Of a stretch of 56,916 nt of DNA, positions 1 to 56,916 are shown piece after piece. Position 1 is the stretch's first letter. Each line of letters begins with the position of its first letter. The notes beneath the pieces were generated by a model. That model searched no databases. It was not told the DNA's origin and saw only the letters and a program-made list of their open reading frames with translations. The DNA is from a virus. The position numbers and the translations under genes are program-made. The stretch is from the IMG/VR virus record IMGVR_UViG_3300006226_000001, positions 1 through 56,916 of that record; one strand, written 5' to 3'.

Positions 1-127
1 CCAAGTGTAGTTAACATTTCAAATCCGTGTCTAATACAGGATATTTCTAAATCGGTAGCCATCGGTTGAAAACTGATTTTTGTTTTCAGTATCGTTCCAG
101 TTGCTAATGCCTCAACTGTATATGGCA
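1..127. repeat. Direct terminal repeat, copy 1 (identical to 56790..56916). The contig closes into a 56,789-bp circular or terminally redundant genome
   Basis: Base-by-base comparison: 1-127 equals 56790-56916 (127/127). Confidence 0.97.
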
Positions 128-719
128 TTGGTGATACCTTGCTATTTTCAGGGTCTGAGTTTTCTCTGTCCACATGACGCACTAATCCGACCTCTGTTAA
201 TAAATCCTCTGCGGGTATTATTGGAATGGCATAAAATACGGTTTTATCAAAAATCCCAGCTTCTAATGTTTCTTTACATAATGGAAACGCAAATCCAATC
301 TGAACCATACCGGGCATTAATTGACTATACATTGCCGAACCTAATACCGACAGAGCAGGGAACTCTTTTCTCATATCTCTCAATTCTGCTGTGTTTATTT
401 CTTGCTCTGCGGCTTCTATTGTTCCACCAATGCACAGCATAGCATAAACTCTATCCCATGCTCGTTTGCCTTTGGTCTCGCCTAATGCCTCTTTGAATTC
501 CTCGATACTTGTTTTCTGGAATAGTTCCCTCATTATCAATCGTCTCAAAACTCCCCTGATTGCGTTCCCTGAAATTACAGGGACGCGTGGGTAACCTGGC
601 AATGACACAATCGGTTCTCTACGGAATTTTGTATAATTCCCAGCTGACACACCATCCGAAAATGCCCCATGAGCCAGTGGTGCCTTTGTTCTTATTGTTA
701 ATTCATATTCTTTTCTCAT
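1..719 (-). CDS. csf2: Cas7-family RAMP protein (type IV Csf2-like). This is the 5' part of a 288-aa ORF that wraps the junction and ends at 56642
   Basis: Not in the ORF track because there is no stop before the window edge. Manual translation from ATG 719..717 gives MRKEYELTIRTKAPLAHGAFSDGV...YPRVPVISGNAIRGVLRRLIMREL...FPALSVLGSAM... It stays open to base 1 and is in frame with 56642..56851. ATGA overlap with the stop of the 716..1729 gene. Confidence 0.7.
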   Translation of the reverse strand, partial: MRKEYELTIRTKAPLAHGAFSDGVSAGNYTKFRREPIVSLPGYPRVPVISGNAIRGVLRRLIMRELFQKTSIEEFKEALGETKGKRAWDRVYAMLCIGGTIEAAEQEINTAELRDMRKEFPALSVLGSAMYSQLMPGMVQIGFAFPLCKETLEAGIFDKTVFYAIPIIPAEDLLTEVGLVRHVDRENSDPENSKVSPMPYTVEALATGTILKTKISFQPMATDLEISCIRHGFEMLTTL

Positions 720-1729
720 TTTGTCTCTCTCCTTTCTTTTAGAATTTGATAACATAACGCAACAATTAATTTGCTCTTTTCTCTAATTGTTGTTTCAATT
801 TCTTTTTGTTTTTCTAAATCGAAACTGTTTAATACAGGTATGATGTGTTCACCAGCCGAAGTAGCTGGGATATCAAGCATTCCCATTAATTTGTCTGTCA
901 TTTCTGGGAGGTTTAATCTTGAAACCCTATTTATGCGATATAGGAAAAATCCGTCCCAAAATTCTTTACCTCGCTCTCTGCGATATTGTGAGTGCTGTGC
1001 CAGTAGGGACAAATACTCAGCCGCTTCTTTGTCGATATTCTCTATCATCTCTATTACCTCTCTTTTTATAATTTCTTTTTTTTCTTTTGATGGAACTATT
1101 TTTACAAGTAGTTCCACTAAACCTGTGGGTCGATGAGGTTGCAGGATATTGTTTATTTGTTCTAAAAATACCCCACCAACTTTTTCATAAGTAGCCGGGT
1201 GATAATGCCCTGCCTCAATTTCTCGACTTGAAACTCCGTGTGATTTCATAGTTTCAATAGCATTTAATATCTGTGTATGCTCTTTGGGAACAAACTCAAC
1301 CATCTTGTCATCAGTCCCAATTAAAATCCGTTCCCTATTTGATAGCCCCGCGTGTAACCAGTGGTGTTTTTTAAATGAATATGCTATGCTGATAACAAAC
1401 TCTTTTGGTGGGTTTCTTAATTTGTCTAATACTTCCTGCCTTTCTATTACTTCCACATTACCCGGTGATTTGCAAATAATTGTCTTGAATCTCAGCTCTC
1501 GTTTTTCTAATAATTCTTGACAATATTTGCAAATCAAATCACCGGGAAATAACATAAATGCGTTTATTGTAGTGAAACTACTTTTTAACACTTTACTTGT
1601 TTTTTGGGGGTCTATCTGGGGACCACCGCAAGAGCAACATAGGGTGTGAATATCCATAAAAAACTCTGTGGTTTCTTCTCGATGTCCATGTAAAAATTGC
1701 CTTGCCATCCCTTTTAGGTGTGAACTCAT
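716..1729 (-). CDS. csf1: Csf1-like zinc-finger large subunit (type IV Cas8-like) with a long helical C-terminal extension, possibly a fused Cas11
   Basis: ORF track 716..1744. The preferred ATG at 1729 forms an ATGA overlap with the ligase stop (1726..1728). Cys pairs CCSCGG...ICKYCQ near the N-terminus. Sits directly upstream of the Cas7/Cas5-like genes, and its stop overlaps the next start (ATGA at 716..719). Confidence 0.55.
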   Translation of the reverse strand: MSSHLKGMARQFLHGHREETTEFFMDIHTLCCSCGGPQIDPQKTSKVLKSSFTTINAFMLFPGDLICKYCQELLEKRELRFKTIICKSPGNVEVIERQEVLDKLRNPPKEFVISIAYSFKKHHWLHAGLSNRERILIGTDDKMVEFVPKEHTQILNAIETMKSHGVSSREIEAGHYHPATYEKVGGVFLEQINNILQPHRPTGLVELLVKIVPSKEKKEIIKREVIEMIENIDKEAAEYLSLLAQHSQYRRERGKEFWDGFFLYRINRVSRLNLPEMTDKLMGMLDIPATSAGEHIIPVLNSFDLEKQKEIETTIREKSKLIVALCYQILKERRETK

Positions 1730-2493
1730 AAATCCCCCACCCATCTTGTTCCCAGAAACACTGGGTGCCTTGGTTTTCCATTATTTCCGAGTCCAAGATA
1801 TTTGTATACTGCTACATATCCGTTCCTAAAAAATGCTGTTACATCGTAGAAATCCTCTCTCATCTCTGCTGTGAACCCAGAACTTAGGTTGAACTCAACG
1901 CCTGTGTGAATATCTTTTACTACCAAGTGTTTCATTATATTATTTCGGCATTTAGCACAGATAACCTCCGCCTCACTCTCCAAATATCTTTTCATTTTTA
2001 ATAGCTCTGTCGACCTGCCCTGCGTGTAGAGGCTATCGGGGTATCGTATCATAACTCCCTCGTAGCCTTTGTCCAGAGTGTCCTGTTCGTATCTCAGTAG
2101 GTCTTTTTTTGACACTATTTCAGTCTGTGTGATGGGGAAAAAGTCTGCTGTAATAGCCGAGCATCTGTGGAAATAATACCACTGCTCGAAACCTATATTT
2201 CTGTCCCATCTATCGAAAAATACGAATTTGATATTGTCGATAGGTTTTGTGGGGGATAACACAATTGATGTAGTCTTTGAAAAATCCCCGCCATCATAAA
2301 ATAATTCGCCATCAAAACCGTGATTATTGCCATATTTGGCTTGTATCAATTGGTTCGGTATCGGTTTACCCGACCTGCTATAAACCACTCCGTCTTTGAT
2401 GTATGCTCTAATTCCGTCAATTTTTGGTGATGCATAGACGGGGAATTTTACCCCGTCTATGTCCTTTAAATCTGTCGCTAACATTACTTGCAT
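1726..2493 (-). CDS. ATP-dependent DNA ligase (small phage type)
   Basis: Motif I SPKIDGIR (KxDG), motif III FDGELF, motif IV EGVMIR, motif V LLKMK. Start moved to ATG 2493 (RBS AAGGGAG), downstream of the previous stop at 2504. Confidence 0.9.
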   Translation of the reverse strand: MQVMLATDLKDIDGVKFPVYASPKIDGIRAYIKDGVVYSRSGKPIPNQLIQAKYGNNHGFDGELFYDGGDFSKTTSIVLSPTKPIDNIKFVFFDRWDRNIGFEQWYYFHRCSAITADFFPITQTEIVSKKDLLRYEQDTLDKGYEGVMIRYPDSLYTQGRSTELLKMKRYLESEAEVICAKCRNNIMKHLVVKDIHTGVEFNLSSGFTAEMREDFYDVTAFFRNGYVAVYKYLGLGNNGKPRHPVFLGTRWVGDL

Positions 2494-2503
2494 TTTGACT
2501 CCC

Positions 2504-2800
2504 TTATTGATTTTTTCGACTTGGTATGTCACTATACCCTATAATGTAATTTGGGTGCGGATGGTTGTCATTTAGATAAGTGTAAAGATGAACATCACTT
2601 GGGATGCCAAGAAATTCACTTATTTTGTCCTCCTCTCTCCTTTGCCCTGCATAATAGATGGCTTGATTTGCCTCGATTAGCTTTGCCAATAACACCGTAG
2701 ATAATCTATCGATAACACCCTCTGGTATTGCCTTGATAATCTCTTCGGGGTATTTTTTATACCCCGTCATCGCTAATGCTCGTCTGATTTTTGTTTTCAT
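2504..2800 (-). CDS. Hypothetical protein
   Basis: ORF track 2504..2845. Start set to ATG 2800, preceded by AAAGGAGACGCA and clear of the upstream stop at 2812. Confidence 0.6.
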   Translation of the reverse strand: MKTKIRRALAMTGYKKYPEEIIKAIPEGVIDRLSTVLLAKLIEANQAIYYAGQRREEDKISEFLGIPSDVHLYTYLNDNHPHPNYIIGYSDIPSRKNQ

Positions 2801-2811
2801 TGCGTCTCCTT

Positions 2812-3360
2812 TTAATACAGCTGCCCGTAGATTATTATGTTCCAATTGCCTTTTATTTTGATGCCATCGATTATTTCTTTGGAATGTAGAAATTCCTCAA
2901 CCAGTTTATCTGGGACGATATGCCTCTGCCATCCACGGTGGGTTTCAAACCAAACCCAATATTTTTGTGTGACCGTGTTTTGATATAACCTTGCAACTCC
3001 AACTTCTGCATTTGGATTGCAATCGATTTCTATTGAAAAATTTTTATCCATCGTTTTCCATTTAGGATCCCTTATGATTTCAATCTGTGCGTTAACGCGG
3101 TCGTGTTCCATCTGTAATCTTGATTTTTCTCTACTGGTTGTGTAGCTGATTAGGGGCCAGCTTTCAAGATTATATTTACCATTTTTTGGGGTTCCGTCTT
3201 TATTGATTTTGATTAGTCTATACCAGTTTCCCCCCCAACCTTCATCGCCTGGCGTGTGTTTTACTTTGTGCAATCCGTTGCTGTTTTTGAAATATCCACC
3301 AGAGATAATAACAATATCCCCATTATTGATTTCAATTCCGTTTTTGTCTTTCAGTCTCAT
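2812..3360 (-). CDS. Hypothetical protein (182 aa)
   Basis: ORF track. RBS GAGGGAGG upstream; ATGA overlap with the stop of 3357..3632. Confidence 0.7.
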   Translation of the reverse strand: MRLKDKNGIEINNGDIVIISGGYFKNSNGLHKVKHTPGDEGWGGNWYRLIKINKDGTPKNGKYNLESWPLISYTTSREKSRLQMEHDRVNAQIEIIRDPKWKTMDKNFSIEIDCNPNAEVGVARLYQNTVTQKYWVWFETHRGWQRHIVPDKLVEEFLHSKEIIDGIKIKGNWNIIIYGQLY

Positions 3361-3632
3361 TGCGCCTCCCTCAGTAGTATCAGCTCTTCACAATAGCTGA
3401 TTGCGTCATCCAGTATGTTACAAGTGAAGTAGATTTTTTCCGACTCAAGTGTCCTGACCTTAATTTCGTCTTCATTGCAGTGGATGGCAAGCGGATGCCT
3501 CTTGTCGTTTGCATAAAATGTCAGGGAATTTCTAATCTCTGTGGATATGAACGCAGTGTCCATACCCATTACTTCCAGCCTTTCTATCTGTTTTTTTGAT
3601 AGAAATTTTAGTTCTCTTAGTTTCAGTTTCAT
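3357..3632 (-). CDS. Hypothetical protein
   Basis: ORF track 3357..3677. Start set to the ATG inside the conserved GGAGGACACAATG cassette (3632). Confidence 0.6.
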   Translation of the reverse strand: MKLKLRELKFLSKKQIERLEVMGMDTAFISTEIRNSLTFYANDKRHPLAIHCNEDEIKVRTLESEKIYFTCNILDDAISYCEELILLREAQ

Positions 3633-3646
3633 TGTGTCCTCCAATG

Positions 3647-3666
3647 GGGGCGGTTTAAACCGCCCC
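3647..3666 (-). repeat. Intercistronic GC hairpin GGGGCGG-TTTAAA-CCGCCCC, followed by the RBS/start cassette
   Basis: Perfect 7-bp arms. The upstream gene's stop is in the loop. GGAGGACACAATG lies immediately 3' on the minus strand. Confidence 0.85.
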
Positions 3667-4014
3667 TTGATTTTCATTTTTTTTCATAATATCAAGTATT
3701 TCTATATATTCATTTATTCTGTCTTGATACCATTTTTTTTTTCGTATCATTTCAACTTTGGCAGGCTTTCCTTCTCCATCGATTGCTTTCAAACTCTGAA
3801 CCAATTCCATAGCACGTTCTTCTGTCCACAGCGTTGGGAAATATTTGTTTTCAAGTTCAACTATGTTGGTTTTATCGTCCGCTCCGACTGTGTATGCTCC
3901 GCAGGTTACAATCCAGTGGTATGGTTCTAATATTTGTACGCATGGATAAGCCTCTTTATAATACTCTTTTATCAGCCACAGTGCTCTTTCTTTAAATTCT
4001 TTTATGTCTTCCAT
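3655..4014 (-). CDS. Hypothetical protein (119 aa)
   Basis: ORF track. Cassette GGAGGACGCAATG at the start; stop codon lies in the loop of hairpin 3647..3666. Confidence 0.65.
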   Translation of the reverse strand: MEDIKEFKERALWLIKEYYKEAYPCVQILEPYHWIVTCGAYTVGADDKTNIVELENKYFPTLWTEERAMELVQSLKAIDGEGKPAKVEMIRKKKWYQDRINEYIEILDIMKKNENQGAV

Positions 4015-4025
4015 TGCGTCCTCCT

Positions 4026-4044
4026 GGCGGGCTATAAGCCCGCC
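4026..4044 (-). repeat. Intercistronic GC hairpin GGCGGGC-TATAA-GCCCGCC plus RBS cassette
   Basis: Perfect 7-bp arms; stop codon in the loop; GGAGGACGCAATG follows. Confidence 0.85.
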
Positions 4045-4334
4045 TCGTCCTTTTTGAAGTTTTCCTCGATATACTTGAAAGTATGAATTATTTCCTTTTG
4101 ATAACCTTTATATATACCGTTTAGAAAGTTGATTGCCTTTTTGATTGTCCTTCTGAACTCGTCTATCTGTTCTATTTCGGGATCCTCAAGCAACCTTTGG
4201 ATTGTTCCGATTTCATGATGCAAGTTTTCTAATTTTTCTGTGAGGTTGCCTACCTTAATTGTTTCGGTTTCTAATACCAGCAGGCTTGAGAGTAACTCGT
4301 TTATGCTTAATGTTTCGTGTTGTCTTTTTTCCAT
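4032..4334 (-). CDS. Hypothetical protein (100 aa), C-terminus ...EAGL
   Basis: ORF track. Cassette start; stop TAG lies in the loop of hairpin 4026..4044. Confidence 0.65.
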   Translation of the reverse strand: MEKRQHETLSINELLSSLLVLETETIKVGNLTEKLENLHHEIGTIQRLLEDPEIEQIDEFRRTIKKAINFLNGIYKGYQKEIIHTFKYIEENFKKDEAGL

Positions 4335-4347
4335 TGTGTCCTCCAGG

Positions 4348-4366
4348 GGCGGGCTATAAGCCCGCC
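4348..4366 (-). repeat. Intercistronic GC hairpin GGCGGGC-TATAA-GCCCGCC plus RBS cassette
   Basis: Same sequence as the 4026..4044 hairpin; GGAGGACACAATG follows. Confidence 0.85.
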
Positions 4367-4755
4367 TCTGATTTTATTGTTTTTGACATATCATAGAATA
4401 TTTTTTTTGTTCTTTTGATAGTCTTGCATGGTCTTTTTTTGCCTGTTTTGTATTCTGATTTTTTGGCTAATCTTAGGTATTCGATTCCATCGTAACTCAT
4501 AAATGAGAGCTTGCCTTTACGAATGCACAAAGGACTTGAGCTGTGTCCATACCCACCATACTTATCTGCTATTATTGGCTCTCCCCATCGTGTTTCGGTT
4601 GCTATAAATCCTTTGGGTAATACAAACCATCGTCCACCGTCATCGGTGGCGTATGCGCTTTTCAATCCCCCTCTGGGTAATAAACTATAATAACTGCGTC
4701 CACTTTCGTAATAGTAGACATAGTAAACTTTGATTATGTTGTTTGGTCTTGCCAT
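4354..4755 (-). CDS. Hypothetical protein, C-terminus ...EAGL
   Basis: ORF track 4354..4767. Start set to the cassette ATG 4755 (MARPNNII...); stop lies in hairpin 4348..4366. Confidence 0.65.
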   Translation of the reverse strand: MARPNNIIKVYYVYYYESGRSYYSLLPRGGLKSAYATDDGGRWFVLPKGFIATETRWGEPIIADKYGGYGHSSSPLCIRKGKLSFMSYDGIEYLRLAKKSEYKTGKKRPCKTIKRTKKIFYDMSKTIKSEAGL

Positions 4756-4768
4756 TGTGTCCTCCAAT

Positions 4769-4790
4769 GGGCGGGGTTATAACCCCGCCC
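4769..4790 (-). repeat. Intercistronic GC palindrome GGGCGGGGTTATAACCCCGCCC plus RBS cassette
   Basis: 22-nt perfect palindrome; stop codon at its centre; TTGGAGGACACAATG follows. Confidence 0.85.
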
Positions 4791-5055
4791 ATTCTGTTAC
4801 AAATTGATGATAATTTTCATCAATCCAAATATTGATGGTTGTGTTACCTATATTAATTTCAAGTCTGGTTCCTAGGTCGCTTATCCAGCAATCTGGATTT
4901 AGCTTATAGTGTCTGTATACATTATATCCAGCACCTGCGCTTTTAGTTTCGTCTTTTTCGTAATCTGTAGGGAATATCTTGTCTGCCATTCCCCAAGCCA
5001 TATTTTTATTAAATGCTTTCTTGTGGATACTCTTTACCCAATCTGTTGCTTCCAT
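4777..5055 (-). CDS. Hypothetical protein, C-terminus ...WAGL
   Basis: ORF track 4777..5067. Start set to the cassette ATG 5055; stop lies in hairpin 4769..4790. Confidence 0.65.
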   Translation of the reverse strand: MEATDWVKSIHKKAFNKNMAWGMADKIFPTDYEKDETKSAGAGYNVYRHYKLNPDCWISDLGTRLEINIGNTTINIWIDENYHQFVTEWAGL

Positions 5056-5069
5056 TGTGTCCTCCAATG

Positions 5070-5089
5070 GGCGGGGTTATAACCCCGCC
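5070..5089 (-). repeat. Intercistronic GC palindrome GGCGGGGTTATAACCCCGCC plus RBS cassette
   Basis: Near-identical to 4769..4790; the same flanking cassette follows. Confidence 0.85.
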
Positions 5090-5349
5090 TCTTCTTTATA
5101 TTTTTTAATAGTTTCTTTTATTGAATTACACTTTGTGTAATTATCGTCTCTGTCCATATATCCATATTCTAAATCGCAAGTTCTTAGGTAATTACTGGTA
5201 TAGAATATAAATATATGATGGTCGCCATTACTAAAATGTGCCGCGTCATAATCACTGCTACAGTGTTCAAAGCCATTTGTTTTTAGTTCAACTTCAGCCT
5301 GATTGTAAAGCTGCTGGACTCTATCTGAATATTCGTCTAAGTGTTTCAT
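5077..5349 (-). CDS. Hypothetical protein, C-terminus ...EAGL
   Basis: ORF track 5077..5418. Start set to ATG 5349, preceded by CCAGGAGGACGAA; stop lies in hairpin 5070..5089. Confidence 0.6.
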   Translation of the reverse strand: MKHLDEYSDRVQQLYNQAEVELKTNGFEHCSSDYDAAHFSNGDHHIFIFYTSNYLRTCDLEYGYMDRDDNYTKCNSIKETIKKYKEEAGL

Positions 5350-5363
5350 TTCGTCCTCCTGGG

Positions 5364-5380
5364 GCGGGCTATAAGCCCGC
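5364..5380 (-). repeat. Intercistronic GC hairpin GCGGGC-TATAA-GCCCGC plus RBS
   Basis: 6-bp arms; stop of 5369..5743 in the loop; CCAGGAGGACGAAATG follows. Confidence 0.8.
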
Positions 5381-5743
5381 TCCTTTATTTCTTTTGATTT
5401 CAGGAATCTGTTTTTCAATCAAACTAAATATGGCATCTCTTGACTGTTGTCTAATTTCTTTGTCATTTGCCCAGTTTATTCTCTGTCTGTTTTTAACCTT
5501 TTTGATTGTGTCATTTAGTCCTTTCATATGTGACTGGAATATTTTCATTTTGGCTTTATCCCAGGTCTTGTAGTATTCTATGTTATCCATTATATACTTC
5601 TTTCTTTTTTTCAGGTGGATGAGCATTTCATCGACTTCGTGGTGTAACCAGATGCCACTGAAATTTCTATTTAGATTTTCAAATTCTGCGTCAATTTCTA
5701 TGGCTCTTTCAAATAATTTTTTTTCGTAGTTTAAATCTTTCAT
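5369..5743 (-). CDS. Hypothetical protein (124 aa), C-terminus ...GAGL
   Basis: ORF track. Cassette GGAGGACGCAATG at the start; stop lies in hairpin 5364..5380. Confidence 0.65.
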   Translation of the reverse strand: MKDLNYEKKLFERAIEIDAEFENLNRNFSGIWLHHEVDEMLIHLKKRKKYIMDNIEYYKTWDKAKMKIFQSHMKGLNDTIKKVKNRQRINWANDKEIRQQSRDAIFSLIEKQIPEIKRNKGAGL

Positions 5744-5754
5744 TGCGTCCTCCT

Positions 5755-5773
5755 GGCGGGCTATAAGCCCGCC
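5755..5773 (-). repeat. Intercistronic GC hairpin GGCGGGC-TATAA-GCCCGCC plus RBS cassette
   Basis: Identical to the 4026..4044 hairpin; the stop of the 58-aa ORF is in the loop. Confidence 0.85.
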
Positions 5774-5937
5774 GTTTCCTTTTGGTTAAGTTCCAAGTAG
5801 TGCCAGTAGAGTTTTGAGTTTAAGTAACGCAATCTGTCGGTTGCTTTGTTTAATTTTGAGTAGCCTTTCATTATGACTGCCACTCTGTTTAGTGTGCTAA
5901 ATCCTGCGTATATTAACGCTTTTTTAAATCGTTCCAT
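5761..5937 (-). CDS. Hypothetical small protein (58 aa), below the ORF-track cutoff, C-terminus ...TAGL
   Basis: Manual translation from cassette ATG 5937 gives MERFKKALIYAGFSTLNRVAVIMKGYSKLNKATDRLRYLNSKLYWHYLELNQKETAGL. Stop TAG at 5761..5763 lies in hairpin 5755..5773. Confidence 0.5.
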   Translation of the reverse strand: MERFKKALIYAGFSTLNRVAVIMKGYSKLNKATDRLRYLNSKLYWHYLELNQKETAGL

Positions 5938-6233
5938 TGTGTCCTCCTATGGAATTTTTTATTTTTTCTGTTTTGGTTCTCTCTGCTTTACCCGGCAGGT
6001 CGGGTTTTCTTTGTTGCCTGCTCTTGCAGGCTTTCCTCTGTTTTCACTTCTATGTTTGATTTTTAAGAGCCGCTGTGATTTTCGATTTGCTATATCTATC
6101 AGTATAAGTAGCAAAAAGTGTGCCAAATGTAGTAAATATAGATTTAAATTTACTACTAATCCCCTAAACGCACAATTGGTGCGGGTTTGCGGAGTTTGAA
6201 AAAAATCATAAATTAATATCCGTCATCCTTTAT

Positions 6234-6253
6234 GTGGGGTAAAAATACCCCAC
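6234..6253. repeat. Hairpin GTGGGGTA-AAAA-TACCCCAC
   Basis: Perfect 8-bp arms read directly. Confidence 0.8.
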
Positions 6254-6338
6254 GAAAATAGCAAAAACTTCATTTGTCGGCACTCCCTCTAAAAATCAAG
6301 CTCTGTAAATCCGCTGTTGGTGCGGGTTTTCGGCTCTG

Positions 6339-6388
6339 TGTGGTAAAAACACCTCACATTTTTATATATTTGTGGTGTTTTTACCACA
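6339..6388. repeat. 15-bp perfect inverted repeat TGTGGTAAAAACACC / GGTGTTTTTACCACA flanking a 20-nt AT-rich spacer
   Basis: Read directly; spacer is TCACATTTTTATATATTTGT. Confidence 0.85.
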
Positions 6389-6400
6389 CACAACACCGCA

Positions 6401-6553
6401 GTGTCCTATTTTATGGACACAAAATTTTACATTTTGACCAAATACTTCATTTGTCGGCATTCGGCAATCCTGTAAACCCGCACCAATACAGGCTTTTTGG
6501 CAATCTGTCCATTTTTATGGACACTTTTTTCGATTTTGTCCATAATAATGGAC
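6401..6553. promoter_or_regulatory. Three operator-like palindromes of the type GTCCAT-N4-ATGGAC
   Basis: 6401..6420 GTGTCCTATTTTATGGACAC, 6507..6522 GTCCATTTTTATGGAC, 6538..6553 GTCCATAATAATGGAC. Confidence 0.6.
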
Positions 6554-6568
6554 ACATTTAAGTGCATT

Positions 6569-6620
6569 ATGTATAGTTTTCTATACATACCGACAAAATG
6601 TGTATAGAAATCTATACACA
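6569..6620. promoter_or_regulatory. Two operator-like palindromes of the type GTATAG-N4-CTATAC
   Basis: 6569..6588 ATGTATAGTTTTCTATACAT and 6599..6620 TGTGTATAGAAATCTATACACA. Confidence 0.6.
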
Positions 6621-6674
6621 ATTTGTTACATTTTATAATTTTCTTATTTTTCACTAATTGTTTTGTATTTTAAA

Positions 6675-8993
6675 TCAGTCATTATAATACCCCCCCCCAA
6701 CATATTGAGGTTGCCCTGATTTTAATGTCGGGACATTATAATACCTGACACCGAATGCGTCCTTAGGTGGTGCTTTATCTAATTTTAATAGTTTGCGTAA
6801 TATGAAACCAGCCTTTTTTAATTGTGCTGTCGATGGCTCTCTTATTCCACAATCGAACAAAATATCCGTTGGTGTTTTTGGCACCAGATAATCGCTTCCC
6901 CAATCTAATTTACTACCAATTAAATCTTCAATCGAATCTCGGATTTCAAAATCGGAATTGCTTTCGTTTAATAGCTCGACTTCCACTGGTGATAACCACC
7001 AAATATATTTTTCTTTATTTATGATTGCTTTTTCATATAAATACCTGACCTCTGCCCACATCTGTTGCATATCGATGTCTGAAATATCTAATAGCTTTTC
7101 AACGGGTATACTCCAAAACCTTGTGTTCCCTGTCTGGTCATATAAAAATTCGTCTTGGTTCACATCACCACAATATACAGTGCGTCTCCAAATCGTCTCT
7201 TTTTTTCGAGCATACGGCATCCGTATAACTGTTTTATTGTTGGTCAAATATGCCTTCAACGCCGATAGATTTCTTTTTGTGGTGTTTTCTATTTCCCCTA
7301 ATTCTACAATCCAAAAACTATTTGCCTCTATCAAACTATCCTTGATTTCTGCATTTAATGTAACTCCGTTATAAAACCAATCTAAATTACCACCCATCAA
7401 ATTTCTAAAAAATGTTGATTTACCCGACTCTTGTTTACCTTGAAATACTAATACACCTCTCGTCCTGAAATCGTCTCCGTCCTCTCGCACCAACGCCGCA
7501 TAGGCACTTATTAACCACTTCTTTATCAGTGCTGTTTTTAAATATTCATTGAAACCACTTGTCGGTATTACTGCATCGATTATTTTATTTACTCTGTTAA
7601 CTCCGTCCCAACGCTTGGCATTGACCCAATACAATGGGGGGTTTTTCTTGTAACGCATTGAAATTTCGTCTAAATATCCATTTAAAACTCCCTCTGTAAT
7701 CGGTAATTTGTTCTTTTTACATCTGGACACAACGCGTGAATGGAACGACCCTAAATAGCCTTGTTCCTTGAAAATCTTGCTTTCTATCCGACAGTCAAAA
7801 TCTAATGAAATTACATTGAAAAATATTTCATATTTATAGAATTTCAACATAGCCTCAAGATTTTCAATCGTGCCTAATAACCTGAATTTCTCGTCTATAT
7901 CTGGAAACCGTTCAAGCGGAACTCTGGGAATTACATTGACATCAGTTTTCGGTGTTATTTTTTCATTTACAAAACTGATTGCACTGCCACCATCTCGAAT
8001 TAAATCGGCTACATCCCAACCCTTTTCATACAAACCCTCATCGATATCCATAACTATACCAATATAATCTAATGACAAACTCCGCATTGCATCTTTACCC
8101 GGCTCGTCATTATCCGGCCAGTATATTATTTGTCGATTTTTTAATGGCTCAAAGTTTGTCCTACCGATTCCATTGACACCACCGCACCAACTTATTGGTA
8201 TAAATGGCCACTCTGCTATATCTGAAAAGAATTTATTAAACTGCCATTTCACAGCTTCAACGCACTTGGCACCCTCAGTCACTAAAACCGTTTTATGCGG
8301 ATACTTCGTCAGATTTTCTAAATTGTAAATTGGTCTATTGTCTTTTAAATTACACTTTTCCCAACTGGTTTTCTGCGTGGAATTGTTGCGCCAGCAAGTG
8401 GCATAGCGAATTTCTTTTGGTCGGTCAGTAAATTGAAACCGATACTCGATAAACATTAACTCCCCATTCTCATTTCTATAAAAATAGGTTTTTAATTGTT
8501 TACTATTTGTTATCGGCTTTTTGTTTTCGTCTACCAGTGAAATATACTCTTCATCGATTTTATAGGCACCTAAATACGGCGGGGCATCCTCAGGCACAGG
8601 CAAGCAAATTGTTTTCCCTTGCTCAACAAGATTATCAAATGTAGTATTAAAATTCTTTTTCTTGCTCTGTGCCTTGACTGACGAAATCGATGCAACTGGA
8701 ATTTGAATTCCTGACTCTGATTTTAATATCTTGTATGCCTCGCCCTGTTGATTGTTGCAGAACAAATATGCGTATAGGGAAATCAAATCAGTTCCAGTAT
8801 CCTGGGTAGCATAATCCTTCCACGACCCGCTTTGCATATCGACCTTGAAACTGCCTAAATGACTGTCGGCTCTTGTTTTATTTATTGCTACCCAGTGACG
8901 CCTCTCTTGTCGACCCTCTGGCAACCATGACCTGACATAATAATCAATGGCTGAAAATAATCGGTTGTTTAATTCGTCAAAATCATATGCCAT
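6675..8993 (-). CDS. Bifunctional DNA primase / replicative helicase (P4-alpha/D5-like, with a Toprim domain)
   Basis: N-terminal primase-associated motif GSFKVDMQSGSWKDYATQDTGTDLISLYAYL. Toprim-like VLVTEGAKCVEA...WPDNDEPGKDAM. Walker A GKQESGKST in the C-terminal helicase part. Confidence 0.88.
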   Translation of the reverse strand: MAYDFDELNNRLFSAIDYYVRSWLPEGRQERRHWVAINKTRADSHLGSFKVDMQSGSWKDYATQDTGTDLISLYAYLFCNNQQGEAYKILKSESGIQIPVASISSVKAQSKKKNFNTTFDNLVEQGKTICLPVPEDAPPYLGAYKIDEEYISLVDENKKPITNSKQLKTYFYRNENGELMFIEYRFQFTDRPKEIRYATCWRNNSTQKTSWEKCNLKDNRPIYNLENLTKYPHKTVLVTEGAKCVEAVKWQFNKFFSDIAEWPFIPISWCGGVNGIGRTNFEPLKNRQIIYWPDNDEPGKDAMRSLSLDYIGIVMDIDEGLYEKGWDVADLIRDGGSAISFVNEKITPKTDVNVIPRVPLERFPDIDEKFRLLGTIENLEAMLKFYKYEIFFNVISLDFDCRIESKIFKEQGYLGSFHSRVVSRCKKNKLPITEGVLNGYLDEISMRYKKNPPLYWVNAKRWDGVNRVNKIIDAVIPTSGFNEYLKTALIKKWLISAYAALVREDGDDFRTRGVLVFQGKQESGKSTFFRNLMGGNLDWFYNGVTLNAEIKDSLIEANSFWIVELGEIENTTKRNLSALKAYLTNNKTVIRMPYARKKETIWRRTVYCGDVNQDEFLYDQTGNTRFWSIPVEKLLDISDIDMQQMWAEVRYLYEKAIINKEKYIWWLSPVEVELLNESNSDFEIRDSIEDLIGSKLDWGSDYLVPKTPTDILFDCGIREPSTAQLKKAGFILRKLLKLDKAPPKDAFGVRYYNVPTLKSGQPQYVGGGYYND

Positions 8994-9219
8994 CTGTTTC
9001 CCCCACTTTTACAGACGGCTGAAGCTTTAATTCATAAATCTTGTCTCGAACCGATGCAATGTTTTTTTCTGAAACTTTATCCCACTGCCTTTTTTCCAGA
9101 TAGGATAATACAACCTGACCGATGCCGCATAGCTCCGCAAGCTCACTCTGGGACATCTCTTTTTCCGCCCGATATACCCGGGACATTAACGCTACATATT
9201 CCTTTTCTACCTCACGCAT
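8983..9219 (-). CDS. XRE/Cro-type helix-turn-helix transcriptional regulator
   Basis: HTH MSQSELAELCGIGQVVLSYLEK. First gene of the minus-strand operon, facing the divergent control region; RBS AGAGAGG. Confidence 0.8.
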   Translation of the reverse strand: MREVEKEYVALMSRVYRAEKEMSQSELAELCGIGQVVLSYLEKRQWDKVSEKNIASVRDKIYELKLQPSVKVGETDGI

Positions 9220-9303
9220 AAAAAACCTCTCTTTTTATGCGATTTTTGAAAAAATAAGGAATATTTCTAAAATCGTCTATTATTCGATAACTTATGACAC
9301 TCT

Positions 9304-9337
9304 TTTCACAATTTAAACCTTCCTTTAAATTGTGAAA
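9304..9337. promoter_or_regulatory. 14-bp perfect inverted repeat TTTCACAATTTAAA-N6-TTTAAATTGTGAAA (operator-like)
   Basis: Read directly; lies about 90 bp upstream of the XRE regulator gene. Confidence 0.6.
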
Positions 9338-9552
9338 CAGAATTGCCCTATTTCCGCTGTTCCCCAAGGGGAATTTGAGCTTTCTAACCTGCATAAACAC
9401 CTCTATTTTATATTTTATAAACCAATAAAAAAAAAGCCTCAAAAAAATCAAGCTATTTTTTTATTTTCCCGAAACTTTTTTTTTACCATAAAAAACTATA
9501 ATTAGCACACCCGAAGAACCCGTATAAATACACTACCATTACCCCCCATTGA

Positions 9553-9576
9553 CCCCCCATTGCTTTCAATGGGGGG
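9553..9576. repeat. Palindrome CCCCCCATTG-CTTT-CAATGGGGGG
   Basis: Perfect 10-bp arms, inside the divergent intergenic region upstream of the terminase genes. Confidence 0.8.
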
Positions 9577-9735
9577 AAACCCCCAAACCTACACCGGTAC
9601 TATATATATAATACTATATCCTACCATTGGTAATGGTATATATATTAATGGTATGTAAATATAGTGACAGGGATGGACAAGAGGAGCCGGAACACGGTGC
9701 GCAAATTCGTATAGTTTTAAAAAATCAAAACCATT

Positions 9736-9848
9736 GCCAATGGGTAGATGGCGCTCTGTAAACCCGCTCCAATTCTATGTTTTGAGCCATCTACCCATTC
9801 GTCTACCATTCGCCAATGGGGGGACTTTTTTGACCAATGGGTAGATGG
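9736..9848. promoter_or_regulatory. Three copies of a 14-16-bp element (direct, inverted, direct), resembling cosB R-sites or operator sites
   Basis: CCAATGGGTAGATGGC at 9736..9751 and 9833..9848. Its reverse complement GCCATCTACCCATT is at 9785..9798. About 200-300 bp upstream of the Nu1-like TerS gene. Confidence 0.55.
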
Positions 9849-10053
9849 CACTCATAATAATTCTGTTGCTTAATTATATAAATAATTTTTTTTTCTGTCG
9901 CAAAAATAGGTTCTTTCGGCGATTTGTTGGATGCGGGTCTCGGAAACTCGAACTCTCTTTGAATTATAAAAAAAAATTTTAGGGTTAATCTGGAGTTATT
10001 TTATGATTGCAATTTTTAATTGACAAAATTGGTTTATTTTCAAAATTGGAAAT

Positions 10054-10713
10054 ATGGCAAGTTTCATTTTGATAAATGAGAAATTTGACATTGTAGAGGC
10101 ATCAAAGGTCGGTTTCCTTTATTTGCTGGAAAATAATTTTAGGTGGTTTATGGAGGGTTTATTAAGAAATAATGCGATGGCAGAAGTGTTGGGGATGACG
10201 CCATCAGCGTTTGCCAAAGGTGTGAGGAGTGGCAGGTTTTCGATAGCAATGCGTGATGATAATGGAATACCTTTGTATGACCCTGTGGTTGTTGGTCAGG
10301 AATATGAGGAAACAAAGACAGCTGCTGAGATACAGAATAGGGCTCGGTTTATGCCAAAAGAAAGACAAGGAGGTCGTCCGAGTGGGACAGATAATGGTGG
10401 CAAGTCGAGAACCGAAGACCCTTTTATGCGGGCAAAACTTATGGATGCTGGTTACAGTGCCAAATTGAAAGAGCTTGATTTTAAGTTTCGTAGTGGGGAA
10501 TTGATAGAAAAGGTGCTTGTAGAGAAACAGGGGGCAGAGCTGGGTGAGATAATGAAAGGAGCGATAGAGTCTTGGCCTGCGAGATTGGCACCTGAGCTTG
10601 CTGGTATGCAGGGAAAGGATGAACACGATTTCCGATTGAAACTTGAAATTGAGTGTAATAAGTTAATAATCGACATAATGAGTCGGTGTGGAGTTCCTGT
10701 AGAAAATGGATAA
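10054..10713 (+). CDS. Terminase small subunit (Nu1-like)
   Basis: HTH-like MAEVLGMTPSAFAKGV and a Nu1-like C-terminal half (KLKELDFKFRSGELIEK). Overlaps the terL start. The true start may be an internal ATG at 10150 or 10177. Confidence 0.65.
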   Translation: MASFILINEKFDIVEASKVGFLYLLENNFRWFMEGLLRNNAMAEVLGMTPSAFAKGVRSGRFSIAMRDDNGIPLYDPVVVGQEYEETKTAAEIQNRARFMPKERQGGRPSGTDNGGKSRTEDPFMRAKLMDAGYSAKLKELDFKFRSGELIEKVLVEKQGAELGEIMKGAIESWPARLAPELAGMQGKDEHDFRLKLEIECNKLIIDIMSRCGVPVENG

Positions 10714-12634
10714 TGATGAATTGACTTGGGAAGAGAAGCCATTTTGGAAAGGGGTATTTTCAGTATTGAAGCCATTACCTTTGCTGAGTTTGGCGGAGTG
10801 GTCTGATAAGTTTCGGATATTGAGTGGTGCTGGTAGTAGTGAAAAGGGTATGTGGCGTAATGAAAGGACACCTTATTTAGTTGAACCAATGAAGGAACTT
10901 TCCCCGCAGAGTAGGACTCGTGAGGTTATATTTATGAAAGGCATCCAGATTGGAGCTACAGAAATGGGTTTGAATTGGGCATTATATACAATGCACCACC
11001 GACCTGGTCCGTTTCTATTTTTGATGCCTACAGATGGTTTAGTGTCTGGATTTTCAAAACAGCGATTTAGTCCGTCATTAGAGCAGTGCGATTTTTTGAT
11101 GGAAAAGATAGTCAAAAAGCACGGTAAGAGTTTGACAGAGATTGTTTATTCTGGGGGATATATTTCATTAAAGGGTGCGAGTAGTCCTAATGCTTTGTCG
11201 TCCAATCCGTTCAGAGATATTGTCTGCGATGAGATTGACAGGTATTTAATATCAGTAGGGGACGAGGGCGACCCAATAGGATTGATACGGAAGAGGATGT
11301 CGACATTTCCTAATGGAAAGATATTATGTATTTCTACCCCAACAATACAAGAAACTTCAAAGATAGCAGAGCTTTATGCAGACAGCGACCAGCGTGTATA
11401 TATGGTTCCGTGTCCATTTTGTAGCGGTCATGAGGGTGTTGTCGATGATGGTTATTTTGAAATTAAGTTTGAACAACTGCAATGGACAAAGGGGAAGTAT
11501 ACAGATGTGAGACTTCACTGCCCTATTTGTGGTGAGGGGATTGCAGAGTATCATAAAACAGATATGCTGGCAAATGGTAAGTGGGTGGCGCAAAATCCAG
11601 GGCATATAAGGGCAGGGTTTCACTTGTCGACACTATATTCACCGATTGGTTGGTATAGCTGGGAACGAGCAGCAAGAGAATTTGATGAGGCTGGTAATAA
11701 TGTAGAGAAGCGACAGGTGTTTATCAATACGATTTTGGGTTTACCTTTTGAAGCTGAGGGTGAGGGCATTGCTGATGAGTATTTACAGAGGCGAGCTGTT
11801 TTCTATCCTGCGGAGGTGCCAAATGAAGTTTTAATGTTGACGATGGCAGTGGATGTTCAAAAGAATAGATTGGAGATAGAAGTAGCAGGTTGGGCTCGTG
11901 GAGAGAAGCGGTGGGGGATAATGTATAAGAGGCTTGAGGGTCCGACATATAATATTCAAGGTGTGGAGTATGGTTTCCCCCAGATATGGAGAGAGCTTGA
12001 CGAATTTCGGATGCGACGGTTTACCAGAGAGGATGGAAGCTTGATGAGTATAGCCTGCTGTTTTATTGACAGCGGTGGTAGTGAAACCACCACCGACACT
12101 GTATATGCGTATTGCAAGGCAAGGGAAAGGCAGAGGGTATTTTGTTTGAAAGGCAGTAACCAACAGAAGGACCCGATATATACAAGACCGAAGTCAAGAA
12201 ACCATCAAGGAGTTTATTTATTTAGGGTGGGGACATTTGAAGCAAAGCGTTTGATTTATAGTAGGTTGAAAATAGAAAATCAAGAGGAAGAGGGATATTA
12301 TACATTTCCTTTGAACGATGAGGCAGGCTACGATGCAGTTGCTTATGCTTCTCTGATATCAGAAAAGCTGAGGAGTAAATATATAAATGGATATAAGAAA
12401 TTATTTTGGTGGAAACCACAGGATGCAAGGAACGAACTTTTGGATTTGAATGTATATAATTTAGTGGCTATAAGACATATGAACCCAGACTGGAAGATGC
12501 TTGAAACAAGATATAAAGCCGAAAAGCCAGAGTATGAAGTAATAAAAGAAGTGGTTCCACCACCGACAAAAAAGGGTTTTGATATATACAATCCAGTGGG
12601 TGGAAAGAAAAGTGGTATCAATATAGGATTTTAA
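10706..12634 (+). CDS. Terminase large subunit, GpA (lambda) family
   Basis: LSLAEWSDKFRILS...TPYLVEPMKELSP...FMKGIQIGATEMGLNW (Walker A region), CDEIDRY, zinc ribbon CPFCSGH...CPICGE. Confidence 0.93.
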   Translation: MDNDELTWEEKPFWKGVFSVLKPLPLLSLAEWSDKFRILSGAGSSEKGMWRNERTPYLVEPMKELSPQSRTREVIFMKGIQIGATEMGLNWALYTMHHRPGPFLFLMPTDGLVSGFSKQRFSPSLEQCDFLMEKIVKKHGKSLTEIVYSGGYISLKGASSPNALSSNPFRDIVCDEIDRYLISVGDEGDPIGLIRKRMSTFPNGKILCISTPTIQETSKIAELYADSDQRVYMVPCPFCSGHEGVVDDGYFEIKFEQLQWTKGKYTDVRLHCPICGEGIAEYHKTDMLANGKWVAQNPGHIRAGFHLSTLYSPIGWYSWERAAREFDEAGNNVEKRQVFINTILGLPFEAEGEGIADEYLQRRAVFYPAEVPNEVLMLTMAVDVQKNRLEIEVAGWARGEKRWGIMYKRLEGPTYNIQGVEYGFPQIWRELDEFRMRRFTREDGSLMSIACCFIDSGGSETTTDTVYAYCKARERQRVFCLKGSNQQKDPIYTRPKSRNHQGVYLFRVGTFEAKRLIYSRLKIENQEEEGYYTFPLNDEAGYDAVAYASLISEKLRSKYINGYKKLFWWKPQDARNELLDLNVYNLVAIRHMNPDWKMLETRYKAEKPEYEVIKEVVPPPTKKGFDIYNPVGGKKSGINIGF

Positions 12635-12818
12635 TAAGTTAGGAAATATTTATTAGTTTTGAAAAAAAATAATTTATCTTTGTAATTGAATAATAAATAA
12701 TGGTGTTATGTTTCATGTGAAACAAATTTGAGAAAAAAAACAAAAATAATATCAAATTTGTATTGACAAAAAACATAGGGTGTTTTTTTTTTGAATTGTG
12801 GGTCGCCGGGAGTCAATT

Positions 12819-13037
12819 ATGGTAAAGACGAAGATTGAATTGGCAATCGAACGGCGTGAATTATATTTACAGGCTGAGAGAGCCATTTTGACAGGGGCGC
12901 AATCATACAATATCGGTGGTCAGAGTTTGACCAGAGCGGACTTGGATAAAATACGAGCAGGGATAGCTGAGTGCGATTTAATAATCGATGGTGGCGGTAG
13001 GCGTCGCTTTACAAGGCTAATTCCAACGGACTGTTAA
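12819..13037 (+). CDS. Head-tail joining protein, gpW family
   Basis: 72 aa lying between terL and the portal, as in lambda. Start ATG 12819 with RBS GGGAG. Pattern LAIERRELYLQAERAILTGAQSYNIGGQSLTRADLDKI resembles gpW. Confidence 0.6.
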   Translation: MVKTKIELAIERRELYLQAERAILTGAQSYNIGGQSLTRADLDKIRAGIAECDLIIDGGGRRRFTRLIPTDC

Positions 13038-13038
13038 A

Positions 13039-14646
13039 ATGGGAAATATCTTAAAGTCTGTTTTATCAAAAATACAAAGCAAGGGTAGTGGTGTCTTTAA
13101 AAAACTATACAATCTGCCCTTTGTTGGTGCGAGTAATAAAAAATCATTATCCGAATGGAATGCCTCTTCAGGTGATGCAAATGCGACAGAGTTACCCTCA
13201 TTACAAATTTTAAGGGACCGAAGTCGAGATTTAGAAAGGAATGCACCAGCGGCTACAGGTGCAATAAATACTCTTGTAAATGGTGTCATCGGTTCAGGCA
13301 TAAAATTTCAACCATCAATTGACCGTGAGGTTTTAAAAATTTCCGAAGAGCAGGCTTTGGAGTGGGAGGCTAAGGCTTATCAGGAGTTTCGTCTTTGGTC
13401 TGAAAATAATAATTGTGATTATTACAGGCAACTAAATTTCTTTGGCTTGCAGAGATTGGCATTTAGCAGTATGATGACAAGTGGGGATGTGTTTGTTTTA
13501 TTGCCTCACCGACCCAGAGCGGGTATGCCATATGATATGCGTGTGCAGTTGATAGAGGCAGATAGAATTGTAAATGATAGAGATTTATCTGATAGTGATA
13601 AAATAGCAGGCGGTATTAAATACGGAGCGGATGGTGTAAGAGAGTCAATATTTATCAGAACACCACATCCGGGGTCAATGCTTTTTGGAGTTACCGAGCT
13701 GGTTTCGAAGTGGCAAGAGGTCAAATTTTATGGAGAGCGTTCAGGCAAGCGTAATGTATTACATTTAATAGATATAAAAAGAATAGGTCAATCAAGGGGA
13801 ATACCAATATTAACACCAGTAATCGATACATTGAAACAAATAAGTAAATACACAGAGGCGGAATTAACAGCTGCTGTAATCAATGCACTTTTGACAATAG
13901 CAGTTACAAGAAAGCCTCCCGACTCCCTTGCAGGTGTGATGGCAGGTGGGGGATATAGAGTTGACGAGCAAGGCAACCCAGTCGATGCAAATGGAAATCC
14001 AACGACATGGCCCTGGGAAAGAGCTGACAATTGGAAAATTGGAACTGGTGAGTGGGTAGATTTAGCACCATATGAGGATTTGCAGGTGATAAACTCTGCG
14101 AGACCCAGTAATCAGTTTGACCCTTTCTTTTTAGCAAATATCAAACAAATAGGAATGGCTCTGGGGATACCGTTTGAAGTTTTGATTAAGCATTTCAGTA
14201 GTAGCTACAGTGCGAGCCGAGCCGCTATGCTGGATGCGAGACGGACATTTATGACGATGTTGGAATTGTTTAATGAGCAGTTCAATCAACCAATCTATGA
14301 GGAATTTTTGACAGAGGCAATATTGAAAGGTCGACTGCACGCAAGAGGATATTTTACAAGTCCGTCTATACGACACGCCTATTCTGGTTGTTATTTCGTT
14401 CCCCCCCCAATCGGTAGCATTGATGAGACAAAAGAAGTCAAAGCTGCCCACGAAAGAGTGTTGGGTGGATATTCAACCTGGGATTATGAAACTACAAGAT
14501 TGAACGGAATGAGCTACAAAGATGTATTACGAATTCAGGCTCAGGAGCGGAAACAAGCCAAGTTTTATGGAATAGATTTTACAAAGTCAAGAGTAGAGAG
14601 TAGAGGTAATGAGGAGGGCAATAATGAGCAACAAAATCCCGAATAG
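13039..14646 (+). CDS. Portal protein, lambda (gpB) family
   Basis: SRDLERNAPAATGAINTLVNGVIGSGIKFQP motif; size 535 aa; synteny terL-W-portal-protease. Confidence 0.9.
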   Translation: MGNILKSVLSKIQSKGSGVFKKLYNLPFVGASNKKSLSEWNASSGDANATELPSLQILRDRSRDLERNAPAATGAINTLVNGVIGSGIKFQPSIDREVLKISEEQALEWEAKAYQEFRLWSENNNCDYYRQLNFFGLQRLAFSSMMTSGDVFVLLPHRPRAGMPYDMRVQLIEADRIVNDRDLSDSDKIAGGIKYGADGVRESIFIRTPHPGSMLFGVTELVSKWQEVKFYGERSGKRNVLHLIDIKRIGQSRGIPILTPVIDTLKQISKYTEAELTAAVINALLTIAVTRKPPDSLAGVMAGGGYRVDEQGNPVDANGNPTTWPWERADNWKIGTGEWVDLAPYEDLQVINSARPSNQFDPFFLANIKQIGMALGIPFEVLIKHFSSSYSASRAAMLDARRTFMTMLELFNEQFNQPIYEEFLTEAILKGRLHARGYFTSPSIRHAYSGCYFVPPPIGSIDETKEVKAAHERVLGGYSTWDYETTRLNGMSYKDVLRIQAQERKQAKFYGIDFTKSRVESRGNEEGNNEQQNPE

Positions 14647-16003
14647 CATATTACAAGCGATACACACAAAACGATGGGGAATAACACCAGAATATTTGGA
14701 TGTGATAATTGGTGTGGCATCGAGAGAATTAAAGGACATCGAAGCTGTTTTGAGTAGTCCAGCTGTAAAAAAGGGGAGCGGTTTATTATCAACAAGAAGT
14801 GGTGTAGGCATAATAAATATCGGTGGTGTAATTGCCCCTTATATGAACATAATGACAGAAATATCAGGGGGGACTACAATTGAACAGCTTGGCTTGAATT
14901 TTGGTGAGGCTCTAAGGTCGAAGGAAATCAAGGCAATAGTATTAAATATCGATTCGCCTGGTGGTGATATCTGCGGTATACACGAGTTTTCAAATATGGT
15001 ATATGAGGCAAGGGGACAGAAGCCAATTGTAGCTTATGTGGGAAATTTATGTGCTTCGGCAGCATACTGGATAGCCTCTGCGTGTGACTGCATAATAGCA
15101 GATAAAACAGCGACACTGGGCAGTATTGGAGTGGTGGCATCGTGGATAGATGACAGTGCGTGGATGGAAAAAGAGGGTATAAAAGAATATAAATTAGTAA
15201 GCAGTCAAACACCAAATAAACAACAAGATTTAAATTCGGATGAGGGTTTGAATAGCTTACAAGCCGAACTTGATGGTCTGGCAAATATTTTTATCGAAAG
15301 TGTAGCAACGCATAGAGAACGAGCAGCTAAATATGTTGAAAGTAATTTCGGCAAGGGTGGTGTGCTTTTGGCTGAACAGGCAATCAAAGTAGGTATGGCT
15401 GATGAGCTGGGAAGTTTAGAGTCGGTAATACAGGGATTACAAGAGGGTAAATCATTTATAAAGAAAGGAGTGATTGATATGGCAAAGGAAGAAAAACTCG
15501 TTTTGGAAGATGAAGAAAAAGACGAGGAAAAAGAAAGTAAGACAAAAGCTGAGGACGAAGAAGAGGAAAAAGATAAAGAAACCAACAAGAAAGCTGAGTC
15601 CGAAGAAGATGATGAAAAGGATAAGGAAGGCAAGAAGGCATCTACACTTGAAACCAAGATGTCTGGATTGCTTTTGAGCGATGCAGTGCTTTTTAATGCA
15701 ATCAAGGAATTGGGAGTAAAGGAAGAGCGTGAGCGTATGTTTGCTATAAACGAAATAGCAAAGGTTTATGGTGATAATGAGCTGGTGAAGAAGGCAATGT
15801 TTAACGAGCCAAAATCAGCTAAAGATTTATCGTTTGAATTGATAAAGGCAGAGCGTGTGGCATTGGAAGCGTATACAAAAGATTACCAAGAGGATATTTC
15901 AATGATTGCTGAAATCAAAAGAAGTGAGGGTGTTTTACAGACTGGCGAAGCAAAATTAAAGGCAGAAGTTGAGGATGTAAAAAAGGGATATAATAGGAAT
16001 TAA
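14624..16003 (+). CDS. Head maturation protease (S49/ClpP-like, gpC-type) with an acidic scaffold-like C-terminal half
   Basis: NIDSPGGD motif. Glu/Lys-rich segment EDEEKDEEKESKTKAEDEEEEKDKE. Start ATG 14624 after RBS GAGGAGGG. Confidence 0.85.
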   Translation: MSNKIPNSILQAIHTKRWGITPEYLDVIIGVASRELKDIEAVLSSPAVKKGSGLLSTRSGVGIINIGGVIAPYMNIMTEISGGTTIEQLGLNFGEALRSKEIKAIVLNIDSPGGDICGIHEFSNMVYEARGQKPIVAYVGNLCASAAYWIASACDCIIADKTATLGSIGVVASWIDDSAWMEKEGIKEYKLVSSQTPNKQQDLNSDEGLNSLQAELDGLANIFIESVATHRERAAKYVESNFGKGGVLLAEQAIKVGMADELGSLESVIQGLQEGKSFIKKGVIDMAKEEKLVLEDEEKDEEKESKTKAEDEEEEKDKETNKKAESEEDDEKDKEGKKASTLETKMSGLLLSDAVLFNAIKELGVKEERERMFAINEIAKVYGDNELVKKAMFNEPKSAKDLSFELIKAERVALEAYTKDYQEDISMIAEIKRSEGVLQTGEAKLKAEVEDVKKGYNRN

Positions 16004-16029
16004 GGGTTTTAAAATAGGAGGAAAATAAT

Positions 16030-16431
16030 ATGTCAAGACAATTAGGTATAAACACAATAGGCGAGCATAAATTTGACGAGATATTTGCGGGAGATTTCCC
16101 GCGTGTAAGCTGTGAAGTAATATCAACGGATGCCACAATGGACCTTGGCAAGGGTGCAATACTGCGACTAACATATCAGGGCAGTTCCAGATATAGTGGA
16201 GTAATGGCAACGATGACAGAATTAGGTTCACCAGGTAACAATGTATTTGCAGTATTGGGTGAGCCATTAGAACAAGGCGAGGTGGGAGTCGCATATTTGA
16301 CAGGTGAATTTATAGGTGATAGAATGCTGATTTCAAATGGAAGCGGTGGCTTGGCGACAAACTGGGAAACCGTTAGGCACAATTTATTTAGTCGCAGTAT
16401 CTTTTTGAGAGAAGCGGTATTACCATCATAG
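16030..16431 (+). CDS. Head decoration protein (gpD-like)
   Basis: 133 aa lying between protease and major capsid; GEVGVAYLTGEFIGDRM motif; strong RBS AGGAGG. Confidence 0.7.
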   Translation: MSRQLGINTIGEHKFDEIFAGDFPRVSCEVISTDATMDLGKGAILRLTYQGSSRYSGVMATMTELGSPGNNVFAVLGEPLEQGEVGVAYLTGEFIGDRMLISNGSGGLATNWETVRHNLFSRSIFLREAVLPS

Positions 16432-16441
16432 GAGGTTAATA

Positions 16442-17491
16442 ATGGCACAAGATAATATGTATTTACAAAGAAAGATGATGGCTGCTCTGGAGCAGACACC
16501 ACCATTACACCAGTTTTTACACAAAACATTTTTTAATAGAACTGTGAGACATACAACGCGTTTTATCGAATACGATGTCCGTAAGGGAAAGCGTGAGATA
16601 GCAAGGTTTGTCAATCCTCTGCACGCTGCTCATACGGTAGGGAAAGATGGCTTTGAAACCAAAACCACGATGCCAGCATACACAAAAGAGAAAATGCAGG
16701 TTACACCACTTGAAACACAATTCAGAGTTTTTGGAGATAACGCTTATGTTCCCAAAACACCGCAGCAAGTAGCAGATGAGATGATGGGTGAAAATCTGAG
16801 AACCCTAAACGAAAGATTGAGCAGATTGGAAGAGAAGCTCTGTGCTGATGCATTATTTACAGGTAAAGTAATTGCAGAGGGTCTGGGATGGTCTACTAAT
16901 GTAGATTTTGACTATTCTGCTGGAACAGAATATACTGACAATATCTTTACTCTTACTGGGACCTCTGCGTGGAACAATCCCAACAGTAGTCCCCTAAAAG
17001 ACATCGATAGGTGGAGACGAAATATAGTTCGTAGGTGCGGTATCCGTCCAACACATTTGATTTGTGCTTATGATGTTGGTTGGGCATTTATTGAACACCC
17101 TGAAATACAAAAGTATTTGGATAACCGCAGATATGAAATAGGAACGGTTCAACCAGATTTACAGGCAAACGGAGTGAGCTTTATTAGTGAGTTTTCATTG
17201 CCATCTGGTAGAATACAGGTGTATGTATACGATGAATGGTTTATCGACCCAGTAGATGGTGCAGAAAAGCCAATTGTCCCAGCTGGAAAAGTTCTTATTG
17301 GGTCAAATCAAGCGAGATGTGAATTCCACTACGGAATGATACAGAATATGGAAAGTCTGCAAGCTGTCCCAAGATGGGTGAAAGTTTGGACAGAATTAGA
17401 TGGCTCTGCAAATTGGGTTCAACTTGAAAGTGCGCCAATGCCGAATCTATTCCAACCAGATGCTTTTATTGTGGGTAATGTTCTTGCTTAG
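16442..17491 (+). CDS. Major capsid protein, gpE (lambda) family
   Basis: 349 aa. N-terminal LEQTPPLHQFLHKTFFNRTVRHTTRFIEYDVRKGKREIARFVNP pattern, plus synteny. Confidence 0.88.
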   Translation: MAQDNMYLQRKMMAALEQTPPLHQFLHKTFFNRTVRHTTRFIEYDVRKGKREIARFVNPLHAAHTVGKDGFETKTTMPAYTKEKMQVTPLETQFRVFGDNAYVPKTPQQVADEMMGENLRTLNERLSRLEEKLCADALFTGKVIAEGLGWSTNVDFDYSAGTEYTDNIFTLTGTSAWNNPNSSPLKDIDRWRRNIVRRCGIRPTHLICAYDVGWAFIEHPEIQKYLDNRRYEIGTVQPDLQANGVSFISEFSLPSGRIQVYVYDEWFIDPVDGAEKPIVPAGKVLIGSNQARCEFHYGMIQNMESLQAVPRWVKVWTELDGSANWVQLESAPMPNLFQPDAFIVGNVLA

Positions 17492-17499
17492 GAGCCATA

Positions 17500-18024
17500 A
17501 TGGAAATGGTAATAAAACTTTTGTCAAGTATCCGTCATGATGGAATGGATGTCGAAAAGGGCAAAATTATCAAGATTTCAGAGCGTGATGGTTGTCGCTT
17601 GATTTCATTGGGCATTGCAGAATATATCGATGCAGGTGAGGGGGAAGTAGCACCTCCACCTGCGGTCGATGATGAAGCTTTGGATTTAAACAATATCGAT
17701 AAAGAGACTGCTTGTATCCTTGAAAGTTGCGACTCTGCTTTGCTTCTTGAATTAAGAGCTAAGACAAATAAAGTTCTGCGGGAAGAGCTGATTGGGATGG
17801 GTGTTACACTTACCAACCGTGAAAACAAAGCAGGGTTGATAGCCTTATACATTGAAAATATGTATAAGGACGGAGTTGAGACAAAGGCTGAGCTATTAAA
17901 ACGAGCTGAAACTATGACGGTGGAAGAGCTGGCAAGTGAGCTTGCGATATTTGGAATTTCGACAGAAGTAAGTGATACAAAAGAAAAGCTGTTTGAGTTG
18001 CTAAAAATAGAGCTGAGTAAATAA
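17500..18024 (+). CDS. Hypothetical head-associated protein with two HeH/SAP-like motifs
   Basis: ORF track. RBS GGAG. Repeated helix-extension-helix-like segments (LRAKTNKVLREELIGMGV, MTVEELASELAIFGIS). Confidence 0.6.
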   Translation: MEMVIKLLSSIRHDGMDVEKGKIIKISERDGCRLISLGIAEYIDAGEGEVAPPPAVDDEALDLNNIDKETACILESCDSALLLELRAKTNKVLREELIGMGVTLTNRENKAGLIALYIENMYKDGVETKAELLKRAETMTVEELASELAIFGISTEVSDTKEKLFELLKIELSK

Positions 18025-18338
18025 TGGGTAACACATTCAAAGAACAAGTCTATGAGGACTTTAAAAACGTCTTGATGAATTTAGAGGAATATGGACGGGA
18101 GTGTTCTTGGAATGGATATCCTCTACAGATAGCTGAGGATGCCCGGATAAATACCCAGCTGTATGAAGCTCAAGGTGTTAATTTTGATAAAAAGATAATA
18201 TATTGCCGTGAAATTGACCTTGCTTCTCCTCCATCTGTTACAGAGCAGGTCAATTTTGACGGCGAGTATTGGTATGTATCGGATGTGAAAACACCGTTTA
18301 GTTATTTCATAATAACACTTGAAAGGCGGATATCATGA
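18024..18338 (+). CDS. Putative head-tail connector / head completion protein
   Basis: Assigned from position after the capsid gene and overlapping start/stop codons; no motif recognised. Confidence 0.5.
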   Translation: MGNTFKEQVYEDFKNVLMNLEEYGRECSWNGYPLQIAEDARINTQLYEAQGVNFDKKIIYCREIDLASPPSVTEQVNFDGEYWYVSDVKTPFSYFIITLERRIS

Positions 18339-18949
18339 TAATAATGACAAACGAAATTTACAAAGATAGATACAAAAAATTTTTTCAAAAATATCCAGCA
18401 TTACTTGAAATTGCAATAAAGAACTCTGCGGATAAAGCTATCAATGAGTTAAGAAAAGATGTCCGTAGAGTGGTTCCAAAGTTATGGAATGTAAGAAAGG
18501 AACAACTAAAAGATTTCAAAGTCAGAAAGTCCGATGCAAATGGGATAGCAACTGCAACTCTTAAGGATAACAGAACTAATTTTAAATTTCTTTCACCAAG
18601 TCCCAATACACCGATGACTGGTAAAACAACAGGTGGAGTATCAATACTTTTAAGAAATACAAGACATAGATTTCAACACGCCTTCACTGCTAATCTTGGC
18701 AGACGAGGTTTTGGAGTTTATCAACGAGTATTTCATGGTGCAACAGGACAAAAAGTAATGTATGTTGACCCAAAAACAGGAACAAGAAAACAAGCAGTGA
18801 AAGCATTGACCACCATATCAACGCCTCAAATGTCATTATCAGAGTTAACAGATATTCCAAGAGAAGTAGAAGAGAGAGCAAATCGGAAGTTTGAAGAAGA
18901 GTTTATGAAAGAAGCAGAGGCGATGATTGTTAAAATGGGAGCAAAATGA
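18335..18949 (+). CDS. Putative neck / tail completion protein
   Basis: ATGA coupling on both sides; assigned from position only. Confidence 0.5.
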   Translation: MIIMTNEIYKDRYKKFFQKYPALLEIAIKNSADKAINELRKDVRRVVPKLWNVRKEQLKDFKVRKSDANGIATATLKDNRTNFKFLSPSPNTPMTGKTTGGVSILLRNTRHRFQHAFTANLGRRGFGVYQRVFHGATGQKVMYVDPKTGTRKQAVKALTTISTPQMSLSELTDIPREVEERANRKFEEEFMKEAEAMIVKMGAK

Positions 18950-19491
18950 GAATATATTGGCTTTTAAAGGATTTACAACAAGAACTAAAATTAGCTTTTG
19001 AGAAATTTCCTTTTAGAGATGGTGAGGATTTCAGACCACCTGAAATATGGATTGGTGATGTTCCCCCAAAAATCTCACTGCCAACGAATGTGCAGAAGCC
19101 GTATAAATCTGGTGAACCGCCATTTATTGTTATCCGTTTTCTTGACGGCGACCAACAGATTGACAAAGCAAAGTTCTTTGAAATAAGAATAGGTTTTTTA
19201 TGTGCTGTTTATAGCAAAGAAAGTTTTGACGAAATTGAAACAGGTTATCAAGACATATTTAATATGATTGAAAGGGTAATGCTGGTTTTAAATAATCGTC
19301 ATTATTGGCTTGAAAGTTTTTGGAAATGTGAGGAAAATATAAAAGTGGTAAGTGGTTTACAGAAAGAATTAACAAATATCTATGATGCTGGTTCAAACTC
19401 ACACCCATTTTATGGCTCGGCTGTGGTTGCGACATTTACTTGTCCAGCAATAAACCGACCACCATTCCCAGAAACAGATAATAAATATTAG
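18946..19491 (+). CDS. Putative neck / tail terminator protein
   Basis: ATGA overlap with the upstream gene; assigned from position before the sheath gene. Confidence 0.5.
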   Translation: MRIYWLLKDLQQELKLAFEKFPFRDGEDFRPPEIWIGDVPPKISLPTNVQKPYKSGEPPFIVIRFLDGDQQIDKAKFFEIRIGFLCAVYSKESFDEIETGYQDIFNMIERVMLVLNNRHYWLESFWKCEENIKVVSGLQKELTNIYDAGSNSHPFYGSAVVATFTCPAINRPPFPETDNKY

Positions 19492-19504
19492 GAGGAAAAA
19501 TAAG

Positions 19505-19837
19505 ATGTCAGAGAAAGATGAAAAAGTAAAATCACCAGCTGTTATGCCAAAGGCAACACCAAAACAATTACGATGGATTTATTTAGGTGTTCCAATGATA
19601 GAGCGTGGCAAGGATGGACAGATTTTGTTTCAGATAAGATATGCGCAGACATTTAATAATGGACTGCCCAGTGAAGTGGAAGAGCGAATGAAAGCAGACG
19701 GAGATTTCAAGAGAATGTTTGTCGAACACAAGGATGCTGCTAAAACAATGGCGGAGTTGAGCAAACCTGACAGTAGCCTTTCGATTGCTAAAAAAGCATT
19801 GTCTGAAAGGTATTTAAAATCAAAGAAAAGGGGGTAG
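19505..19837 (+). CDS. Hypothetical protein (110 aa)
   Basis: ORF track; strong RBS AGGAGG. Confidence 0.6.
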   Translation: MSEKDEKVKSPAVMPKATPKQLRWIYLGVPMIERGKDGQILFQIRYAQTFNNGLPSEVEERMKADGDFKRMFVEHKDAAKTMAELSKPDSSLSIAKKALSERYLKSKKRG

Positions 19838-19840
19838 GGA

Positions 19841-21307
19841 ATGTCTGATTTTTATGGAGTGAGATTTAGAGAAGTTCCAACGAGCTTGCTTGCGCCTGTT
19901 CGTGTGAATGCTTCTCTTTTAATGGCTTTTGGGACTGCCCCGATACATAGGCTTTCCCCAGAGCAACAAGAAAAGGTCAAGCCTGGTAGTCTTGTATTAG
20001 CTTTTAGCAATGCAGAGGCTTCACAGCAATTAGGGATAGATGGTGCAAGGGATGACACAAAGAAATGGGGATTGAGTGAGGTCGCTTATAACAAGTTTTC
20101 TTTGTTTAGTCAAGCACCAGTGATATTTGCAAATTTATTTGACCCAGCTGTGCATAATCGAAATATAACAGGTGAAGTAGTTACATTTGATGTCAATGTA
20201 GGGATGCTTGCTAATGACGATTTGATTGGTGATTTGGCTCTATCAAGTAGTGGAACTACCTTTGTAGAGGGGACTGACTATTATTTAAATAGGGTTACAG
20301 GTATGATAGAGGCAATCGATGGTAGTAGTTTATCAACTGCAATCACATCTGGGTCCAATCCTATAACAGCTACTTATAGATGTGCTGCTCCCGATTTGGT
20401 AACTAATGAGGATTGTATCGGTGGCTATGATATTTTGACAGGTAAAACAACAGGGTTGGAACTTGTCGAACAAGCTTTCCCAGAGTTTCGGATGGTGCCT
20501 GGAATACTATATGCACCGAATTTTACTCATCCGTCAGTAACAGCGGTTTTGAGTGCCAAGACAGAAAATATCAACGGAGTATTTAAGGCTGGGATTGCAG
20601 TGGCTAATGTTCCAGACGATGCGGTGGATATTTATTCAGATTTACCAAAATGGAAAAACGAGAATAGTTTAGTCTCTGAAAATCTGTATTTGTGCGTGGG
20701 TCGATTGATTGATGGTGAGCGGACATATAATACGGCGGTTCAAGCGGCTTGCCTAATGGGTCTGGTGGATGCAAGACGACAAGTAGCACCCTACGAGTCA
20801 CCATCTAATGAAAATTTGAGGTGTCAAGGCTGGATGTTGAACGGAGAGGAAGTCAATTTATCATTGCCTCAGGCTAATATGCTAAGAGGAAATGGTATAA
20901 GCGTTCCGCTCAATTTTATTGGTGGGTGGAGATTGTGGAACTCATGGACAGCGGCTTACCCTGGTAACAGTGACCCTAAGGACTCTTTGATAACACACAG
21001 ACGAATGATGGCTTGGTATGGCAATGGTCTTGTAATGACATATTTCCAGACTGTGGACTCACCATTTAATAGACGAATGATAGAAACCATAATCAACAGT
21101 GAACAGATAAATCTAAATAGCCTTGCTTCTGCAGGTGCTATTATAGATGGGTCGATTAGTTTCAACGAAGCGGATAATCCTTTGACTGATTTAATGCAGG
21201 GATTTGTTAAATTTGATGTGAAACTTGGACTTGTTTCTCCAGCACAACGGATAGATTTCAGTTTGGAATTTGACCCAGAGATGCTGCTGGCGTTGTTTGC
21301 AGGATAG
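19841..21307 (+). CDS. Contractile tail sheath protein (P2 FI-like)
   Basis: N-terminus MSDFYGVRFREVPTSLLAPVRVNASLLMAFGTAP resembles FI-type sheaths. 488 aa, directly upstream of the tube gene. Confidence 0.85.
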   Translation: MSDFYGVRFREVPTSLLAPVRVNASLLMAFGTAPIHRLSPEQQEKVKPGSLVLAFSNAEASQQLGIDGARDDTKKWGLSEVAYNKFSLFSQAPVIFANLFDPAVHNRNITGEVVTFDVNVGMLANDDLIGDLALSSSGTTFVEGTDYYLNRVTGMIEAIDGSSLSTAITSGSNPITATYRCAAPDLVTNEDCIGGYDILTGKTTGLELVEQAFPEFRMVPGILYAPNFTHPSVTAVLSAKTENINGVFKAGIAVANVPDDAVDIYSDLPKWKNENSLVSENLYLCVGRLIDGERTYNTAVQAACLMGLVDARRQVAPYESPSNENLRCQGWMLNGEEVNLSLPQANMLRGNGISVPLNFIGGWRLWNSWTAAYPGNSDPKDSLITHRRMMAWYGNGLVMTYFQTVDSPFNRRMIETIINSEQINLNSLASAGAIIDGSISFNEADNPLTDLMQGFVKFDVKLGLVSPAQRIDFSLEFDPEMLLALFAG

Positions 21308-21316
21308 GAGGTGTAA

Positions 21317-21838
21317 ATGGCTAATATTCAACCACAAGTAATACAAAATTTTGAGGCTTATTTGGACGGAAATAGGCTTTTAGGAATAGTAGATGCAACT
21401 CTGCCAAACCTACAAGCGATGACAATAGAAACACAAGGCAGTGGCCTTGGTGGACAACACGAAGTGCCTATTCTGGGTCACTTTCAAAATATGTCAGTTT
21501 CTTTTTCCTGGCGTGTAGTCCATGCAGAAATACGAAATTTACTCCCCCAGAAATATCACCATATAGAGCTTTGGGGTGCAGTCCAGAAGGTCGACCCAGC
21601 AACAGGTCAGTTTCAGTCAATACAGCAGAAAATCATAATGAGAGCGGCTCCAGTTAATTTTAATTTAGGAACATTTGCAGTCGGAGCGTTGCAAGATACA
21701 GAAACCGAATTTAATGTCTCTTATATAAAAATAATGGAAGGCAGTGATGAAATAGCCGAAATAGATTTTTATAATCAGATTTACAAGGTCGGTGGACAGG
21801 ATTTGTTATCAGAACTTAAAGGAGTGTTAGGTTTATGA
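21317..21838 (+). CDS. Tail tube protein (P2 FII-like)
   Basis: 173 aa. N-terminal pattern NFEAYLDGNRLLGIVDATLPNL, plus synteny. Confidence 0.8.
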   Translation: MANIQPQVIQNFEAYLDGNRLLGIVDATLPNLQAMTIETQGSGLGGQHEVPILGHFQNMSVSFSWRVVHAEIRNLLPQKYHHIELWGAVQKVDPATGQFQSIQQKIIMRAAPVNFNLGTFAVGALQDTETEFNVSYIKIMEGSDEIAEIDFYNQIYKVGGQDLLSELKGVLGL

Positions 21839-22188
21839 GCGATGCATTAAACTCAGAATTAGTAGATAAATTAATGGAGACCAAAATAACAAAATACAAG
21901 CTGAGTCGTCCTGTAACAATCGCAGATAAAACCTATACAGAATTGACACTGGATTTTGACAAATTGACCACAGAGGATATGATAGAGATTTCTAATTATC
22001 CTGGTGTGACAAGTCAAAATTCCCCTATAAATGAGCAAAATAAAACCTATGTTCTGCATATTGTAGCAAGAGCGGCCGGGCTGACAATCCACGAATTAAA
22101 GAAGTTCCCAATAGCAGATGGAACTGCTTTAACGCTTTTGGCACAAGGTTTTTTAATGAGCACGGCATCGGAAGTATTGGTTCAATAA
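21835..22188 (+). CDS. Tail assembly chaperone (gpE/gpG-like), 0-frame product
   Basis: Lies between the tube and tape-measure genes and contains a slippery site near its 3' end. Confidence 0.75.
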   Translation: MSDALNSELVDKLMETKITKYKLSRPVTIADKTYTELTLDFDKLTTEDMIEISNYPGVTSQNSPINEQNKTYVLHIVARAAGLTIHELKKFPIADGTALTLLAQGFLMSTASEVLVQ

Positions 22189-22346
22189 TGGATTTGTGTG
22201 TGGTAATGGCTCGGTTTACCCATACATCGATTGAATATTTTCTGAAATTGCCGTTAAATCGGTTGCGAGCATGGACAAATAGCATAAACAGAGTAGCCAA
22301 AATGGAACAAGACCAAATGGAGAGGGCAAATGGCAAAAGACACTAA
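21835..22346 (+). CDS. Tail assembly chaperone, predicted -1 frameshift extension product (gpE+E'/gpGT-like)
   Basis: Manual -1 frame translation after the slippery site gives NEHGIGSIGSIMDLCVVMARFTHTSIEYFLKLPLNRLRAWTNSINRVAKMEQDQMERANGKRH. Confidence 0.6.
22149..22155 (+). promoter_or_regulatory. Candidate -1 programmed ribosomal frameshift heptamer T_TTT_TTA
   Basis: 0-frame codons are GGT TTT TTA. The -1 frame is open from 22155 to the stop at 22344..22346 (63 extra codons), overlapping the tape-measure start. Confidence 0.7.
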
Positions 22347-24570
22347 AAAAGCATTTAGTGTAATGTTTAGTATTGGTGGAAAGCTTGACCAATCGCTGAA
22401 AGTTGCGACTGGTGAGGCTCAAAAGCTAATAGAAAAAACTGCTAAAAAGACTAAAGACCAACAACTTTTAAGTCAACTTGAAAGTCGACAGCGTCAGGCA
22501 ATGAAAGGCTTGGAAGCTGCGTCAAAAAAGATGTCAAAGGCTTGGTCTGATGTAGGTCGCTCTATAATGGTTCCAATACGAAACCTTGCTTTATTAGCGG
22601 CGGCTGGTGGTGCCGCCGCTTATAGCATAGCCAGTAAGACTGCAAAGTGGGGGGATGAAGTATATAAAACCGCTCAAAAGATAGGTATTACAACAGAAGC
22701 GATGTCAAAACTTGCTTATGCTGCTCAGCAGTCAAATGTGTCAACTCAGGAATTATCGACAGGAATGAGAAATTTAAGGCAGAATATCACCAAAGCCATT
22801 GAGGGCAATGCCGATGCTCTGCTTGCGTTTCGTAGAGTAGATGACCATTTTAATTTATACAATAAAGATGGAAGTTTGAAAAAGACAGATGAGATTTTGA
22901 TAGAGGTTTCAGATAGATTTAAAAAGATGGCAGATGCAGGTGTTGACAGCGTATATATGCTTGATTTAGCAACAACTGTATTCGGAAATAGAGCTGGTGC
23001 TGCTCTGATGCCTTTGCTGGTCGAGGGGAGTGAGGGGATAGAGGCAATGCGAAAAGAAGCAGAGGAATTGGGAATTGTTTTTGATGATGTGTCAGGTTTA
23101 CAGGCAAAGGAATTTCAGGATAGTGTAACCAGATTAAAGGCTTCTTTTCAAGGTTTAATGATGGCTGTGGGTAAACCATTATTAGAACCTATAACAAAAA
23201 TACAGATAGCCTTAGGTAATTGGGTGGCAAGTAATAGAGAACTTGTTAGCCAAAAAGTAAATGAGTTTTTAGAAAGGATTAAAGAAAATTTACCCAGAAT
23301 AAAAGATTTTATGTTTGAGGTTCGTGATGCATTAGTAGGTGTAGTCAGAATAGTTAAAGGCTTAATTGACAAGCTTGGTGGTCCAGAAGAGGCATTAAAA
23401 AAAATAACAAAGGCTTGGGTAGCATTTCAAGGACTAAAAATTTTGATTTCATTAGGAACTGCAATAGCCGCTACTGTTAAATTTGCTGGAGCATTAAAAA
23501 AAGTAATAGTAATAACAAAAGCATTATTAAAATTAAAGTGGGTAATAGCGATAGGTAAAGGAATTGCTGCTGTGTTTAGTATAGCTGCTTTAAAAATCAT
23601 AGCAATTGTAGCAGCGATAGCCGCCTTGGTTTATGGAATTTGGTGGGTTATAAAGAATTGGGATAAAGTGCGTGCCTTTTTATCTAAAGTAGGTGAGATG
23701 ATAATAGGCGGGTTTATAATTATGTGGGAAAAGATTAAAGGAATATTTACAAAATTTATAGATTATGTAAAAAGTTTATTTGAGGAAGGATTTTTAAAAG
23801 GGATAATTAAAGTATTGGCTCATTTTACTCCTTATTATTGGATTATGAAAGCAATAAATAAAATATTTGGCATTGATTTAATAGCAATGGCAAGAGGGTG
23901 GATGAGTGGTCTTGGTGCAAGTATTATTGGTGGTTTTCAAATAATAGGCAATGGCATTATTTCAATTTTTACTAACTTTATAGATTATGTGAAAGGGTTG
24001 TTTGATGATGGTCTTATAAAAGGCATTATAAGGATATTGGCTCATTTTACCCCTCAGTATTGGATAATGAAAGCAATAAATAAGATTTTTGACATAGATT
24101 TAATACAGATGGGTAAGGATTGGATGAGTGGGTTGATAACTGGAATTCTTGAAGTATTAAGAAACGGAGTTTCTGCTATTGGCTCTGCGTTTAGTAATTT
24201 AATTCCCAATCCTATAAAAAACCTATTTAGCAGAAGTGGTGAGGGTGTTCCAGCTTTTGCTCAGGGTGGCATTGTGAACAGACCGACACTGGCGATGGTC
24301 GGTGAGGATGGTGCAGAGGCTATAATTCCATTAAATAAACCTGACCGGGCAAAAGAGATTATAGCACAGATAACACCCAAGCTGGACCAATCAGGTGGTG
24401 GTAAGGGTGGTGGTGCTTCATTTGTTTTCAGTCCAACGATAAATGTCAATGGTGGTGAGGCAAATAGCATTAAGCCAGCAGTTACAGACGCGTTGAATGA
24501 GGCAAAAAGATATTTTGAAAAGTGGATTTCTGATAGAGAGAGAAATCAACTGAGGGCAAGTCTTGTATGA
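22330..24570 (+). CDS. Tail tape measure protein
   Basis: 746 aa, helical and TM-rich. C-terminal GGIVNRPTLAMVGEDGAEAIIPLNK motif. Lies after the chaperone pair. Confidence 0.9.
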   Translation: MAKDTKKAFSVMFSIGGKLDQSLKVATGEAQKLIEKTAKKTKDQQLLSQLESRQRQAMKGLEAASKKMSKAWSDVGRSIMVPIRNLALLAAAGGAAAYSIASKTAKWGDEVYKTAQKIGITTEAMSKLAYAAQQSNVSTQELSTGMRNLRQNITKAIEGNADALLAFRRVDDHFNLYNKDGSLKKTDEILIEVSDRFKKMADAGVDSVYMLDLATTVFGNRAGAALMPLLVEGSEGIEAMRKEAEELGIVFDDVSGLQAKEFQDSVTRLKASFQGLMMAVGKPLLEPITKIQIALGNWVASNRELVSQKVNEFLERIKENLPRIKDFMFEVRDALVGVVRIVKGLIDKLGGPEEALKKITKAWVAFQGLKILISLGTAIAATVKFAGALKKVIVITKALLKLKWVIAIGKGIAAVFSIAALKIIAIVAAIAALVYGIWWVIKNWDKVRAFLSKVGEMIIGGFIIMWEKIKGIFTKFIDYVKSLFEEGFLKGIIKVLAHFTPYYWIMKAINKIFGIDLIAMARGWMSGLGASIIGGFQIIGNGIISIFTNFIDYVKGLFDDGLIKGIIRILAHFTPQYWIMKAINKIFDIDLIQMGKDWMSGLITGILEVLRNGVSAIGSAFSNLIPNPIKNLFSRSGEGVPAFAQGGIVNRPTLAMVGEDGAEAIIPLNKPDRAKEIIAQITPKLDQSGGGKGGGASFVFSPTINVNGGEANSIKPAVTDALNEAKRYFEKWISDRERNQLRASLV
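23707..24150 (+). repeat. In-frame tandem duplication (2 x 222 nt, 74 aa) inside the tape measure gene
   Basis: Unit 1 (23707..23928) encodes GGFIIMWEKIKGIFTKFIDYVKSLFEEGFLKGIIKVLAHFTPYYWIMKAINKIFGIDLI. Unit 2 (23929..24150) encodes GGFQIIGNGIISIFTNFIDYVKGLFDDGLIKGIIRILAHFTPQYWIMKAINKIFDIDLI. Confidence 0.9.
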
Positions 24571-24782
24571 AATGGACAACAATAAGTAGGGCAGGTGATA
24601 CTTTTGATATGCTTGCTTTAGAGATTTATGGAAGTGAAAAGATGGCATATTTACTTTTAAGGGAAAATCCAGATTTGATGCATTATATTTATTTACCAGC
24701 AAATAAAGAGATTGTTGTTCCCCAACTGCCAAAGAGTAAAAAAGGGACGGAGCGACCAGCACCGCCGTGGATAAACCGATGA
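24567..24782 (+). CDS. Tail protein X (P2 gpX-like, LysM-type)
   Basis: 71 aa. GDTFDMLALEIYGSEKMAYLLLRENPDL...LPANKEIVVP pattern. Confidence 0.75.
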   Translation: MKWTTISRAGDTFDMLALEIYGSEKMAYLLLRENPDLMHYIYLPANKEIVVPQLPKSKKGTERPAPPWINR

Positions 24783-25960
24783 GTGTAAGAAATTGTAAAC
24801 TTGAATTATTTTATAAAGACAAAGAGCTTGATATTTCCGATATGGTGGTTGATTTTAGCTATGTAGACAGGACCCGTAGTGATTTAGGTGATGAGCTTTC
24901 TGTTACATTTCAAGATGTAGCTGGGTTGTGGCGTGGTGGCTGGATACCAGATTTTGGAGCGAAGTTTAATGCTGTGATAAAGTGTGAAAATTGGTTTAAT
25001 CCGGGTGATAGCTATGAGAGAGATTGTGGTGGATTTGAGATAGATAGCCTTTCGAGTAATGGATTGCCATCGACCTTTAGTATAAATTGTGTGTCGGTGG
25101 GGATTACGAGCAGCATAAGGAGACAACAGAATACAAAGGATTGGGAAGAGATAAATATTAAAGATTTATTTCAAGAGATAGCAGAAGAGCATGGCTTTGA
25201 GCTTTTGTGGTATAGTGAGTTCAACCCTATTTTAGAGCGTTGGGAACAGCGAGGTCAGAGTGACATAGTATTAATAAGGGAAATCTGTGATTATGCTGGT
25301 TTGATGATAAAGATTACAGGTGATAAAATCATAATATTTAGAAGCGAGGAATTTGACGAAGTAGAACCAGAGATTGTAATCAATGCGATGGACAATGGAG
25401 TGGTGGCGTGGGATATCAACAGCAATTCAAGTAATGTTTATTCTGCGTGTGAGGTAACTTATTATGACCCTGAAAAAAAGGAAATGATAGAGTATTTATA
25501 TTTCCCAGAGGGGTTGAGTGGAGTGCGTAGAAGTGGTGGGGATGGCAGGTCGAACACTGGAAGTGAGGAAGTCGGCACAAGGCAAGTTATTGACCCTGAG
25601 ACCCGGATGGTTAGTTATGTAGAAATTCCAGTTGCACCGGCGGAGGAAGAAGAGGAAGAAGAGCCTGAGGTTTTTGACCCTGAGGTGGGTCAGATATTAA
25701 AAATCAATCAGCGTGTTGGGTCGCTTGCAGATGCTGAGATGCTTGCCAAGTCTATGTTGAGGAAAGCCAATATGCGACAGCTTGAAGGCAGTATTAGTTT
25801 TATGGGTCGACCAGATTTATATAGTGGTTTGAATATCAATTTAAAGGGATTTGGTAGGTTTGTCGACAGTGTGGTTTGGCAGATAGAAGAGGTGGTTCAT
25901 AGTATTAGTTCGGCAGGGTATTCAACTGATATTTCTATCAGGGGAGTTGTAGGTTATTAA
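24779..25960 (+). CDS. Tail/baseplate hub protein, P2 gpD-like
   Basis: Follows gpX. About 393 aa. ATGA overlap start at 24779. Poly-Glu linker. Confidence 0.7.
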   Translation: MSVRNCKLELFYKDKELDISDMVVDFSYVDRTRSDLGDELSVTFQDVAGLWRGGWIPDFGAKFNAVIKCENWFNPGDSYERDCGGFEIDSLSSNGLPSTFSINCVSVGITSSIRRQQNTKDWEEINIKDLFQEIAEEHGFELLWYSEFNPILERWEQRGQSDIVLIREICDYAGLMIKITGDKIIIFRSEEFDEVEPEIVINAMDNGVVAWDINSNSSNVYSACEVTYYDPEKKEMIEYLYFPEGLSGVRRSGGDGRSNTGSEEVGTRQVIDPETRMVSYVEIPVAPAEEEEEEEPEVFDPEVGQILKINQRVGSLADAEMLAKSMLRKANMRQLEGSISFMGRPDLYSGLNINLKGFGRFVDSVVWQIEEVVHSISSAGYSTDISIRGVVGY

Positions 25961-25991
25961 ATGGAAATATATAACAGAAAGGAGTTTGATT

Positions 25992-26393
25992 ATGGATTGG
26001 AGTAAGTATCCAAATTTTGAGCCTCATGAATTTGAGTGTCGATGTGGTTGTAAAACCAATAATGTATCCGAGATGTTTCTTGATTTATTGCAAAAAGCAA
26101 GATTAATAGCAGGGATATCATTTCGCATAACCTCAGGTTGCCGTTGTCCAAAGCATAATGCAACGGTTTCAAAAAATCAACAAAGCGACCATGTAGCCAT
26201 ACCTGACGATATGTTTTGTTTTGGAGTGGATATTCAATGCGATAACGACAGAAACAGAGATTTAATAATAGACGCTTCTTACAGGGTAGGGATTGACCGA
26301 AGAGGGGTGTATCCTGACAGAAATATTGTTCATCTTGGTATTGGCAAAGATAAAGGTGGACGGAACGATTCGAGAGTATTTTGGCGGAAATAA
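25992..26393 (+). CDS. Peptidase M15A-family zinc D,D-peptidase (cell-wall hydrolase)
   Basis: HEFECRCGC...ITSGCRCPKHNATV...SDH...GVDI, i.e. the SxxR..N / H / D zinc-peptidase pattern. Start ATG 25992 after AAGGAG. Confidence 0.75.
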   Translation: MDWSKYPNFEPHEFECRCGCKTNNVSEMFLDLLQKARLIAGISFRITSGCRCPKHNATVSKNQQSDHVAIPDDMFCFGVDIQCDNDRNRDLIIDASYRVGIDRRGVYPDRNIVHLGIGKDKGGRNDSRVFWRK

Positions 26394-27091
26394 TGGACAA
26401 AAAGCAATTAAAAGAGACGATAATGGAAGTCGTGAGCGATATGTTCCATGTGGGAGAGGTAGTAAATACCGACCCTGAGAGTTGCACAGCGAGAGTAAAA
26501 CTTCCTGATAGAGACGATTTTATAACAAGTGATTTGATGGTGTTGCAACCCAAAACCCATAAGGATAAATATTATTTTATGCCAGATATAGGGGAAATGG
26601 TGCTTTGTCTATTTTTGGGTAATGGAAGTTCGGTAGGGTTTATTTTGGGGTCGGCATATAATAAGCACGATTTAACTGCATATCTGGGTCGTCAAGGTAG
26701 CAATTATTTAAAATTTGAGGATGAGACGGAGATAAATTATGATAAAGAAAACAGCTTGATGTTTTTGAATGTAGAGGGTAAAACAGAGGCATATATAAGA
26801 GATGAAGTGCTTTTTGATTGCCCTGATATTGTAACAATATCAAAAGACATAAGAACTGACGCAGAAAACATAGAAATCAACACTAAAAACATTAAAGTAA
26901 ATGCAGATAAAACAGATGTAAACTCTGGAGCGACTGACATAACAGGTAATAGTTTAAATGTCAATTGCTCTGCGGTAAATTTGGGAAACAGTGCTAATGC
27001 GAGAGTAGTTCACGAATTCACAATCTGTCCTGTTTTTGGTATTCCGATTGGAAGTGTAAACCCCTCTAATACTACAAAAACAGCACAATAG
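26393..27091 (+). CDS. Baseplate central spike / assembly protein V (gpV-like)
   Basis: GEVVNTDPESCTARVKLPDRDDFITSDLMVLQP...GEMVLCLFLGNGSSVGFILGS. TAATG overlap start. Confidence 0.8.
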   Translation: MDKKQLKETIMEVVSDMFHVGEVVNTDPESCTARVKLPDRDDFITSDLMVLQPKTHKDKYYFMPDIGEMVLCLFLGNGSSVGFILGSAYNKHDLTAYLGRQGSNYLKFEDETEINYDKENSLMFLNVEGKTEAYIRDEVLFDCPDIVTISKDIRTDAENIEINTKNIKVNADKTDVNSGATDITGNSLNVNCSAVNLGNSANARVVHEFTICPVFGIPIGSVNPSNTTKTAQ

Positions 27092-27100
27092 GAGTATGGA

Positions 27101-27484
27101 ATGTCATTGGGAACGGATATTTTAGAGAATTTAAAAAAGGAGAATGGGGTCGATATGGATTTACCAGAAATGAGGAAATTCTGCAATGCGATAGCAAGCG
27201 ACATCGAAAGTCCGTTGACACCACCGATACCTTTTGTTTGTCATTTAGTTCTTGCATATCCGATGTTTCCACTTCCTCTGTTCAATGTCAGTGGAAGTAT
27301 TTCATCTCCGATTTTAACAGCGTTTGCATTACAGAATGCAACCCCACCTGTGATAATTCCTATTGTAACGGTGGTTTCAGAAATTAATTCAGGCATTAAA
27401 GGGACATTTCCAAATGGTAGTGATGATATGTTTTCAAAAGTAGGCAGAGCAGCAGCGATTGCCTATTTGATGAGGGAAGTATGA
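27101..27484 (+). CDS. Hypothetical baseplate-module protein
   Basis: ORF track; RBS AGGAG. Confidence 0.55.
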   Translation: MSLGTDILENLKKENGVDMDLPEMRKFCNAIASDIESPLTPPIPFVCHLVLAYPMFPLPLFNVSGSISSPILTAFALQNATPPVIIPIVTVVSEINSGIKGTFPNGSDDMFSKVGRAAAIAYLMREV

Positions 27485-28185
27485 TAGAAAATTTGCAAGG
27501 CATAGCGATGACAGGTTTTCAAAATGCAAAGGACACCTTGGCAGGTGGATTTGACGGATGGCGTGATGGCTTTTTGGATAATATTCAGGACATAGCGATT
27601 GCGAGATTATTGTCATTTACTCCGTTTGTTGGTTTTATTGGAAATGTGATTTTTATGACGAGCCGATTTAGAGTGCGGACATTTGAAAATTTAAATCGTA
27701 GATTGGATGGTCATTATCATGAGCATAATGTTATCCATGGCAAGCCTGTCCCTGAGTTTTTGGGTGTCGGTCTGAAAGAATATAATTTTGATATTACATT
27801 AAATAGTTTTTGTGGACCAGAGCCTTTGACAGATTTTCGGAGGCTTGAAAAGTTTGTCGAAGAGGGTATTCCTCAGGTGGTATTTCTGCACGGTCGCAAT
27901 GAGGGTCTGTATTCAGTCCGAAGTATTGAGGCGGATGAGACATACTGGTATAAGGGTCGACCTGCTGTGATGACGGTAAATATAGTTTTGAGAGAATATG
28001 TAGAAAGTATCCCAATAGCGGTTCAAGAGAAATTGCGAGAGGAAGAGCTGGCAAGAGGTGATACAGGTGTCGGTGGTCCAGACAAGGTAGCGGGACACGC
28101 CAAGTTACCAGAAGAGGTTGCAGAGGCACCGAGGGTATTAACTCCGAGCATTGACCCGGTAACCAGGATGGTAATAAATGGATAG
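27481..28185 (+). CDS. Tail protein, P2 gpU-like
   Basis: HGKPVPEFLGVGLKEYNFDITLN...PLTDFRRLEKFVEEGIPQVVFLHGRNEGLYSVRSIE pattern. Confidence 0.6.
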   Translation: MIENLQGIAMTGFQNAKDTLAGGFDGWRDGFLDNIQDIAIARLLSFTPFVGFIGNVIFMTSRFRVRTFENLNRRLDGHYHEHNVIHGKPVPEFLGVGLKEYNFDITLNSFCGPEPLTDFRRLEKFVEEGIPQVVFLHGRNEGLYSVRSIEADETYWYKGRPAVMTVNIVLREYVESIPIAVQEKLREEELARGDTGVGGPDKVAGHAKLPEEVAEAPRVLTPSIDPVTRMVING

Positions 28186-28510
28186 AATATTTGATGTATT
28201 AGGAACGCCTTTGACAGATATAGAAATCGGTGCTGTGGGCATCCGTAGTATTTTGCAAAATGTCAAAACGATTATTTCTACATGGCGTGGGAATGTGTTT
28301 TTTGACAGACTTTTTGGCATAAATACACGGATGATAGATGCCCCATTAAATATTTTGTATGCAAATCTGTCTGTAGATATTACAGAACAGCTGGCAAAGT
28401 ATGAGCCGAGAGTAGAGGTGGTGAGTGTAAGTTTTGAGGATAGCGATATTCCCAATGGTGTTGTAATTCCATTGGTGCGGGTGCGTATAAGAGATGGAGT
28501 TTTATTATGA
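28178..28510 (+). CDS. Baseplate wedge protein, GPW/gp25 family
   Basis: 110 aa; IRSILQNVKTIISTWRGNVFFDRLFGI motif. Confidence 0.8.
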   Translation: MDRIFDVLGTPLTDIEIGAVGIRSILQNVKTIISTWRGNVFFDRLFGINTRMIDAPLNILYANLSVDITEQLAKYEPRVEVVSVSFEDSDIPNGVVIPLVRVRIRDGVLL

Positions 28511-29442
28511 AGACATTTAAAGTAGAGACGGTAGGGAAATATGAGCCTGTAGATATATTTGCAGGTAGATTGCAGAGAGTAACCAAAGAAGTCATATCAG
28601 GAATGGATTTACCAAAGGGTAGTGTTTTGAAGTGCCTTTCTGATGATGGTCGTAAATTTTTGGTCGAGCTGTATAATAATTATGATGATGGTGTTTTTGG
28701 TGTTTTGGCAGAGGATATGAAAGCAGGTGAGCCTGGAGTGGCTTATGTTTCAGGTGAGTTTTTGGGAAATTCTGTAGTAGTATCATATGGGATTGATATA
28801 AACCTACTTTCAAGAAAAGATTTGATATTTATAAGAAATTATGGAGAGGATGGACATTTTCGACTGCCGAGGGTGTCTGTATCGATTGTGGGTCGTGGTA
28901 TGGTCCAGGGAGCTGGATTTTATGAAATAGGTGAGGCGGTGAATTTACGAGCTGAAGCTTGGAGTGGCTATAAGTTTGAAAGATTTGAAAATATAAATAC
29001 AGGAGAGGTAAGTGAAATGAGTAATTATACTTTTACAATGCCAGACGCTGATGTAAATGTGAGAGCGTTTTTCAGAGCGATGGTGGATAATGTAATTTTG
29101 ACTTATGAGGGTATGGGGTCGGTATCAGGTCAGGGTGAATATGATACTGGCGCACAGGTTACAATCAATGCAGTAGCAGCATTTGGCTATCGATTTGTTC
29201 GTTGGGAAAACGCAGACACAGGAGCTGAGTTTGCTACATCCGCAATTCATACTTTTACAAAACAGGCTGGAACGATTAATCTGCGAGCTATTTTTGAAGT
29301 GATAATGCGTAATGTAACAGTAACAGTTGAGGGTCAGGGAACTGTAACAGGCGCAGGTCCTTATGCAGTGGGTGCGACAGTCGAGCTTGAGGCAACCCCA
29401 GATGATGGGCATGTCTTTGTGAGATGGGAAGACGATTTGTAA
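28507..29442 (+). CDS. Baseplate-module protein: an N-terminal paralogue of the head-decoration domain plus InlB-type B-repeat domains. The last repeat is truncated by the stop
   Basis: N-terminus aligns by eye with 16030..16431 (DIFAG..RV..EVIS, GEPGVAYVSGEFLGN versus GEVGVAYLTGEFIGD). Repeats contain YKFERFEN...NVRAFF, YRFVRWEN...NLRAIF and HVFVRWEDDL-stop. Confidence 0.7.
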   Translation: MKTFKVETVGKYEPVDIFAGRLQRVTKEVISGMDLPKGSVLKCLSDDGRKFLVELYNNYDDGVFGVLAEDMKAGEPGVAYVSGEFLGNSVVVSYGIDINLLSRKDLIFIRNYGEDGHFRLPRVSVSIVGRGMVQGAGFYEIGEAVNLRAEAWSGYKFERFENINTGEVSEMSNYTFTMPDADVNVRAFFRAMVDNVILTYEGMGSVSGQGEYDTGAQVTINAVAAFGYRFVRWENADTGAEFATSAIHTFTKQAGTINLRAIFEVIMRNVTVTVEGQGTVTGAGPYAVGATVELEATPDDGHVFVRWEDDL

Positions 29443-29455
29443 TTAAGACGAAAAC

Positions 29456-29484
29456 CACCCCCCCCGATATAGTTCGGGGGGGTG
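29456..29484. repeat. GC hairpin CACCCCCCC(C)G-ATATAGTT-CGGGGGGGTG in the 53-nt gap between two halves of a repeat domain
   Basis: C8 tract 29458..29465 faces G7 tract 29476..29482. No T-run follows. Confidence 0.8.
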
Positions 29485-29495
29485 AGAGGTAAAGA

Positions 29496-29783
29496 ATGAG
29501 TAAATTGACATTTGAGATGCCAGGTCGGGATGTGAATGTAAAGGCTGTGTTTGCATATGCAGACAAGCGTATTGTGTTTCATCTGACAGATAGAAAATAT
29601 CAAGATGCCTTGAATTCTATGCTTGAGAGTTGGTTTCAGTGCAATGGAGTTGGCAAGTATTTTGATGGCTCTGAGGTCGATTTTAATCAGAACGACCAGC
29701 CATTGTGGGGCGATGTATTTTATGTTACAGTTTATAATAAAGGTGAGCAGATTTATTATAAAGAGATGACAATAGAGGTTTAA
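29496..29783 (+). CDS. Small protein whose N-terminus is the missing second half of the truncated B-repeat
   Basis: MSKLTFEMPGRDVNVKAVF matches MSNYTFTMPDADVNVRAFF of the upstream ORF. Has its own RBS-like GAGAGG. Confidence 0.6.
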   Translation: MSKLTFEMPGRDVNVKAVFAYADKRIVFHLTDRKYQDALNSMLESWFQCNGVGKYFDGSEVDFNQNDQPLWGDVFYVTVYNKGEQIYYKEMTIEV

Positions 29784-29784
29784 G

Positions 29785-31329
29785 ATGAATGATATTTATA
29801 TAGAATTAGATTTGGATTTAGAGTCGTTAGTAGACGACAGCCCAGTGATAACAGAATTTGACCCTTATGATGGCATAATCTATGGTCGTAATTTTAAGAA
29901 CGGATATTACATAGAAACAGGCGAAGTTTTGCTATTTAACCGACATACAAACAGCTATGAATATTGCGGTTATGATAGCTGGTCTGATACAGAAATTCAT
30001 ATAGGGGAATATTGGCATGATGGTAGAGATGGCGACTCTGCGATAAAGGTAGTAACCAAAGTGGGTCACCGTCAAGAGAGCAAAGGCTATAGTGTAAAAT
30101 ATCCGAACTCCTTTCCATATTATTGTCGGATTACCTATCGAGATGTGAGCGACAATTCAATCAGACAAGCTTATATAGAAGAAAGAACATACGAAAACAT
30201 TATCGAAGCTAACAACCATTATGGGGTGATTCGTTCTCATGGTCAGGATGTGTATCTTTTGTCTCAGATGCTTGGCATAGAATTTGGAGATCAGTTTGAA
30301 AAGGACAGAATTTCATCAGGTTTTTTAGATTCTTGTCTTTTATTTAATCAACCTTTGAGAATGCCTGATTCAGTCGAATACATAGAGAGTTATTTTCTTT
30401 TCTACTGCTTTTCCTTTGACCAACCAATTTATTTTCCAGAGGGGCTAGAGGAGATTGGAGGCTATTTTATGGGAGCTTGTTATTCTTTTAATCACCCTTT
30501 GACATTTCCGTATTATTTAAATCATATTGGATATTTAATGCTTGCCGATTGTTCTGCTTTTAATAGCGATATCGAATTTGGTCAATACCTTGAAACTATT
30601 GGTTTTGGTTTTATGGCAGGTTGTTTCTCTTTTAATAAAAACATGAGCCTTCCAGATTATATTTATTCAATAGAATCAAGTTTTATGTCGGGCTGCAGTA
30701 GTTTTAATAGCCCTTTGCGGTTACCTGAAGGGATTTACTCGATAGACGATAATTTTCTTTACAGTTGCTGTTCTTTTAATCAACGGCTTGTTATCTCGGA
30801 GTATGTGGGCTATATTGGAAGTTATTTTATGCAGGATTGTCATGCATTTAATAAACCGTTAGAATTGCCTAATAATGTTACAGAAATAACTGATGGATTT
30901 ATGTGTAACTGCTATAGTTTTAATAGCAGATTGAAACTTCCCGACTATCTTTGGCGGATAGGATATAGTTTTTTTGAAAACTGCTATGCCTATAATCAGG
31001 AATTAAATTTACCTTATAGCCTAAATGAAATTTGGGACTATTTTATGAATAGTTGTTATTCATATAGTCATCGATTGGTATTGCCTGGTAGTATGGGCTG
31101 GATTGGTGAATTTTTTATGTTTGAGTGTTATTTGTTTTTAGAGCTGGAGGTAGAGTCAACATTTACACCGCCTGGTGACCCTTATACACTTTCGACAGCT
31201 CGTGATAGTTTGGCGCCAGCCTATTTAATTGGCGTTCGGTTATATGGACCAGGTGCTCATATGTGGACTTATTATTTGAATAACCAGGGTGGATGGCTTT
31301 ACCGCAAATTGATACATATGGGGGACTAA
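29785..31329 (+). CDS. Leucine-rich repeat protein (BspA-type LRR), probable receptor-binding or adhesin component
   Basis: About 12 tandem units of about 23 aa of the type F(M/L)xxCxSFNxPLxLPxxhxxIgxxF. Confidence 0.8.
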   Translation: MNDIYIELDLDLESLVDDSPVITEFDPYDGIIYGRNFKNGYYIETGEVLLFNRHTNSYEYCGYDSWSDTEIHIGEYWHDGRDGDSAIKVVTKVGHRQESKGYSVKYPNSFPYYCRITYRDVSDNSIRQAYIEERTYENIIEANNHYGVIRSHGQDVYLLSQMLGIEFGDQFEKDRISSGFLDSCLLFNQPLRMPDSVEYIESYFLFYCFSFDQPIYFPEGLEEIGGYFMGACYSFNHPLTFPYYLNHIGYLMLADCSAFNSDIEFGQYLETIGFGFMAGCFSFNKNMSLPDYIYSIESSFMSGCSSFNSPLRLPEGIYSIDDNFLYSCCSFNQRLVISEYVGYIGSYFMQDCHAFNKPLELPNNVTEITDGFMCNCYSFNSRLKLPDYLWRIGYSFFENCYAYNQELNLPYSLNEIWDYFMNSCYSYSHRLVLPGSMGWIGEFFMFECYLFLELEVESTFTPPGDPYTLSTARDSLAPAYLIGVRLYGPGAHMWTYYLNNQGGWLYRKLIHMGD

Positions 31330-32532
31330 ATGGATTTTGAAAATTTAAGAGATGTAGTCTTTGCCGAGGTTGACACTGACAAGCTGATAAAGTCAGCAAT
31401 CAGTGTCTATGAGGGCATAATGAATACTACACTTTATGCAGGTAACCCTGTACGGTTATTTTTGATGGCTCTCTGCGTAATCAGAGGTCAGGACAATGCT
31501 ATTTTGGATTGGACTTCAAAACAGAATTTGTTAAAATATGCTGTGGGTAATTATCTTGAACATCTGGGTGCTTGGCTTGGTGTTTTTCGTCTGTCTCCCA
31601 CCCCAGCCAGATGCACCCTTATGTTTTCACTGCAACAGGTAAGAAATTTCCCAACTACAATTCCGATGGGAACAAGAGCGACAGCAGATGGCAAGGTGTT
31701 CTTTTCGACAGATGCTGTGCTTTTGATACCAGCGGGTGAGATTTCTGGTGAAGTATCTGCTACTTGTCTTTCGGAGGGTAGTGTAGGTAATGAACTAATG
31801 GCAGGACAGATAAATCGGATGGTCGACAGCGTGGCGTTTGTAAATGGTGTTGAAAATATCAACACAACTAATGGTGGAAGTGACATTGAAACGGACTCGG
31901 CTCTGAGGGCAAGAATAAGACTGAAACCCGACAGCTTTACAACAGCTGGAAGTCGGCTTGCATATCAATACTGGAGTTTTACCGCTCATGTGAATATCGG
32001 TGATGTGGCGGTGGTTTCCCCTATCCCTGGAATTGTAAATATATTTGTAATGCTGAGAGGTGGAGAGCAACCAGAGGTCGACTCTGCGGAGATAATGGCA
32101 GTGAAAGAGATATTTGGAGTTTCAGATATTTATGGTCATGTGAGCAGTGAGAGTGGGGATAGATTGCGACCATTGACGGACTTGATATTTGTATTTCCTA
32201 TCAATGTAGAGCCTGTAAATTATACAATAAAATGGTGGGTAACAGATGAGCAGGCGGTGGATTTGGTTTCAATAAAAGAAGCAGTCCATAATGCAGTGTC
32301 AGAGTATGAGGTTTGGCAGACAGAAAAGGCAGGTCGGGATATAGTTCCAGATAAACTAATAAAGCTGTGTTTGTCGGCAGGAGCCAAGAGAGTAGAATTG
32401 AAACGGATAATAATAATCGATGATGTCCCAGTAGAAATACCATTTGTTCACAGTGTGATTGGTGATACAACAGTGGTAAATTTTATCGAGAATGAGGATA
32501 GGATAATCGATGGAGGAGTTGAGAAAGAGTAA
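31330..32532 (+). CDS. Baseplate protein J (gpJ-like)
   Basis: GGSDIETDSALRARIRLKPDSFTTAGSRLAYQYWSFTAHVNIGDVAV motif. Confidence 0.85.
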   Translation: MDFENLRDVVFAEVDTDKLIKSAISVYEGIMNTTLYAGNPVRLFLMALCVIRGQDNAILDWTSKQNLLKYAVGNYLEHLGAWLGVFRLSPTPARCTLMFSLQQVRNFPTTIPMGTRATADGKVFFSTDAVLLIPAGEISGEVSATCLSEGSVGNELMAGQINRMVDSVAFVNGVENINTTNGGSDIETDSALRARIRLKPDSFTTAGSRLAYQYWSFTAHVNIGDVAVVSPIPGIVNIFVMLRGGEQPEVDSAEIMAVKEIFGVSDIYGHVSSESGDRLRPLTDLIFVFPINVEPVNYTIKWWVTDEQAVDLVSIKEAVHNAVSEYEVWQTEKAGRDIVPDKLIKLCLSAGAKRVELKRIIIIDDVPVEIPFVHSVIGDTTVVNFIENEDRIIDGGVEKE

Positions 32533-33455
32533 TGGAATTAGGAAAATTTAAATTTAATGATTTATTGCCAGAGAGTGTCAAGAACGACCCGAAATTTCAA
32601 GCAGCGAGTGAGGTGCTTGACGAGATGTATAAAGACACAGAACAGAGGACAAAAAATTTATTAATTTATAGTAGGATTGACGAATTGGATGAGCGGACGA
32701 TTGATGATTTGGCATGGCAATTTAATTTAAATTTTTTTGATGGCTGGGCATTGACAGCGGATTTGGAAGAGAAACGAAGTCTGATAAAGTTTGCTTTTCA
32801 ACAAAAGATGTATAAGGGGACGCGGTGGAGTATTGAAAGGACTGGTGAGCTTTTAAATATCCCAATCAAGGTTATAGAGTGGTGGCAGGACGATACAGAT
32901 TATTTGGAACCATACGAATTTATGATGGAAGTGGATACTACAAACAAGGGTTTGGACGAAAACTTTTATCCTGTAATAATTCAGTTGGTTGAGAATTTAA
33001 AGAATGTGAGGTCGCACCTAAAGAGGATACTGACAATTCTAAATGTGCGGATTTCGGTGTGGACTGCTGTATCGTTGTTGGTAGCAGAATTTGGTCAGGT
33101 GTTTCCTGATTTGATGATGCGTATTATCAATAATGTAAAACTTTATTTTCGGGTTGGTCAGTATGGATACGGTAGCACAGAAATATCAAGCGGGGGACCG
33201 ATGCCGATACCAACACCTGTATATAAAACGATTGAGCGGGTTTTAAATTGGGCAACTGGTGGTGTGTATATCCCAGAGTTTGAAATTGTAGATATAGAGG
33301 GGAATTATGCGACAGGTGTAAATTTTTTGCCTGTGAAATATCCTACGGTGTGTTCGTGTAGTAGCTATGCGACAGGTCGATTGACAATGATAAATAAAAG
33401 AATGACAAGAGAGAATTTAGAGAATTACGCAACGGGTGGAGTGCGATTTATATAG
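32532..33455 (+). CDS. Tail protein I (P2 gpI-like)
   Basis: N-terminal DLLPESVKNDPKFQAASEVLDE pattern; lies after gpJ. Confidence 0.75.
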   Translation: MELGKFKFNDLLPESVKNDPKFQAASEVLDEMYKDTEQRTKNLLIYSRIDELDERTIDDLAWQFNLNFFDGWALTADLEEKRSLIKFAFQQKMYKGTRWSIERTGELLNIPIKVIEWWQDDTDYLEPYEFMMEVDTTNKGLDENFYPVIIQLVENLKNVRSHLKRILTILNVRISVWTAVSLLVAEFGQVFPDLMMRIINNVKLYFRVGQYGYGSTEISSGGPMPIPTPVYKTIERVLNWATGGVYIPEFEIVDIEGNYATGVNFLPVKYPTVCSCSSYATGRLTMINKRMTRENLENYATGGVRFI

Positions 33456-33466
33456 GAGGCTGATTT

Positions 33467-33637
33467 ATGGATAAACCAAAAATTGAGACAATTGCAAAGG
33501 GTGAAGTAATTACCAAAGCAGAGAAAAGAGAATATTTGCAGGGTATTTTAGAGATACAAAAGCAGATGGTAGAAAAATTGGAACAAGAGATTTCAGAGAT
33601 AGAAAAGGAGCTACAAGATGATACAGAGGAATTGTAG
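33467..33637 (+). CDS. Small coiled-coil protein (56 aa), below the ORF-track cutoff
   Basis: ATG 33467 after the strong RBS TAGGAGG. Translation: MDKPKIETIAKGEVITKAEKREYLQGILEIQKQMVEKLEQEISEIEKELQDDTEEL. Confidence 0.5.
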   Translation: MDKPKIETIAKGEVITKAEKREYLQGILEIQKQMVEKLEQEISEIEKELQDDTEEL

Positions 33638-35033
33638 TGAGTGCTGGTATTTTGAGGATTTGTTTTGCACGCTTTATGATTTTTTTGTGAGGGAAGATGC
33701 TGAGGCTTGCGATGACTTTGTAACAGAGGGAAAACAAGGTTTAAAGACAACATTGGATGTCGATTGCGATGAGTTTGTCGAGATAAAGTGCGATGCTTTT
33801 AATTTAAAACAGCCTCTAAATACTATCCATGTAGGATTTGTGAGGATGCTCGGAGTGGCTATTTGCGCTGGTCAGGCTGATATTTATCTTGTAAATAATG
33901 CAGTTCAGTCAAGCCTTATGAATTTTTATTTTGGAGTAAATTCACTTCATACATCATTGTCAGTCCATAATTTTATAATGAGCCAGAACGCATATAATGT
34001 AAATGAGATACAGACTAATACTTCATTATCATCAACTTTTTTTGTTAAATTAACTGGAACCAAGCAGTCTCATTATGATGTAGAAAATGACATATTGAGA
34101 GTATCAGAATATTGGATTAATTCTGCAAATGCTAATACGAATTTTCTCGTATTATATTTGTTAGGTCCCCACTGTGGAGCAGCGAATTCTATGTGGTGCG
34201 GATTGGCAGGTGAAACTTTAAATTCGTCAATTCCCCCATCAGCACAATTTGAAAATTCCTACACAATGCGAATTGATAAATATCATCAAAACTTGAAGCG
34301 TTGGTTGACATTATATTTAGGTGCAGAAAATACGATGTCTGATGGGAATACGAGCTTGCCTACAGTACCGGGTTGGAAATTGAAAAACGGAAATATAGCC
34401 AATGGTTCGATAACAAGATATAGGACATTGGACCCCCGACTGGTAATGGCAGGACAGCGGTTTATAGAAATCGGATATAGTGGACAGGCTATGAGCTATG
34501 ACGAAGAGGCTCTGATTGAACCTGCAACAAATACCGATTATGGACTTACAACGGTAAATTTGCTTGCCTTTAATACGGCTGAAAATTATTTTGATTTAGA
34601 AATTTCAGTTTTGGCTACCAACACATCGATTGAACCGCAGACATATCGGGAAATTGGAATTTTCCGACCATTTCCAACGACTGCAACTGCAATGGAAATG
34701 GGAATGAGCCACAGAGGAGTGTTTGAGACACCTGTAACGGTGCCAGGTGGAGAGAGTGGATTGTTTACCCAAGTTTTTAGAGTTTATATTCACCATAAGC
34801 CTGTTTATAGGGTATCTGTATTGACAAGTGATGATAGCAAAGTCGAAACCATTACAAACAGCGGGAACTATTTCGAGGAACAAGTAGTAACGGTAGAATG
34901 TAACCCACTTGCAGGGCAGACTGTTCAGAGTATGTCAATCGTTCCGTCTGTTCCGTTTGAGCAGGTCAATCAGAACACAATAAAATTTGTAATGCCGAGT
35001 TTTGATTTGGCGGTTCATATAGTTTTTAATTAG
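33618..35033 (+). CDS. Putative tail fibre / receptor-binding accessory protein with a C-terminal B-repeat domain
   Basis: 471 aa. RBS AAGGAG. C-terminal YRVSVLTSDD...VVTVECNPLAGQTV...IKFVMPSFDLAVHIVF resembles the repeats of 28507..29442. Confidence 0.6.
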   Translation: MIQRNCSECWYFEDLFCTLYDFFVREDAEACDDFVTEGKQGLKTTLDVDCDEFVEIKCDAFNLKQPLNTIHVGFVRMLGVAICAGQADIYLVNNAVQSSLMNFYFGVNSLHTSLSVHNFIMSQNAYNVNEIQTNTSLSSTFFVKLTGTKQSHYDVENDILRVSEYWINSANANTNFLVLYLLGPHCGAANSMWCGLAGETLNSSIPPSAQFENSYTMRIDKYHQNLKRWLTLYLGAENTMSDGNTSLPTVPGWKLKNGNIANGSITRYRTLDPRLVMAGQRFIEIGYSGQAMSYDEEALIEPATNTDYGLTTVNLLAFNTAENYFDLEISVLATNTSIEPQTYREIGIFRPFPTTATAMEMGMSHRGVFETPVTVPGGESGLFTQVFRVYIHHKPVYRVSVLTSDDSKVETITNSGNYFEEQVVTVECNPLAGQTVQSMSIVPSVPFEQVNQNTIKFVMPSFDLAVHIVFN

Positions 35034-35041
35034 GAGGTAAA

Positions 35042-36793
35042 ATGTCAGACCAAATATATAAAGGAATTTTGACACCGATAGGAATACAGGCTATTCTGCT
35101 GGCAATTTCAGATGGGCAGAGTTTGAATTTATCCTATATCGGTATTGGTGATGGTGATGGTGATATTTACACACCCGTGGAGGGACAAGAGGATTTAAAG
35201 AATGAGCTTCATCAGATAAGTATAAACGATTTATTTATTGACCCTGCCAATCCGTCTTGGGTCGTAATCGAAGGTTATATCCCAGAGGACATCGGGGGAT
35301 TTTGGATAAGAGAATTATCAGCAAAGGACGAGAACGGGCGGGTAATAGCAGTAGCCTCATACCCACCAACTTATAAGCCTCTTCTCGTAGAGGGTGCGTC
35401 AAAAGCCGAAGTAGTGAGGATGGTGCTTGAGGTTTCAAATACCGATGTATTTAATCTGGTAATTGACACTTCACTTGCACTGGTAACGAGAGACGAATTT
35501 ACAAGACACACAGCGATGGTAACAGGTGTCCATGGCTCAAGTGCAGAGGCTATGCCAGATAGCCTTGCGGCTCGATATGATGGTGGTCGATTGAAAGTAG
35601 GTGTCCCAGTAGAGCCTGAGGATGCTGCTCGTCTGAGAGAAATAACCGATGTGATAGCTCTAATCGACCAAGCGACTGATAGCGGTGTTCCACTCTGGAC
35701 TACCCATACAGGTGATGGGACTACTACAAGATTTAATTTTATGGGGTTGCTAAGAGATAATGCTAATGCAGTGGCAGTTTTTATCAATGGTGTAAAACTT
35801 ATAGGAGGTGAGGATTATACTATTGATTTGTCACAAACTGTTTCTGCTGTTATCTTTACAACCCCACCTGCTGCTGGAGTAAAGATTGAATTTTTGACAA
35901 TGGTTTATATTTCCCAAATTCCATTGGCAACGACAGTGACTTCTGGTGTGGTGCTACTTGCTGACCATCTAAATTTTGGGTCATCTTTGTCAAATAGTGT
36001 TGTAACAAGGCAATTTTTGAGTGGTGATGCCTTGAAACTTGAGTCTGCTAACAGAATGGCATGGAGATTAGAAATGAGCGGTGTGTCATCTCTGAAAATA
36101 GAAAACCAATCAAATATCAATGTAATGGATGGTTCTGAAATATCCTTGAGTGATGGCTCAAAAATTGAGACTGGCTCTGGTGCAGAATTAAAATTGTCAG
36201 GTAGCAAGGTAACCATAAATGGCACAGGCGACAATACGGATATGATTTTTAACAACCGTGCAAGGATAGAGATGTCAGGAACTGCACGACATCGAATGAC
36301 AGCAAATTCAGAAATACAAGCAAATAACAATGCAAAAGTAAATATGTCAGGGGATTCGTCTTTGGAAATGGGTTTAGCAAGTAGTATTGCAATGTCTGGT
36401 AACTCAAAAATAAACCTTGTAAATGCAGTTATAACAGATGACAGCCGCGGTGCTTTAAAGGGTGTCAACGGAATCTACCCTACAACACCTACTACTGGGA
36501 CAGTGTCCCTTGATGGCTCTCAGCGTATTTTTTCAATACAAGGTATGGTTTCACTTGGTAATGTGCCTAATGCAAATAAACCTAATCTTCGTGCTGGTGA
36601 TATATTTTATTTTATTGGGAATCCTGGTAGCTCTCTTATGTTTCAAAATACAGCGGGATCTGCTGGCGCAGGATATATAAGTGTTAATGTAGCACCTGGT
36701 CAGGTATTGGCATTGATGTTTACAGGCAATTATCAAACAGGGTCTACTATGCCAAATCCATCAGAAATACCAATATTTTTGAGAGTAATTTAG
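35042..36793 (+). CDS. Tail fibre protein with a P2 gpH-type tail-collar N-terminal domain
   Basis: LSYIGIGDGDGDIYTPVEGQEDLKNELHQISINDLFIDPANPSWVVIEGYIPEDIGGFWIRELSAKDENGRVIAVASYPPTYKP. Confidence 0.85.
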   Translation: MSDQIYKGILTPIGIQAILLAISDGQSLNLSYIGIGDGDGDIYTPVEGQEDLKNELHQISINDLFIDPANPSWVVIEGYIPEDIGGFWIRELSAKDENGRVIAVASYPPTYKPLLVEGASKAEVVRMVLEVSNTDVFNLVIDTSLALVTRDEFTRHTAMVTGVHGSSAEAMPDSLAARYDGGRLKVGVPVEPEDAARLREITDVIALIDQATDSGVPLWTTHTGDGTTTRFNFMGLLRDNANAVAVFINGVKLIGGEDYTIDLSQTVSAVIFTTPPAAGVKIEFLTMVYISQIPLATTVTSGVVLLADHLNFGSSLSNSVVTRQFLSGDALKLESANRMAWRLEMSGVSSLKIENQSNINVMDGSEISLSDGSKIETGSGAELKLSGSKVTINGTGDNTDMIFNNRARIEMSGTARHRMTANSEIQANNNAKVNMSGDSSLEMGLASSIAMSGNSKINLVNAVITDDSRGALKGVNGIYPTTPTTGTVSLDGSQRIFSIQGMVSLGNVPNANKPNLRAGDIFYFIGNPGSSLMFQNTAGSAGAGYISVNVAPGQVLALMFTGNYQTGSTMPNPSEIPIFLRVI

Positions 36794-36833
36794 ATGGGAA
36801 TCGTGTGATTTCCATTGCGTCCCACACAAAAAG

Positions 36834-36854
36834 CCCCGCCCTAATAGGGCGGGG
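36834..36854. repeat. GC hairpin CCCCGCCC-TAATA-GGGCGGGG, of the same family as the early-region hairpins. On the minus strand it is followed by CTTTTTGTGTGGGACGCAATGG
   Basis: Perfect 8-bp arms. The T-run is on the minus-strand side only. A degenerate copy of the RBS/start cassette lies at 36811..36821. Confidence 0.8.
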
Positions 36855-36880
36855 TGAGATTTGAATTAAGGAGAGGATAG

Positions 36881-37426
36881 ATGTTAGAAATAATATTAGC
36901 TTTTTTGGGTCCTGTATTGATAGCAGTAATAACAATATTTGGCAGAAAGTGGATAAACGACAACAATGCAATACTGAAAAAAGATTTGGAAGAGATAATG
37001 GAATTTATAGGTATCAATAGAAATAATAAGAGCATTATCAAACGATTGACAGACATAAAAAACTATTACACAGAGCAATTTAAGGACGAATTATGGAGAG
37101 AAATAGCATTGGAGCGAGCCTCGATGTTAATATCGTCTTTGCAGGCAATATTGAGTATATACGAGATTGAACTAAATAATTTAGCAGCAATCAAACTGAG
37201 TTTTGAGGCATCAAGGAACAGACTTGACGCAAGACTTATAGATTTGCTCGGAGAAGAAAACGCTGCTAAATTTAAAAAGGAGAGAGATAAAGAACATCGA
37301 GCCTTTGAGGATGTCATAGAAAACATACTTGCAAGGACAAAAAACCATTTTAAAGAGGATTTCGCAGAGGCATGTAGTACATATCTGAGACAGATATTAA
37401 AAACAATGTTGAAGCGACATCAATAA
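36881..37426 (+). CDS. Membrane-anchored hypothetical protein (possible lysis-cassette member)
   Basis: N-terminal hydrophobic helix ILAFLGPVLIAVITIFG; RBS AAGGAGAGG. Confidence 0.55.
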   Translation: MLEIILAFLGPVLIAVITIFGRKWINDNNAILKKDLEEIMEFIGINRNNKSIIKRLTDIKNYYTEQFKDELWREIALERASMLISSLQAILSIYEIELNNLAAIKLSFEASRNRLDARLIDLLGEENAAKFKKERDKEHRAFEDVIENILARTKNHFKEDFAEACSTYLRQILKTMLKRHQ

Positions 37427-37437
37427 AGGGGTATCAA

Positions 37438-37725
37438 ATGAAAAAGGCAATATTTCCTATACTGGTATTAGCTTGTTTGACTGCAACTCTGCTTTCTATT
37501 GTGGTATCTGTAAATCAACATAAGTCTGAAATAGTAGAATTGGAAACAGAAATAGAGGTGCTACAAGAGAAAATCCAAGAAATGAGATATGAGCTGGACA
37601 GAAAAAACGATGATATATTTCATTTGCGTAGGATTGCAAGACAAGGTCAAGAGCTAATTGAGGAGCAGGCAAGGGATATAAGAGAATTAACCGAAGTCTA
37701 TATCGGAATGAATAACCAAGAATAA
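37438..37725 (+). CDS. Membrane-anchored coiled-coil protein (spanin-like or lysis accessory)
   Basis: N-terminal TM ILVLACLTATLLSIVVSV followed by a coiled coil. Confidence 0.5.
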   Translation: MKKAIFPILVLACLTATLLSIVVSVNQHKSEIVELETEIEVLQEKIQEMRYELDRKNDDIFHLRRIARQGQELIEEQARDIRELTEVYIGMNNQE

Positions 37726-37735
37726 GGAGTAAAAA

Positions 37736-38095
37736 ATGGATTTGTTAGTAACAATTGTATTGGCAGTGGCAATAGCTGTCATTTATTATTTTGGCAAGCA
37801 ATATGTAGATTGGCAAAAATTGAGACCGATAATGGTCGAAATAGCCAATATTATCTTGCGTGTCGAAAACGAGAGAAAGCTAAGAAAAAACGAGGTTGAC
37901 AAACTCGAAAATGTAGCTTTTACAGGTGAAGAGAAAAAGTCATTAGTTGAGAAGACTATTGAAAAAGAACTTCCAGAGGCTGATAAGGAACGGATAAAGA
38001 GAAGTCCGTTTAAATCGATTGGCAAGATTGTTGAATATGTTTTTTTGAACATAGCTCAGCCAATAATACTGGGCAGACTTGCGGGGAAGAGATAA
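37736..38095 (+). CDS. Putative holin-like membrane protein
   Basis: N-terminal TM LLVTIVLAVAIAVIYYF followed by a charged helical tail. Assigned from position and topology only. Confidence 0.35.
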   Translation: MDLLVTIVLAVAIAVIYYFGKQYVDWQKLRPIMVEIANIILRVENERKLRKNEVDKLENVAFTGEEKKSLVEKTIEKELPEADKERIKRSPFKSIGKIVEYVFLNIAQPIILGRLAGKR

Positions 38096-38096
38096 A

Positions 38097-38615
38097 ATGG
38101 AAATAGAAAGCGTGCAAATAGCCGATTTAAAACAAGCAGAGGTAGTGGTTAGAAAGCACCCTGAAGAGCAGATAAAAGAGCTTTGTCGTAGTGTCAAAAA
38201 GTTTGGACAGACGCGTCCCATTATAGTGGATGAGGACAATGTCGTTCTTGCAGGTAATGGACTTTTGACTGCCTTTTTGGAAATGCGAGAGACTGAAATC
38301 AAGGCATATCGGGTAAAGGGATTAAGCAAGGAAGAGAAGTATAAGCTGATGATAGCTGATAATAAAATATTTTCTCTTGGTTATGATGATTACTCTGTAA
38401 TTAAAGATGTCTTGAAAGGCTTTTCTGATTTTGATGTGCCTGGCTTTGATGATAGCTTTTTGAAGGAGTTAACAAATGGCTTTGACCAGCTGACAATCCC
38501 AGAGCTTGAAAAAACTGATAATTTTATGAAACAGCAGAATATGAAAGTGAAAGTCAATCGCAAGGGGGAAAAGACACTACTCTGTCCCAAATGCGGTGAG
38601 GTAATCTCTACATGA
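38097..38615 (+). CDS. ParB-like nuclease domain protein with a C-terminal zinc ribbon
   Basis: ParB N-terminal domain pattern VRKHPEEQIKELCRSVKKFGQTRPIIVDEDNVVLAGNGLLTA. CPKCGE at the C-terminus. Start ATG 38097. Confidence 0.75.
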   Translation: MEIESVQIADLKQAEVVVRKHPEEQIKELCRSVKKFGQTRPIIVDEDNVVLAGNGLLTAFLEMRETEIKAYRVKGLSKEEKYKLMIADNKIFSLGYDDYSVIKDVLKGFSDFDVPGFDDSFLKELTNGFDQLTIPELEKTDNFMKQQNMKVKVNRKGEKTLLCPKCGEVIST

Positions 38616-39454
38616 CAGATTCACAATCCCTCCCCTGCCGTCCCACACCCTCAGGTAGGGGAGGCTCTGCTGACCATTTAAATCGATTGACGACCATCAG
38701 GAGTCCAATAAACTATTATGGTGGCAAGCAGAATATGGCAAAGACAATAACTGCAATGATACCAGAGCATAAGGTATATGTCGAGCCGTTTTGTGGTGGT
38801 GCGGCTGTGTTTTGGGACAAAAAGAAATCAGATGTTGAAGTTTTATGTGATTTAGATTTTGATTTAATCAATTTTTATAAGTGCATAAAATATTATCAAA
38901 CGGAATTGTCTTGTATGATAAATAATATAGAATATAACAAAAAGACACTTCGTAACGCATTTAATCTTTTAAGGTATCCTTTCAATCCAGACACCATAAA
39001 TATTATGAGAGCGGCTCTTTATTGGTATTGTCAAAATGGTTCGTTCAATGCTGCTTTTACACCAGGCGACCCTATTGATGCCTACAATAAAAGAGAGTGG
39101 ATAAATCAAACGCACAAGGATAGATTGCAGGATGTCCATATTTATTGTGCCAATGCCTTTGACATAATCTCGGCTTATGATAGCCCAGACACTCTGTTTT
39201 ATGTCGACCCACCATATTTTAACTCGCACCAGAATTACTTTGTAAATTTTAGTGCAAGTGATTATAAGAAAATATTGTGTGTGCTTGCAAATATCAGGGG
39301 GAAATTTATCCTCTCTGGGTATCCGTCTCATCTATTAAAAAATTACTCTAAAATATTTAAATGGAAAACAGAGCATAAAGTGATGAGATTGACATCTGCA
39401 CTGGCTAATGGAAACATCAGAAATAAGGTCGAAGAGCTGACCTGGAATTTTTGA
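38612..39454 (+). CDS. dam: DNA N6-adenine methyltransferase (Dam / D12 class)
   Basis: YYGGK motif, EPFCGGAAVF (SAM-binding), catalytic DPPY (FYVDPPYFNS). ATGA overlap with the ParB-like gene. Confidence 0.88.
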   Translation: MTDSQSLPCRPTPSGRGGSADHLNRLTTIRSPINYYGGKQNMAKTITAMIPEHKVYVEPFCGGAAVFWDKKKSDVEVLCDLDFDLINFYKCIKYYQTELSCMINNIEYNKKTLRNAFNLLRYPFNPDTINIMRAALYWYCQNGSFNAAFTPGDPIDAYNKREWINQTHKDRLQDVHIYCANAFDIISAYDSPDTLFYVDPPYFNSHQNYFVNFSASDYKKILCVLANIRGKFILSGYPSHLLKNYSKIFKWKTEHKVMRLTSALANGNIRNKVEELTWNF

Positions 39455-39511
39455 AAAAAAATTAAAATATTTTGTAACATAATTTTTGAGATGAGTTTAT
39501 TTAGATGTTCA

Positions 39512-39619
39512 TCGTGAAAACGGTGGATGTGTCCGTCGTGAAAACGGCGCTGGATTAAAACGCTAATGTTTAGTTTAACGGAACTGTTTAGTTTAACCAA
39601 ATTGTTTAGTAGACTAAAC
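39512..39619. repeat. Cluster of short direct repeats and a palindrome downstream of ParB/Dam
   Basis: TCGTGAAAACGG at 39512..39523 and 39536..39547. TGTTTAGTTTAAC at 39567..39579 and 39585..39597. Palindrome GTTTAGT-AG-ACTAAAC at 39604..39619. Confidence 0.8.
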
Positions 39620-39623
39620 GATT

Positions 39624-39650
39624 GGGGACCCTTTCGGGTCCCCTTTTTTT
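39624..39650 (+). terminator. Intrinsic terminator at the end of the late (plus-strand) transcription unit
   Basis: GGGGACCC-TTTC-GGGTCCCC followed by T7. Confidence 0.85.
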
Positions 39651-39651
39651 G

Positions 39652-39915
39652 TTATCGTTTTTTGTTTAGGTTTATGTCGAGTTTTAACCTTCCTGTCCGA
39701 AGTTTTAATTCGGCAAGGGTCATCGCATATTCATCAGTCTTGATATAGCAGTCCCAACAAATTTCTGGACCCTTGCAACCTGGACATTCTGGTTTGTTTG
39801 GGTCTGGGTGAACCTCAAAGTTGTAGCAGTCTCTACCATAGTTAACCAAACTGCAATTGTCGCAGCTTTTGACCGATGGTCTCTCGCAGTAATCAGGTTT
39901 CTTTTTCTTTTTCAT
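39652..39915 (-). CDS. Cys-rich hypothetical protein (87 aa)
   Basis: ORF track. Cassette GGAGGACACAATG at the start. Multiple CxxC-like pairs (CDNC, CPGC, CWDC). Confidence 0.6.
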   Translation of the reverse strand: MKKKKKPDYCERPSVKSCDNCSLVNYGRDCYNFEVHPDPNKPECPGCKGPEICWDCYIKTDEYAMTLAELKLRTGRLKLDINLNKKR

Positions 39916-39940
39916 TGTGTCCTCCGTGGATTTAAAAATA

Positions 39941-41353
39941 TCATAACCAGTTTTTCTCTTTTGCTTTTTTATTAAATAAGTATATAAACAAAATAAATAA
40001 AAAAGTAATAATTAGTCCAGCAATTATACCAGCAATATCTGTTTCATCGGAATCAAAAATAATAGATAAAGTTACCACCCCAAATATAAAGCCAAAAAAT
40101 GACAAGATTACGATAAGAATAACTGATAAGGTTTTTTTTGACCCATTTATTTTATTGTTTTCTTTTTCAAAACAGGAAGGATGATAAATTACTTCTTGGT
40201 TTGAATTATGATTATTTTTATTTATTTGAGAGTTATTTTTTTCTGGATAAACATCTGAGCTTATACTCGATTGTTTATTATTAAATTCTGATACTTTATA
40301 AGTGTCTACAATATCCATCTTATCAAAAAAGAAACTTTTTGACATATTTGTATTTGGACAAATTGCATATAATTTATTGAAATCAGTTTTTATGGGTATT
40401 ATTTCTCTAATTGAACCAGGCTGACTCCCCCCATAATAAATAAATTTCAATATTTGACGATTGTTTATAGCGTCCTCTATAATAGCAATTTTATCGTTTT
40501 TACTTAATTTGCTTATCATTTTATTTTTAATATTTTCTGCGTATTTGTTTTCTACAGCTAAATTCAATGCCGTTTTGATATTTCTTATGTGAAAAGACCT
40601 TGAACTAAAGTTTTCAAATTCAAATTTATATCCCTTAATGTCATATTCTGTGAAAATAATAACACCGTCATCTCTTGCCAGTGAAACATTAAAATTTGGA
40701 ACAACCTTACATTCGCAAGGTTTCTTATGATTGGGACATATAAATGGCGGGATATTATCATAATAAACAGCTAAAAAAAACATATCCTCATAAGATAATA
40801 ATTCGCTATCTTTATAAGTTAAACCTTTTATTGACTCAAATAGCTTTGCTAAAAGTATTTTCTTTAATTCATCTGCTAAAAATACTCCTTCTTGTTGTTT
40901 TTCTATAGCCTGTCTTTGTTTTACTTCTTCAGTAATGTCATATTTTTGTAGTTTATCTAAATAGGAATTTATTTTAGTTTTTACAGCTTCAAATTGATGG
41001 TCTAAATCTATTTCTGAAAGTGCCATCTTGCCCGATGACTCATATATAACTTTACCATTGCCAGATAAACATAAAGAAAATAGAGGAACTGGCGTACAAT
41101 CACATTTTTTTCTATGGTCGCATTTTTTATATCGTCCACCAGTGAGTTTATTATATTCTCCACCTTCGAGTTTTAAATATTTTTCTTGAGAAAAAGTGTG
41201 CGAGATAGATAAAGCAAGTCCATAGTAAGTAATTGAGTTATATTCCCTCTCAAACCAATTTGGCAATTTTGTTTTGATATAATCTAAGATACTTTTCTGT
41301 AAAGCATTTGCCTCAGCTTTCATTGTGTCTGTAATTGTAATTTCGTTTGACAT
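39941..41353 (-). CDS. Membrane-anchored protein with a duplicated N-terminal module, a WYL-like domain and two C-terminal TM helices. Function unknown (moron-like)
   Basis: ORF track 39941..41359; ATG 41353 preferred (RBS AAAGAGG). Internal repeats KKCDCTPVPLFSLCLSGNGKVIYE and KKPCECKVVPNFNVSLARDDGVIIFTE. WYL-like LKFIYYGGSQPGSIREIIPIK...LYAICPN...FFFDKM. TM segments VILIVILSFFGFIFGVVTLSII and IAGIIAGLIITFLFILFIYLF. Confidence 0.7.
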   Translation of the reverse strand: MSNEITITDTMKAEANALQKSILDYIKTKLPNWFEREYNSITYYGLALSISHTFSQEKYLKLEGGEYNKLTGGRYKKCDHRKKCDCTPVPLFSLCLSGNGKVIYESSGKMALSEIDLDHQFEAVKTKINSYLDKLQKYDITEEVKQRQAIEKQQEGVFLADELKKILLAKLFESIKGLTYKDSELLSYEDMFFLAVYYDNIPPFICPNHKKPCECKVVPNFNVSLARDDGVIIFTEYDIKGYKFEFENFSSRSFHIRNIKTALNLAVENKYAENIKNKMISKLSKNDKIAIIEDAINNRQILKFIYYGGSQPGSIREIIPIKTDFNKLYAICPNTNMSKSFFFDKMDIVDTYKVSEFNNKQSSISSDVYPEKNNSQINKNNHNSNQEVIYHPSCFEKENNKINGSKKTLSVILIVILSFFGFIFGVVTLSIIFDSDETDIAGIIAGLIITFLFILFIYLFNKKAKEKNWL

Positions 41354-41379
41354 AAACACCTCTTTATTTACTTTTTAAT

Positions 41380-41411
41380 TTATAAAATAAAAACAGAGGG
41401 TATTTTGTCAA
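41380..41411 (-). promoter_or_regulatory. Candidate sigma70-type promoter for the 39941..41353 gene
   Basis: Minus strand reads TTGACA (41411..41406) followed by an AT-rich TATTTT/TATAAA region 16-21 nt downstream. Sits in the 94-bp gap after the preceding gene. Confidence 0.3.
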
Positions 41412-41453
41412 GAGAAATATTTAAGGCAGGTTTGGTTTGTAAAATAAAAAATA

Positions 41454-42068
41454 TTATATTTCGTCTTGTAGTTCTTGAATAGTGTCCTCGGCTGACATTC
41501 CTTTTTCATAAAATGTCCTCCAATGAGACTCTCCGCATTGTTCTACTATTTCAGGGTCATATATTTCTTTTAACTCCTGCATCCATTCATTAAAGCCATC
41601 GTCTTGTTGCCAATATTCTTGAACCTTTTGTTTGTTTACTATTTTAATCTCGGCTACTTTGTCCTGCTTTTCTGATGCTGATATCTGTTCACAGTTATGC
41701 TTTTTTTTCAACAATTCGGTAATTTCCCATTCATTTATTGTGCCTTGTGATTCTCCGTCATGAATTAGTAGAATATAATCTGATGCATTGATAATATCGA
41801 CAGAGCGTTCGTGAAATATACCCGTCCCATATTTTTTTGGGTTTATAAAATGCAGTTCCAAACAATAAGAATTTCTTTTAGCAAATGTTTGTGCAATTTT
41901 ACAAACTCCTTTTGGTTCCTGTGCTGTTACGATGTGGGTTACATTTACATATTTATTTATGTTTTTTATTGTCTCGTCTATTATTTTATAGGCTCTCTCA
42001 TCGAAAATTGAACGAGACCCAAACACTCCCACTGCATATCTGCTTTTTGGTGCTTCTCTTATGTTCAT
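41454..42068 (-). CDS. Diverged SLOG/DUF2493-like Rossmann protein with a C-terminal extension
   Basis: GVFGSRSI...VTHIVTAQEPKGVCKIAQTFAKRN...ASDYILLIHDGESQGT parallels the DUF2493 pattern of the neighbouring gene. ATGA coupling. Confidence 0.5.
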   Translation of the reverse strand: MNIREAPKSRYAVGVFGSRSIFDERAYKIIDETIKNINKYVNVTHIVTAQEPKGVCKIAQTFAKRNSYCLELHFINPKKYGTGIFHERSVDIINASDYILLIHDGESQGTINEWEITELLKKKHNCEQISASEKQDKVAEIKIVNKQKVQEYWQQDDGFNEWMQELKEIYDPEIVEQCGESHWRTFYEKGMSAEDTIQELQDEI

Positions 42069-42403
42069 ACCCGCACCACTTTCAAGCTTGCATTTTCAGA
42101 GCGTTTTATCATATCAGCTGTTCCTTTACCCCCTGGAAAAGCTATGACAAAGTCTGGTTTCAATTCAAGCATTACTTGATTTCTTTTGGGTCCAGCGGCT
42201 CGTCCATATTTGTTCCAGTCCGCGTAGCAGGTTGTTATTTTAATGCCATTGGCTTTACCCCACTGACGCCCTATGCTATCTGCCCCCCTGGCTCCACCTT
42301 CGATTATTTCTGTTATCTTGTTTTCTTGATGAAAACCATTAAGAAAATTAAAGGCAGTTTCTACATCGCTGTAATCTCTACCACCACATATTAAAACTCT
42401 CAT
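42065..42403 (-). CDS. DUF2493 (SLOG-family) protein
   Basis: MRVLICGGRDY...IIEGGARGADSIGRQWGKANGI...YADWNKYGRAAGPKRNQVML...AFPGGKGTADM. Confidence 0.8.
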   Translation of the reverse strand: MRVLICGGRDYSDVETAFNFLNGFHQENKITEIIEGGARGADSIGRQWGKANGIKITTCYADWNKYGRAAGPKRNQVMLELKPDFVIAFPGGKGTADMIKRSENASLKVVRV

Positions 42404-42405
42404 TG

Positions 42406-42780
42406 TTACTCCTTTTTTTTATAACTATTTTTATCCATTATATTACAGATTTTTTTTATCTCGTCAAGTTCAGATACTACAACTGCCATCCCCCCAAAAC
42501 TATTTATAAACTCAAGCCAATTTTCCTGTTCTGGTTTTAGTTTTCCTTTTTCTGATTTTACTTCGATAGAGATAAAGCGAGCTATTTCCTGACCGACCAT
42601 ATCCTCTGTGATTTTGATTTTTTGTAAACCAATTAAATCAGCAGAGCCGACACAGAGACCGAACTGGATACGCCTGCCGTCAAGCATAGTAATATTCCCA
42701 GTGTTATTTCTGAAAAGTCTGAAGTCTGGGTGCGAGCCAATGATTTTTAAAATCTCAGCTTGAAGTCTTTTTTCGGTCAT
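42406..42780 (-). CDS. VRR-NUC domain nuclease
   Basis: FRNNTG...GSADLIG...IEVKSEKGKLKPEQENWLEFINSFGGMAVVV. Confidence 0.8.
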   Translation of the reverse strand: MTEKRLQAEILKIIGSHPDFRLFRNNTGNITMLDGRRIQFGLCVGSADLIGLQKIKITEDMVGQEIARFISIEVKSEKGKLKPEQENWLEFINSFGGMAVVVSELDEIKKICNIMDKNSYKKKE

Positions 42781-42883
42781 GTAAAGAAATTCCGTTTTTT
42801 TTTACATATCAATTTTTATATGTAAAGAAATTTGACATTTGTTTATATTTACAGATGCAGGCGAGACGCCTGCGTTCCCAGTG

Positions 42884-44254
42884 TCATGCTCCCTTCCTTC
42901 CGTTCATGACATTCCACGCCCAGCCTTGCGGATTTTTGTATCCTCGTCTAATTCCGACTGCAACTAAATCTTGATATGAGCGTGCCTTTCGGCGTTCTTT
43001 TTGTCTGTCGATTTTAAGTTTTTCAAGCTCAATTTCTTTTAATTGACCATCGATGTATTTTAATTCTCTTTCTGAAATCTCAGGTTCTGCGTTACAAAGA
43101 GGACAAATTTTTGCCGATAAAGATAGAATAGTAAAACACTTTTTACATCGTCTGACGACTGGGATATTTTCTTTTTCTTTTGGCTTTTTTGGTATCCCAT
43201 CGAGGGACCAATCGTTGATGTGTTCAATGGCACCAAATCTGAAGCAGTTCCCAACATGGTCAAGAATTATGGCTTGGGTTTTACCCTCTGAAACCCTGAG
43301 AGCCCTGCCTGCCTGCTGTATATAAATCGAGAGGCTCTGTGTCGGTCTGAGCATAATAGCAGTCTCGATGGTGGGTAAGTCGAAGCCCTCTGAAATCAAT
43401 TCGCAGGAAGTGAGGACTTTGATATAACCACTTTTTAAATCTTTTACCCTCTGATATCTATCTCTATCAGAAAGCGAGCCATCAATCGATGCTGCTGGGA
43501 TGCCTGCCTGATTGAATTGGATAGCCACATCGTCTGCGTGCTTTCTGGAAACACAAAAAACTACAGCTCGCTTGTCTGGACATAGTCTTTTGTAGTGGTC
43601 TATTGCATCGCCAGTAACGGTTGGCTTGTTTACTCTTTTGTCTATTTCTACCTTGTCGAAATCCCCCATTGAAGTCTTGACACCCTCGAAGTCAGCAACC
43701 TGAGGTGGTGCATAATATACAGGTCGACAAAGCCTGCCTCTGTTTATTAAATCCTCTGCTGTGCCTCCGATTATCATTGTATCAAAAATTTTGTTTAGTC
43801 CCTCACCGTTCATCCGCCAGGGCGTGGCAGTAACACCGAGAATTTTACAATTGAAATGAGCGATGACATTTTTAAAGGTGGGTGCTATAGAGTGATGAGC
43901 CTCATCGATGATTAAGAGAGTTGGTGTTTTTACAGAATTTAATCGTCTGGCAAGGGTTTGAATTGAAGCGACCTGAATGAGCTGGTGAGGTTCAGGGTTA
44001 ACACCAGAAGCGATGACACCATAAGAGACATTGAAGTTTTTTAATGTATCGCAAGTTTGACGGAGTAATTCTTGTCTATGGACACAGATTATAACTCTAT
44101 TTCCCTTTAGCTTTGCTCTTTTAGCAATTGCTGAGAATATAACAGTTTTACCTGAACCTGTTGGACTGACGAGCAGGCAAGCTTTATGCCCATTTCTGTA
44201 GCTCTTTAAAATATTTTCTAAGGCTATCTCTTGGTAATCATATAATTCAAACAT
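42884..44254 (-). CDS. Superfamily-2 DEAD/DEAH-box helicase with a C-terminal zinc ribbon
   Basis: Walker A SPTGSGKT, motif II IIDEAHH, QQAGRALR motif VI, CKKCFT...CPLCN. Confidence 0.88.
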   Translation of the reverse strand: MFELYDYQEIALENILKSYRNGHKACLLVSPTGSGKTVIFSAIAKRAKLKGNRVIICVHRQELLRQTCDTLKNFNVSYGVIASGVNPEPHQLIQVASIQTLARRLNSVKTPTLLIIDEAHHSIAPTFKNVIAHFNCKILGVTATPWRMNGEGLNKIFDTMIIGGTAEDLINRGRLCRPVYYAPPQVADFEGVKTSMGDFDKVEIDKRVNKPTVTGDAIDHYKRLCPDKRAVVFCVSRKHADDVAIQFNQAGIPAASIDGSLSDRDRYQRVKDLKSGYIKVLTSCELISEGFDLPTIETAIMLRPTQSLSIYIQQAGRALRVSEGKTQAIILDHVGNCFRFGAIEHINDWSLDGIPKKPKEKENIPVVRRCKKCFTILSLSAKICPLCNAEPEISERELKYIDGQLKEIELEKLKIDRQKERRKARSYQDLVAVGIRRGYKNPQGWAWNVMNGRKGA

Positions 44255-44278
44255 AAAAACTAAAATTTCAAAATGACA

Positions 44279-44326
44279 TATTTTGTCAAATAAATTTTCA
44301 ATTTTGTAAAATGATTTGACAAAATA
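44279..44326. promoter_or_regulatory. 13-bp inverted repeat in the divergent promoter region between the helicase and the recombination island
   Basis: TATTTTGTCAAAT (44279..44291) and ATTTGACAAAATA (44314..44326), plus additional TTTTGTAA motifs. Confidence 0.55.
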
Positions 44327-44394
44327 AGCGGTTTAAATATTTTGGATTTTGTAAGAGGTCATTACAAAATAAGAATTTAAAACAAGGATTTGGT

Positions 44395-45237
44395 GTGGGA
44401 AAAAGAATTCGTGCCAGTATGTTACCTGCTTACAATGATTGTCCGCGCAGGGCAATAGCTCGTCAATTTCGAGAAGAGATTGAGAGTTTTGGATATCAAC
44501 TAAACAAGTCATTACCCTCAATCGGAGCAGCTGTAGGAACTGCAACACACAAAGCCATCGAGCTATATTTTCAATCTAAATTATCTGGTAATATTTTACA
44601 CTCTGAACCTAATGCCCACGAAGAAGCTATGTCGGGTCTAAAAGAGGAAATCAAGAGTGGTGTATTATGGGACGATACAACAACCAATATAGAAACAGCA
44701 AGTAAACAAGTGTGGCGGATGACAAATATTTATATTGAAAGTATCGGCAAGGATATAAATCCGATTGCAACCGAAGTGCCTGTATTAGCAGAATATGAGG
44801 ACTGGGAATTGTCAGGAACAATAGATTTGGTAGCTGAGGATGGAGATGGTGTCCGCATAGTTGATTTTAAAACTGGTAAGGCTGTTCGTTCATTTCACAC
44901 TCAGACGGGTGCCTATTCTCTTTTGTATCGGACTGTAAACCCAGAGCAAAAAGTAAACTCTATAGCGATTGATTTCATAAAGAGAACTCCAGGTCGAAAC
45001 CCTCAGGAAATGCCCATATCAAAAATTTATGATGTAGGTTTATGTGAAAAAGTGGCTTGGGTAACGATATTGAAAATCAAAAGAGATTTTGAGGAGTTTG
45101 AGAAGTCGGGAGACCCTTTTGTATTTTCAGAAAACCCAATGTCCATGCTATGTAACGAAAAATATTGTCCTTGTTTTAATACGGATTTTTGTCCGATAAC
45201 TAAAAATAAAACCGTGGAGGTAAAGATAAATGGGTAA
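44395..45237 (+). CDS. PD-(D/E)XK exonuclease, Cas4/RecB-like, with a Cys cluster
   Basis: GTIDLVAEDGDGVRIVDFKTGK nuclease core. N-terminal Cys (NDCPRR) plus C-terminal CNEKYCPCFNTDFC. GTG start. Confidence 0.75.
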   Translation: MGKRIRASMLPAYNDCPRRAIARQFREEIESFGYQLNKSLPSIGAAVGTATHKAIELYFQSKLSGNILHSEPNAHEEAMSGLKEEIKSGVLWDDTTTNIETASKQVWRMTNIYIESIGKDINPIATEVPVLAEYEDWELSGTIDLVAEDGDGVRIVDFKTGKAVRSFHTQTGAYSLLYRTVNPEQKVNSIAIDFIKRTPGRNPQEMPISKIYDVGLCEKVAWVTILKIKRDFEEFEKSGDPFVFSENPMSMLCNEKYCPCFNTDFCPITKNKTVEVKING

Positions 45238-46096
45238 TGTAAATTATCAACAATTATTTAATGAATTTCGAGATGAGTTTGGCAAGATGGCAGGTCAGAT
45301 ACAAATACTCCTGCCAAAAGAAATGTCGGTGGACATATTTGTCAGAGTAGTATTGACCGCAGTTCAAAAGAAAATTGAACTTTTAGAGGCAGACAGAAAG
45401 TCATTTTATGATGCCTGTCTAGAGTGTGCAAAGGAAGGATTGCTTCCAGATGGAAAAGAGGCTGCGCTTGTGGTCTATAAGGGTAAGGTTTCACTTTTAA
45501 TAATGGTGGAGGGAATACAGAGACAGCTTTATAAGTATGCTAATGTATCCAAAATAATATCCCATGCTGTTTATGAACACGACCAATTTGACTGGGAACA
45601 AGGGGATAATGAGTTTATCCGACACAAACCAACATTAGAGGACAGGGGAAATTTCAAGGCGGTTTATGCAATATTTAAAATGAACAACGGTGAAGTTTTT
45701 CGTGAGGTTTTGAACAAATCCGAAGTTGACTATTTAAAGAACGCTGGGTTTGGAGCAGAGGGTGCATTTTGGAAAAAGTGGTATGGAGAGATGGCAAAGA
45801 AGTCTGTTATCCATAGATTGCATAAAAGATTGAAAGGCAGTTTTGATGTGTATGGGGATGAGACATCAGAGGTTACGAATTACAAACTGCAGGGACCAAC
45901 CACACCGCAAAGTAATTGGGTAGGACAGAATGAAGTGCCAAAACTTGTAGCACCACAAATAGCACCCCAGATACCACCAAAAGAGACACCGATGCAGTCG
46001 ATGGAAAAAGCGTTGAATACTCCTCCCCCGCAACCAGCACCTCAGGAAAGCAGAACGGAGTTAGTGGCTACGGTAGTAGATGACGACCCATTTTAA
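45230..46096 (+). CDS. recT: RecT-family single-strand annealing recombinase
   Basis: SFYDACLECAKEGLLPDGKEAALVVYKG...YAIFKMNNGEVFREVLNKSEVDYLKN...WKKWYGEMAKKSVIHRLHKRL. Confidence 0.85.
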   Translation: MGNVNYQQLFNEFRDEFGKMAGQIQILLPKEMSVDIFVRVVLTAVQKKIELLEADRKSFYDACLECAKEGLLPDGKEAALVVYKGKVSLLIMVEGIQRQLYKYANVSKIISHAVYEHDQFDWEQGDNEFIRHKPTLEDRGNFKAVYAIFKMNNGEVFREVLNKSEVDYLKNAGFGAEGAFWKKWYGEMAKKSVIHRLHKRLKGSFDVYGDETSEVTNYKLQGPTTPQSNWVGQNEVPKLVAPQIAPQIPPKETPMQSMEKALNTPPPQPAPQESRTELVATVVDDDPF

Positions 46097-46107
46097 AGGA
46101 GTGAACA

Positions 46108-47679
46108 ATGGATGTAGTAATAAACAATTTTAGAGGGATAAAAGAAGCAGAATTTAGTTTGCGACATATTACAATTATTGGTGGTGATAACGGTGCTGGC
46201 AAGACATCGATAGCACAGGCAATCGGAGCAGCATTGACTGGTGAGTCGCCGATAAAAGACTTAAAAAAAGGTGATTATGGTCGTCTGATAAACTCTTACA
46301 GCTCGACAGCGTGCATTGAAGTAATTGCATTGGGTGGTAAAGCAATAATGAGCTATCCAGAGGGTAAAGGATACACCAATGGAAATCCGCCCTGCTCGTC
46401 ACTTTATGCTACTGGTCTTTTGTCGCCAGTAGAAATGTCAAAAAAGGAGTCAATGGACTGCTGGATAAGTTTATTGAAATCAGAGCCGACATTGGACGAT
46501 TTAAGAGAGGAATTAAAAGGCAATCCAAGAATAGAGGAAATAGTAGCATTGGTGCGGATGAGAGACTTTGATGGAGCATTAAAAGAAATTTCTGAGGAGG
46601 GGTCAAAGTGCAAAGGTCGCTGGGAAAAGATAACCGGTGAGCGTTATGGGACCAAAAAAGGTGATACTTGGAAGCCTGCAAATTTTTTGATGGGAGTCGA
46701 AAAAGAACAACTTGAGGTTAATTTAAAAAAGGCACAAGAGGAATATAATGAGGGCTTGAAACGGACCGCAGTCGATGACCATGAGCATAAGAGACTGATG
46801 GAGCTGGTAGAAAAACTGCCTGTATTAAAAGAAAAAGAAAAAGAAATAACTGGTTGTATTGAATTAATACAAAAATCTTTTGATGAACACAAATTAAAAT
46901 TGGACGAGGCACTTGCCTCTGAAAATATTTTATTTTGTCCACACTGCAACAAGGAAATAATTTATCAAAATGGGAAAATAATTCCTGCTGAGAAAAAAGG
47001 TGAGTATGATTTACCAAAATTAAAAAATCAACAAGCAGAGTTTATTGCAGAGATTGGCAAATTGAATGCAGAAATTGACAAGATACGATTTTGGATAAAT
47101 CAAAGTGTAGAGGCACAGAAAAAGCTAAATGAGGCAGTGAAAGGTGAAGCACCCAAGGGTCTTGAAACCACTCTGGCACTATGTAAAGCCGAGCTTCAAG
47201 CCTACAAAGATTTTTATGAGGCACAAAAAGAACACAGCGAGGTTTTGTGGCGTGCAGAGGTGCATAAAGTATTAGCACCTGATGGATTGAGAAAGAAAAA
47301 AACTGACGATAAAATCAAGGCATTTAATGAGATATTATCTGAAATATGCAGTATTACCAGATGGGGTATGGTCATGGTCGATGCCGATTTTAATGTTACC
47401 TACGGTGGTCGGATTTATCAGGTATTATCAGAATCAGAACAATATCGGGTGCGAGCCACAATACAGATGGCGGTGGGGTTTCAAGACAAATCCGATGTGT
47501 TGATTTTTGACAGGGTGGATTTACTAACCAGAGATGGTAGAAACGGACTAAGACGAGCCTGTAAAAGTCTGCCTTGTCATTCGATAATTTTACTTTCTGC
47601 CAATAACAGAGAGGAATTTCCCAAGATAGATAAAGAGGACGAAGTGAGCTACTGGGTTGAGAATGGGGAAGTGTCATGA
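46108..47679 (+). CDS. SMC/SbcC-like AAA ATPase with a long coiled-coil insert
   Basis: Walker A GGDNGAGKTS, central coiled coil containing CPHC, C-terminal Walker B-like VLIFDRVD. Confidence 0.75.
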   Translation: MDVVINNFRGIKEAEFSLRHITIIGGDNGAGKTSIAQAIGAALTGESPIKDLKKGDYGRLINSYSSTACIEVIALGGKAIMSYPEGKGYTNGNPPCSSLYATGLLSPVEMSKKESMDCWISLLKSEPTLDDLREELKGNPRIEEIVALVRMRDFDGALKEISEEGSKCKGRWEKITGERYGTKKGDTWKPANFLMGVEKEQLEVNLKKAQEEYNEGLKRTAVDDHEHKRLMELVEKLPVLKEKEKEITGCIELIQKSFDEHKLKLDEALASENILFCPHCNKEIIYQNGKIIPAEKKGEYDLPKLKNQQAEFIAEIGKLNAEIDKIRFWINQSVEAQKKLNEAVKGEAPKGLETTLALCKAELQAYKDFYEAQKEHSEVLWRAEVHKVLAPDGLRKKKTDDKIKAFNEILSEICSITRWGMVMVDADFNVTYGGRIYQVLSESEQYRVRATIQMAVGFQDKSDVLIFDRVDLLTRDGRNGLRRACKSLPCHSIILLSANNREEFPKIDKEDEVSYWVENGEVS

Positions 47680-47684
47680 AGGGT

Positions 47685-47718
47685 GCCGTCAGTGGTTTTC
47701 ACTGACGGCGTTTTTTTT
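47685..47718 (+). terminator. Intrinsic terminator ending the plus-strand recombination island
   Basis: GCCGTCAGTG-GTTTT-CACTGACGGC followed by G plus T8. Confidence 0.88.
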
Positions 47719-47971
47719 AGTCTTTTGAGAGCATTTGATTTAAAAGTTCTTCCAGTGTGCAACCTTGGTCTCTTGCTCGTTTTTTTAGTTCGATTAAAAG
47801 TTCGGTGTCCATTTTAAACTCAACTTTTTTTTGATTTCTGATTGGGTCCTTGAGTCCCAGAGCCTTTCGAATAAGGTCTGAAGCTGACATCTTTTCTTCG
47901 TCTGCCATTTTCATAATTTGTTCGTAATTTTCCTCTGAAACCCTAATTGAAATATTTTTAAATCTTATCAT
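47717..47971 (-). CDS. Ribbon-helix-helix (CopG/Arc-like) DNA-binding protein
   Basis: ISIRVSEENYEQIMKMADEEKMSASDLIRKALGL, plus a second RHH-like segment. RBS GGAGGGACGCGATG. Confidence 0.7.
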   Translation of the reverse strand: MIRFKNISIRVSEENYEQIMKMADEEKMSASDLIRKALGLKDPIRNQKKVEFKMDTELLIELKKRARDQGCTLEELLNQMLSKD

Positions 47972-47997
47972 CGCGTCCCTCCATATTTTTTTTGTGT

Positions 47998-48026
47998 CAT
48001 TATTTTTAGGTGTGTTAAATTGTCAA
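47998..48026 (-). promoter_or_regulatory. Candidate promoter for the RHH gene
   Basis: Minus strand reads TTGACA (48026..48021), N17, ATAATG (48003..47998). Confidence 0.35.
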
Positions 48027-48033
48027 CTAATAA

Positions 48034-48201
48034 TTATACATTTGGTTTTAAATTTACCACACCTGTCAATAATTCTATGTCGATGCTCTTGCCTTTTTTC
48101 TTTTGCTTTAGAGCTTTTTTCAGGTTTTTTATGCAGGTTCTATTTTTTCTGATTAAATCGTGTAAGTCGATAATTTCATTGATGTAAAATTCGGCGTTCA
48201 T
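48034..48201 (-). CDS. Possible small protein (55 aa)
   Basis: Internal ATG 48201 of ORF 48034..48333, immediately after the recombinase stop. The upstream part overlaps the recombinase and is rejected. Confidence 0.3.
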   Translation of the reverse strand: MNAEFYINEIIDLHDLIRKNRTCIKNLKKALKQKKKGKSIDIELLTGVVNLKPNV

Positions 48202-48202
48202 T

Positions 48203-48940
48203 TCATGAAGAATTATAAGTCCCTGTATTAAATCCTTTGTTGGTTCCTTGATATCCACGAACCCTCCTTGCAGGTCTTGTCTTTCCACTGATGTTTTTTG
48301 GCAGTACCTCTTTTTTTGGTGGTCTATATCCATACGATCTTGGGATAATATTTCTTTTTTTCAGATAGGTATCAAGCGTGTTTCTGTGAACATCTAAAAA
48401 TGCTGCGATTTCGTTCATTGGGCAATGCAATTTTATCAGGTTTATTATCTGTTCATCTTTTCCGTGTAGCTTGCTATATCTTGTCGTGCTTCCTTTTTTT
48501 CTGCCAAATACAACACCTTCGGCTTTTTTGCGAGCCATAGCTTCTTTTGTTCGTCTCGATATCAAGTCTCTCTCAATTTGAGCCGAAAGACTAAAGGCAA
48601 AGACGATGACAGCAGTATGTATACCTTCGTCAAGTCTGAGATTGTCTTTTATTGTCCAGATTTCAATCCCTCTTTTCAGGCATTCATTTATAACACCCAT
48701 AATCATAAACATACTTCGACCAAGGCGAGATATTTCGGAACAAATAATCATATCCCCTTTCTGCATTTTTTTCAGTAGATTTCCAAGCTCTCTATCGCCG
48801 ACTTTTTTCGTTCCAGAGACTACCTCTTCAACGAATTTTGAGACAACTAAGTCATTTTTTTGAGCAAAGTTATTTATCTCAAATCGTTGATTTTCGTTTG
48901 TTTGTTTGTCTGTTGACACTCTTACATATGCGTATACCAT
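48203..48940 (-). CDS. Small serine recombinase (resolvase/invertase family) with a C-terminal HTH
   Basis: MVYAYVRVSTDKQTNENQ catalytic-Ser motif, SEISRLGRS, HTH MNEIAAFLDVHRNTLDTYLKK. Confidence 0.9.
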   Translation of the reverse strand: MVYAYVRVSTDKQTNENQRFEINNFAQKNDLVVSKFVEEVVSGTKKVGDRELGNLLKKMQKGDMIICSEISRLGRSMFMIMGVINECLKRGIEIWTIKDNLRLDEGIHTAVIVFAFSLSAQIERDLISRRTKEAMARKKAEGVVFGRKKGSTTRYSKLHGKDEQIINLIKLHCPMNEIAAFLDVHRNTLDTYLKKRNIIPRSYGYRPPKKEVLPKNISGKTRPARRVRGYQGTNKGFNTGTYNSS

Positions 48941-49011
48941 TTTTTTTCTCCTTATGGTAGATTTACTCCCACTTTCCTCACATTGCTTTCAGTATGCAAG
49001 TTTTGTGCCTT

Positions 49012-49188
49012 TTATTTTTTATATGTTATTTCAAATGTTGACATACAGGGTATTTCCTCGACTCCCGTTGTGTTTAAGAAGTCACCGTGTATTTTGACCC
49101 GATAATTGTAGAAATCATCAAAATCGGCTCTGTCGATGGCAATTACCAGTGTTGACTTTTGGTCGTGCCATATTCGGTATAGTTTCAT
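49012..49188 (-). CDS. Hypothetical small protein
   Basis: ORF track 49012..49245. Start set to ATG 49188 (MKLYRIW...), in the GGAGCAACAATGA junction. Confidence 0.5.
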   Translation of the reverse strand: MKLYRIWHDQKSTLVIAIDRADFDDFYNYRVKIHGDFLNTTGVEEIPCMSTFEITYKK

Positions 49189-49364
49189 TGTTGCTCCTTT
49201 AATTCTGGAAACAGATTTAAAATTTCTTTTTTGTATCCTATCCAAAAGTCTTGATATGACCTCCAGACTATTTTTTGATTTTCATTTTTTGAGGCATCGA
49301 TGCTTCTCTGGTAATCCTCAATCCATTCCATTGCTCTTTTCAGTTCTTCTTGTGGGTCTATCAT
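49185..49364 (-). CDS. Hypothetical small protein (59 aa), below the ORF-track cutoff
   Basis: Manual translation gives MIDPQEELKRAMEWIEDYQRSIDASKNENQKIVWRSYQDFWIGYKKEILNLFPELKEQQ. ATGA overlaps at both ends. Confidence 0.5.
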   Translation of the reverse strand: MIDPQEELKRAMEWIEDYQRSIDASKNENQKIVWRSYQDFWIGYKKEILNLFPELKEQQ

Positions 49365-49561
49365 TGTTGCTCCTGCAGAAATCTCAGTCCATCAAGATAG
49401 CCCCTGATGTATTCCCGATTCTCCTTTATTCTTTCTCTGAACTCAATATAATCGGTGCTATATGATTTGTTGCTTTCTAATGGTTTTAAATGTCGTTCGC
49501 CTCTTTCAATGGCATCCTTGATTTTGTTTATTTCTCTCTCGATTTTGTCTTGGGTGGTCAT
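49361..49561 (-). CDS. Hypothetical small protein, paralogue of 54557..54757
   Basis: Shared IEREIN...AI...R.YI.G..FL pattern; GGAGCAACAATGA junction. Confidence 0.6.
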   Translation of the reverse strand: MTTQDKIEREINKIKDAIERGERHLKPLESNKSYSTDYIEFRERIKENREYIRGYLDGLRFLQEQQ

Positions 49562-49818
49562 TGTTGCTCCTTTTTTTTGCGGTTAAGAAACATTTCATTA
49601 ATCTCATTTCTAGCTGCCTCGTTTTTTTTAGCTGATTCCAAACTATGTCCGAATTTTACATCTAAAATTTCACTATAACCTCTTGCGTAATTAAGCACTA
49701 TGTATGGCGTATCGTTGACAAATCTTTTTTTATCATCGTAGCTTAGGAAATTCATATAATTTACCAGTTCGGCGATGTTTTCCATTTTGTGCCATTTCTT
49801 GTTCTCTATTTCTTTCAT
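49558..49818 (-). CDS. Hypothetical protein (86 aa)
   Basis: ORF track; ATGA coupling at both ends. Confidence 0.6.
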   Translation of the reverse strand: MKEIENKKWHKMENIAELVNYMNFLSYDDKKRFVNDTPYIVLNYARGYSEILDVKFGHSLESAKKNEAARNEINEMFLNRKKKEQQ

Positions 49819-50024
49819 TCCAGCTCCTCAGTGATGAACAAATATACTCTTTGCGTTATAATGCTAAATAATTTTTGACAATATTTACATCGCATTTTAG
49901 TATACCAATAGAAAAGACATAAATCTGATTTTGTGCAATTTTTAAGTCTATTCATCCTATCACAATACGGGCATACTGGGTTGTTTGTTTTCTCGTATCG
50001 TGTAAAATTTTCAGGTATTTTCAT
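49815..50024 (-). CDS. Zinc-ribbon small protein
   Basis: ORF track 49815..50207. Start set to ATG 50024 (ATGA overlap with the Gp37/Gp68 stop). CPYCDR...CKYCQ. Confidence 0.55.
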   Translation of the reverse strand: MKIPENFTRYEKTNNPVCPYCDRMNRLKNCTKSDLCLFYWYTKMRCKYCQKLFSIITQRVYLFITEELE

Positions 50025-50767
50025 TTTAACTCCTTTCCAAACGGGTATTGCTGTATTAGCTCGTCCCCCCATATTTCTTTTAGGTTGTTTTTCATAAAAA
50101 TAGGGACATCGTCTTCTTTGCAGTATGCTATCATTGCATCGACCCATTCTTTTTTGGGGATTACTTTGTTTTTTCTGTTTCCTGTTTCTGCCCCGATTAT
50201 TATCCATTTATAATTGGTTGGAAATGTGCCTGACCAAAACCGCTCCAGAATAGGTTCGGCACTAACATAATAGTTGTAATCGCCTTTTGTGTAATAGTCA
50301 GCAGATGATTTGGTGATTGTCATTCCATACCAAAAATTGTCTTTTTGGGGTAGCAGACATTTCATTATTAGCTCACCATACCTTAGGGGGTTCTTGGTCA
50401 GAAAGAAATACCTGTGCTGCGGTGCTTTCTCGCAGGCTTGGAAGACGTCTCGTATCAAGAGGTCTGGCATCCAATCCCCGAATAAATCAGCCATCGAGCA
50501 GACAAATATGTTTTGTGGTTTCTTTATTTTCTGGGGTTCGTTTAATCTGCATTCATAAAAAGTTGGCTCAAAACCGTAAGGAAATGTTTGTTTCTGATGA
50601 GGTGCATCAATCCAACCGTGGATTATTCCATCATTATAGTCCGTTGACATACACCTAAACCTATTTGCTATTTTCCGTGCATAGCAGTATTCGCAGGTGT
50701 TTAGGCATCCCGTGACGGGGTTCCAGGTATAGCCACCATTTAGCCACTCTATTTTAGTCTTGTTCAT
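50021..50767 (-). CDS. Phage Gp37/Gp68-family protein (DUF5131)
   Basis: N-terminus MNKTKIEWLNGGYTWNPVTGCLNTCEYCYARK. Confidence 0.8.
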   Translation of the reverse strand: MNKTKIEWLNGGYTWNPVTGCLNTCEYCYARKIANRFRCMSTDYNDGIIHGWIDAPHQKQTFPYGFEPTFYECRLNEPQKIKKPQNIFVCSMADLFGDWMPDLLIRDVFQACEKAPQHRYFFLTKNPLRYGELIMKCLLPQKDNFWYGMTITKSSADYYTKGDYNYYVSAEPILERFWSGTFPTNYKWIIIGAETGNRKNKVIPKKEWVDAMIAYCKEDDVPIFMKNNLKEIWGDELIQQYPFGKELK

Positions 50768-50949
50768 TTTCCCTCCGATAATTTAAGTAGCTCTGGGTTT
50801 GTAGCTTTGCTGTTTATATCGTTTCCGTATCTGACAAATACAAATACATCGTTCACTGATGTTATAACACCGTATTCGATTAGCTCTTCCCAGCCCGGGT
50901 TATATGTTACTCGTCTACCTATATTTTCTCTTGCTTGTTCAATTGTCAT
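50764..50949 (-). CDS. Hypothetical small protein (61 aa)
   Basis: ORF track; ATGA coupling. Confidence 0.6.
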   Translation of the reverse strand: MTIEQARENIGRRVTYNPGWEELIEYGVITSVNDVFVFVRYGNDINSKATNPELLKLSEGK

Positions 50950-51194
50950 CCTTCCACCTCTTTGATTGTCTTTATCAATGCGTCTCGTAGGTCAATTTGT
51001 AATTCGATTTTGGTATTGTAGATTTCAATGTCGGTTTTATCGATACATTTATTTTGATAATACTTAAAATCCCCACAAGCCCTGTTACTGCTATCATAGA
51101 TGTATGATTTCCATAGTCTATACAAATCAGTCTTAAATTCCCAGACTTCTTTGTTATATCTTTTTGTGTCGATTTCATTGCTCTGTTGTGTCAT
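50946..51194 (-). CDS. Hypothetical protein
   Basis: ORF track 50946..51326. Start set to ATG 51194 after AAAGGAGACCGCAG. Confidence 0.5.
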   Translation of the reverse strand: MTQQSNEIDTKRYNKEVWEFKTDLYRLWKSYIYDSSNRACGDFKYYQNKCIDKTDIEIYNTKIELQIDLRDALIKTIKEVEG

Positions 51195-51414
51195 CTGCGG
51201 TCTCCTTTTTAAATGTGCTGTATTCGATTGTGATTTCTGGATATAACTCAAATATCTTTTCACAATATGGACATTCAAATTCTTTGTCGCCTTCCTCGTC
51301 AAAATGGTCAAATCTTTCCAAATCATCGGTGTCTAATTTTTTGTCGCAGTATGGACAAATAGGCTTATCTTTATGTTCATATTTGTAATAGTTTTTGTCA
51401 GTCTTGGGCATCAT
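51175..51414 (-). CDS. Zinc-ribbon small protein
   Basis: CPYCDK...CPYCEK; RBS AAAGGAGACCG. Confidence 0.6.
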   Translation of the reverse strand: MMPKTDKNYYKYEHKDKPICPYCDKKLDTDDLERFDHFDEEGDKEFECPYCEKIFELYPEITIEYSTFKKETADDTTEQ

Positions 51415-51679
51415 CGGTCTCCTTTTCTAATGGGGTCGAATTCGACCCGATTAAAATTTCTTTTATGGTGTCAAAAAGAACTTTTTCGCCTTTGACAACA
51501 CAGCTTTTTAAACCTAAATACTGCTTTATCTCGAAATGAATAATTGATGGTTCTAATATATTTTGCATGACTTCTACGAATATGTCAGCAGCATAATTTA
51601 CCCATCCATTAACGGGTCTTCTTGCTTTCTCAAATCCCAATTTATTCATTTCAATCTCAAACTTTTCCTCTCTGGTCAT
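51398..51679 (-). CDS. Hypothetical protein (93 aa)
   Basis: ORF track; AAGGAGGCAGAATGA junction at the start. Confidence 0.6.
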   Translation of the reverse strand: MTREEKFEIEMNKLGFEKARRPVNGWVNYAADIFVEVMQNILEPSIIHFEIKQYLGLKSCVVKGEKVLFDTIKEILIGSNSTPLEKETDDAQD

Positions 51680-52098
51680 TCTGCCTCCTTTAATTGTGGC
51701 GCATTCGCCGTAATTAACAGCTCTGGGTGCTGATAGATGTTGCCGATGATACTACCTTCGTAGATAACATCTAAATCTGCAACTAATCCGCCTAAATATG
51801 TATCATTTTCTTGGAAAGTTGATATCATAAAAGCTGCTTCTTTCCAGCATACTTGGGTTATATGTTCAATTGTTTCAATGTCTGTTACTTCTAATACTTC
51901 CAAAATATCCCCCTCGTAAATCAGCTGTTCGTTTTTGTCTTTTAAGCCTGTGCATTGCATAGGGATATATTTTTCTGTATCGAAATGGTCGCCATCAATA
52001 TTTGGGTATTGAACCATAAAATTTTGTGGCATAGTTACGTTTTCGTGCATATATTTTTTATCTTTGTTCCAAATTCGTATTCTAAACCTATCGTTCAT
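51676..52098 (-). CDS. YopX-family protein
   Basis: MQCTGLKDKNEQLIYEGDIL...IIGNIYQHPELL. Confidence 0.8.
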   Translation of the reverse strand: MNDRFRIRIWNKDKKYMHENVTMPQNFMVQYPNIDGDHFDTEKYIPMQCTGLKDKNEQLIYEGDILEVLEVTDIETIEHITQVCWKEAAFMISTFQENDTYLGGLVADLDVIYEGSIIGNIYQHPELLITANAPQLKEAE

Positions 52099-52109
52099 TC
52101 TGCCTCCTT

Positions 52110-52517
52110 TTATTGTGGCACATTCTCCATAATTAAATCTGGGTTTTCGTAGATGTTGCCGATGATTTCTAAATATTGTATAACATCACTATTTAGAATT
52201 ATATCTCCTACCCATGGATTCCAAATGAAACAAGCGGCTTCATCAGTTCCACCCCATATTACATTAGCACGATGTGTTTTGCTGAATATAGCTCCTTCTT
52301 CGTTTTGCAGGATATCCCCCTCGTAAATCAGCTTGCCGTTTTTGTCTTTTAGCCCGGTGCATTGCATTATGGTAGGTTGTTCATACTTCCAATCATCATC
52401 TAACCACCATGAAAAACTTGCTTTGTCGTCTAACAAATCATAATAATGTTGGTCAAACTGAATATCATAATACATTTTACCATCAAAAAATGCCCTATAT
52501 CTGTGCCTGTCGTTCAT
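52110..52517 (-). CDS. YopX-family protein (paralogue)
   Basis: MQCTGLKDKNGKLIYEGDIL...IIGNIYENPDL. Confidence 0.8.
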   Translation of the reverse strand: MNDRHRYRAFFDGKMYYDIQFDQHYYDLLDDKASFSWWLDDDWKYEQPTIMQCTGLKDKNGKLIYEGDILQNEEGAIFSKTHRANVIWGGTDEAACFIWNPWVGDIILNSDVIQYLEIIGNIYENPDLIMENVPQ

Positions 52518-52535
52518 TCTGCCTCCTTTGGCTTT

Positions 52536-52718
52536 TCAATCTTCATTGCTATAGTATTTGCAAGAATAGTATTCTTTTTCTTCTTCGATATGCTTTCTTT
52601 TTGGGTGTCTGCAATAGTGAAAACTCGTAAGACCACCACCAATCCCACTGCCCCATGCACTTCCAGAATATCTGCAACTTTCACATAATGAAACATCTCT
52701 TGAGCTATCTGTATTCAT
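52536..52718 (-). CDS. Cys-rich small protein (60 aa)
   Basis: Begins at the conserved AAGGAGGCAGAATGA junction. CESC...YCRH...SCKY. Preferred over the overlapping 52514..52696 frame. Confidence 0.5.
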   Translation of the reverse strand: MNTDSSRDVSLCESCRYSGSAWGSGIGGGLTSFHYCRHPKRKHIEEEKEYYSCKYYSNED

Positions 52719-53371
52719 TCTGCCTCCTTTGGTTTCTCTGTCCGTTTAAAAGTGATGACTGCAACAAATGGGTTTGTGTCCCAGCCGTAGCCTTTCTTGT
52801 TGTTTAGGGTGTCCCAGATGTTTGCAAATTCTGTTAATGCCTTACAGGTGTTTTCAGGTTTATTTTCCCATTTAAAAAACAAGGATCCCTCTCTTATTAT
52901 GTCGCAGACCTCTATCTCTTGCAATTTCTCTACCCGCACATCCGTCACTTCGAGAAATATGCGAGCTGCTTTTTTTGGCATGTAGCGGGGGGATTTCCAT
53001 TTATAATTACGATATTCGGGTAAATAATCTGCCTTGAAATCATACTTGACATCAATACATTGGTGCGTCTTGTAATCATAAGGATAATAGGGGAAAAAAG
53101 CCTCTTTCACATACAGGATGTCGCCGACTTTGTATTTTGGAACAACGGGAAAATTTACCCATTCTATGTCTGGAACTCCATAGTGGTAAAAGTCCATTAC
53201 CTCCTTGCCTCCATACACTGTTCCGTCCTTTGGGTCTTGATGATTAAACACTACATCATCTGGTATTTCTACATCTCCGTCTGGCTGTGGCTTTATCACC
53301 CTCCTCGTCTGCGTCTTCCTGCCATCGAGAATAGCCTTGACCATCTCTGTGCTAAATTGGATTGGTTTCAT
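52715..53371 (-). CDS. ASCH-like domain protein
   Basis: Start set to ATG 53371 (RBS AGGAGGCACG). MKPIQFSTEMVKAILDGRKTQTRRVIKPQP. Confidence 0.6.
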   Translation of the reverse strand: MKPIQFSTEMVKAILDGRKTQTRRVIKPQPDGDVEIPDDVVFNHQDPKDGTVYGGKEVMDFYHYGVPDIEWVNFPVVPKYKVGDILYVKEAFFPYYPYDYKTHQCIDVKYDFKADYLPEYRNYKWKSPRYMPKKAARIFLEVTDVRVEKLQEIEVCDIIREGSLFFKWENKPENTCKALTEFANIWDTLNNKKGYGWDTNPFVAVITFKRTEKPKEAE

Positions 53372-53379
53372 CGTGCCTC

Positions 53380-53568
53380 CTATGGTGCGATACCAGAGTC
53401 CCAATCATCATCGTATTTTTCATACTCTGAAACCCAATCATCATAATTTTCCCCTGTCAATAATCTGACTACTTGGTCGATAACCCATTGTTTATGGTGG
53501 TCTCCGTCTATTCCCCAATAGTCTAAAATGACTTCAAGAGCTTTGTCTATTTTTTCTTTGTCGTTCAT
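53380..53568 (-). CDS. Hypothetical small protein (62 aa)
   Basis: ORF track; conserved junction at the start. Confidence 0.6.
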   Translation of the reverse strand: MNDKEKIDKALEVILDYWGIDGDHHKQWVIDQVVRLLTGENYDDWVSEYEKYDDDWDSGIAP

Positions 53569-53858
53569 TCTGCCTCCTTTGACAATTCAAGACATTCGTC
53601 ACATTTGATGTTTTTTGAGACCTCATTCACAGTCAATCTCTTTGAAAAAATTTCACAGAAATTATATCTATAATGGTTGCAAGACACCCAATTAGATTGG
53701 TCTATATCTATTGAACAATAACAACCAATCGGTATTTTGATTTTCGGTGCAATTGTTGTCGTCACTAAATCTCGTTTTACTTGTAATGCTTCATCAAGTT
53801 GCTCTTTTAGAGATTTAATAAGCTCGTCCACTTTGTCTATTTTTTCTTGGTTACTCAT
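53565..53858 (-). CDS. Hypothetical protein (97 aa), Cys-containing
   Basis: ORF track; conserved junction at both ends. Confidence 0.6.
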   Translation of the reverse strand: MSNQEKIDKVDELIKSLKEQLDEALQVKRDLVTTTIAPKIKIPIGCYCSIDIDQSNWVSCNHYRYNFCEIFSKRLTVNEVSKNIKCDECLELSKEAE

Positions 53859-54127
53859 TCTGCCTCCAAATCAAAAGGCTCGTGTCCTGCTGAATACCTG
53901 ATAAATCTACCATTTCCATCATGAACCAGTTCGTCAATTTGACCATCTGTGTCTTGATAGAATATTCTTTGATGTAAATATCCCATCAGCCAATGGTCTG
54001 CTGTTATCTTTGCTACTACCCGTTCTGCATCGTTGGTCACTGTCATATTGTTTTCGTGACCGTCATCTATAATGTAAACATAGTCTTTGGTGATTTGTTT
54101 CTCAAAATAACTTGCTTTTTGTGCCAT
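53855..54127 (-). CDS. Hypothetical protein (90 aa)
   Basis: ORF track; RBS AGGAGACAGA. Confidence 0.6.
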   Translation of the reverse strand: MAQKASYFEKQITKDYVYIIDDGHENNMTVTNDAERVVAKITADHWLMGYLHQRIFYQDTDGQIDELVHDGNGRFIRYSAGHEPFDLEAE

Positions 54128-54135
54128 TCTGTCTC

Positions 54136-54345
54136 CTATAAATCAGCAATTACTTTAGCTATTTCTTGTCTTATTTCCTCAGCCTCTTTTTCTGCTGTGG
54201 CTTTTTCCTCATCGGTCTGCTTTGAATATCTACCACATTTATCGCAGTAGACACATATTTCCCCGTAGGACTCTTCCAGATTTTGGCAGTCATCTATTAT
54301 GGCTCTTGAAATGTGGATTGTTGCGTTTCCAAGTGTGTGGTTCAT
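54136..54345 (-). CDS. Hypothetical small protein with CxxC (69 aa)
   Basis: ORF track; RBS GGAGGGCACAATG. Confidence 0.55.
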   Translation of the reverse strand: MNHTLGNATIHISRAIIDDCQNLEESYGEICVYCDKCGRYSKQTDEEKATAEKEAEEIRQEIAKVIADL

Positions 54346-54560
54346 TGTGCCCTCCCCATAACTCTGTCCATTATTTTATAAAAACAATTATTAGTTTTTA
54401 CCATATTGCTGGTGGCGCAGACGCCCTCTAAATATCCTGTCCAATAGGATATTTTACTATTGATAATTATCCTTTCGGTCTCGTCTTTGTATTCAATCTC
54501 GGATAAATTTTTGATGTGCCTTTCAGCGACATCGTGTAATAGTTTTTGTCTTTTAGTCAT
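54342..54560 (-). CDS. Hypothetical protein (72 aa)
   Basis: ORF track; ATGA coupling. Confidence 0.55.
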   Translation of the reverse strand: MTKRQKLLHDVAERHIKNLSEIEYKDETERIIINSKISYWTGYLEGVCATSNMVKTNNCFYKIMDRVMGRAQ

Positions 54561-54757
54561 TGTGTCTCCTTTAAATTTTCCAGAAATTTCATTCCATCGA
54601 TGTAGCCTCTGTTGTAGGTGATTGACTTTTTTAATTCCGTTATTTGTTCTAGTGAGTAATGCTCACGAATATAGGAATGAAGTGTCATTTTGTGATTTTG
54701 GATGGCTATTTCTACTCTGTTGATTTCTCTTTCGATTTCATTTTTTATGTCGTTCAT
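54557..54757 (-). CDS. Hypothetical small protein, paralogue of 49361..49561
   Basis: IEREINRVEIAI...NRGYIDGMKFL versus IEREINKIKDAI...NREYIRGYLDGLRFL. Confidence 0.6.
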   Translation of the reverse strand: MNDIKNEIEREINRVEIAIQNHKMTLHSYIREHYSLEQITELKKSITYNRGYIDGMKFLENLKETQ

Positions 54758-54758
54758 T

Positions 54759-54986
54759 TTAAACTCCTTTTAGGTAAATTATCATCTCGGCAATGTTTTC
54801 TGTTTTGAACAATACTTCGTTGTTTATTGCCCTGAAATAATGCCATTCAGTCTTTAAATCTTTTGTCAGGTGATATTTTACACCGAATTTGTTTTCTATG
54901 TCGATGTAGATATCGTTTGTCTTTGACCTTTTGTAGAAACCTAAATCAGATAAAATCTTTGGTATCCGCCTCATGTCAATGTTCAT
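54759..54986 (-). CDS. Hypothetical protein (75 aa)
   Basis: ORF track; RBS GAGAGGG. Confidence 0.55.
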   Translation of the reverse strand: MNIDMRRIPKILSDLGFYKRSKTNDIYIDIENKFGVKYHLTKDLKTEWHYFRAINNEVLFKTENIAEMIIYLKGV

Positions 54987-55195
54987 CTTGCCCTCTCTTT
55001 TAATTTTAGTCTAACAAATTCTTTTTCAAACATATTCAGTAGGTATGCAACCTCGTGCAACGATAACTCGTCAACCAAGTGGTCCCATGCCTTCCATAAT
55101 GTCCAAACCTCGTTAGAAATCGAAATATATTTTTTCTTTCCGTTTTCAATCTGCTCTGCGAGACTGATAAATGTGTTGAAATCTTTCCAGCTCAT
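54983..55195 (-). CDS. Hypothetical protein (70 aa)
   Basis: ORF track; ATGA overlap with the cysH-like stop. Confidence 0.55.
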   Translation of the reverse strand: MSWKDFNTFISLAEQIENGKKKYISISNEVWTLWKAWDHLVDELSLHEVAYLLNMFEKEFVRLKLKERAR

Positions 55196-55965
55196 TTGTC
55201 CTCCGTTTCAAGCCTTCTTTCACCTTGCTTGAACTTTTCATAATATTCTGGGTGGTAATATTTTAACCATTCACCATAACCATATTTGTCAGTAAAGTCC
55301 ATTCCGTTCCAAGTTCCGTCTCTTAAATGTTCAAGATTTGTTACTCCTAAATTTTGATAATAAACTGGGTGTATCGGAATATTAAATAACAGCAACAGGC
55401 ACAGAGTTTCCTCAGCAGTCCACCGCAGCACAGGACAACAACGCCAACTTCCATCTGCAATTTGGTATACACTGCCTTTTTTATATCCTGTAATTCTTCT
55501 GACCATACTTTCTTTCATACGGATACCCATTATAACACCATCAACATTGTCTTTTTTCATTGCCTCGTCAATCAACCTCATTTTCAATCCTGCGGGGTAT
55601 TCTAATCTACCCAGCAGGAAAGCCTCTATGTCCCACCAGTATTTCACATCGTTCCATTTATTTGGAAATACTTTTTTTAACTTTTCAATGTGTTCATCTC
55701 TACCTGGTAATGGGTCAACATAGTTTGCACAATAAATAGGGATACTTGGGTCGACTTGATTTACCAATACAACAGATGCAGTGCTGTCTTTTCCGCCTCC
55801 GCAACTAATAGCAGGTTTTTTTGATAACACTAAAAACATCTCAATGTCTCTTAGGGACTCATCGATTTTGTTTTGGAACATCTGTGTTTTTCCTAATGCT
55901 ATTAGGTCATTAATTCTTTTTTCAGATAACACTTTTTGTTTGTTTTTTAGTTCGTCAAATCTCAT
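55192..55965 (-). CDS. PAPS-reductase-family (CysH-like) PP-loop protein
   Basis: PP-loop SCGGGKDSTASVVLV. 257 aa. ATGA overlap with the upstream Cas5-like gene. Confidence 0.8.
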   Translation of the reverse strand: MRFDELKNKQKVLSEKRINDLIALGKTQMFQNKIDESLRDIEMFLVLSKKPAISCGGGKDSTASVVLVNQVDPSIPIYCANYVDPLPGRDEHIEKLKKVFPNKWNDVKYWWDIEAFLLGRLEYPAGLKMRLIDEAMKKDNVDGVIMGIRMKESMVRRITGYKKGSVYQIADGSWRCCPVLRWTAEETLCLLLLFNIPIHPVYYQNLGVTNLEHLRDGTWNGMDFTDKYGYGEWLKYYHPEYYEKFKQGERRLETEDK

Positions 55966-56642
55966 CGAAAACCTATCCCTACAGTCAAATTAATCTCATC
56001 GCCGACCTCAAATCCGTATTGCCTGCCTGCCGACATCCAATATGGTGGGTGCATTTGAAGTTTATTGTTTGATTTATTAAAGCAAAACGCATCTGGTATT
56101 CTTCTGCGAGCTTTTCCATTGTCTATTAATACACTTCTGAATTCTGCTTCGATTTTATCTATTGTCCAATCTACAACTGCTCCATTGCCATTTTTCCGCC
56201 ATCCACCAATTTGTTTAACTCTACTTAATAACCTCATTAACTCTTTCTCATCTTTTATAACCGCATAAAAATATGCCTCTGGTGTTAAAACGGTGGTTCC
56301 AGTCATCATTCTATCTTTCATTGGACCACTGCCTGGTGAATGTTGCCTTTGCAGATATAGAATATCAATCGGGTCAGTTCTTTTGGTCTGGGTAATTGTT
56401 GAAATAACAGCATCAGATGGGAATTCTAATGCAGTGCAACCCCATACCCATGTAGAGAAACAATAAGCAGATGCAAGTGGCAGGGGTATATTTTTTAAAT
56501 TACCCCTGTCTGTATCTGTCCTTGTAGGCTTATAATCGGTGTGTAATGCAGGGTGACATCCCATTAAAACTGCATCCAAATGCAATGGGGAGTGCATAAC
56601 AATAGCCGATGACATCTTTGCAGTAATTTTTACTACTTCCAT
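55962..56642 (-). CDS. csf3: Cas5-family RAMP protein (type IV Csf3-like)
   Basis: 226 aa. N-terminal VKITAKMSSAIVMHSPLHLDAVLMG, glycine-rich loop QIGGWRKNGNGAV. TAATG overlap with the Cas7-like stop. Confidence 0.55.
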   Translation of the reverse strand: MEVVKITAKMSSAIVMHSPLHLDAVLMGCHPALHTDYKPTRTDTDRGNLKNIPLPLASAYCFSTWVWGCTALEFPSDAVISTITQTKRTDPIDILYLQRQHSPGSGPMKDRMMTGTTVLTPEAYFYAVIKDEKELMRLLSRVKQIGGWRKNGNGAVVDWTIDKIEAEFRSVLIDNGKARRRIPDAFCFNKSNNKLQMHPPYWMSAGRQYGFEVGDEINLTVGIGFR

Positions 56643-56789
56643 TATAATACCCTTTCAGAATATTTTAACAAGAGAGCCTTTATATCGGTTTCTGCTAACC
56701 AATCTTGATATAGATATTTTGAAATATCAAGATTTAAATAGGGGTCAATCTCAAGTTCAATATCACCGAAACCGACCGCAGACTTTCCG
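56642..56789 (-). CDS. csf2: Cas7-family RAMP protein (Csf2-like), 3' end of the junction-spanning ORF whose 5' part is 1..719
   Basis: The ORF-track entry 56642..56851 is only the part following an internal Met. C-terminal LGGKSAVGFGDIELEI glycine-rich loop. Confidence 0.7.
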
Positions 56790-56916
56790 CCAAGTGTAGT
56801 TAACATTTCAAATCCGTGTCTAATACAGGATATTTCTAAATCGGTAGCCATCGGTTGAAAACTGATTTTTGTTTTCAGTATCGTTCCAGTTGCTAATGCC
56901 TCAACTGTATATGGCA
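56790..56916. repeat. Direct terminal repeat, copy 2 (identical to 1..127)
   Basis: 127/127 identity with the window start. Confidence 0.97.

Follow-up and report, generated by a model that had tools for sequence, protein, structure and literature searches.

Between the gp25-like and gpJ-like genes of a phage late operon, an ORF ends at a stop codon inside an InlB-type B-repeat, and the ORF that follows, on the far side of a GC hairpin, begins with what resembles the rest of that repeat. Is this a programmed translational bypass, the scar of an insertion, or a gene that has been split in two? The window analysed is the whole 56,916-nt stretch, a complete phage genome (56.9 kb, 38% GC) with direct terminal repeats and a completeness rating of 100%. 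Three extra genes lie between the gp25-like and gpJ-like genes: ORF1, ORF2 and a BspA-type LRR gene. The features concerned are as follows.

28178-28510: gp25-like gene, upstream flank of the late-operon interval
28507-29442, plus strand: ORF1, 311 aa, with a decoration-like N-domain, B-repeats 1 and 2 and a partial B-repeat 3; ends in TAA
about 28507-28866, plus strand: head-decoration-like N-domain of ORF1 (phrog_49, head decoration)
about 28858-29082, plus strand: B-repeat 1 of ORF1, intact
about 29077-29304, plus strand: B-repeat 2 of ORF1, intact
29302-29439, plus strand: B-repeat 3 of ORF1, first four strands only, followed by TAA
29437-29442, plus strand: proposed take-off TTG, the last sense codon of ORF1, and stop TAA
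29443-29495, plus strand: intercistronic spacer of 53 nt; about 38-50 nt are extra to the repeat, length 2 modulo 3
29456-29484, no strand assigned: GC hairpin with C8/G7 arms and an AT-rich loop, folding at -21.4 to -22.4 kcal/mol according to the stretch taken
29484-29489, plus strand: Shine-Dalgarno (SD) sequence GAGAGG, just 3' of the hairpin stem and 6 nt 5' of the ATG at 29496
29496-29783, plus strand: ORF2, 95 aa; residues 1-19 correspond to B-repeat strands 5 and 6
29505-29507, plus strand: proposed landing TTG, the first TTG past the stop, in the ORF2 frame
29785-31329, plus strand: gene for a BspA-type LRR protein, starting 1 nt past the ORF2 stop (TAAGATG)
31330-32532: gpJ-like gene, downstream flank of the late-operon interval
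36834-36854, no strand assigned: sister hairpin, 3' of the tail-fibre gene; terminator-like on the minus strand

The N-domain of ORF1 shares 34% identity with the decoration protein of the phage itself (E 2e-18), and a Pfam search of ORF1 returned three stretches of Flg_new_2 (PF18998, divergent InlB B-repeat; E 9e-37). Repeats 1 and 2 match the PF18998 profile, a domain of about 73 residues, in full, and repeat 3 gives a domain match only when the end of ORF1 and the start of ORF2 are combined. ORF1, which reads in frame 1, terminates as ...HVFVRWEDDL-TAA past strand 4 of repeat 3, with the TAA at 29440-29442. ORF2, in frame 0, starts with MSKLTFEMPGRDVNVKAVF, the last two strands missing from this repeat. 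An earlier sequence-only reading had described these ORF ends, the gap coordinates and the sequences, and all were correct when checked on the DNA.

That reading also held that a single repeat domain is divided between the two ORFs. An HMM was made from 25 B-repeat units of unrelated proteins only (P0002, P0005-P0007), and the whole genome was scanned with it in six frames (2115 pieces). The last repeat of ORF1 covered model positions 7-47 only, and the first 20 residues of ORF2 covered positions 59-78, 72 nt downstream (full-sequence E 1.6e-5). The halves are thus complementary and the claim is borne out. In the scoring of the halves with this model, the start of ORF2 covered positions 59-76. 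For the N-terminal half the split repeat 3 scored 37.3 bits, compared with 36.5 for repeat 2 and 20.1 for repeat 1; for the C-terminal half the values were 24.9, 7.8 and 22.8 bits respectively. Both halves of the split repeat are therefore the most consensus-like repeat pieces in ORF1 and ORF2. The same scan found one more complete B-repeat at the end of the ORF at 33618-35033. A phmmer search of 1.8 billion representative proteins matched residues 3-28 of ORF2 to the ends of internal B-repeats, for example to TFEMPGNDVTVKAVF in P0005 (13/15 identical). The complementary HMM coverage, taken with these matches to internal repeat ends, establishes that the split of the repeat is real.

Modelled by AlphaFold with 17 aligned rows of repeat units, the intact repeat 1 (pLDDT 97.9) shows six strands (residues 5-11, 14-17, 27-34, 38-45, 56-60 and 66-74). 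On this model the break falls in the 10-residue loop that links strands 4 and 5 (residues 46-55); ORF1 would retain strands 1-4, and ORF2 would supply strands 5 and 6, the longest strand included. The single-sequence AlphaFold model of full ORF1 was of low confidence (pLDDT 28.6). The InlB B-repeat has a beta-grasp-like fold (PMC8900821). The repeat 1 model superimposes on the InlB B-repeat 2y5p with Z 5.9 (rmsd 3.3, 66 residues, 20% identity) and on Ig-like, PKD and pilin domains with Z 6-7, equal to or above 2y5p, with none standing out. A sequence search of the PDB gave no match. With two of the six strands lost, and by analogy with beta-grasp and Ig-like domains, the repeat 3 stub of ORF1 would be expected to be unable to fold on its own.

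How much DNA is extra to the repeat can be judged from the loop. The two proteins together code for eight residues between the conserved W and the TF of strand 5 (EDDL plus MSKL), where W and F of natural repeats are 12-18 residues apart (n=27); the stop and spacer, 56 nt together, can therefore conceal no more than a few loop codons. Deletion of 38 nt (29443-29480) would give WEDDL*GER*RMSKLTF, equal in length to repeat 1 (FENINTGEVSEMSNYTF). The apparent repeat homology 5' of the ATG (frame-0 GGER*R) is not significant, its score being reached by 29/200 shuffles. At the DNA level, repeat 1 has the same GAGAGGTAA as the junction, followed there by ATGAGTAA, the latter a good internal SD (-8.6), and from this likeness the SD and ATG of ORF2 may possibly have been recruited from coding sequence. 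The GAGAGGTAA match is itself marginal (35/2000 against the repeat 1 loop, 137/1000 against all repeats). Because of the weak GGER*R homology and this marginal match, we give the boundaries of the insert as approximate, about 38-50 nt. Stops in all three frames, also claimed for the gap, are found at 29440 (frame 1), 29444 (frame 2) and 29490 (frame 0), provided that the first of these, which is the stop of ORF1, is counted.

ORF2 is well equipped for its own translation. The duplex of its SD with the anti-SD (-11.3 kcal/mol) is the 4th strongest among 33 starts scored (10-39 kb) and, with all 718 ATGs of 10-39.5 kb considered, falls within the top 0.7%. An SD of its own, combined with the 1-base gap to the ATG of the LRR gene, is the signature of a separately initiated cistron. 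Beyond the two strands, residues 20-95 of ORF2 form a small domain with a weak likeness to a repeated module of large surface proteins.

These properties bear directly on the proposal that the junction is a programmed bypass, in which peptidyl-tRNA-Leu would take off at TTG 29437, and the ribosome would slide 65 nt over the hairpin and land at TTG 29505, a codon for the same tRNA. One fused protein would result, reading …RWEDDL-TFEMPGR… (junction peptide …WEDDLTFEMPGR). As criteria we used the features of the gene 60 cassette as set out in PMC5462505 and bioRxiv 10.1101/2022.08.31.505936. Like T4 gene 60, the locus has a codon that is followed at once by a stop and is repeated further 3', a gap of comparable size (65 versus 50 nt), a stable hairpin, the SD-like element GAGAGG and an AU-rich 3' part, and the landing codon is the first downstream TTG and lies in the ORF2 frame. 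The matched codons noticed earlier at 29437-29439 and 29505-29507 are indeed present. As evidence for bypass they are weak, however, since TTG is a frequent triplet at 38% GC and the frame of the second TTG would match by chance in about 1 in 3 cases. A stop next to the take-off codon is trivial, as every ORF ends in one. After a hop, 5 residues would separate W from F, as opposed to the 12-18 of the 27 natural repeats, which requires a 10-position deletion in the HMM alignment and, in the structural model, the loss of the whole loop between strands 4 and 5. Unlike gene 60, the locus has no take-off stem-loop: the fold of 29428-29456 has -0.6 kcal/mol, and 13 nt (29443-29455) lie between the stop codon and the GC stem. 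The helix that joins the take-off and landing flanks in the minimum-energy fold adds -3.3 kcal/mol, which is weaker than shuffled flanks (mean -6.3). The SD lies 6 nt before the ATG, which it serves, and not 5-7 nt before the landing codon; GAGAGG ends 15 nt 5' of the landing TTG, and the GAG in ATGAGT lies 4 nt 5' of it. The last 30 residues of ORF1 are acidic and beta-rich, and the sequence of this acidic nascent peptide is unlike the gene 60 signal; a MobA-like element is also absent. ORF2 has its own strong SD and ATG, and the protein is accessory, so that a fused product is not required. With the domain length not restored, no take-off stem and a separate start for ORF2, a gene-60-like bypass is disfavoured and in our view highly improbable. 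For those who search for bypass sites the locus is a useful negative example, in that matched codons, a stop and a hairpin are insufficient where the domain is not restored and a downstream RBS is present. A -1 frameshift into frame 0 is ruled out by the TAA at 29490, which ends this frame 3 nt short of the ATG. Phase variation at the C8/G7 tracts, a further suggestion of the sequence-only reading, is likewise ruled out because the TAA at 29440 is 5' of both tracts and the frames cannot be fused.

If two proteins are made, they need not cooperate, and the main rival to fission with reassembly is a dead relic. A recent disabling lesion would have truncated the gene, leaving the repeat halves as non-interacting relics and ORF2 either idle or independent. 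We have a single genome, with no relatives found that keep the arrangement, and consensus-like halves would also be expected after a recent event. Against this, the strong SD and ATG coincide with the loop, the reading frame of ORF2 is intact and runs up to the start of the LRR gene, both halves are the repeat pieces closest to consensus in the protein, and the frame-0 TAA at 29490 indicates some change since the split, if the stretch was once coding. We consider such a lesion unlikely. The halves might also never have formed one repeat, had recombination joined the ends of two B-repeat genes and brought in a terminal hairpin with one of them. The hypervariability of the gp25-like/gpJ-like interval in relatives is compatible with such a cassette swap, as is the position of the sister hairpin at the end of the tail-fibre gene. 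The break points are nevertheless complementary (HMM position 47 plus three residues versus about 55-59), for which we estimate a chance of roughly 1 in 5-10 from independent truncations, and overall a swap appears very unlikely. That the junction is an assembly or sequencing artefact of a metagenome-derived genome is scarcely credible: C8 and G7 are homopolymer tracts of the error-prone kind, but errors in tract length cannot account for stops in every frame or for 38-50 extra bases, a related hairpin occurs elsewhere in the genome, and the genome is closed by terminal repeats and rated 100% complete.

Relatives were sought in several collections. ORF1, used whole and as residues 119-311 against 5.8 billion proteins, returned itself and one match confined to the B-repeats. 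In IMG/VR, GenBank phages (DNA and protein), GTDB genomes and JGI metagenomes, all matches were to the B-repeats, and no orthologue was found. ORF2, against 1.8 billion representatives, gave the short internal repeat matches and weak matches to the repeated module, again with no orthologue, and neither the LRR gene nor gpJ found a match as a single query of IMG/VR. No orthologue of ORF1 or ORF2, fused or split, and none of the LRR protein was found in any collection searched. An alignment-based search with gpJ identified 80 related phage loci. In the nearest relative (75% gpJ identity), a repeat protein of another kind and a 57-aa ORF precede gpJ, and the contig is cut 1.4 kb upstream. In two other relatives the decoration-like N-domain is fused to other C-terminal domains, once before a collagen-like fibre gene and once between the gp25-like and gpJ-like genes. 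This varied content identifies the interval between the gp25-like and gpJ-like genes as a variable cassette for adhesin-like proteins anchored by a decoration-like N-domain; the BspA-type LRR gene is part of the same cassette as ORF1 and ORF2.

The explanation that we prefer is gene fission. We regard it as likely that a small insertion carrying a stop and a hairpin entered the surface loop of repeat 3 and that the two parts are now translated separately. The ancestor would have been one baseplate-associated, adhesin-like protein composed of a decoration-like anchor, three B-repeats and a small C-terminal domain, into whose strand 4-5 loop roughly 38-50 extra nt brought a stop codon and the GC hairpin. 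Translation would terminate at TAA 29440 and start on ORF2 at ATG 29496, either de novo or by re-initiation, and the hairpin would act in the RNA, possibly by blocking antisense transcription, by stabilising or processing the mRNA, or by adjusting the product ratio. ORF2 could then donate its two N-terminal strands to complete strands 1-4 of the ORF1 repeat 3 in trans, and docking of this donor-strand-like type would put the small domain of ORF2 on the tip of the ORF1 stalk. Given fission and separate translation, the chances that the two chains reassemble repeat 3 seem evenly balanced, judged from the sequence and the repeat 1 model; reassembly is suggested by where the break falls, by the preserved consensus of the two halves and by the close packing of the genes in the operon. 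The reading as a whole, with a small insertion, separate translation and possible reassembly of the domain, we consider moderately probable. The sequence-only reading had proposed, as its more conservative option, an insertion that split a receptor-binding-type protein into parts that reassemble; the split fits all of the evidence, whereas reassembly is something that we only infer.

More doubtful is the possibility that the split has become functional as a non-covalent plug and socket, with the ORF2 strands completing the last repeat of a baseplate-anchored ORF1 stalk and the hairpin setting the ratio of the partners. Were this true, tip modules could be swapped by exchange of the downstream cassette. 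If the pieces do reassemble, a small adhesin repeat would serve naturally as a split docking domain between phage host-recognition proteins, which would be relevant to swaps of receptor-binding modules and to the engineering of modular tail tips. The weight of the case is modest, as it concerns one uncultured phage genome known here from sequence alone.

Fission has parallels among phage genes in pieces, which reportedly include the T4 topoisomerase gp39/gp60 and the split nrdA of Aeromonas phage Aeh1. Manning and Atkins (bioRxiv 10.1101/2022.08.31.505936) describe a Campylobacter-phage topoisomerase gene that is split and lacks the bypass cassette. What the present locus shares with these cases is the interruption of a conserved domain, translation signals for each piece and a presumed non-covalent restoration of function. 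It differs in that no homing endonuclease gene adjoins it, the insert is small (about 40-50 nt) and has struck an accessory adhesin-type repeat and not an essential enzyme, and no uninterrupted relative was found. The putative docking also resembles the donor-strand complementation of chaperone-usher pili and the use of split beta-grasp proteins such as split ubiquitin. Like the donor-strand systems, it would join an incomplete beta domain on one chain with missing strands that form the N-terminal extension of another; the break is in a surface loop, and Ig-like pilin domains are among the nearest folds. Unlike them, it would involve the donation of two strands and not one, and neither a chaperone nor an usher, and complementation is here deduced from sequence and a single-domain model.

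The hairpin itself has arms CACCCCCCC(C)...GGGGGGGTG. It had been described as a GC hairpin without a U-tract, which is right for the plus strand; on the minus strand a U-tract is present after the stem (GGTTTTCGTCTT), and the element scores as terminator-like. Judged as an intrinsic terminator, the plus strand does not qualify and the minus strand does so loosely (GTGGTTTTCG), with no minus-strand gene nearby. The idea that the 29456-29484 hairpin is a mobile element was rejected: the genome holds no second copy, and its pattern is absent from IMG/VR. An Rfam search with it gave no meaningful match. The late operon contains just two hairpins, this one and that at 36834-36854, and in both an A-tract is followed by the C-rich arm, the AT-rich loop, the G-rich arm and TGAGA. 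The 3' edge GGGGTGAGA occurs in the genome only at these two sites, and both score as terminator-like on the minus strand only. The two are probably one small family of RNA-level elements and not decoding signals, and they may act as antisense terminators, in mRNA stability or processing, or in setting the ratio of products. Other phage operons contain intercistronic hairpins or intrinsic terminators, for example the UUCG hairpins of T4 and the PeSL cassettes. Like these, the hairpin is a GC-rich stem against an AT-rich background and lies between two cistrons, immediately 5' of an RBS; unlike them, it has its C-rich arm first, has a U-tract in the antisense direction only and sits inside a former coding repeat. 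In the early region of the same genome, seven small genes are separated by a GC hairpin with the RBS directly after it.

The phage's head-decoration protein (16030-16431) has a paralogue in the decoration-like N-domain (28507-28866) of the adhesin-like ORF1, the two sharing 34% identity (E 2e-18). Homologues of this domain occur in the baseplate module of two related phage loci, L017 (870-1403) and L012 (1739-2554), joined to other C-terminal domains. A ~65-residue module in L017 provides the same C-terminal end in a 177-aa N-domain protein and in a gpI-like protein. The repeat protein of L006, the closest locus (75% gpJ identity), has at least 384 aa and is built from ~44-residue repeats (…TTNNTFSEITGLP…).

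L006, 1-1373: region in place of the cassette, with the repeat protein and a 57-aa ORF
L017, 1408-3120: baseplate-module region, including a collagen-like (G-x-y) fibre gene

The C-terminal domain of ORF2, the 95-aa next cistron (residues 42-89), weakly matches a module present five times in P0004, an 878-aa protein that also contains an fn3 domain (whole-library E 1.9e-6). The profile built from B-repeats of unrelated proteins located one complete B-repeat-like domain outside ORF1 and ORF2, at the C-terminus of a 471-aa ORF (33618-35033) that has no match in Pfam or PHROG.

34803-35027: B-repeat-like domain, HMM positions 5-75, E 4.7e-5

Within intact repeat 1 (29002-29019), the coding sequence GGAGAGGTAAGTGAAATG doubles as a good SD and ATG. 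This SD (-8.6 kcal/mol) beats those of many real starts of the genome; if used, the internal start would yield a product MSNYTFTMP…, whose two N-terminal strands are the same as those of ORF2.

The hairpin between ORF1 and ORF2 shares an A-tract, a C-first arm and the 3' edge GGGGTGAGA with a second hairpin, which follows the tail-fibre gene and resembles a terminator only when read on the minus strand.

36812-36885: tail-fibre 3' hairpin region

Upstream of the latter, the early RBS/start cassette recurs in reverse complement as CATTGCGTCC. Seven near-identical intercistronic cassettes lie at 3630-5790 on the minus strand. Their GC hairpins have arms GGCGGGC/GGGCGGGG … GCCCGCC/CCCCGCCC and are directly followed by GGAGGAC(A/G)(C/A)AATG, with the stop of the upstream gene in or near the loop.

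Follow-up and report, generated by a model that had tools for sequence, protein, structure and literature searches.

A phage-borne, array-less type IV-B-like Csf module with a csf1::cas11 fusion and an exchangeable accessory gene

The window, that is, the whole stretch of 56,916 nucleotides analysed here, starts and ends with the same sequence: bases 1-127 are exactly identical to bases 56790-56916, and this terminal duplicate, to which no strand applies, represents an assembly overlap that closes a circle of 56,789 bp. The closed 56.8-kb genome assumed in a previous sequence-only reading of this DNA was thus borne out by the terminal identity and also by an independent contig of 7.3 kb (L014), which was assembled separately and carries the genes ligase-csf1-cas7-cas5-cysH uninterrupted across the junction. 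Its Cas7 is 100% identical to that of the phage, and the gene lengths are equal too (337, 288, 226 and 257 aa). The four consecutive minus-strand ORFs described in that reading lie where it had placed them. They are a csf1::cas11 fusion gene (716..1729, 337 aa); csf2, encoding the type IV Cas7, a 288-aa ORF whose 5' part occupies 1..719 (start codon at 719-717) and whose 3' part, at 56642..56789, continues from the former across the junction in the circularised translation; csf3, encoding the type IV Cas5 (55962..56642, 226 aa); and a cysH-like accessory gene (55192..55965, 257 aa). The 4-nt and 1-nt start/stop overlaps noted previously follow from these coordinates, and overlaps of this kind reach further, to the ligase gene upstream (1726..2532) and to the next gene downstream (54983..55195). 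For csf1, an alternative upstream ATG at 1744 would give a product of 342 aa; an independent gene call takes 1729. The motifs quoted earlier (CCSCGG, CKYC, PVISGNAIRGVLRR, LGGKSAVGFG, PLHLDAVL, IGGWRKNGNGAV and SCGGGKDS) were all found in the translations.

The circle also encodes TerS, TerL, portal, protease, major capsid, sheath, tape measure and fibre proteins of tailed phages, together with replication genes, and it is a complete tailed phage genome of 56,789 bp. The module lies in a leftward operon devoted to replication and host takeover, whose early expression we infer from gene content and strand. No tRNA was found in the phage genome, and Rfam gave no match; a 24-kb portion of it, compared with INPHARED by megablast, was equally negative. 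TerL and the major capsid protein did not lead to a host assignment, their best matches being at most 38% identical and coming from many phyla.

The sequence-only reading had taken the module as type IV-B and had suggested profile HMMs and structure comparison as checks; both agree with it. Csf1 matched the PADLOC typeIV_Cas8/Csf1 profile (Csf1_0_IV, 2.2e-25) through its N-terminal part alone, a zinc-ribbon domain of about residues 1-212 in which the CCxCGG...CxxC zinc motif is conserved. Its AlphaFold2 model (pLDDT 87.4) was matched by Foldseek to the type IV-A Csf1 chains 7xg1_A and 8rc3_G with probability 1.0, and the TM-score against the solved IV-A Csf1, normalised by the target, was 0.55-0.58; there was no match to Csf1 in Pfam or NCBIfam. 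Cas7 matched PADLOC typeIV_Cas7 (Csf2_0_IV, 4.2e-42) over residues 3-274 and, in the PDB, 7jhy_e, which is the solved IV-B Csf2 (2.6e-9), and 11fs_C, annotated as 'Cas7c' (1e-10); we found no literature on the 'Cas7c' entries 11fs, 11hc and 11hd. The score of this protein with NCBIfam TIGR03115 (23.6 bits) is so far below the cut-off of 130 that the phage Csf2 has to be regarded as a divergent member. Cas5 matched PADLOC typeIV_Cas5 (Csf3_0_IV, 1.1e-25) over residues 1-203, TIGR03116 (3e-13; 49.8 bits, short of the equivalog cut-off of 140) and the Csf3 chain 8rc3_F in the PDB (0.011). The product of the fourth gene scored 35.2 bits with Pfam PF01507 (PAPS_reduct; cut-off 22.5) and matched phrog_424 (9e-12). 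Its SCGGGKDS PP-motif is intact and aligns with the GGKDS of the IV-B CysH-like proteins of Rhodococcus, Thermococcus and SPI1, and RMKES..R, RWT and PIHPVY likewise align with other IV-B CysH-like proteins; no catalytic C-terminal Cys of the ECG[LI]H type was seen in its sequence or in the alignment. On these motif and profile matches, the 257-aa protein is a PAPS-reductase-family member of the PP-loop ATP-pyrophosphatase type.

The components that would make the module an adaptive system were searched for in the phage and in its relatives. The lack of an array, also claimed in the previous reading, holds for the whole 56.8-kb genome by Tandem Repeats Finder, a repeat search and a scan for regular spacing. 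In the loci in which csf1 and cas11 are fused (see below), a search extending 6-10 kb from the module revealed no CRISPR array, and neither there nor at the phage locus were there repeats, solitary repeat units or cas6; no candidate RNA partner was found beside the module in any locus. PADLOC gave no match to cas6/csf5, dinG/recD, cas1/cas2, cas3 or an effector nuclease among 34 ORFs, with those shorter than 150 aa partly covered. The one SF2 helicase, encoded at 42884-44254, had its best match in a type IV restriction helicase domain, with DinG matching over residues 2-69 alone. Among the array-like matches in other viral contigs, those of L006, L008, L009, L010, L024, L026, L077 and L090 turned out to be short-period tandem repeats, most likely coding since their periods are multiples of 3 and they lie inside long ORFs. 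The match in L021 has irregular spacing (64 and 54 nt) within a long ORF, and that in L034 is a run of GGTTCGAATCC motifs, which resemble a tRNA T-loop and which we read, from the motif, as a tRNA cluster. A real array, with 33-nt repeats, was present in the viral contig L062, which bears a type IV module with cysH. The strong profile and structure matches, together with the lack of array, cas6, dinG and adaptation genes, support the type IV-B reading, and the module is almost certainly a complete, array-less type IV-B-like Csf effector accompanied by a PP-loop CysH-like enzyme.

That reading had listed a gene set without Cas11. The subunit is present after all, fused to the C-terminus of Csf1: after a disordered linker (residues 217-225), the 337-aa protein ends in a Cas11-like helical bundle of 110 aa (residues 228-337). 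When the C-terminal domain of the clade was compared by hhalign with 33 stand-alone type IV Cas11 proteins, the two aligned over 101 columns (probability 96.5%, E 8.9e-10), and the HMM matches between fused domain and stand-alone Cas11 were reciprocal. Moreover, canonical Csf1 proteins stop where the linker starts, and it is at that point that canonical loci have a separate cas11. A first hhalign comparison with three canonical Cas11 proteins alone was not significant (E 0.11), a PDB profile search with the domain was negative, and in Foldseek the isolated domain matched no PDB structure although its model had a pLDDT of 96, so that the homology rests on the larger profile comparison. On that comparison, the C-terminal 110 aa of Csf1 are a Cas11 homologue. 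We found no description of a csf1::cas11 fusion in the literature.

Within the fusion gene, the Cas11 domain constitutes a nested in-frame frame of its own (716..1048, minus strand; 110 aa, MIENIDKEAAEY...) that opens with an internal ATG at 1048-1046, and a Shine-Dalgarno-like GAGAGG (1057..1062, minus strand) is located 8 nt upstream of this codon. In every fused-clade member (24/24, and then in 3 more, 27/27), the Cas11 domain opens with a start codon as its first codon, and 26 of the 27 had a Shine-Dalgarno-like motif 4-11 nt upstream of it, against a background of 8.5-27.8%. The binomial P for this enrichment is 3e-12 against the acidic-context background of 27.8%, a value that is no true probability because acidic linkers inflate such motifs and the members are kin. 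At the Shine-Dalgarno site, Glu codons were GAG in 23 cases and GAA in 3, the ratio in the remainder of these genes being 288:158 (P = 0.008). In at least 7 contigs, public gene callers had picked this internal codon as the start. Apparent stand-alone cas11 genes starting at the internal Met (P0192-P0216) were discarded, as all three that were looked up proved to be fused ORFs for which the gene caller had chosen that start.

Two accounts of this signal have to be weighed. In one, the gene would yield a single Csf1-Cas11 polypeptide, the internal start and Shine-Dalgarno motif being a side effect of the acidic linker or a relic of the start that cas11 had as a separate gene, and the minor filament would be absent or cut down to one tethered Cas11. 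As cas11 begins a few nt past the csf1 stop in split loci, a relic start is indeed expected right after a fusion, and the enrichment of Shine-Dalgarno-like motifs after acidic residues (27.8%) fits a by-product. Such an origin does not explain why the signal is kept in all but one member despite Cas7 identities of 31-61% and GC contents of 37-72%, why it persists while the linker peptides are not conserved, or why GAG is favoured over GAA at this site even in AT-rich genes. Besides, the solved IV-B complex has a stoichiometry of 6 Csf2 to 5 Cas11 (PMC7937560). Several Cas11 copies are therefore needed per complex, and internal translation would supply them in free form; translation of Cas11 from inside cas8 has precedents (bioRxiv 10.1101/2020.04.18.045682, PMC11899642). 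We thus consider the single-polypeptide account unlikely, and propose that the fused gene probably gives two products, full-length Csf1-Cas11 and free Cas11 made from the internal Shine-Dalgarno motif and start.

On the Cas7 tree, the 23 fused tips are monophyletic, showing that the csf1::cas11 fusion defines a clade, so far on phage-like or prophage-like contigs only. A scan of IMG/VR with the Cas7 clade alignment disclosed relatives encoded by at least 88 viral contigs, while a scan with a single Cas7 protein found nothing there; among 1.84 billion proteins there were about 100 full-length fused representatives. Skermania phage SPI1 was the sole match among 50,697 GenBank phage records. No relative was found in the GTDB representative genomes, in a scan that relies on short peptide patterns and is no proof of absence. 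The relatives adjoin genes for terminase/portal, tail, holin/endolysin, RecT/YqaJ, Lar and methyltransferase. That the module might be the decaying remnant of a plasmid-derived set, carried by the phage but not used, seems extremely improbable. Nothing specific favours this idea beyond the missing array and nuclease, and it is at odds with four intact, translationally coupled ORFs, with the recurrence of the same four-gene order in many unrelated phage backbones, with a diversity that exceeds 100 clusters at 50% identity, and with catalytic and RNA-binding motifs such as SGN..RG..RR and GGK...GFG of Cas7, which are invariant across 36 clade members. The conserved motifs indicate, on the contrary, that the module is under purifying selection.

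A further possibility is that the complex borrows guides, loading mature crRNAs from a CRISPR system of the host or a co-resident one and using them to bind or silence host genes or rival mobile elements, as type IV-A does. It has in its favour the full Cascade-like subunit set, Cas5 included, and the real array of the cysH-bearing L062. In other class 1 systems, Cas5 binds the 5' handle. Type IV-A, moreover, silences its targets without a nuclease (PMC11656645). Against this weigh the array-less, repeat-less and cas6-less state of the phage and all fused-clade loci, the failure of the Mycobacterium sp. JS623 complex to load co-expressed I-E crRNAs and the negative co-occurrence reported for IV-B and other CRISPR systems (PMC7937560 for both). 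In addition, the GC range of the clade implies very diverse hosts, which argues against reliance on one host repeat type. We therefore regard guide borrowing as very unlikely.

The fourth position of the module turned out to be variable. A CysH-like gene was present in 78 of the 97 loci examined, and it occupies the slot in most fused-clade members; the closest relative of the phage module has a radical-SAM protein instead, and L004, L017 and L074 have a family marked by DSGA[YF]. The accessory gene is thus swappable between CysH-like, radical-SAM and DSGA[YF] proteins. No fifth conserved gene emerged from an all-against-all BLASTP of the ORFs neighbouring the fused-clade loci. The DSGA[YF] family (L004, L017) had no match in Pfam or the PDB and a weak one to a PHROG without assigned function; a motif and an hhalign comparison (E 3.9e-4, probability 36%) give a weak lead towards TGT/DpdA, which we do not claim as its identity.

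Of all CRISPR-Cas subtypes, IV-B alone still lacks an established function (PMC8175902, PMC11656645), and we found no functional study of it in the literature after 2021. The sole biochemistry concerns the JS623 complex, prepared without CysH, whose binding of RNA was heterogeneous and apparently non-specific (PMC7937560). We suggest that the Cas7 filament would assemble on RNA other than a phage-encoded crRNA, with Csf1 and Csf3 as caps, and that the complex would bring the adjacent enzyme onto the bound or base-paired nucleic acid. In the phage, this enzyme would be the CysH-type ATP alpha-hydrolase, presumably adenylating, so that the outcome would be chemical modification, not cleavage. 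Acting early in infection, the complex might then serve counter-defence or host takeover, not adaptive immunity. The roles advanced in the previous reading, namely action without a crRNA of the module's own, counter-defence and competition among mobile elements, are hypotheses that the literature already contains. The delivery of an enzyme was first hypothesized in PMC8175902; the enzymes found in the fourth position and the intact PP-motif speak for it, and we favour this RNA-scaffolded, crRNA-independent delivery of a nucleic-acid-modifying enzyme early in infection as a tentative proposal. Its extension to the whole phage IV-B branch, as an RNA-scaffolded modification machine, not an immune effector, is speculative and somewhat doubtful. 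In it, a Cas7/Cas11 filament, with Cas11 tuned by internal translation, would present RNA or a hybrid target to interchangeable enzymes (a PP-loop ATPase in the phage, a radical-SAM enzyme in the closest relative and a possibly TGT/DpdA-like protein elsewhere), so as to mark or disable nucleic acids of the host or of competitors early in infection; this picture, too, is speculative and somewhat doubtful.

According to another hypothesis (PMC7038947, PMC8175902), the Csf filament would coat small RNAs non-specifically, including host crRNAs and other guides, and blunt the RNA-guided defences of the host early in infection, with the CysH-like protein in a peripheral role. It agrees with the 55-60-nt heterogeneous RNAs, not enriched in crRNAs, bound by the heterologous IV-B complex (PMC7937560), with a phage that has neither array nor guide source, and with a module placed among early genes whose relatives lie near genes for Lar restriction alleviation and methyltransferases. 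It leaves unexplained the translational coupling of the enzyme gene in most loci and the refilling of its slot by other enzymes after CysH loss, and a stoichiometric device of four proteins is costly when compared with single-protein anti-CRISPRs, a point made in PMC7038947. This role as an RNA sponge or anti-guide we judge decidedly unlikely. Enzyme delivery, for its part, forms a single explanation with the identity of the module, the clade and the internal translation of Cas11, and as a whole we hold that explanation to be moderately probable. As the enzyme families that replace one another in the slot are typical modifiers of RNA or DNA, experiments are better aimed at modification chemistry than at interference.

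New in this work are the csf1::cas11 fusion, the conserved internal start and the swappable accessory gene. The fusion accounts for the whereabouts of Cas11 and leads to a concrete prediction, namely one gene with two products. The phage clade offers a compact, four-gene IV-B module on a small complete genome, useful for testing the function of IV-B. Viral metagenomes seem to contain array-less type IV modules far more often than one would expect from isolate collections, and the current curated models of NCBIfam and Pfam overlook most of them.

Since type IV-B modules had already been published from plasmids, prophages and an archaeal virus (PMC7038947, PMC10848311), presence in a phage is by itself not unprecedented. 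The module resembles the IV-B systems of JS623 (PDB 7JHY) and Rhodococcus jostii pRHL3 in having Csf1, Cas11, Csf2/Cas7, Csf3/Cas5 and an adjacent CysH-like PP-loop protein, and, like plasmid IV-B, it is borne by a mobile element and lacks an array, cas6, dinG and an adaptation module. It differs from these actinobacterial megaplasmid systems in its phage carrier, in a Cas7 that is 25-29% identical to theirs, in Csf2 and Csf3 proteins that do not reach the NCBIfam equivalog cut-offs, and in the state of cas11, a gene on its own (136-144 aa) in the megaplasmids but joined to csf1 and provided with an internal start in the phage. Tailed viruses with a cysH-containing IV-B-like cassette include SPI1 (Orf40-44) and the Bathyarchaeia 'Fuxiviridae' (PMC10848311). 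SPI1, whose genes are annotated as hypothetical only and which probably is also the sole significant structural match in BFVD, has canonical split csf1 and cas11 and a Cas7 24% identical to that of the phage; the fuxivirus module has a separate cas11 and a mini-array, unlike that of the phage (PMC10848311). With type IV-A, the phage module shares a homologous Csf1 fold, Cas7 and Cas5, but it has none of the elements that define IV-A membership (DinG, Cas6/Csf5 and an associated array) and carries Cas11 and CysH instead. Finally, types I-B, I-C and I-D (bioRxiv 10.1101/2020.04.18.045682; PMC11899642) belong to another CRISPR type with unrelated large subunits, and the two products are here predicted from sequence conservation; nonetheless, their cas8 or cas10d genes and the phage csf1 have in common a large-subunit gene whose 3' end encodes the small-subunit domain, an in-frame internal ribosome-binding site and start, and the need for several copies of Cas11.

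The window ends with an exact duplicate of its opening 127 bases, so that the record closes into a circle of 56,789 bp. As proposed in the sequence-only reading, four consecutive minus-strand ORFs run across this junction: a csf1-like ORF of 337 aa (716..1729; 342 aa from an upstream ATG at 1744), a Cas7/Csf2 ORF of 288 aa that spans the junction (719..1 plus 56789..56642), a Cas5/Csf3 ORF of 226 aa (55962..56642) and a CysH-like ORF of 257 aa (55192..55965). Their positions were confirmed, every peptide motif quoted for them was found in the translations, and their coordinates give start/stop overlaps of 4 nt or 1 nt, in a chain that reaches the upstream ATP-dependent DNA ligase (1726..2532) and the next small downstream gene. 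The ligase and the four module genes are contiguous in L014, an independently assembled 7.3-kb metagenomic contig whose four products agree in length with those of the window (337, 288, 226 and 257 aa) and whose Cas7 is identical to the window's, which shows that the window junction is real.

Plus-strand matches to PHROG families included the small and large terminase, portal, prohead protease, major capsid protein, tail sheath, tape measure and tail fibres, and further matches a primase-helicase, ligase, SF2 helicase, SbcC-like ATPase, serine recombinase and a RecB/Cas4-like exonuclease with RecT. With 24 kb of the phage as query, no nucleotide match was found among 50,697 GenBank phage records, and TerL and the capsid protein were at most 38% identical to those of any isolate. 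The module sits in a leftward block of ~17 kb with replication genes and many small genes, a content from which we infer that the block is early. From seven intercistronic GGAGGA sites it is evident that the host uses strong Shine-Dalgarno (SD) sequences. In the part that precedes the ligase and csf genes, the minus-strand operon also carries seven intercistronic cassettes of ~40 nt (3640-5775), each a GC-rich hairpin (GGCGGGCTTATAGCCCGCC and variants; + strand 3646-3667, 4026-4044, 4344-4370, ~4770-4790, 5069-5090, 5361-5383 and 5754-5774) with a strong SD and the start of the next gene after it (GGAGGAC[A/G]CAATG). Base-by-base inspection of the copy at 5754-5774 placed the stop codon of the upstream gene within the hairpin loop. 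Four of these sites match the 19-nt core of the most frequent variant, where chance predicts none, and a search of 96 related loci did not find this core. Since the cassettes are irregularly spaced and the intervals are genes, they are not CRISPR-like; they may act in mRNA stability or translational coupling, or mark a gene-shuffling boundary. Elsewhere, the proteins encoded at 38079-39454 (+), 44395-46096 (+) and 50021-50767 (-) include two adjacent orphan DNA methyltransferases, a Cas4/RecB-like PD-(D/E)xK exonuclease paired with RecT, and a protein with matches (2e-38) to two PADLOC candidate-defence families, PDC-M41B and PDC-M30B. A low-GC island (39941-42394; 29% versus a genome average of ~38%) encodes a minus-strand 472-aa protein with a weak WYL-like match, and may represent a moron or regulatory sequence.

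Profile HMMs identified all four module proteins. Csf1 was recognized by PADLOC (2.2e-25) over residues 31-205 only and had no match in Pfam or NCBIfam; its AlphaFold2 model (nine homologues, pLDDT 87.4) matched two solved Csf1 chains of type IV-A, 7xg1_A and 8rc3_G, at probability 1.0. Cas7/Csf2 matched PADLOC nearly over its full length (4.2e-42), the solved IV-B Csf2 chain 7jhy_e (2.6e-9) and a 2026 deposit called 'Cas7c' (11fs; 1e-10), and Cas5/Csf3 matched PADLOC at 1.1e-25. The matches to the curated NCBIfam equivalog models of Csf2 and Csf3 were far under the cut-offs, which marks both as divergent members. The CysH-like protein passed the Pfam PAPS_reduct cut-off (35.2 bits against 22.5); its PP-motif of the SGGxDS type reads SCGGGKDS, and neither its sequence nor its alignment contains a C-terminal catalytic-cysteine motif, two features described for the IV-B 'CasCysH' (PMC8175902). 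Among 30 further window ORFs, PADLOC found no Cas6, Cas1, Cas2, Cas3 or DinG, and the window holds no Rfam family or tRNA. The only SF2 helicase (42884-44254) has a type IV restriction enzyme helicase domain as its best match, and it resembles DinG over residues 2-69 only. Tandem Repeats Finder, a repeat search and a regular-spacing scan all agreed with the earlier observation that the phage has no CRISPR array. That the complex borrows guides from host arrays is quite improbable, given that repeats, even as solitary units, and cas6 are absent and that the hosts are very diverse. Because every sequence-level defining feature that could be tested was found, we file the module under subtype IV-B, and subunit set and absences alike fit the type IV-B-like character first ascribed to it. 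With intact ORFs and conserved motifs, decaying cargo is an extremely improbable description of it.

Searching 5.8 billion proteins with Cas7 brought out a tight group of ~37 clusters (36-58% identical, E < 1e-37), separated by a gap from canonical Csf2 (E ~1e-20). The same four-gene order recurs in this group, and its contigs are phage-like: one from the Hadza gut carries terminase/portal/Mu-F genes, and others prophage tail/amidase/XhlA, holin plus GH19, or RecT/YqaJ. More distant relatives occur in 68 PLSDB plasmids, mainly of Rhodococcus and Mycobacterium (25-29%) and including three archaeal ones (~30%); in IMG/VR, a scan with an alignment as query picked up relatives on 88 viral contigs, and a scan of GTDB representative genomes, which relies on short patterns, found none. 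Skermania phage SPI1 is the one GenBank phage with a relative (24% identity). In this isolated actinophage, Orf40-44 (L013 3774-7407 = KR011061.1 32609-36242), all five hypothetical proteins in GenBank, form a canonical IV-B cassette of csf1, cas11, cas7, cas5 and cysH-like genes. We annotated 97 loci with HMMs built from the relatives' loci; csf1, cas7 and cas5 were present in nearly all, and a CysH-like gene in 78. Window-type csf1 with a C-terminal extension was found in 32 loci (24 distinct proteins), canonical csf1 with a separate cas11 in 42 and cas11 joined to the cas7 N-terminus in six, while cas11 was undetected in 17, most of them with a gap of 350-500 bp. The six (L062, L064, L067, L076, L081 and L083) form a second monophyletic clade, with ORFs of 399-430 aa in which the Cas11 domain occupies about residues 51-158 and Cas7 follows after ~165. 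One of them, viral contig L062 (IMGVR_UViG_3300016457_001209, 4788-9670), encodes csf1, a 401-aa cas11::cas7 ORF, cas5 and cysH, and ~950 bp downstream a genuine CRISPR array that reaches the contig end, the 33-nt repeat GTTTCAATCCACGCCCCCGCGCGGGGGGCGAC recurring every 66 nt in no fewer than 11 copies.

The alignment of canonical Csf1 (219-245 aa) with the window protein is confined to the N-terminal domain of the latter, and canonical Csf1 ends at the start of a disordered linker (residues 217-225, AlphaFold2 pLDDT < 50), exactly where canonical loci place cas11 (113-155 aa). The C-terminal 110 residues were modelled as a seven-helix bundle (pLDDT 95.9). PDB profile search and Foldseek were negative or weak for this domain, and hhalign against three Cas11 proteins gave E 0.11; with 26 fused-domain and 33 stand-alone Cas11 sequences having no shared cross-hits, it gave 96.5% probability and E 8.9e-10 over 101 columns, spanning both nearly end to end, and the uncontaminated HMMs cross-hit in both directions. 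The csf1-csf2-csf3-cysH set stands as first described, and Cas11 is not missing from it but fused to Csf1. In a neighbour-joining Cas7 tree without bootstrap values, the 23 fused tips formed one clade with no intruder, the window being sister to L015. Among 1.84 billion representative proteins, searched exhaustively with a profile, 527 were homologues, 112 of them at E <= 1e-30 and ~100 full-length fused (310-380 aa).

All 24 distinct fused genes for which DNA was available open their Cas11 domain with a start codon (20 ATG, 3 GTG, 1 TTG), and 23 have GGAG, GAGG or AGGA 4-11 nt upstream; in the window, GAGAGG (1062-1057) precedes the ATG (1048-1046) by an 8-nt spacer. Background frequencies in the same genes were 8.5% at all codon positions, 13.5% at all internal start codons and 27.8% after two or more acidic residues; even against the last, 23 of 24 gives a binomial P of 3e-12, although this is no true probability, because the members are related. 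The linker peptide is unconserved, GC ranges from 37 to 72%, and Glu codons at the SD site are GAG 23 : GAA 3 versus 288:158 elsewhere in these genes (P = 0.008), which we take as sequence evidence for nucleotide-level selection. Seven database proteins of 105-122 aa start exactly at the internal Met. Three were inspected as candidate stand-alone cas11 genes and proved to be fused ORFs in which the gene caller had chosen the internal site (GAGGAGG, AGGAGG and GGAGGA, 5-7 nt upstream), bringing the totals to 27/27 start codons and 26/27 SD-like motifs. The solved IV-B complex holds six Csf2 and five Cas11 (PMC7937560), so that a 1:1 fusion alone cannot supply the minor filament. It is probable that csf1::cas11 also yields free Cas11 by internal translation; a plain fusion whose internal start is a relic seems rather doubtful, as the signal has been kept across deep divergence.

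The fourth gene in most fused-clade loci is CysH-like, mutually 37-41% identical, a divergence similar to that of Cas5. In L015, the closest relative (Cas7 61% identical), a 423-aa radical-SAM protein (PF04055 and PF19864; 4709-5980, after cas5) replaces it. In L004 (11564-12238) and L017 (7529-8215) the replacement, also after cas5, is a 224-228-aa protein with an ILDSGAYG...VAPD motif, and L074 (8387-9124), a split-type module, holds a member of the same DSGA[YF] family (224-245 aa, 38-44% identical) in that position. This family had no Pfam or PDB match; in profile comparison it weakly resembles DpdA/queuine-transglycosylase-like proteins of phages (E 3.9e-4, probability 36%), a possible lead rather than an identification. 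Around the modules of fused-clade loci, no fifth conserved gene was found among the neighbouring ORFs, nor any conserved non-coding element. In the fused-clade locus L034, cysH lies upstream of csf1, not downstream, and four copies of the tRNA T-loop-like GGTTCGAATCC stand directly downstream of cas5 (4576-4930), read as a putative tRNA gene cluster. Separately, L001, a prophage-like Hadza-gut contig with a fused-clade module, encodes a DpdA-like queuine-transglycosylase homologue (14031-15415; phrog_887, 9e-56), adjoined by a gene of the Vut_1 family (PF02592), which we take to be that of YhhQ-type queuosine-precursor transporters; the pair would suggest 7-deazaguanine DNA modification in that phage.

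In a phage context, the IV-B subunit set, the fusion and conserved internal initiation signals occur with no guide source or nuclease and with swapping of the enzyme. A non-specific RNA sponge or anti-guide device would agree with the heterogeneous RNA of 7JHY, but would leave the coupled enzymes unexplained, and we regard it as unlikely. The interchangeability of the enzymes supports the enzyme-delivery idea of PMC8175902, and we tentatively prefer a complex that would form a platform on an RNA scaffold, independent of crRNA, and would bring a nucleotide-activating or other modifying enzyme to the bound nucleic acid early in infection.

Type IV-B systems are known on plasmids, sometimes prophages, and an archaeal virus (PMC7038947, PMC10848311, PMC11656645), so that a phage-borne module alone is of a known kind. 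In the searchable literature we found no description of a csf1::cas11 fusion with a conserved internal start, of the size and monophyly of a clade so far confined to phage-like contigs, or of accessory-enzyme exchange. These findings, useful to specialists and moderately surprising, do not answer what IV-B systems do, but bring that question within reach of direct experiments. In types I-B, I-C and I-D, Cas11 is translated internally within cas8 or cas10d (bioRxiv 10.1101/2020.04.18.045682; PMC11899642), and the window, with its predicted internal Cas11 start in the large-subunit gene, would resemble them.
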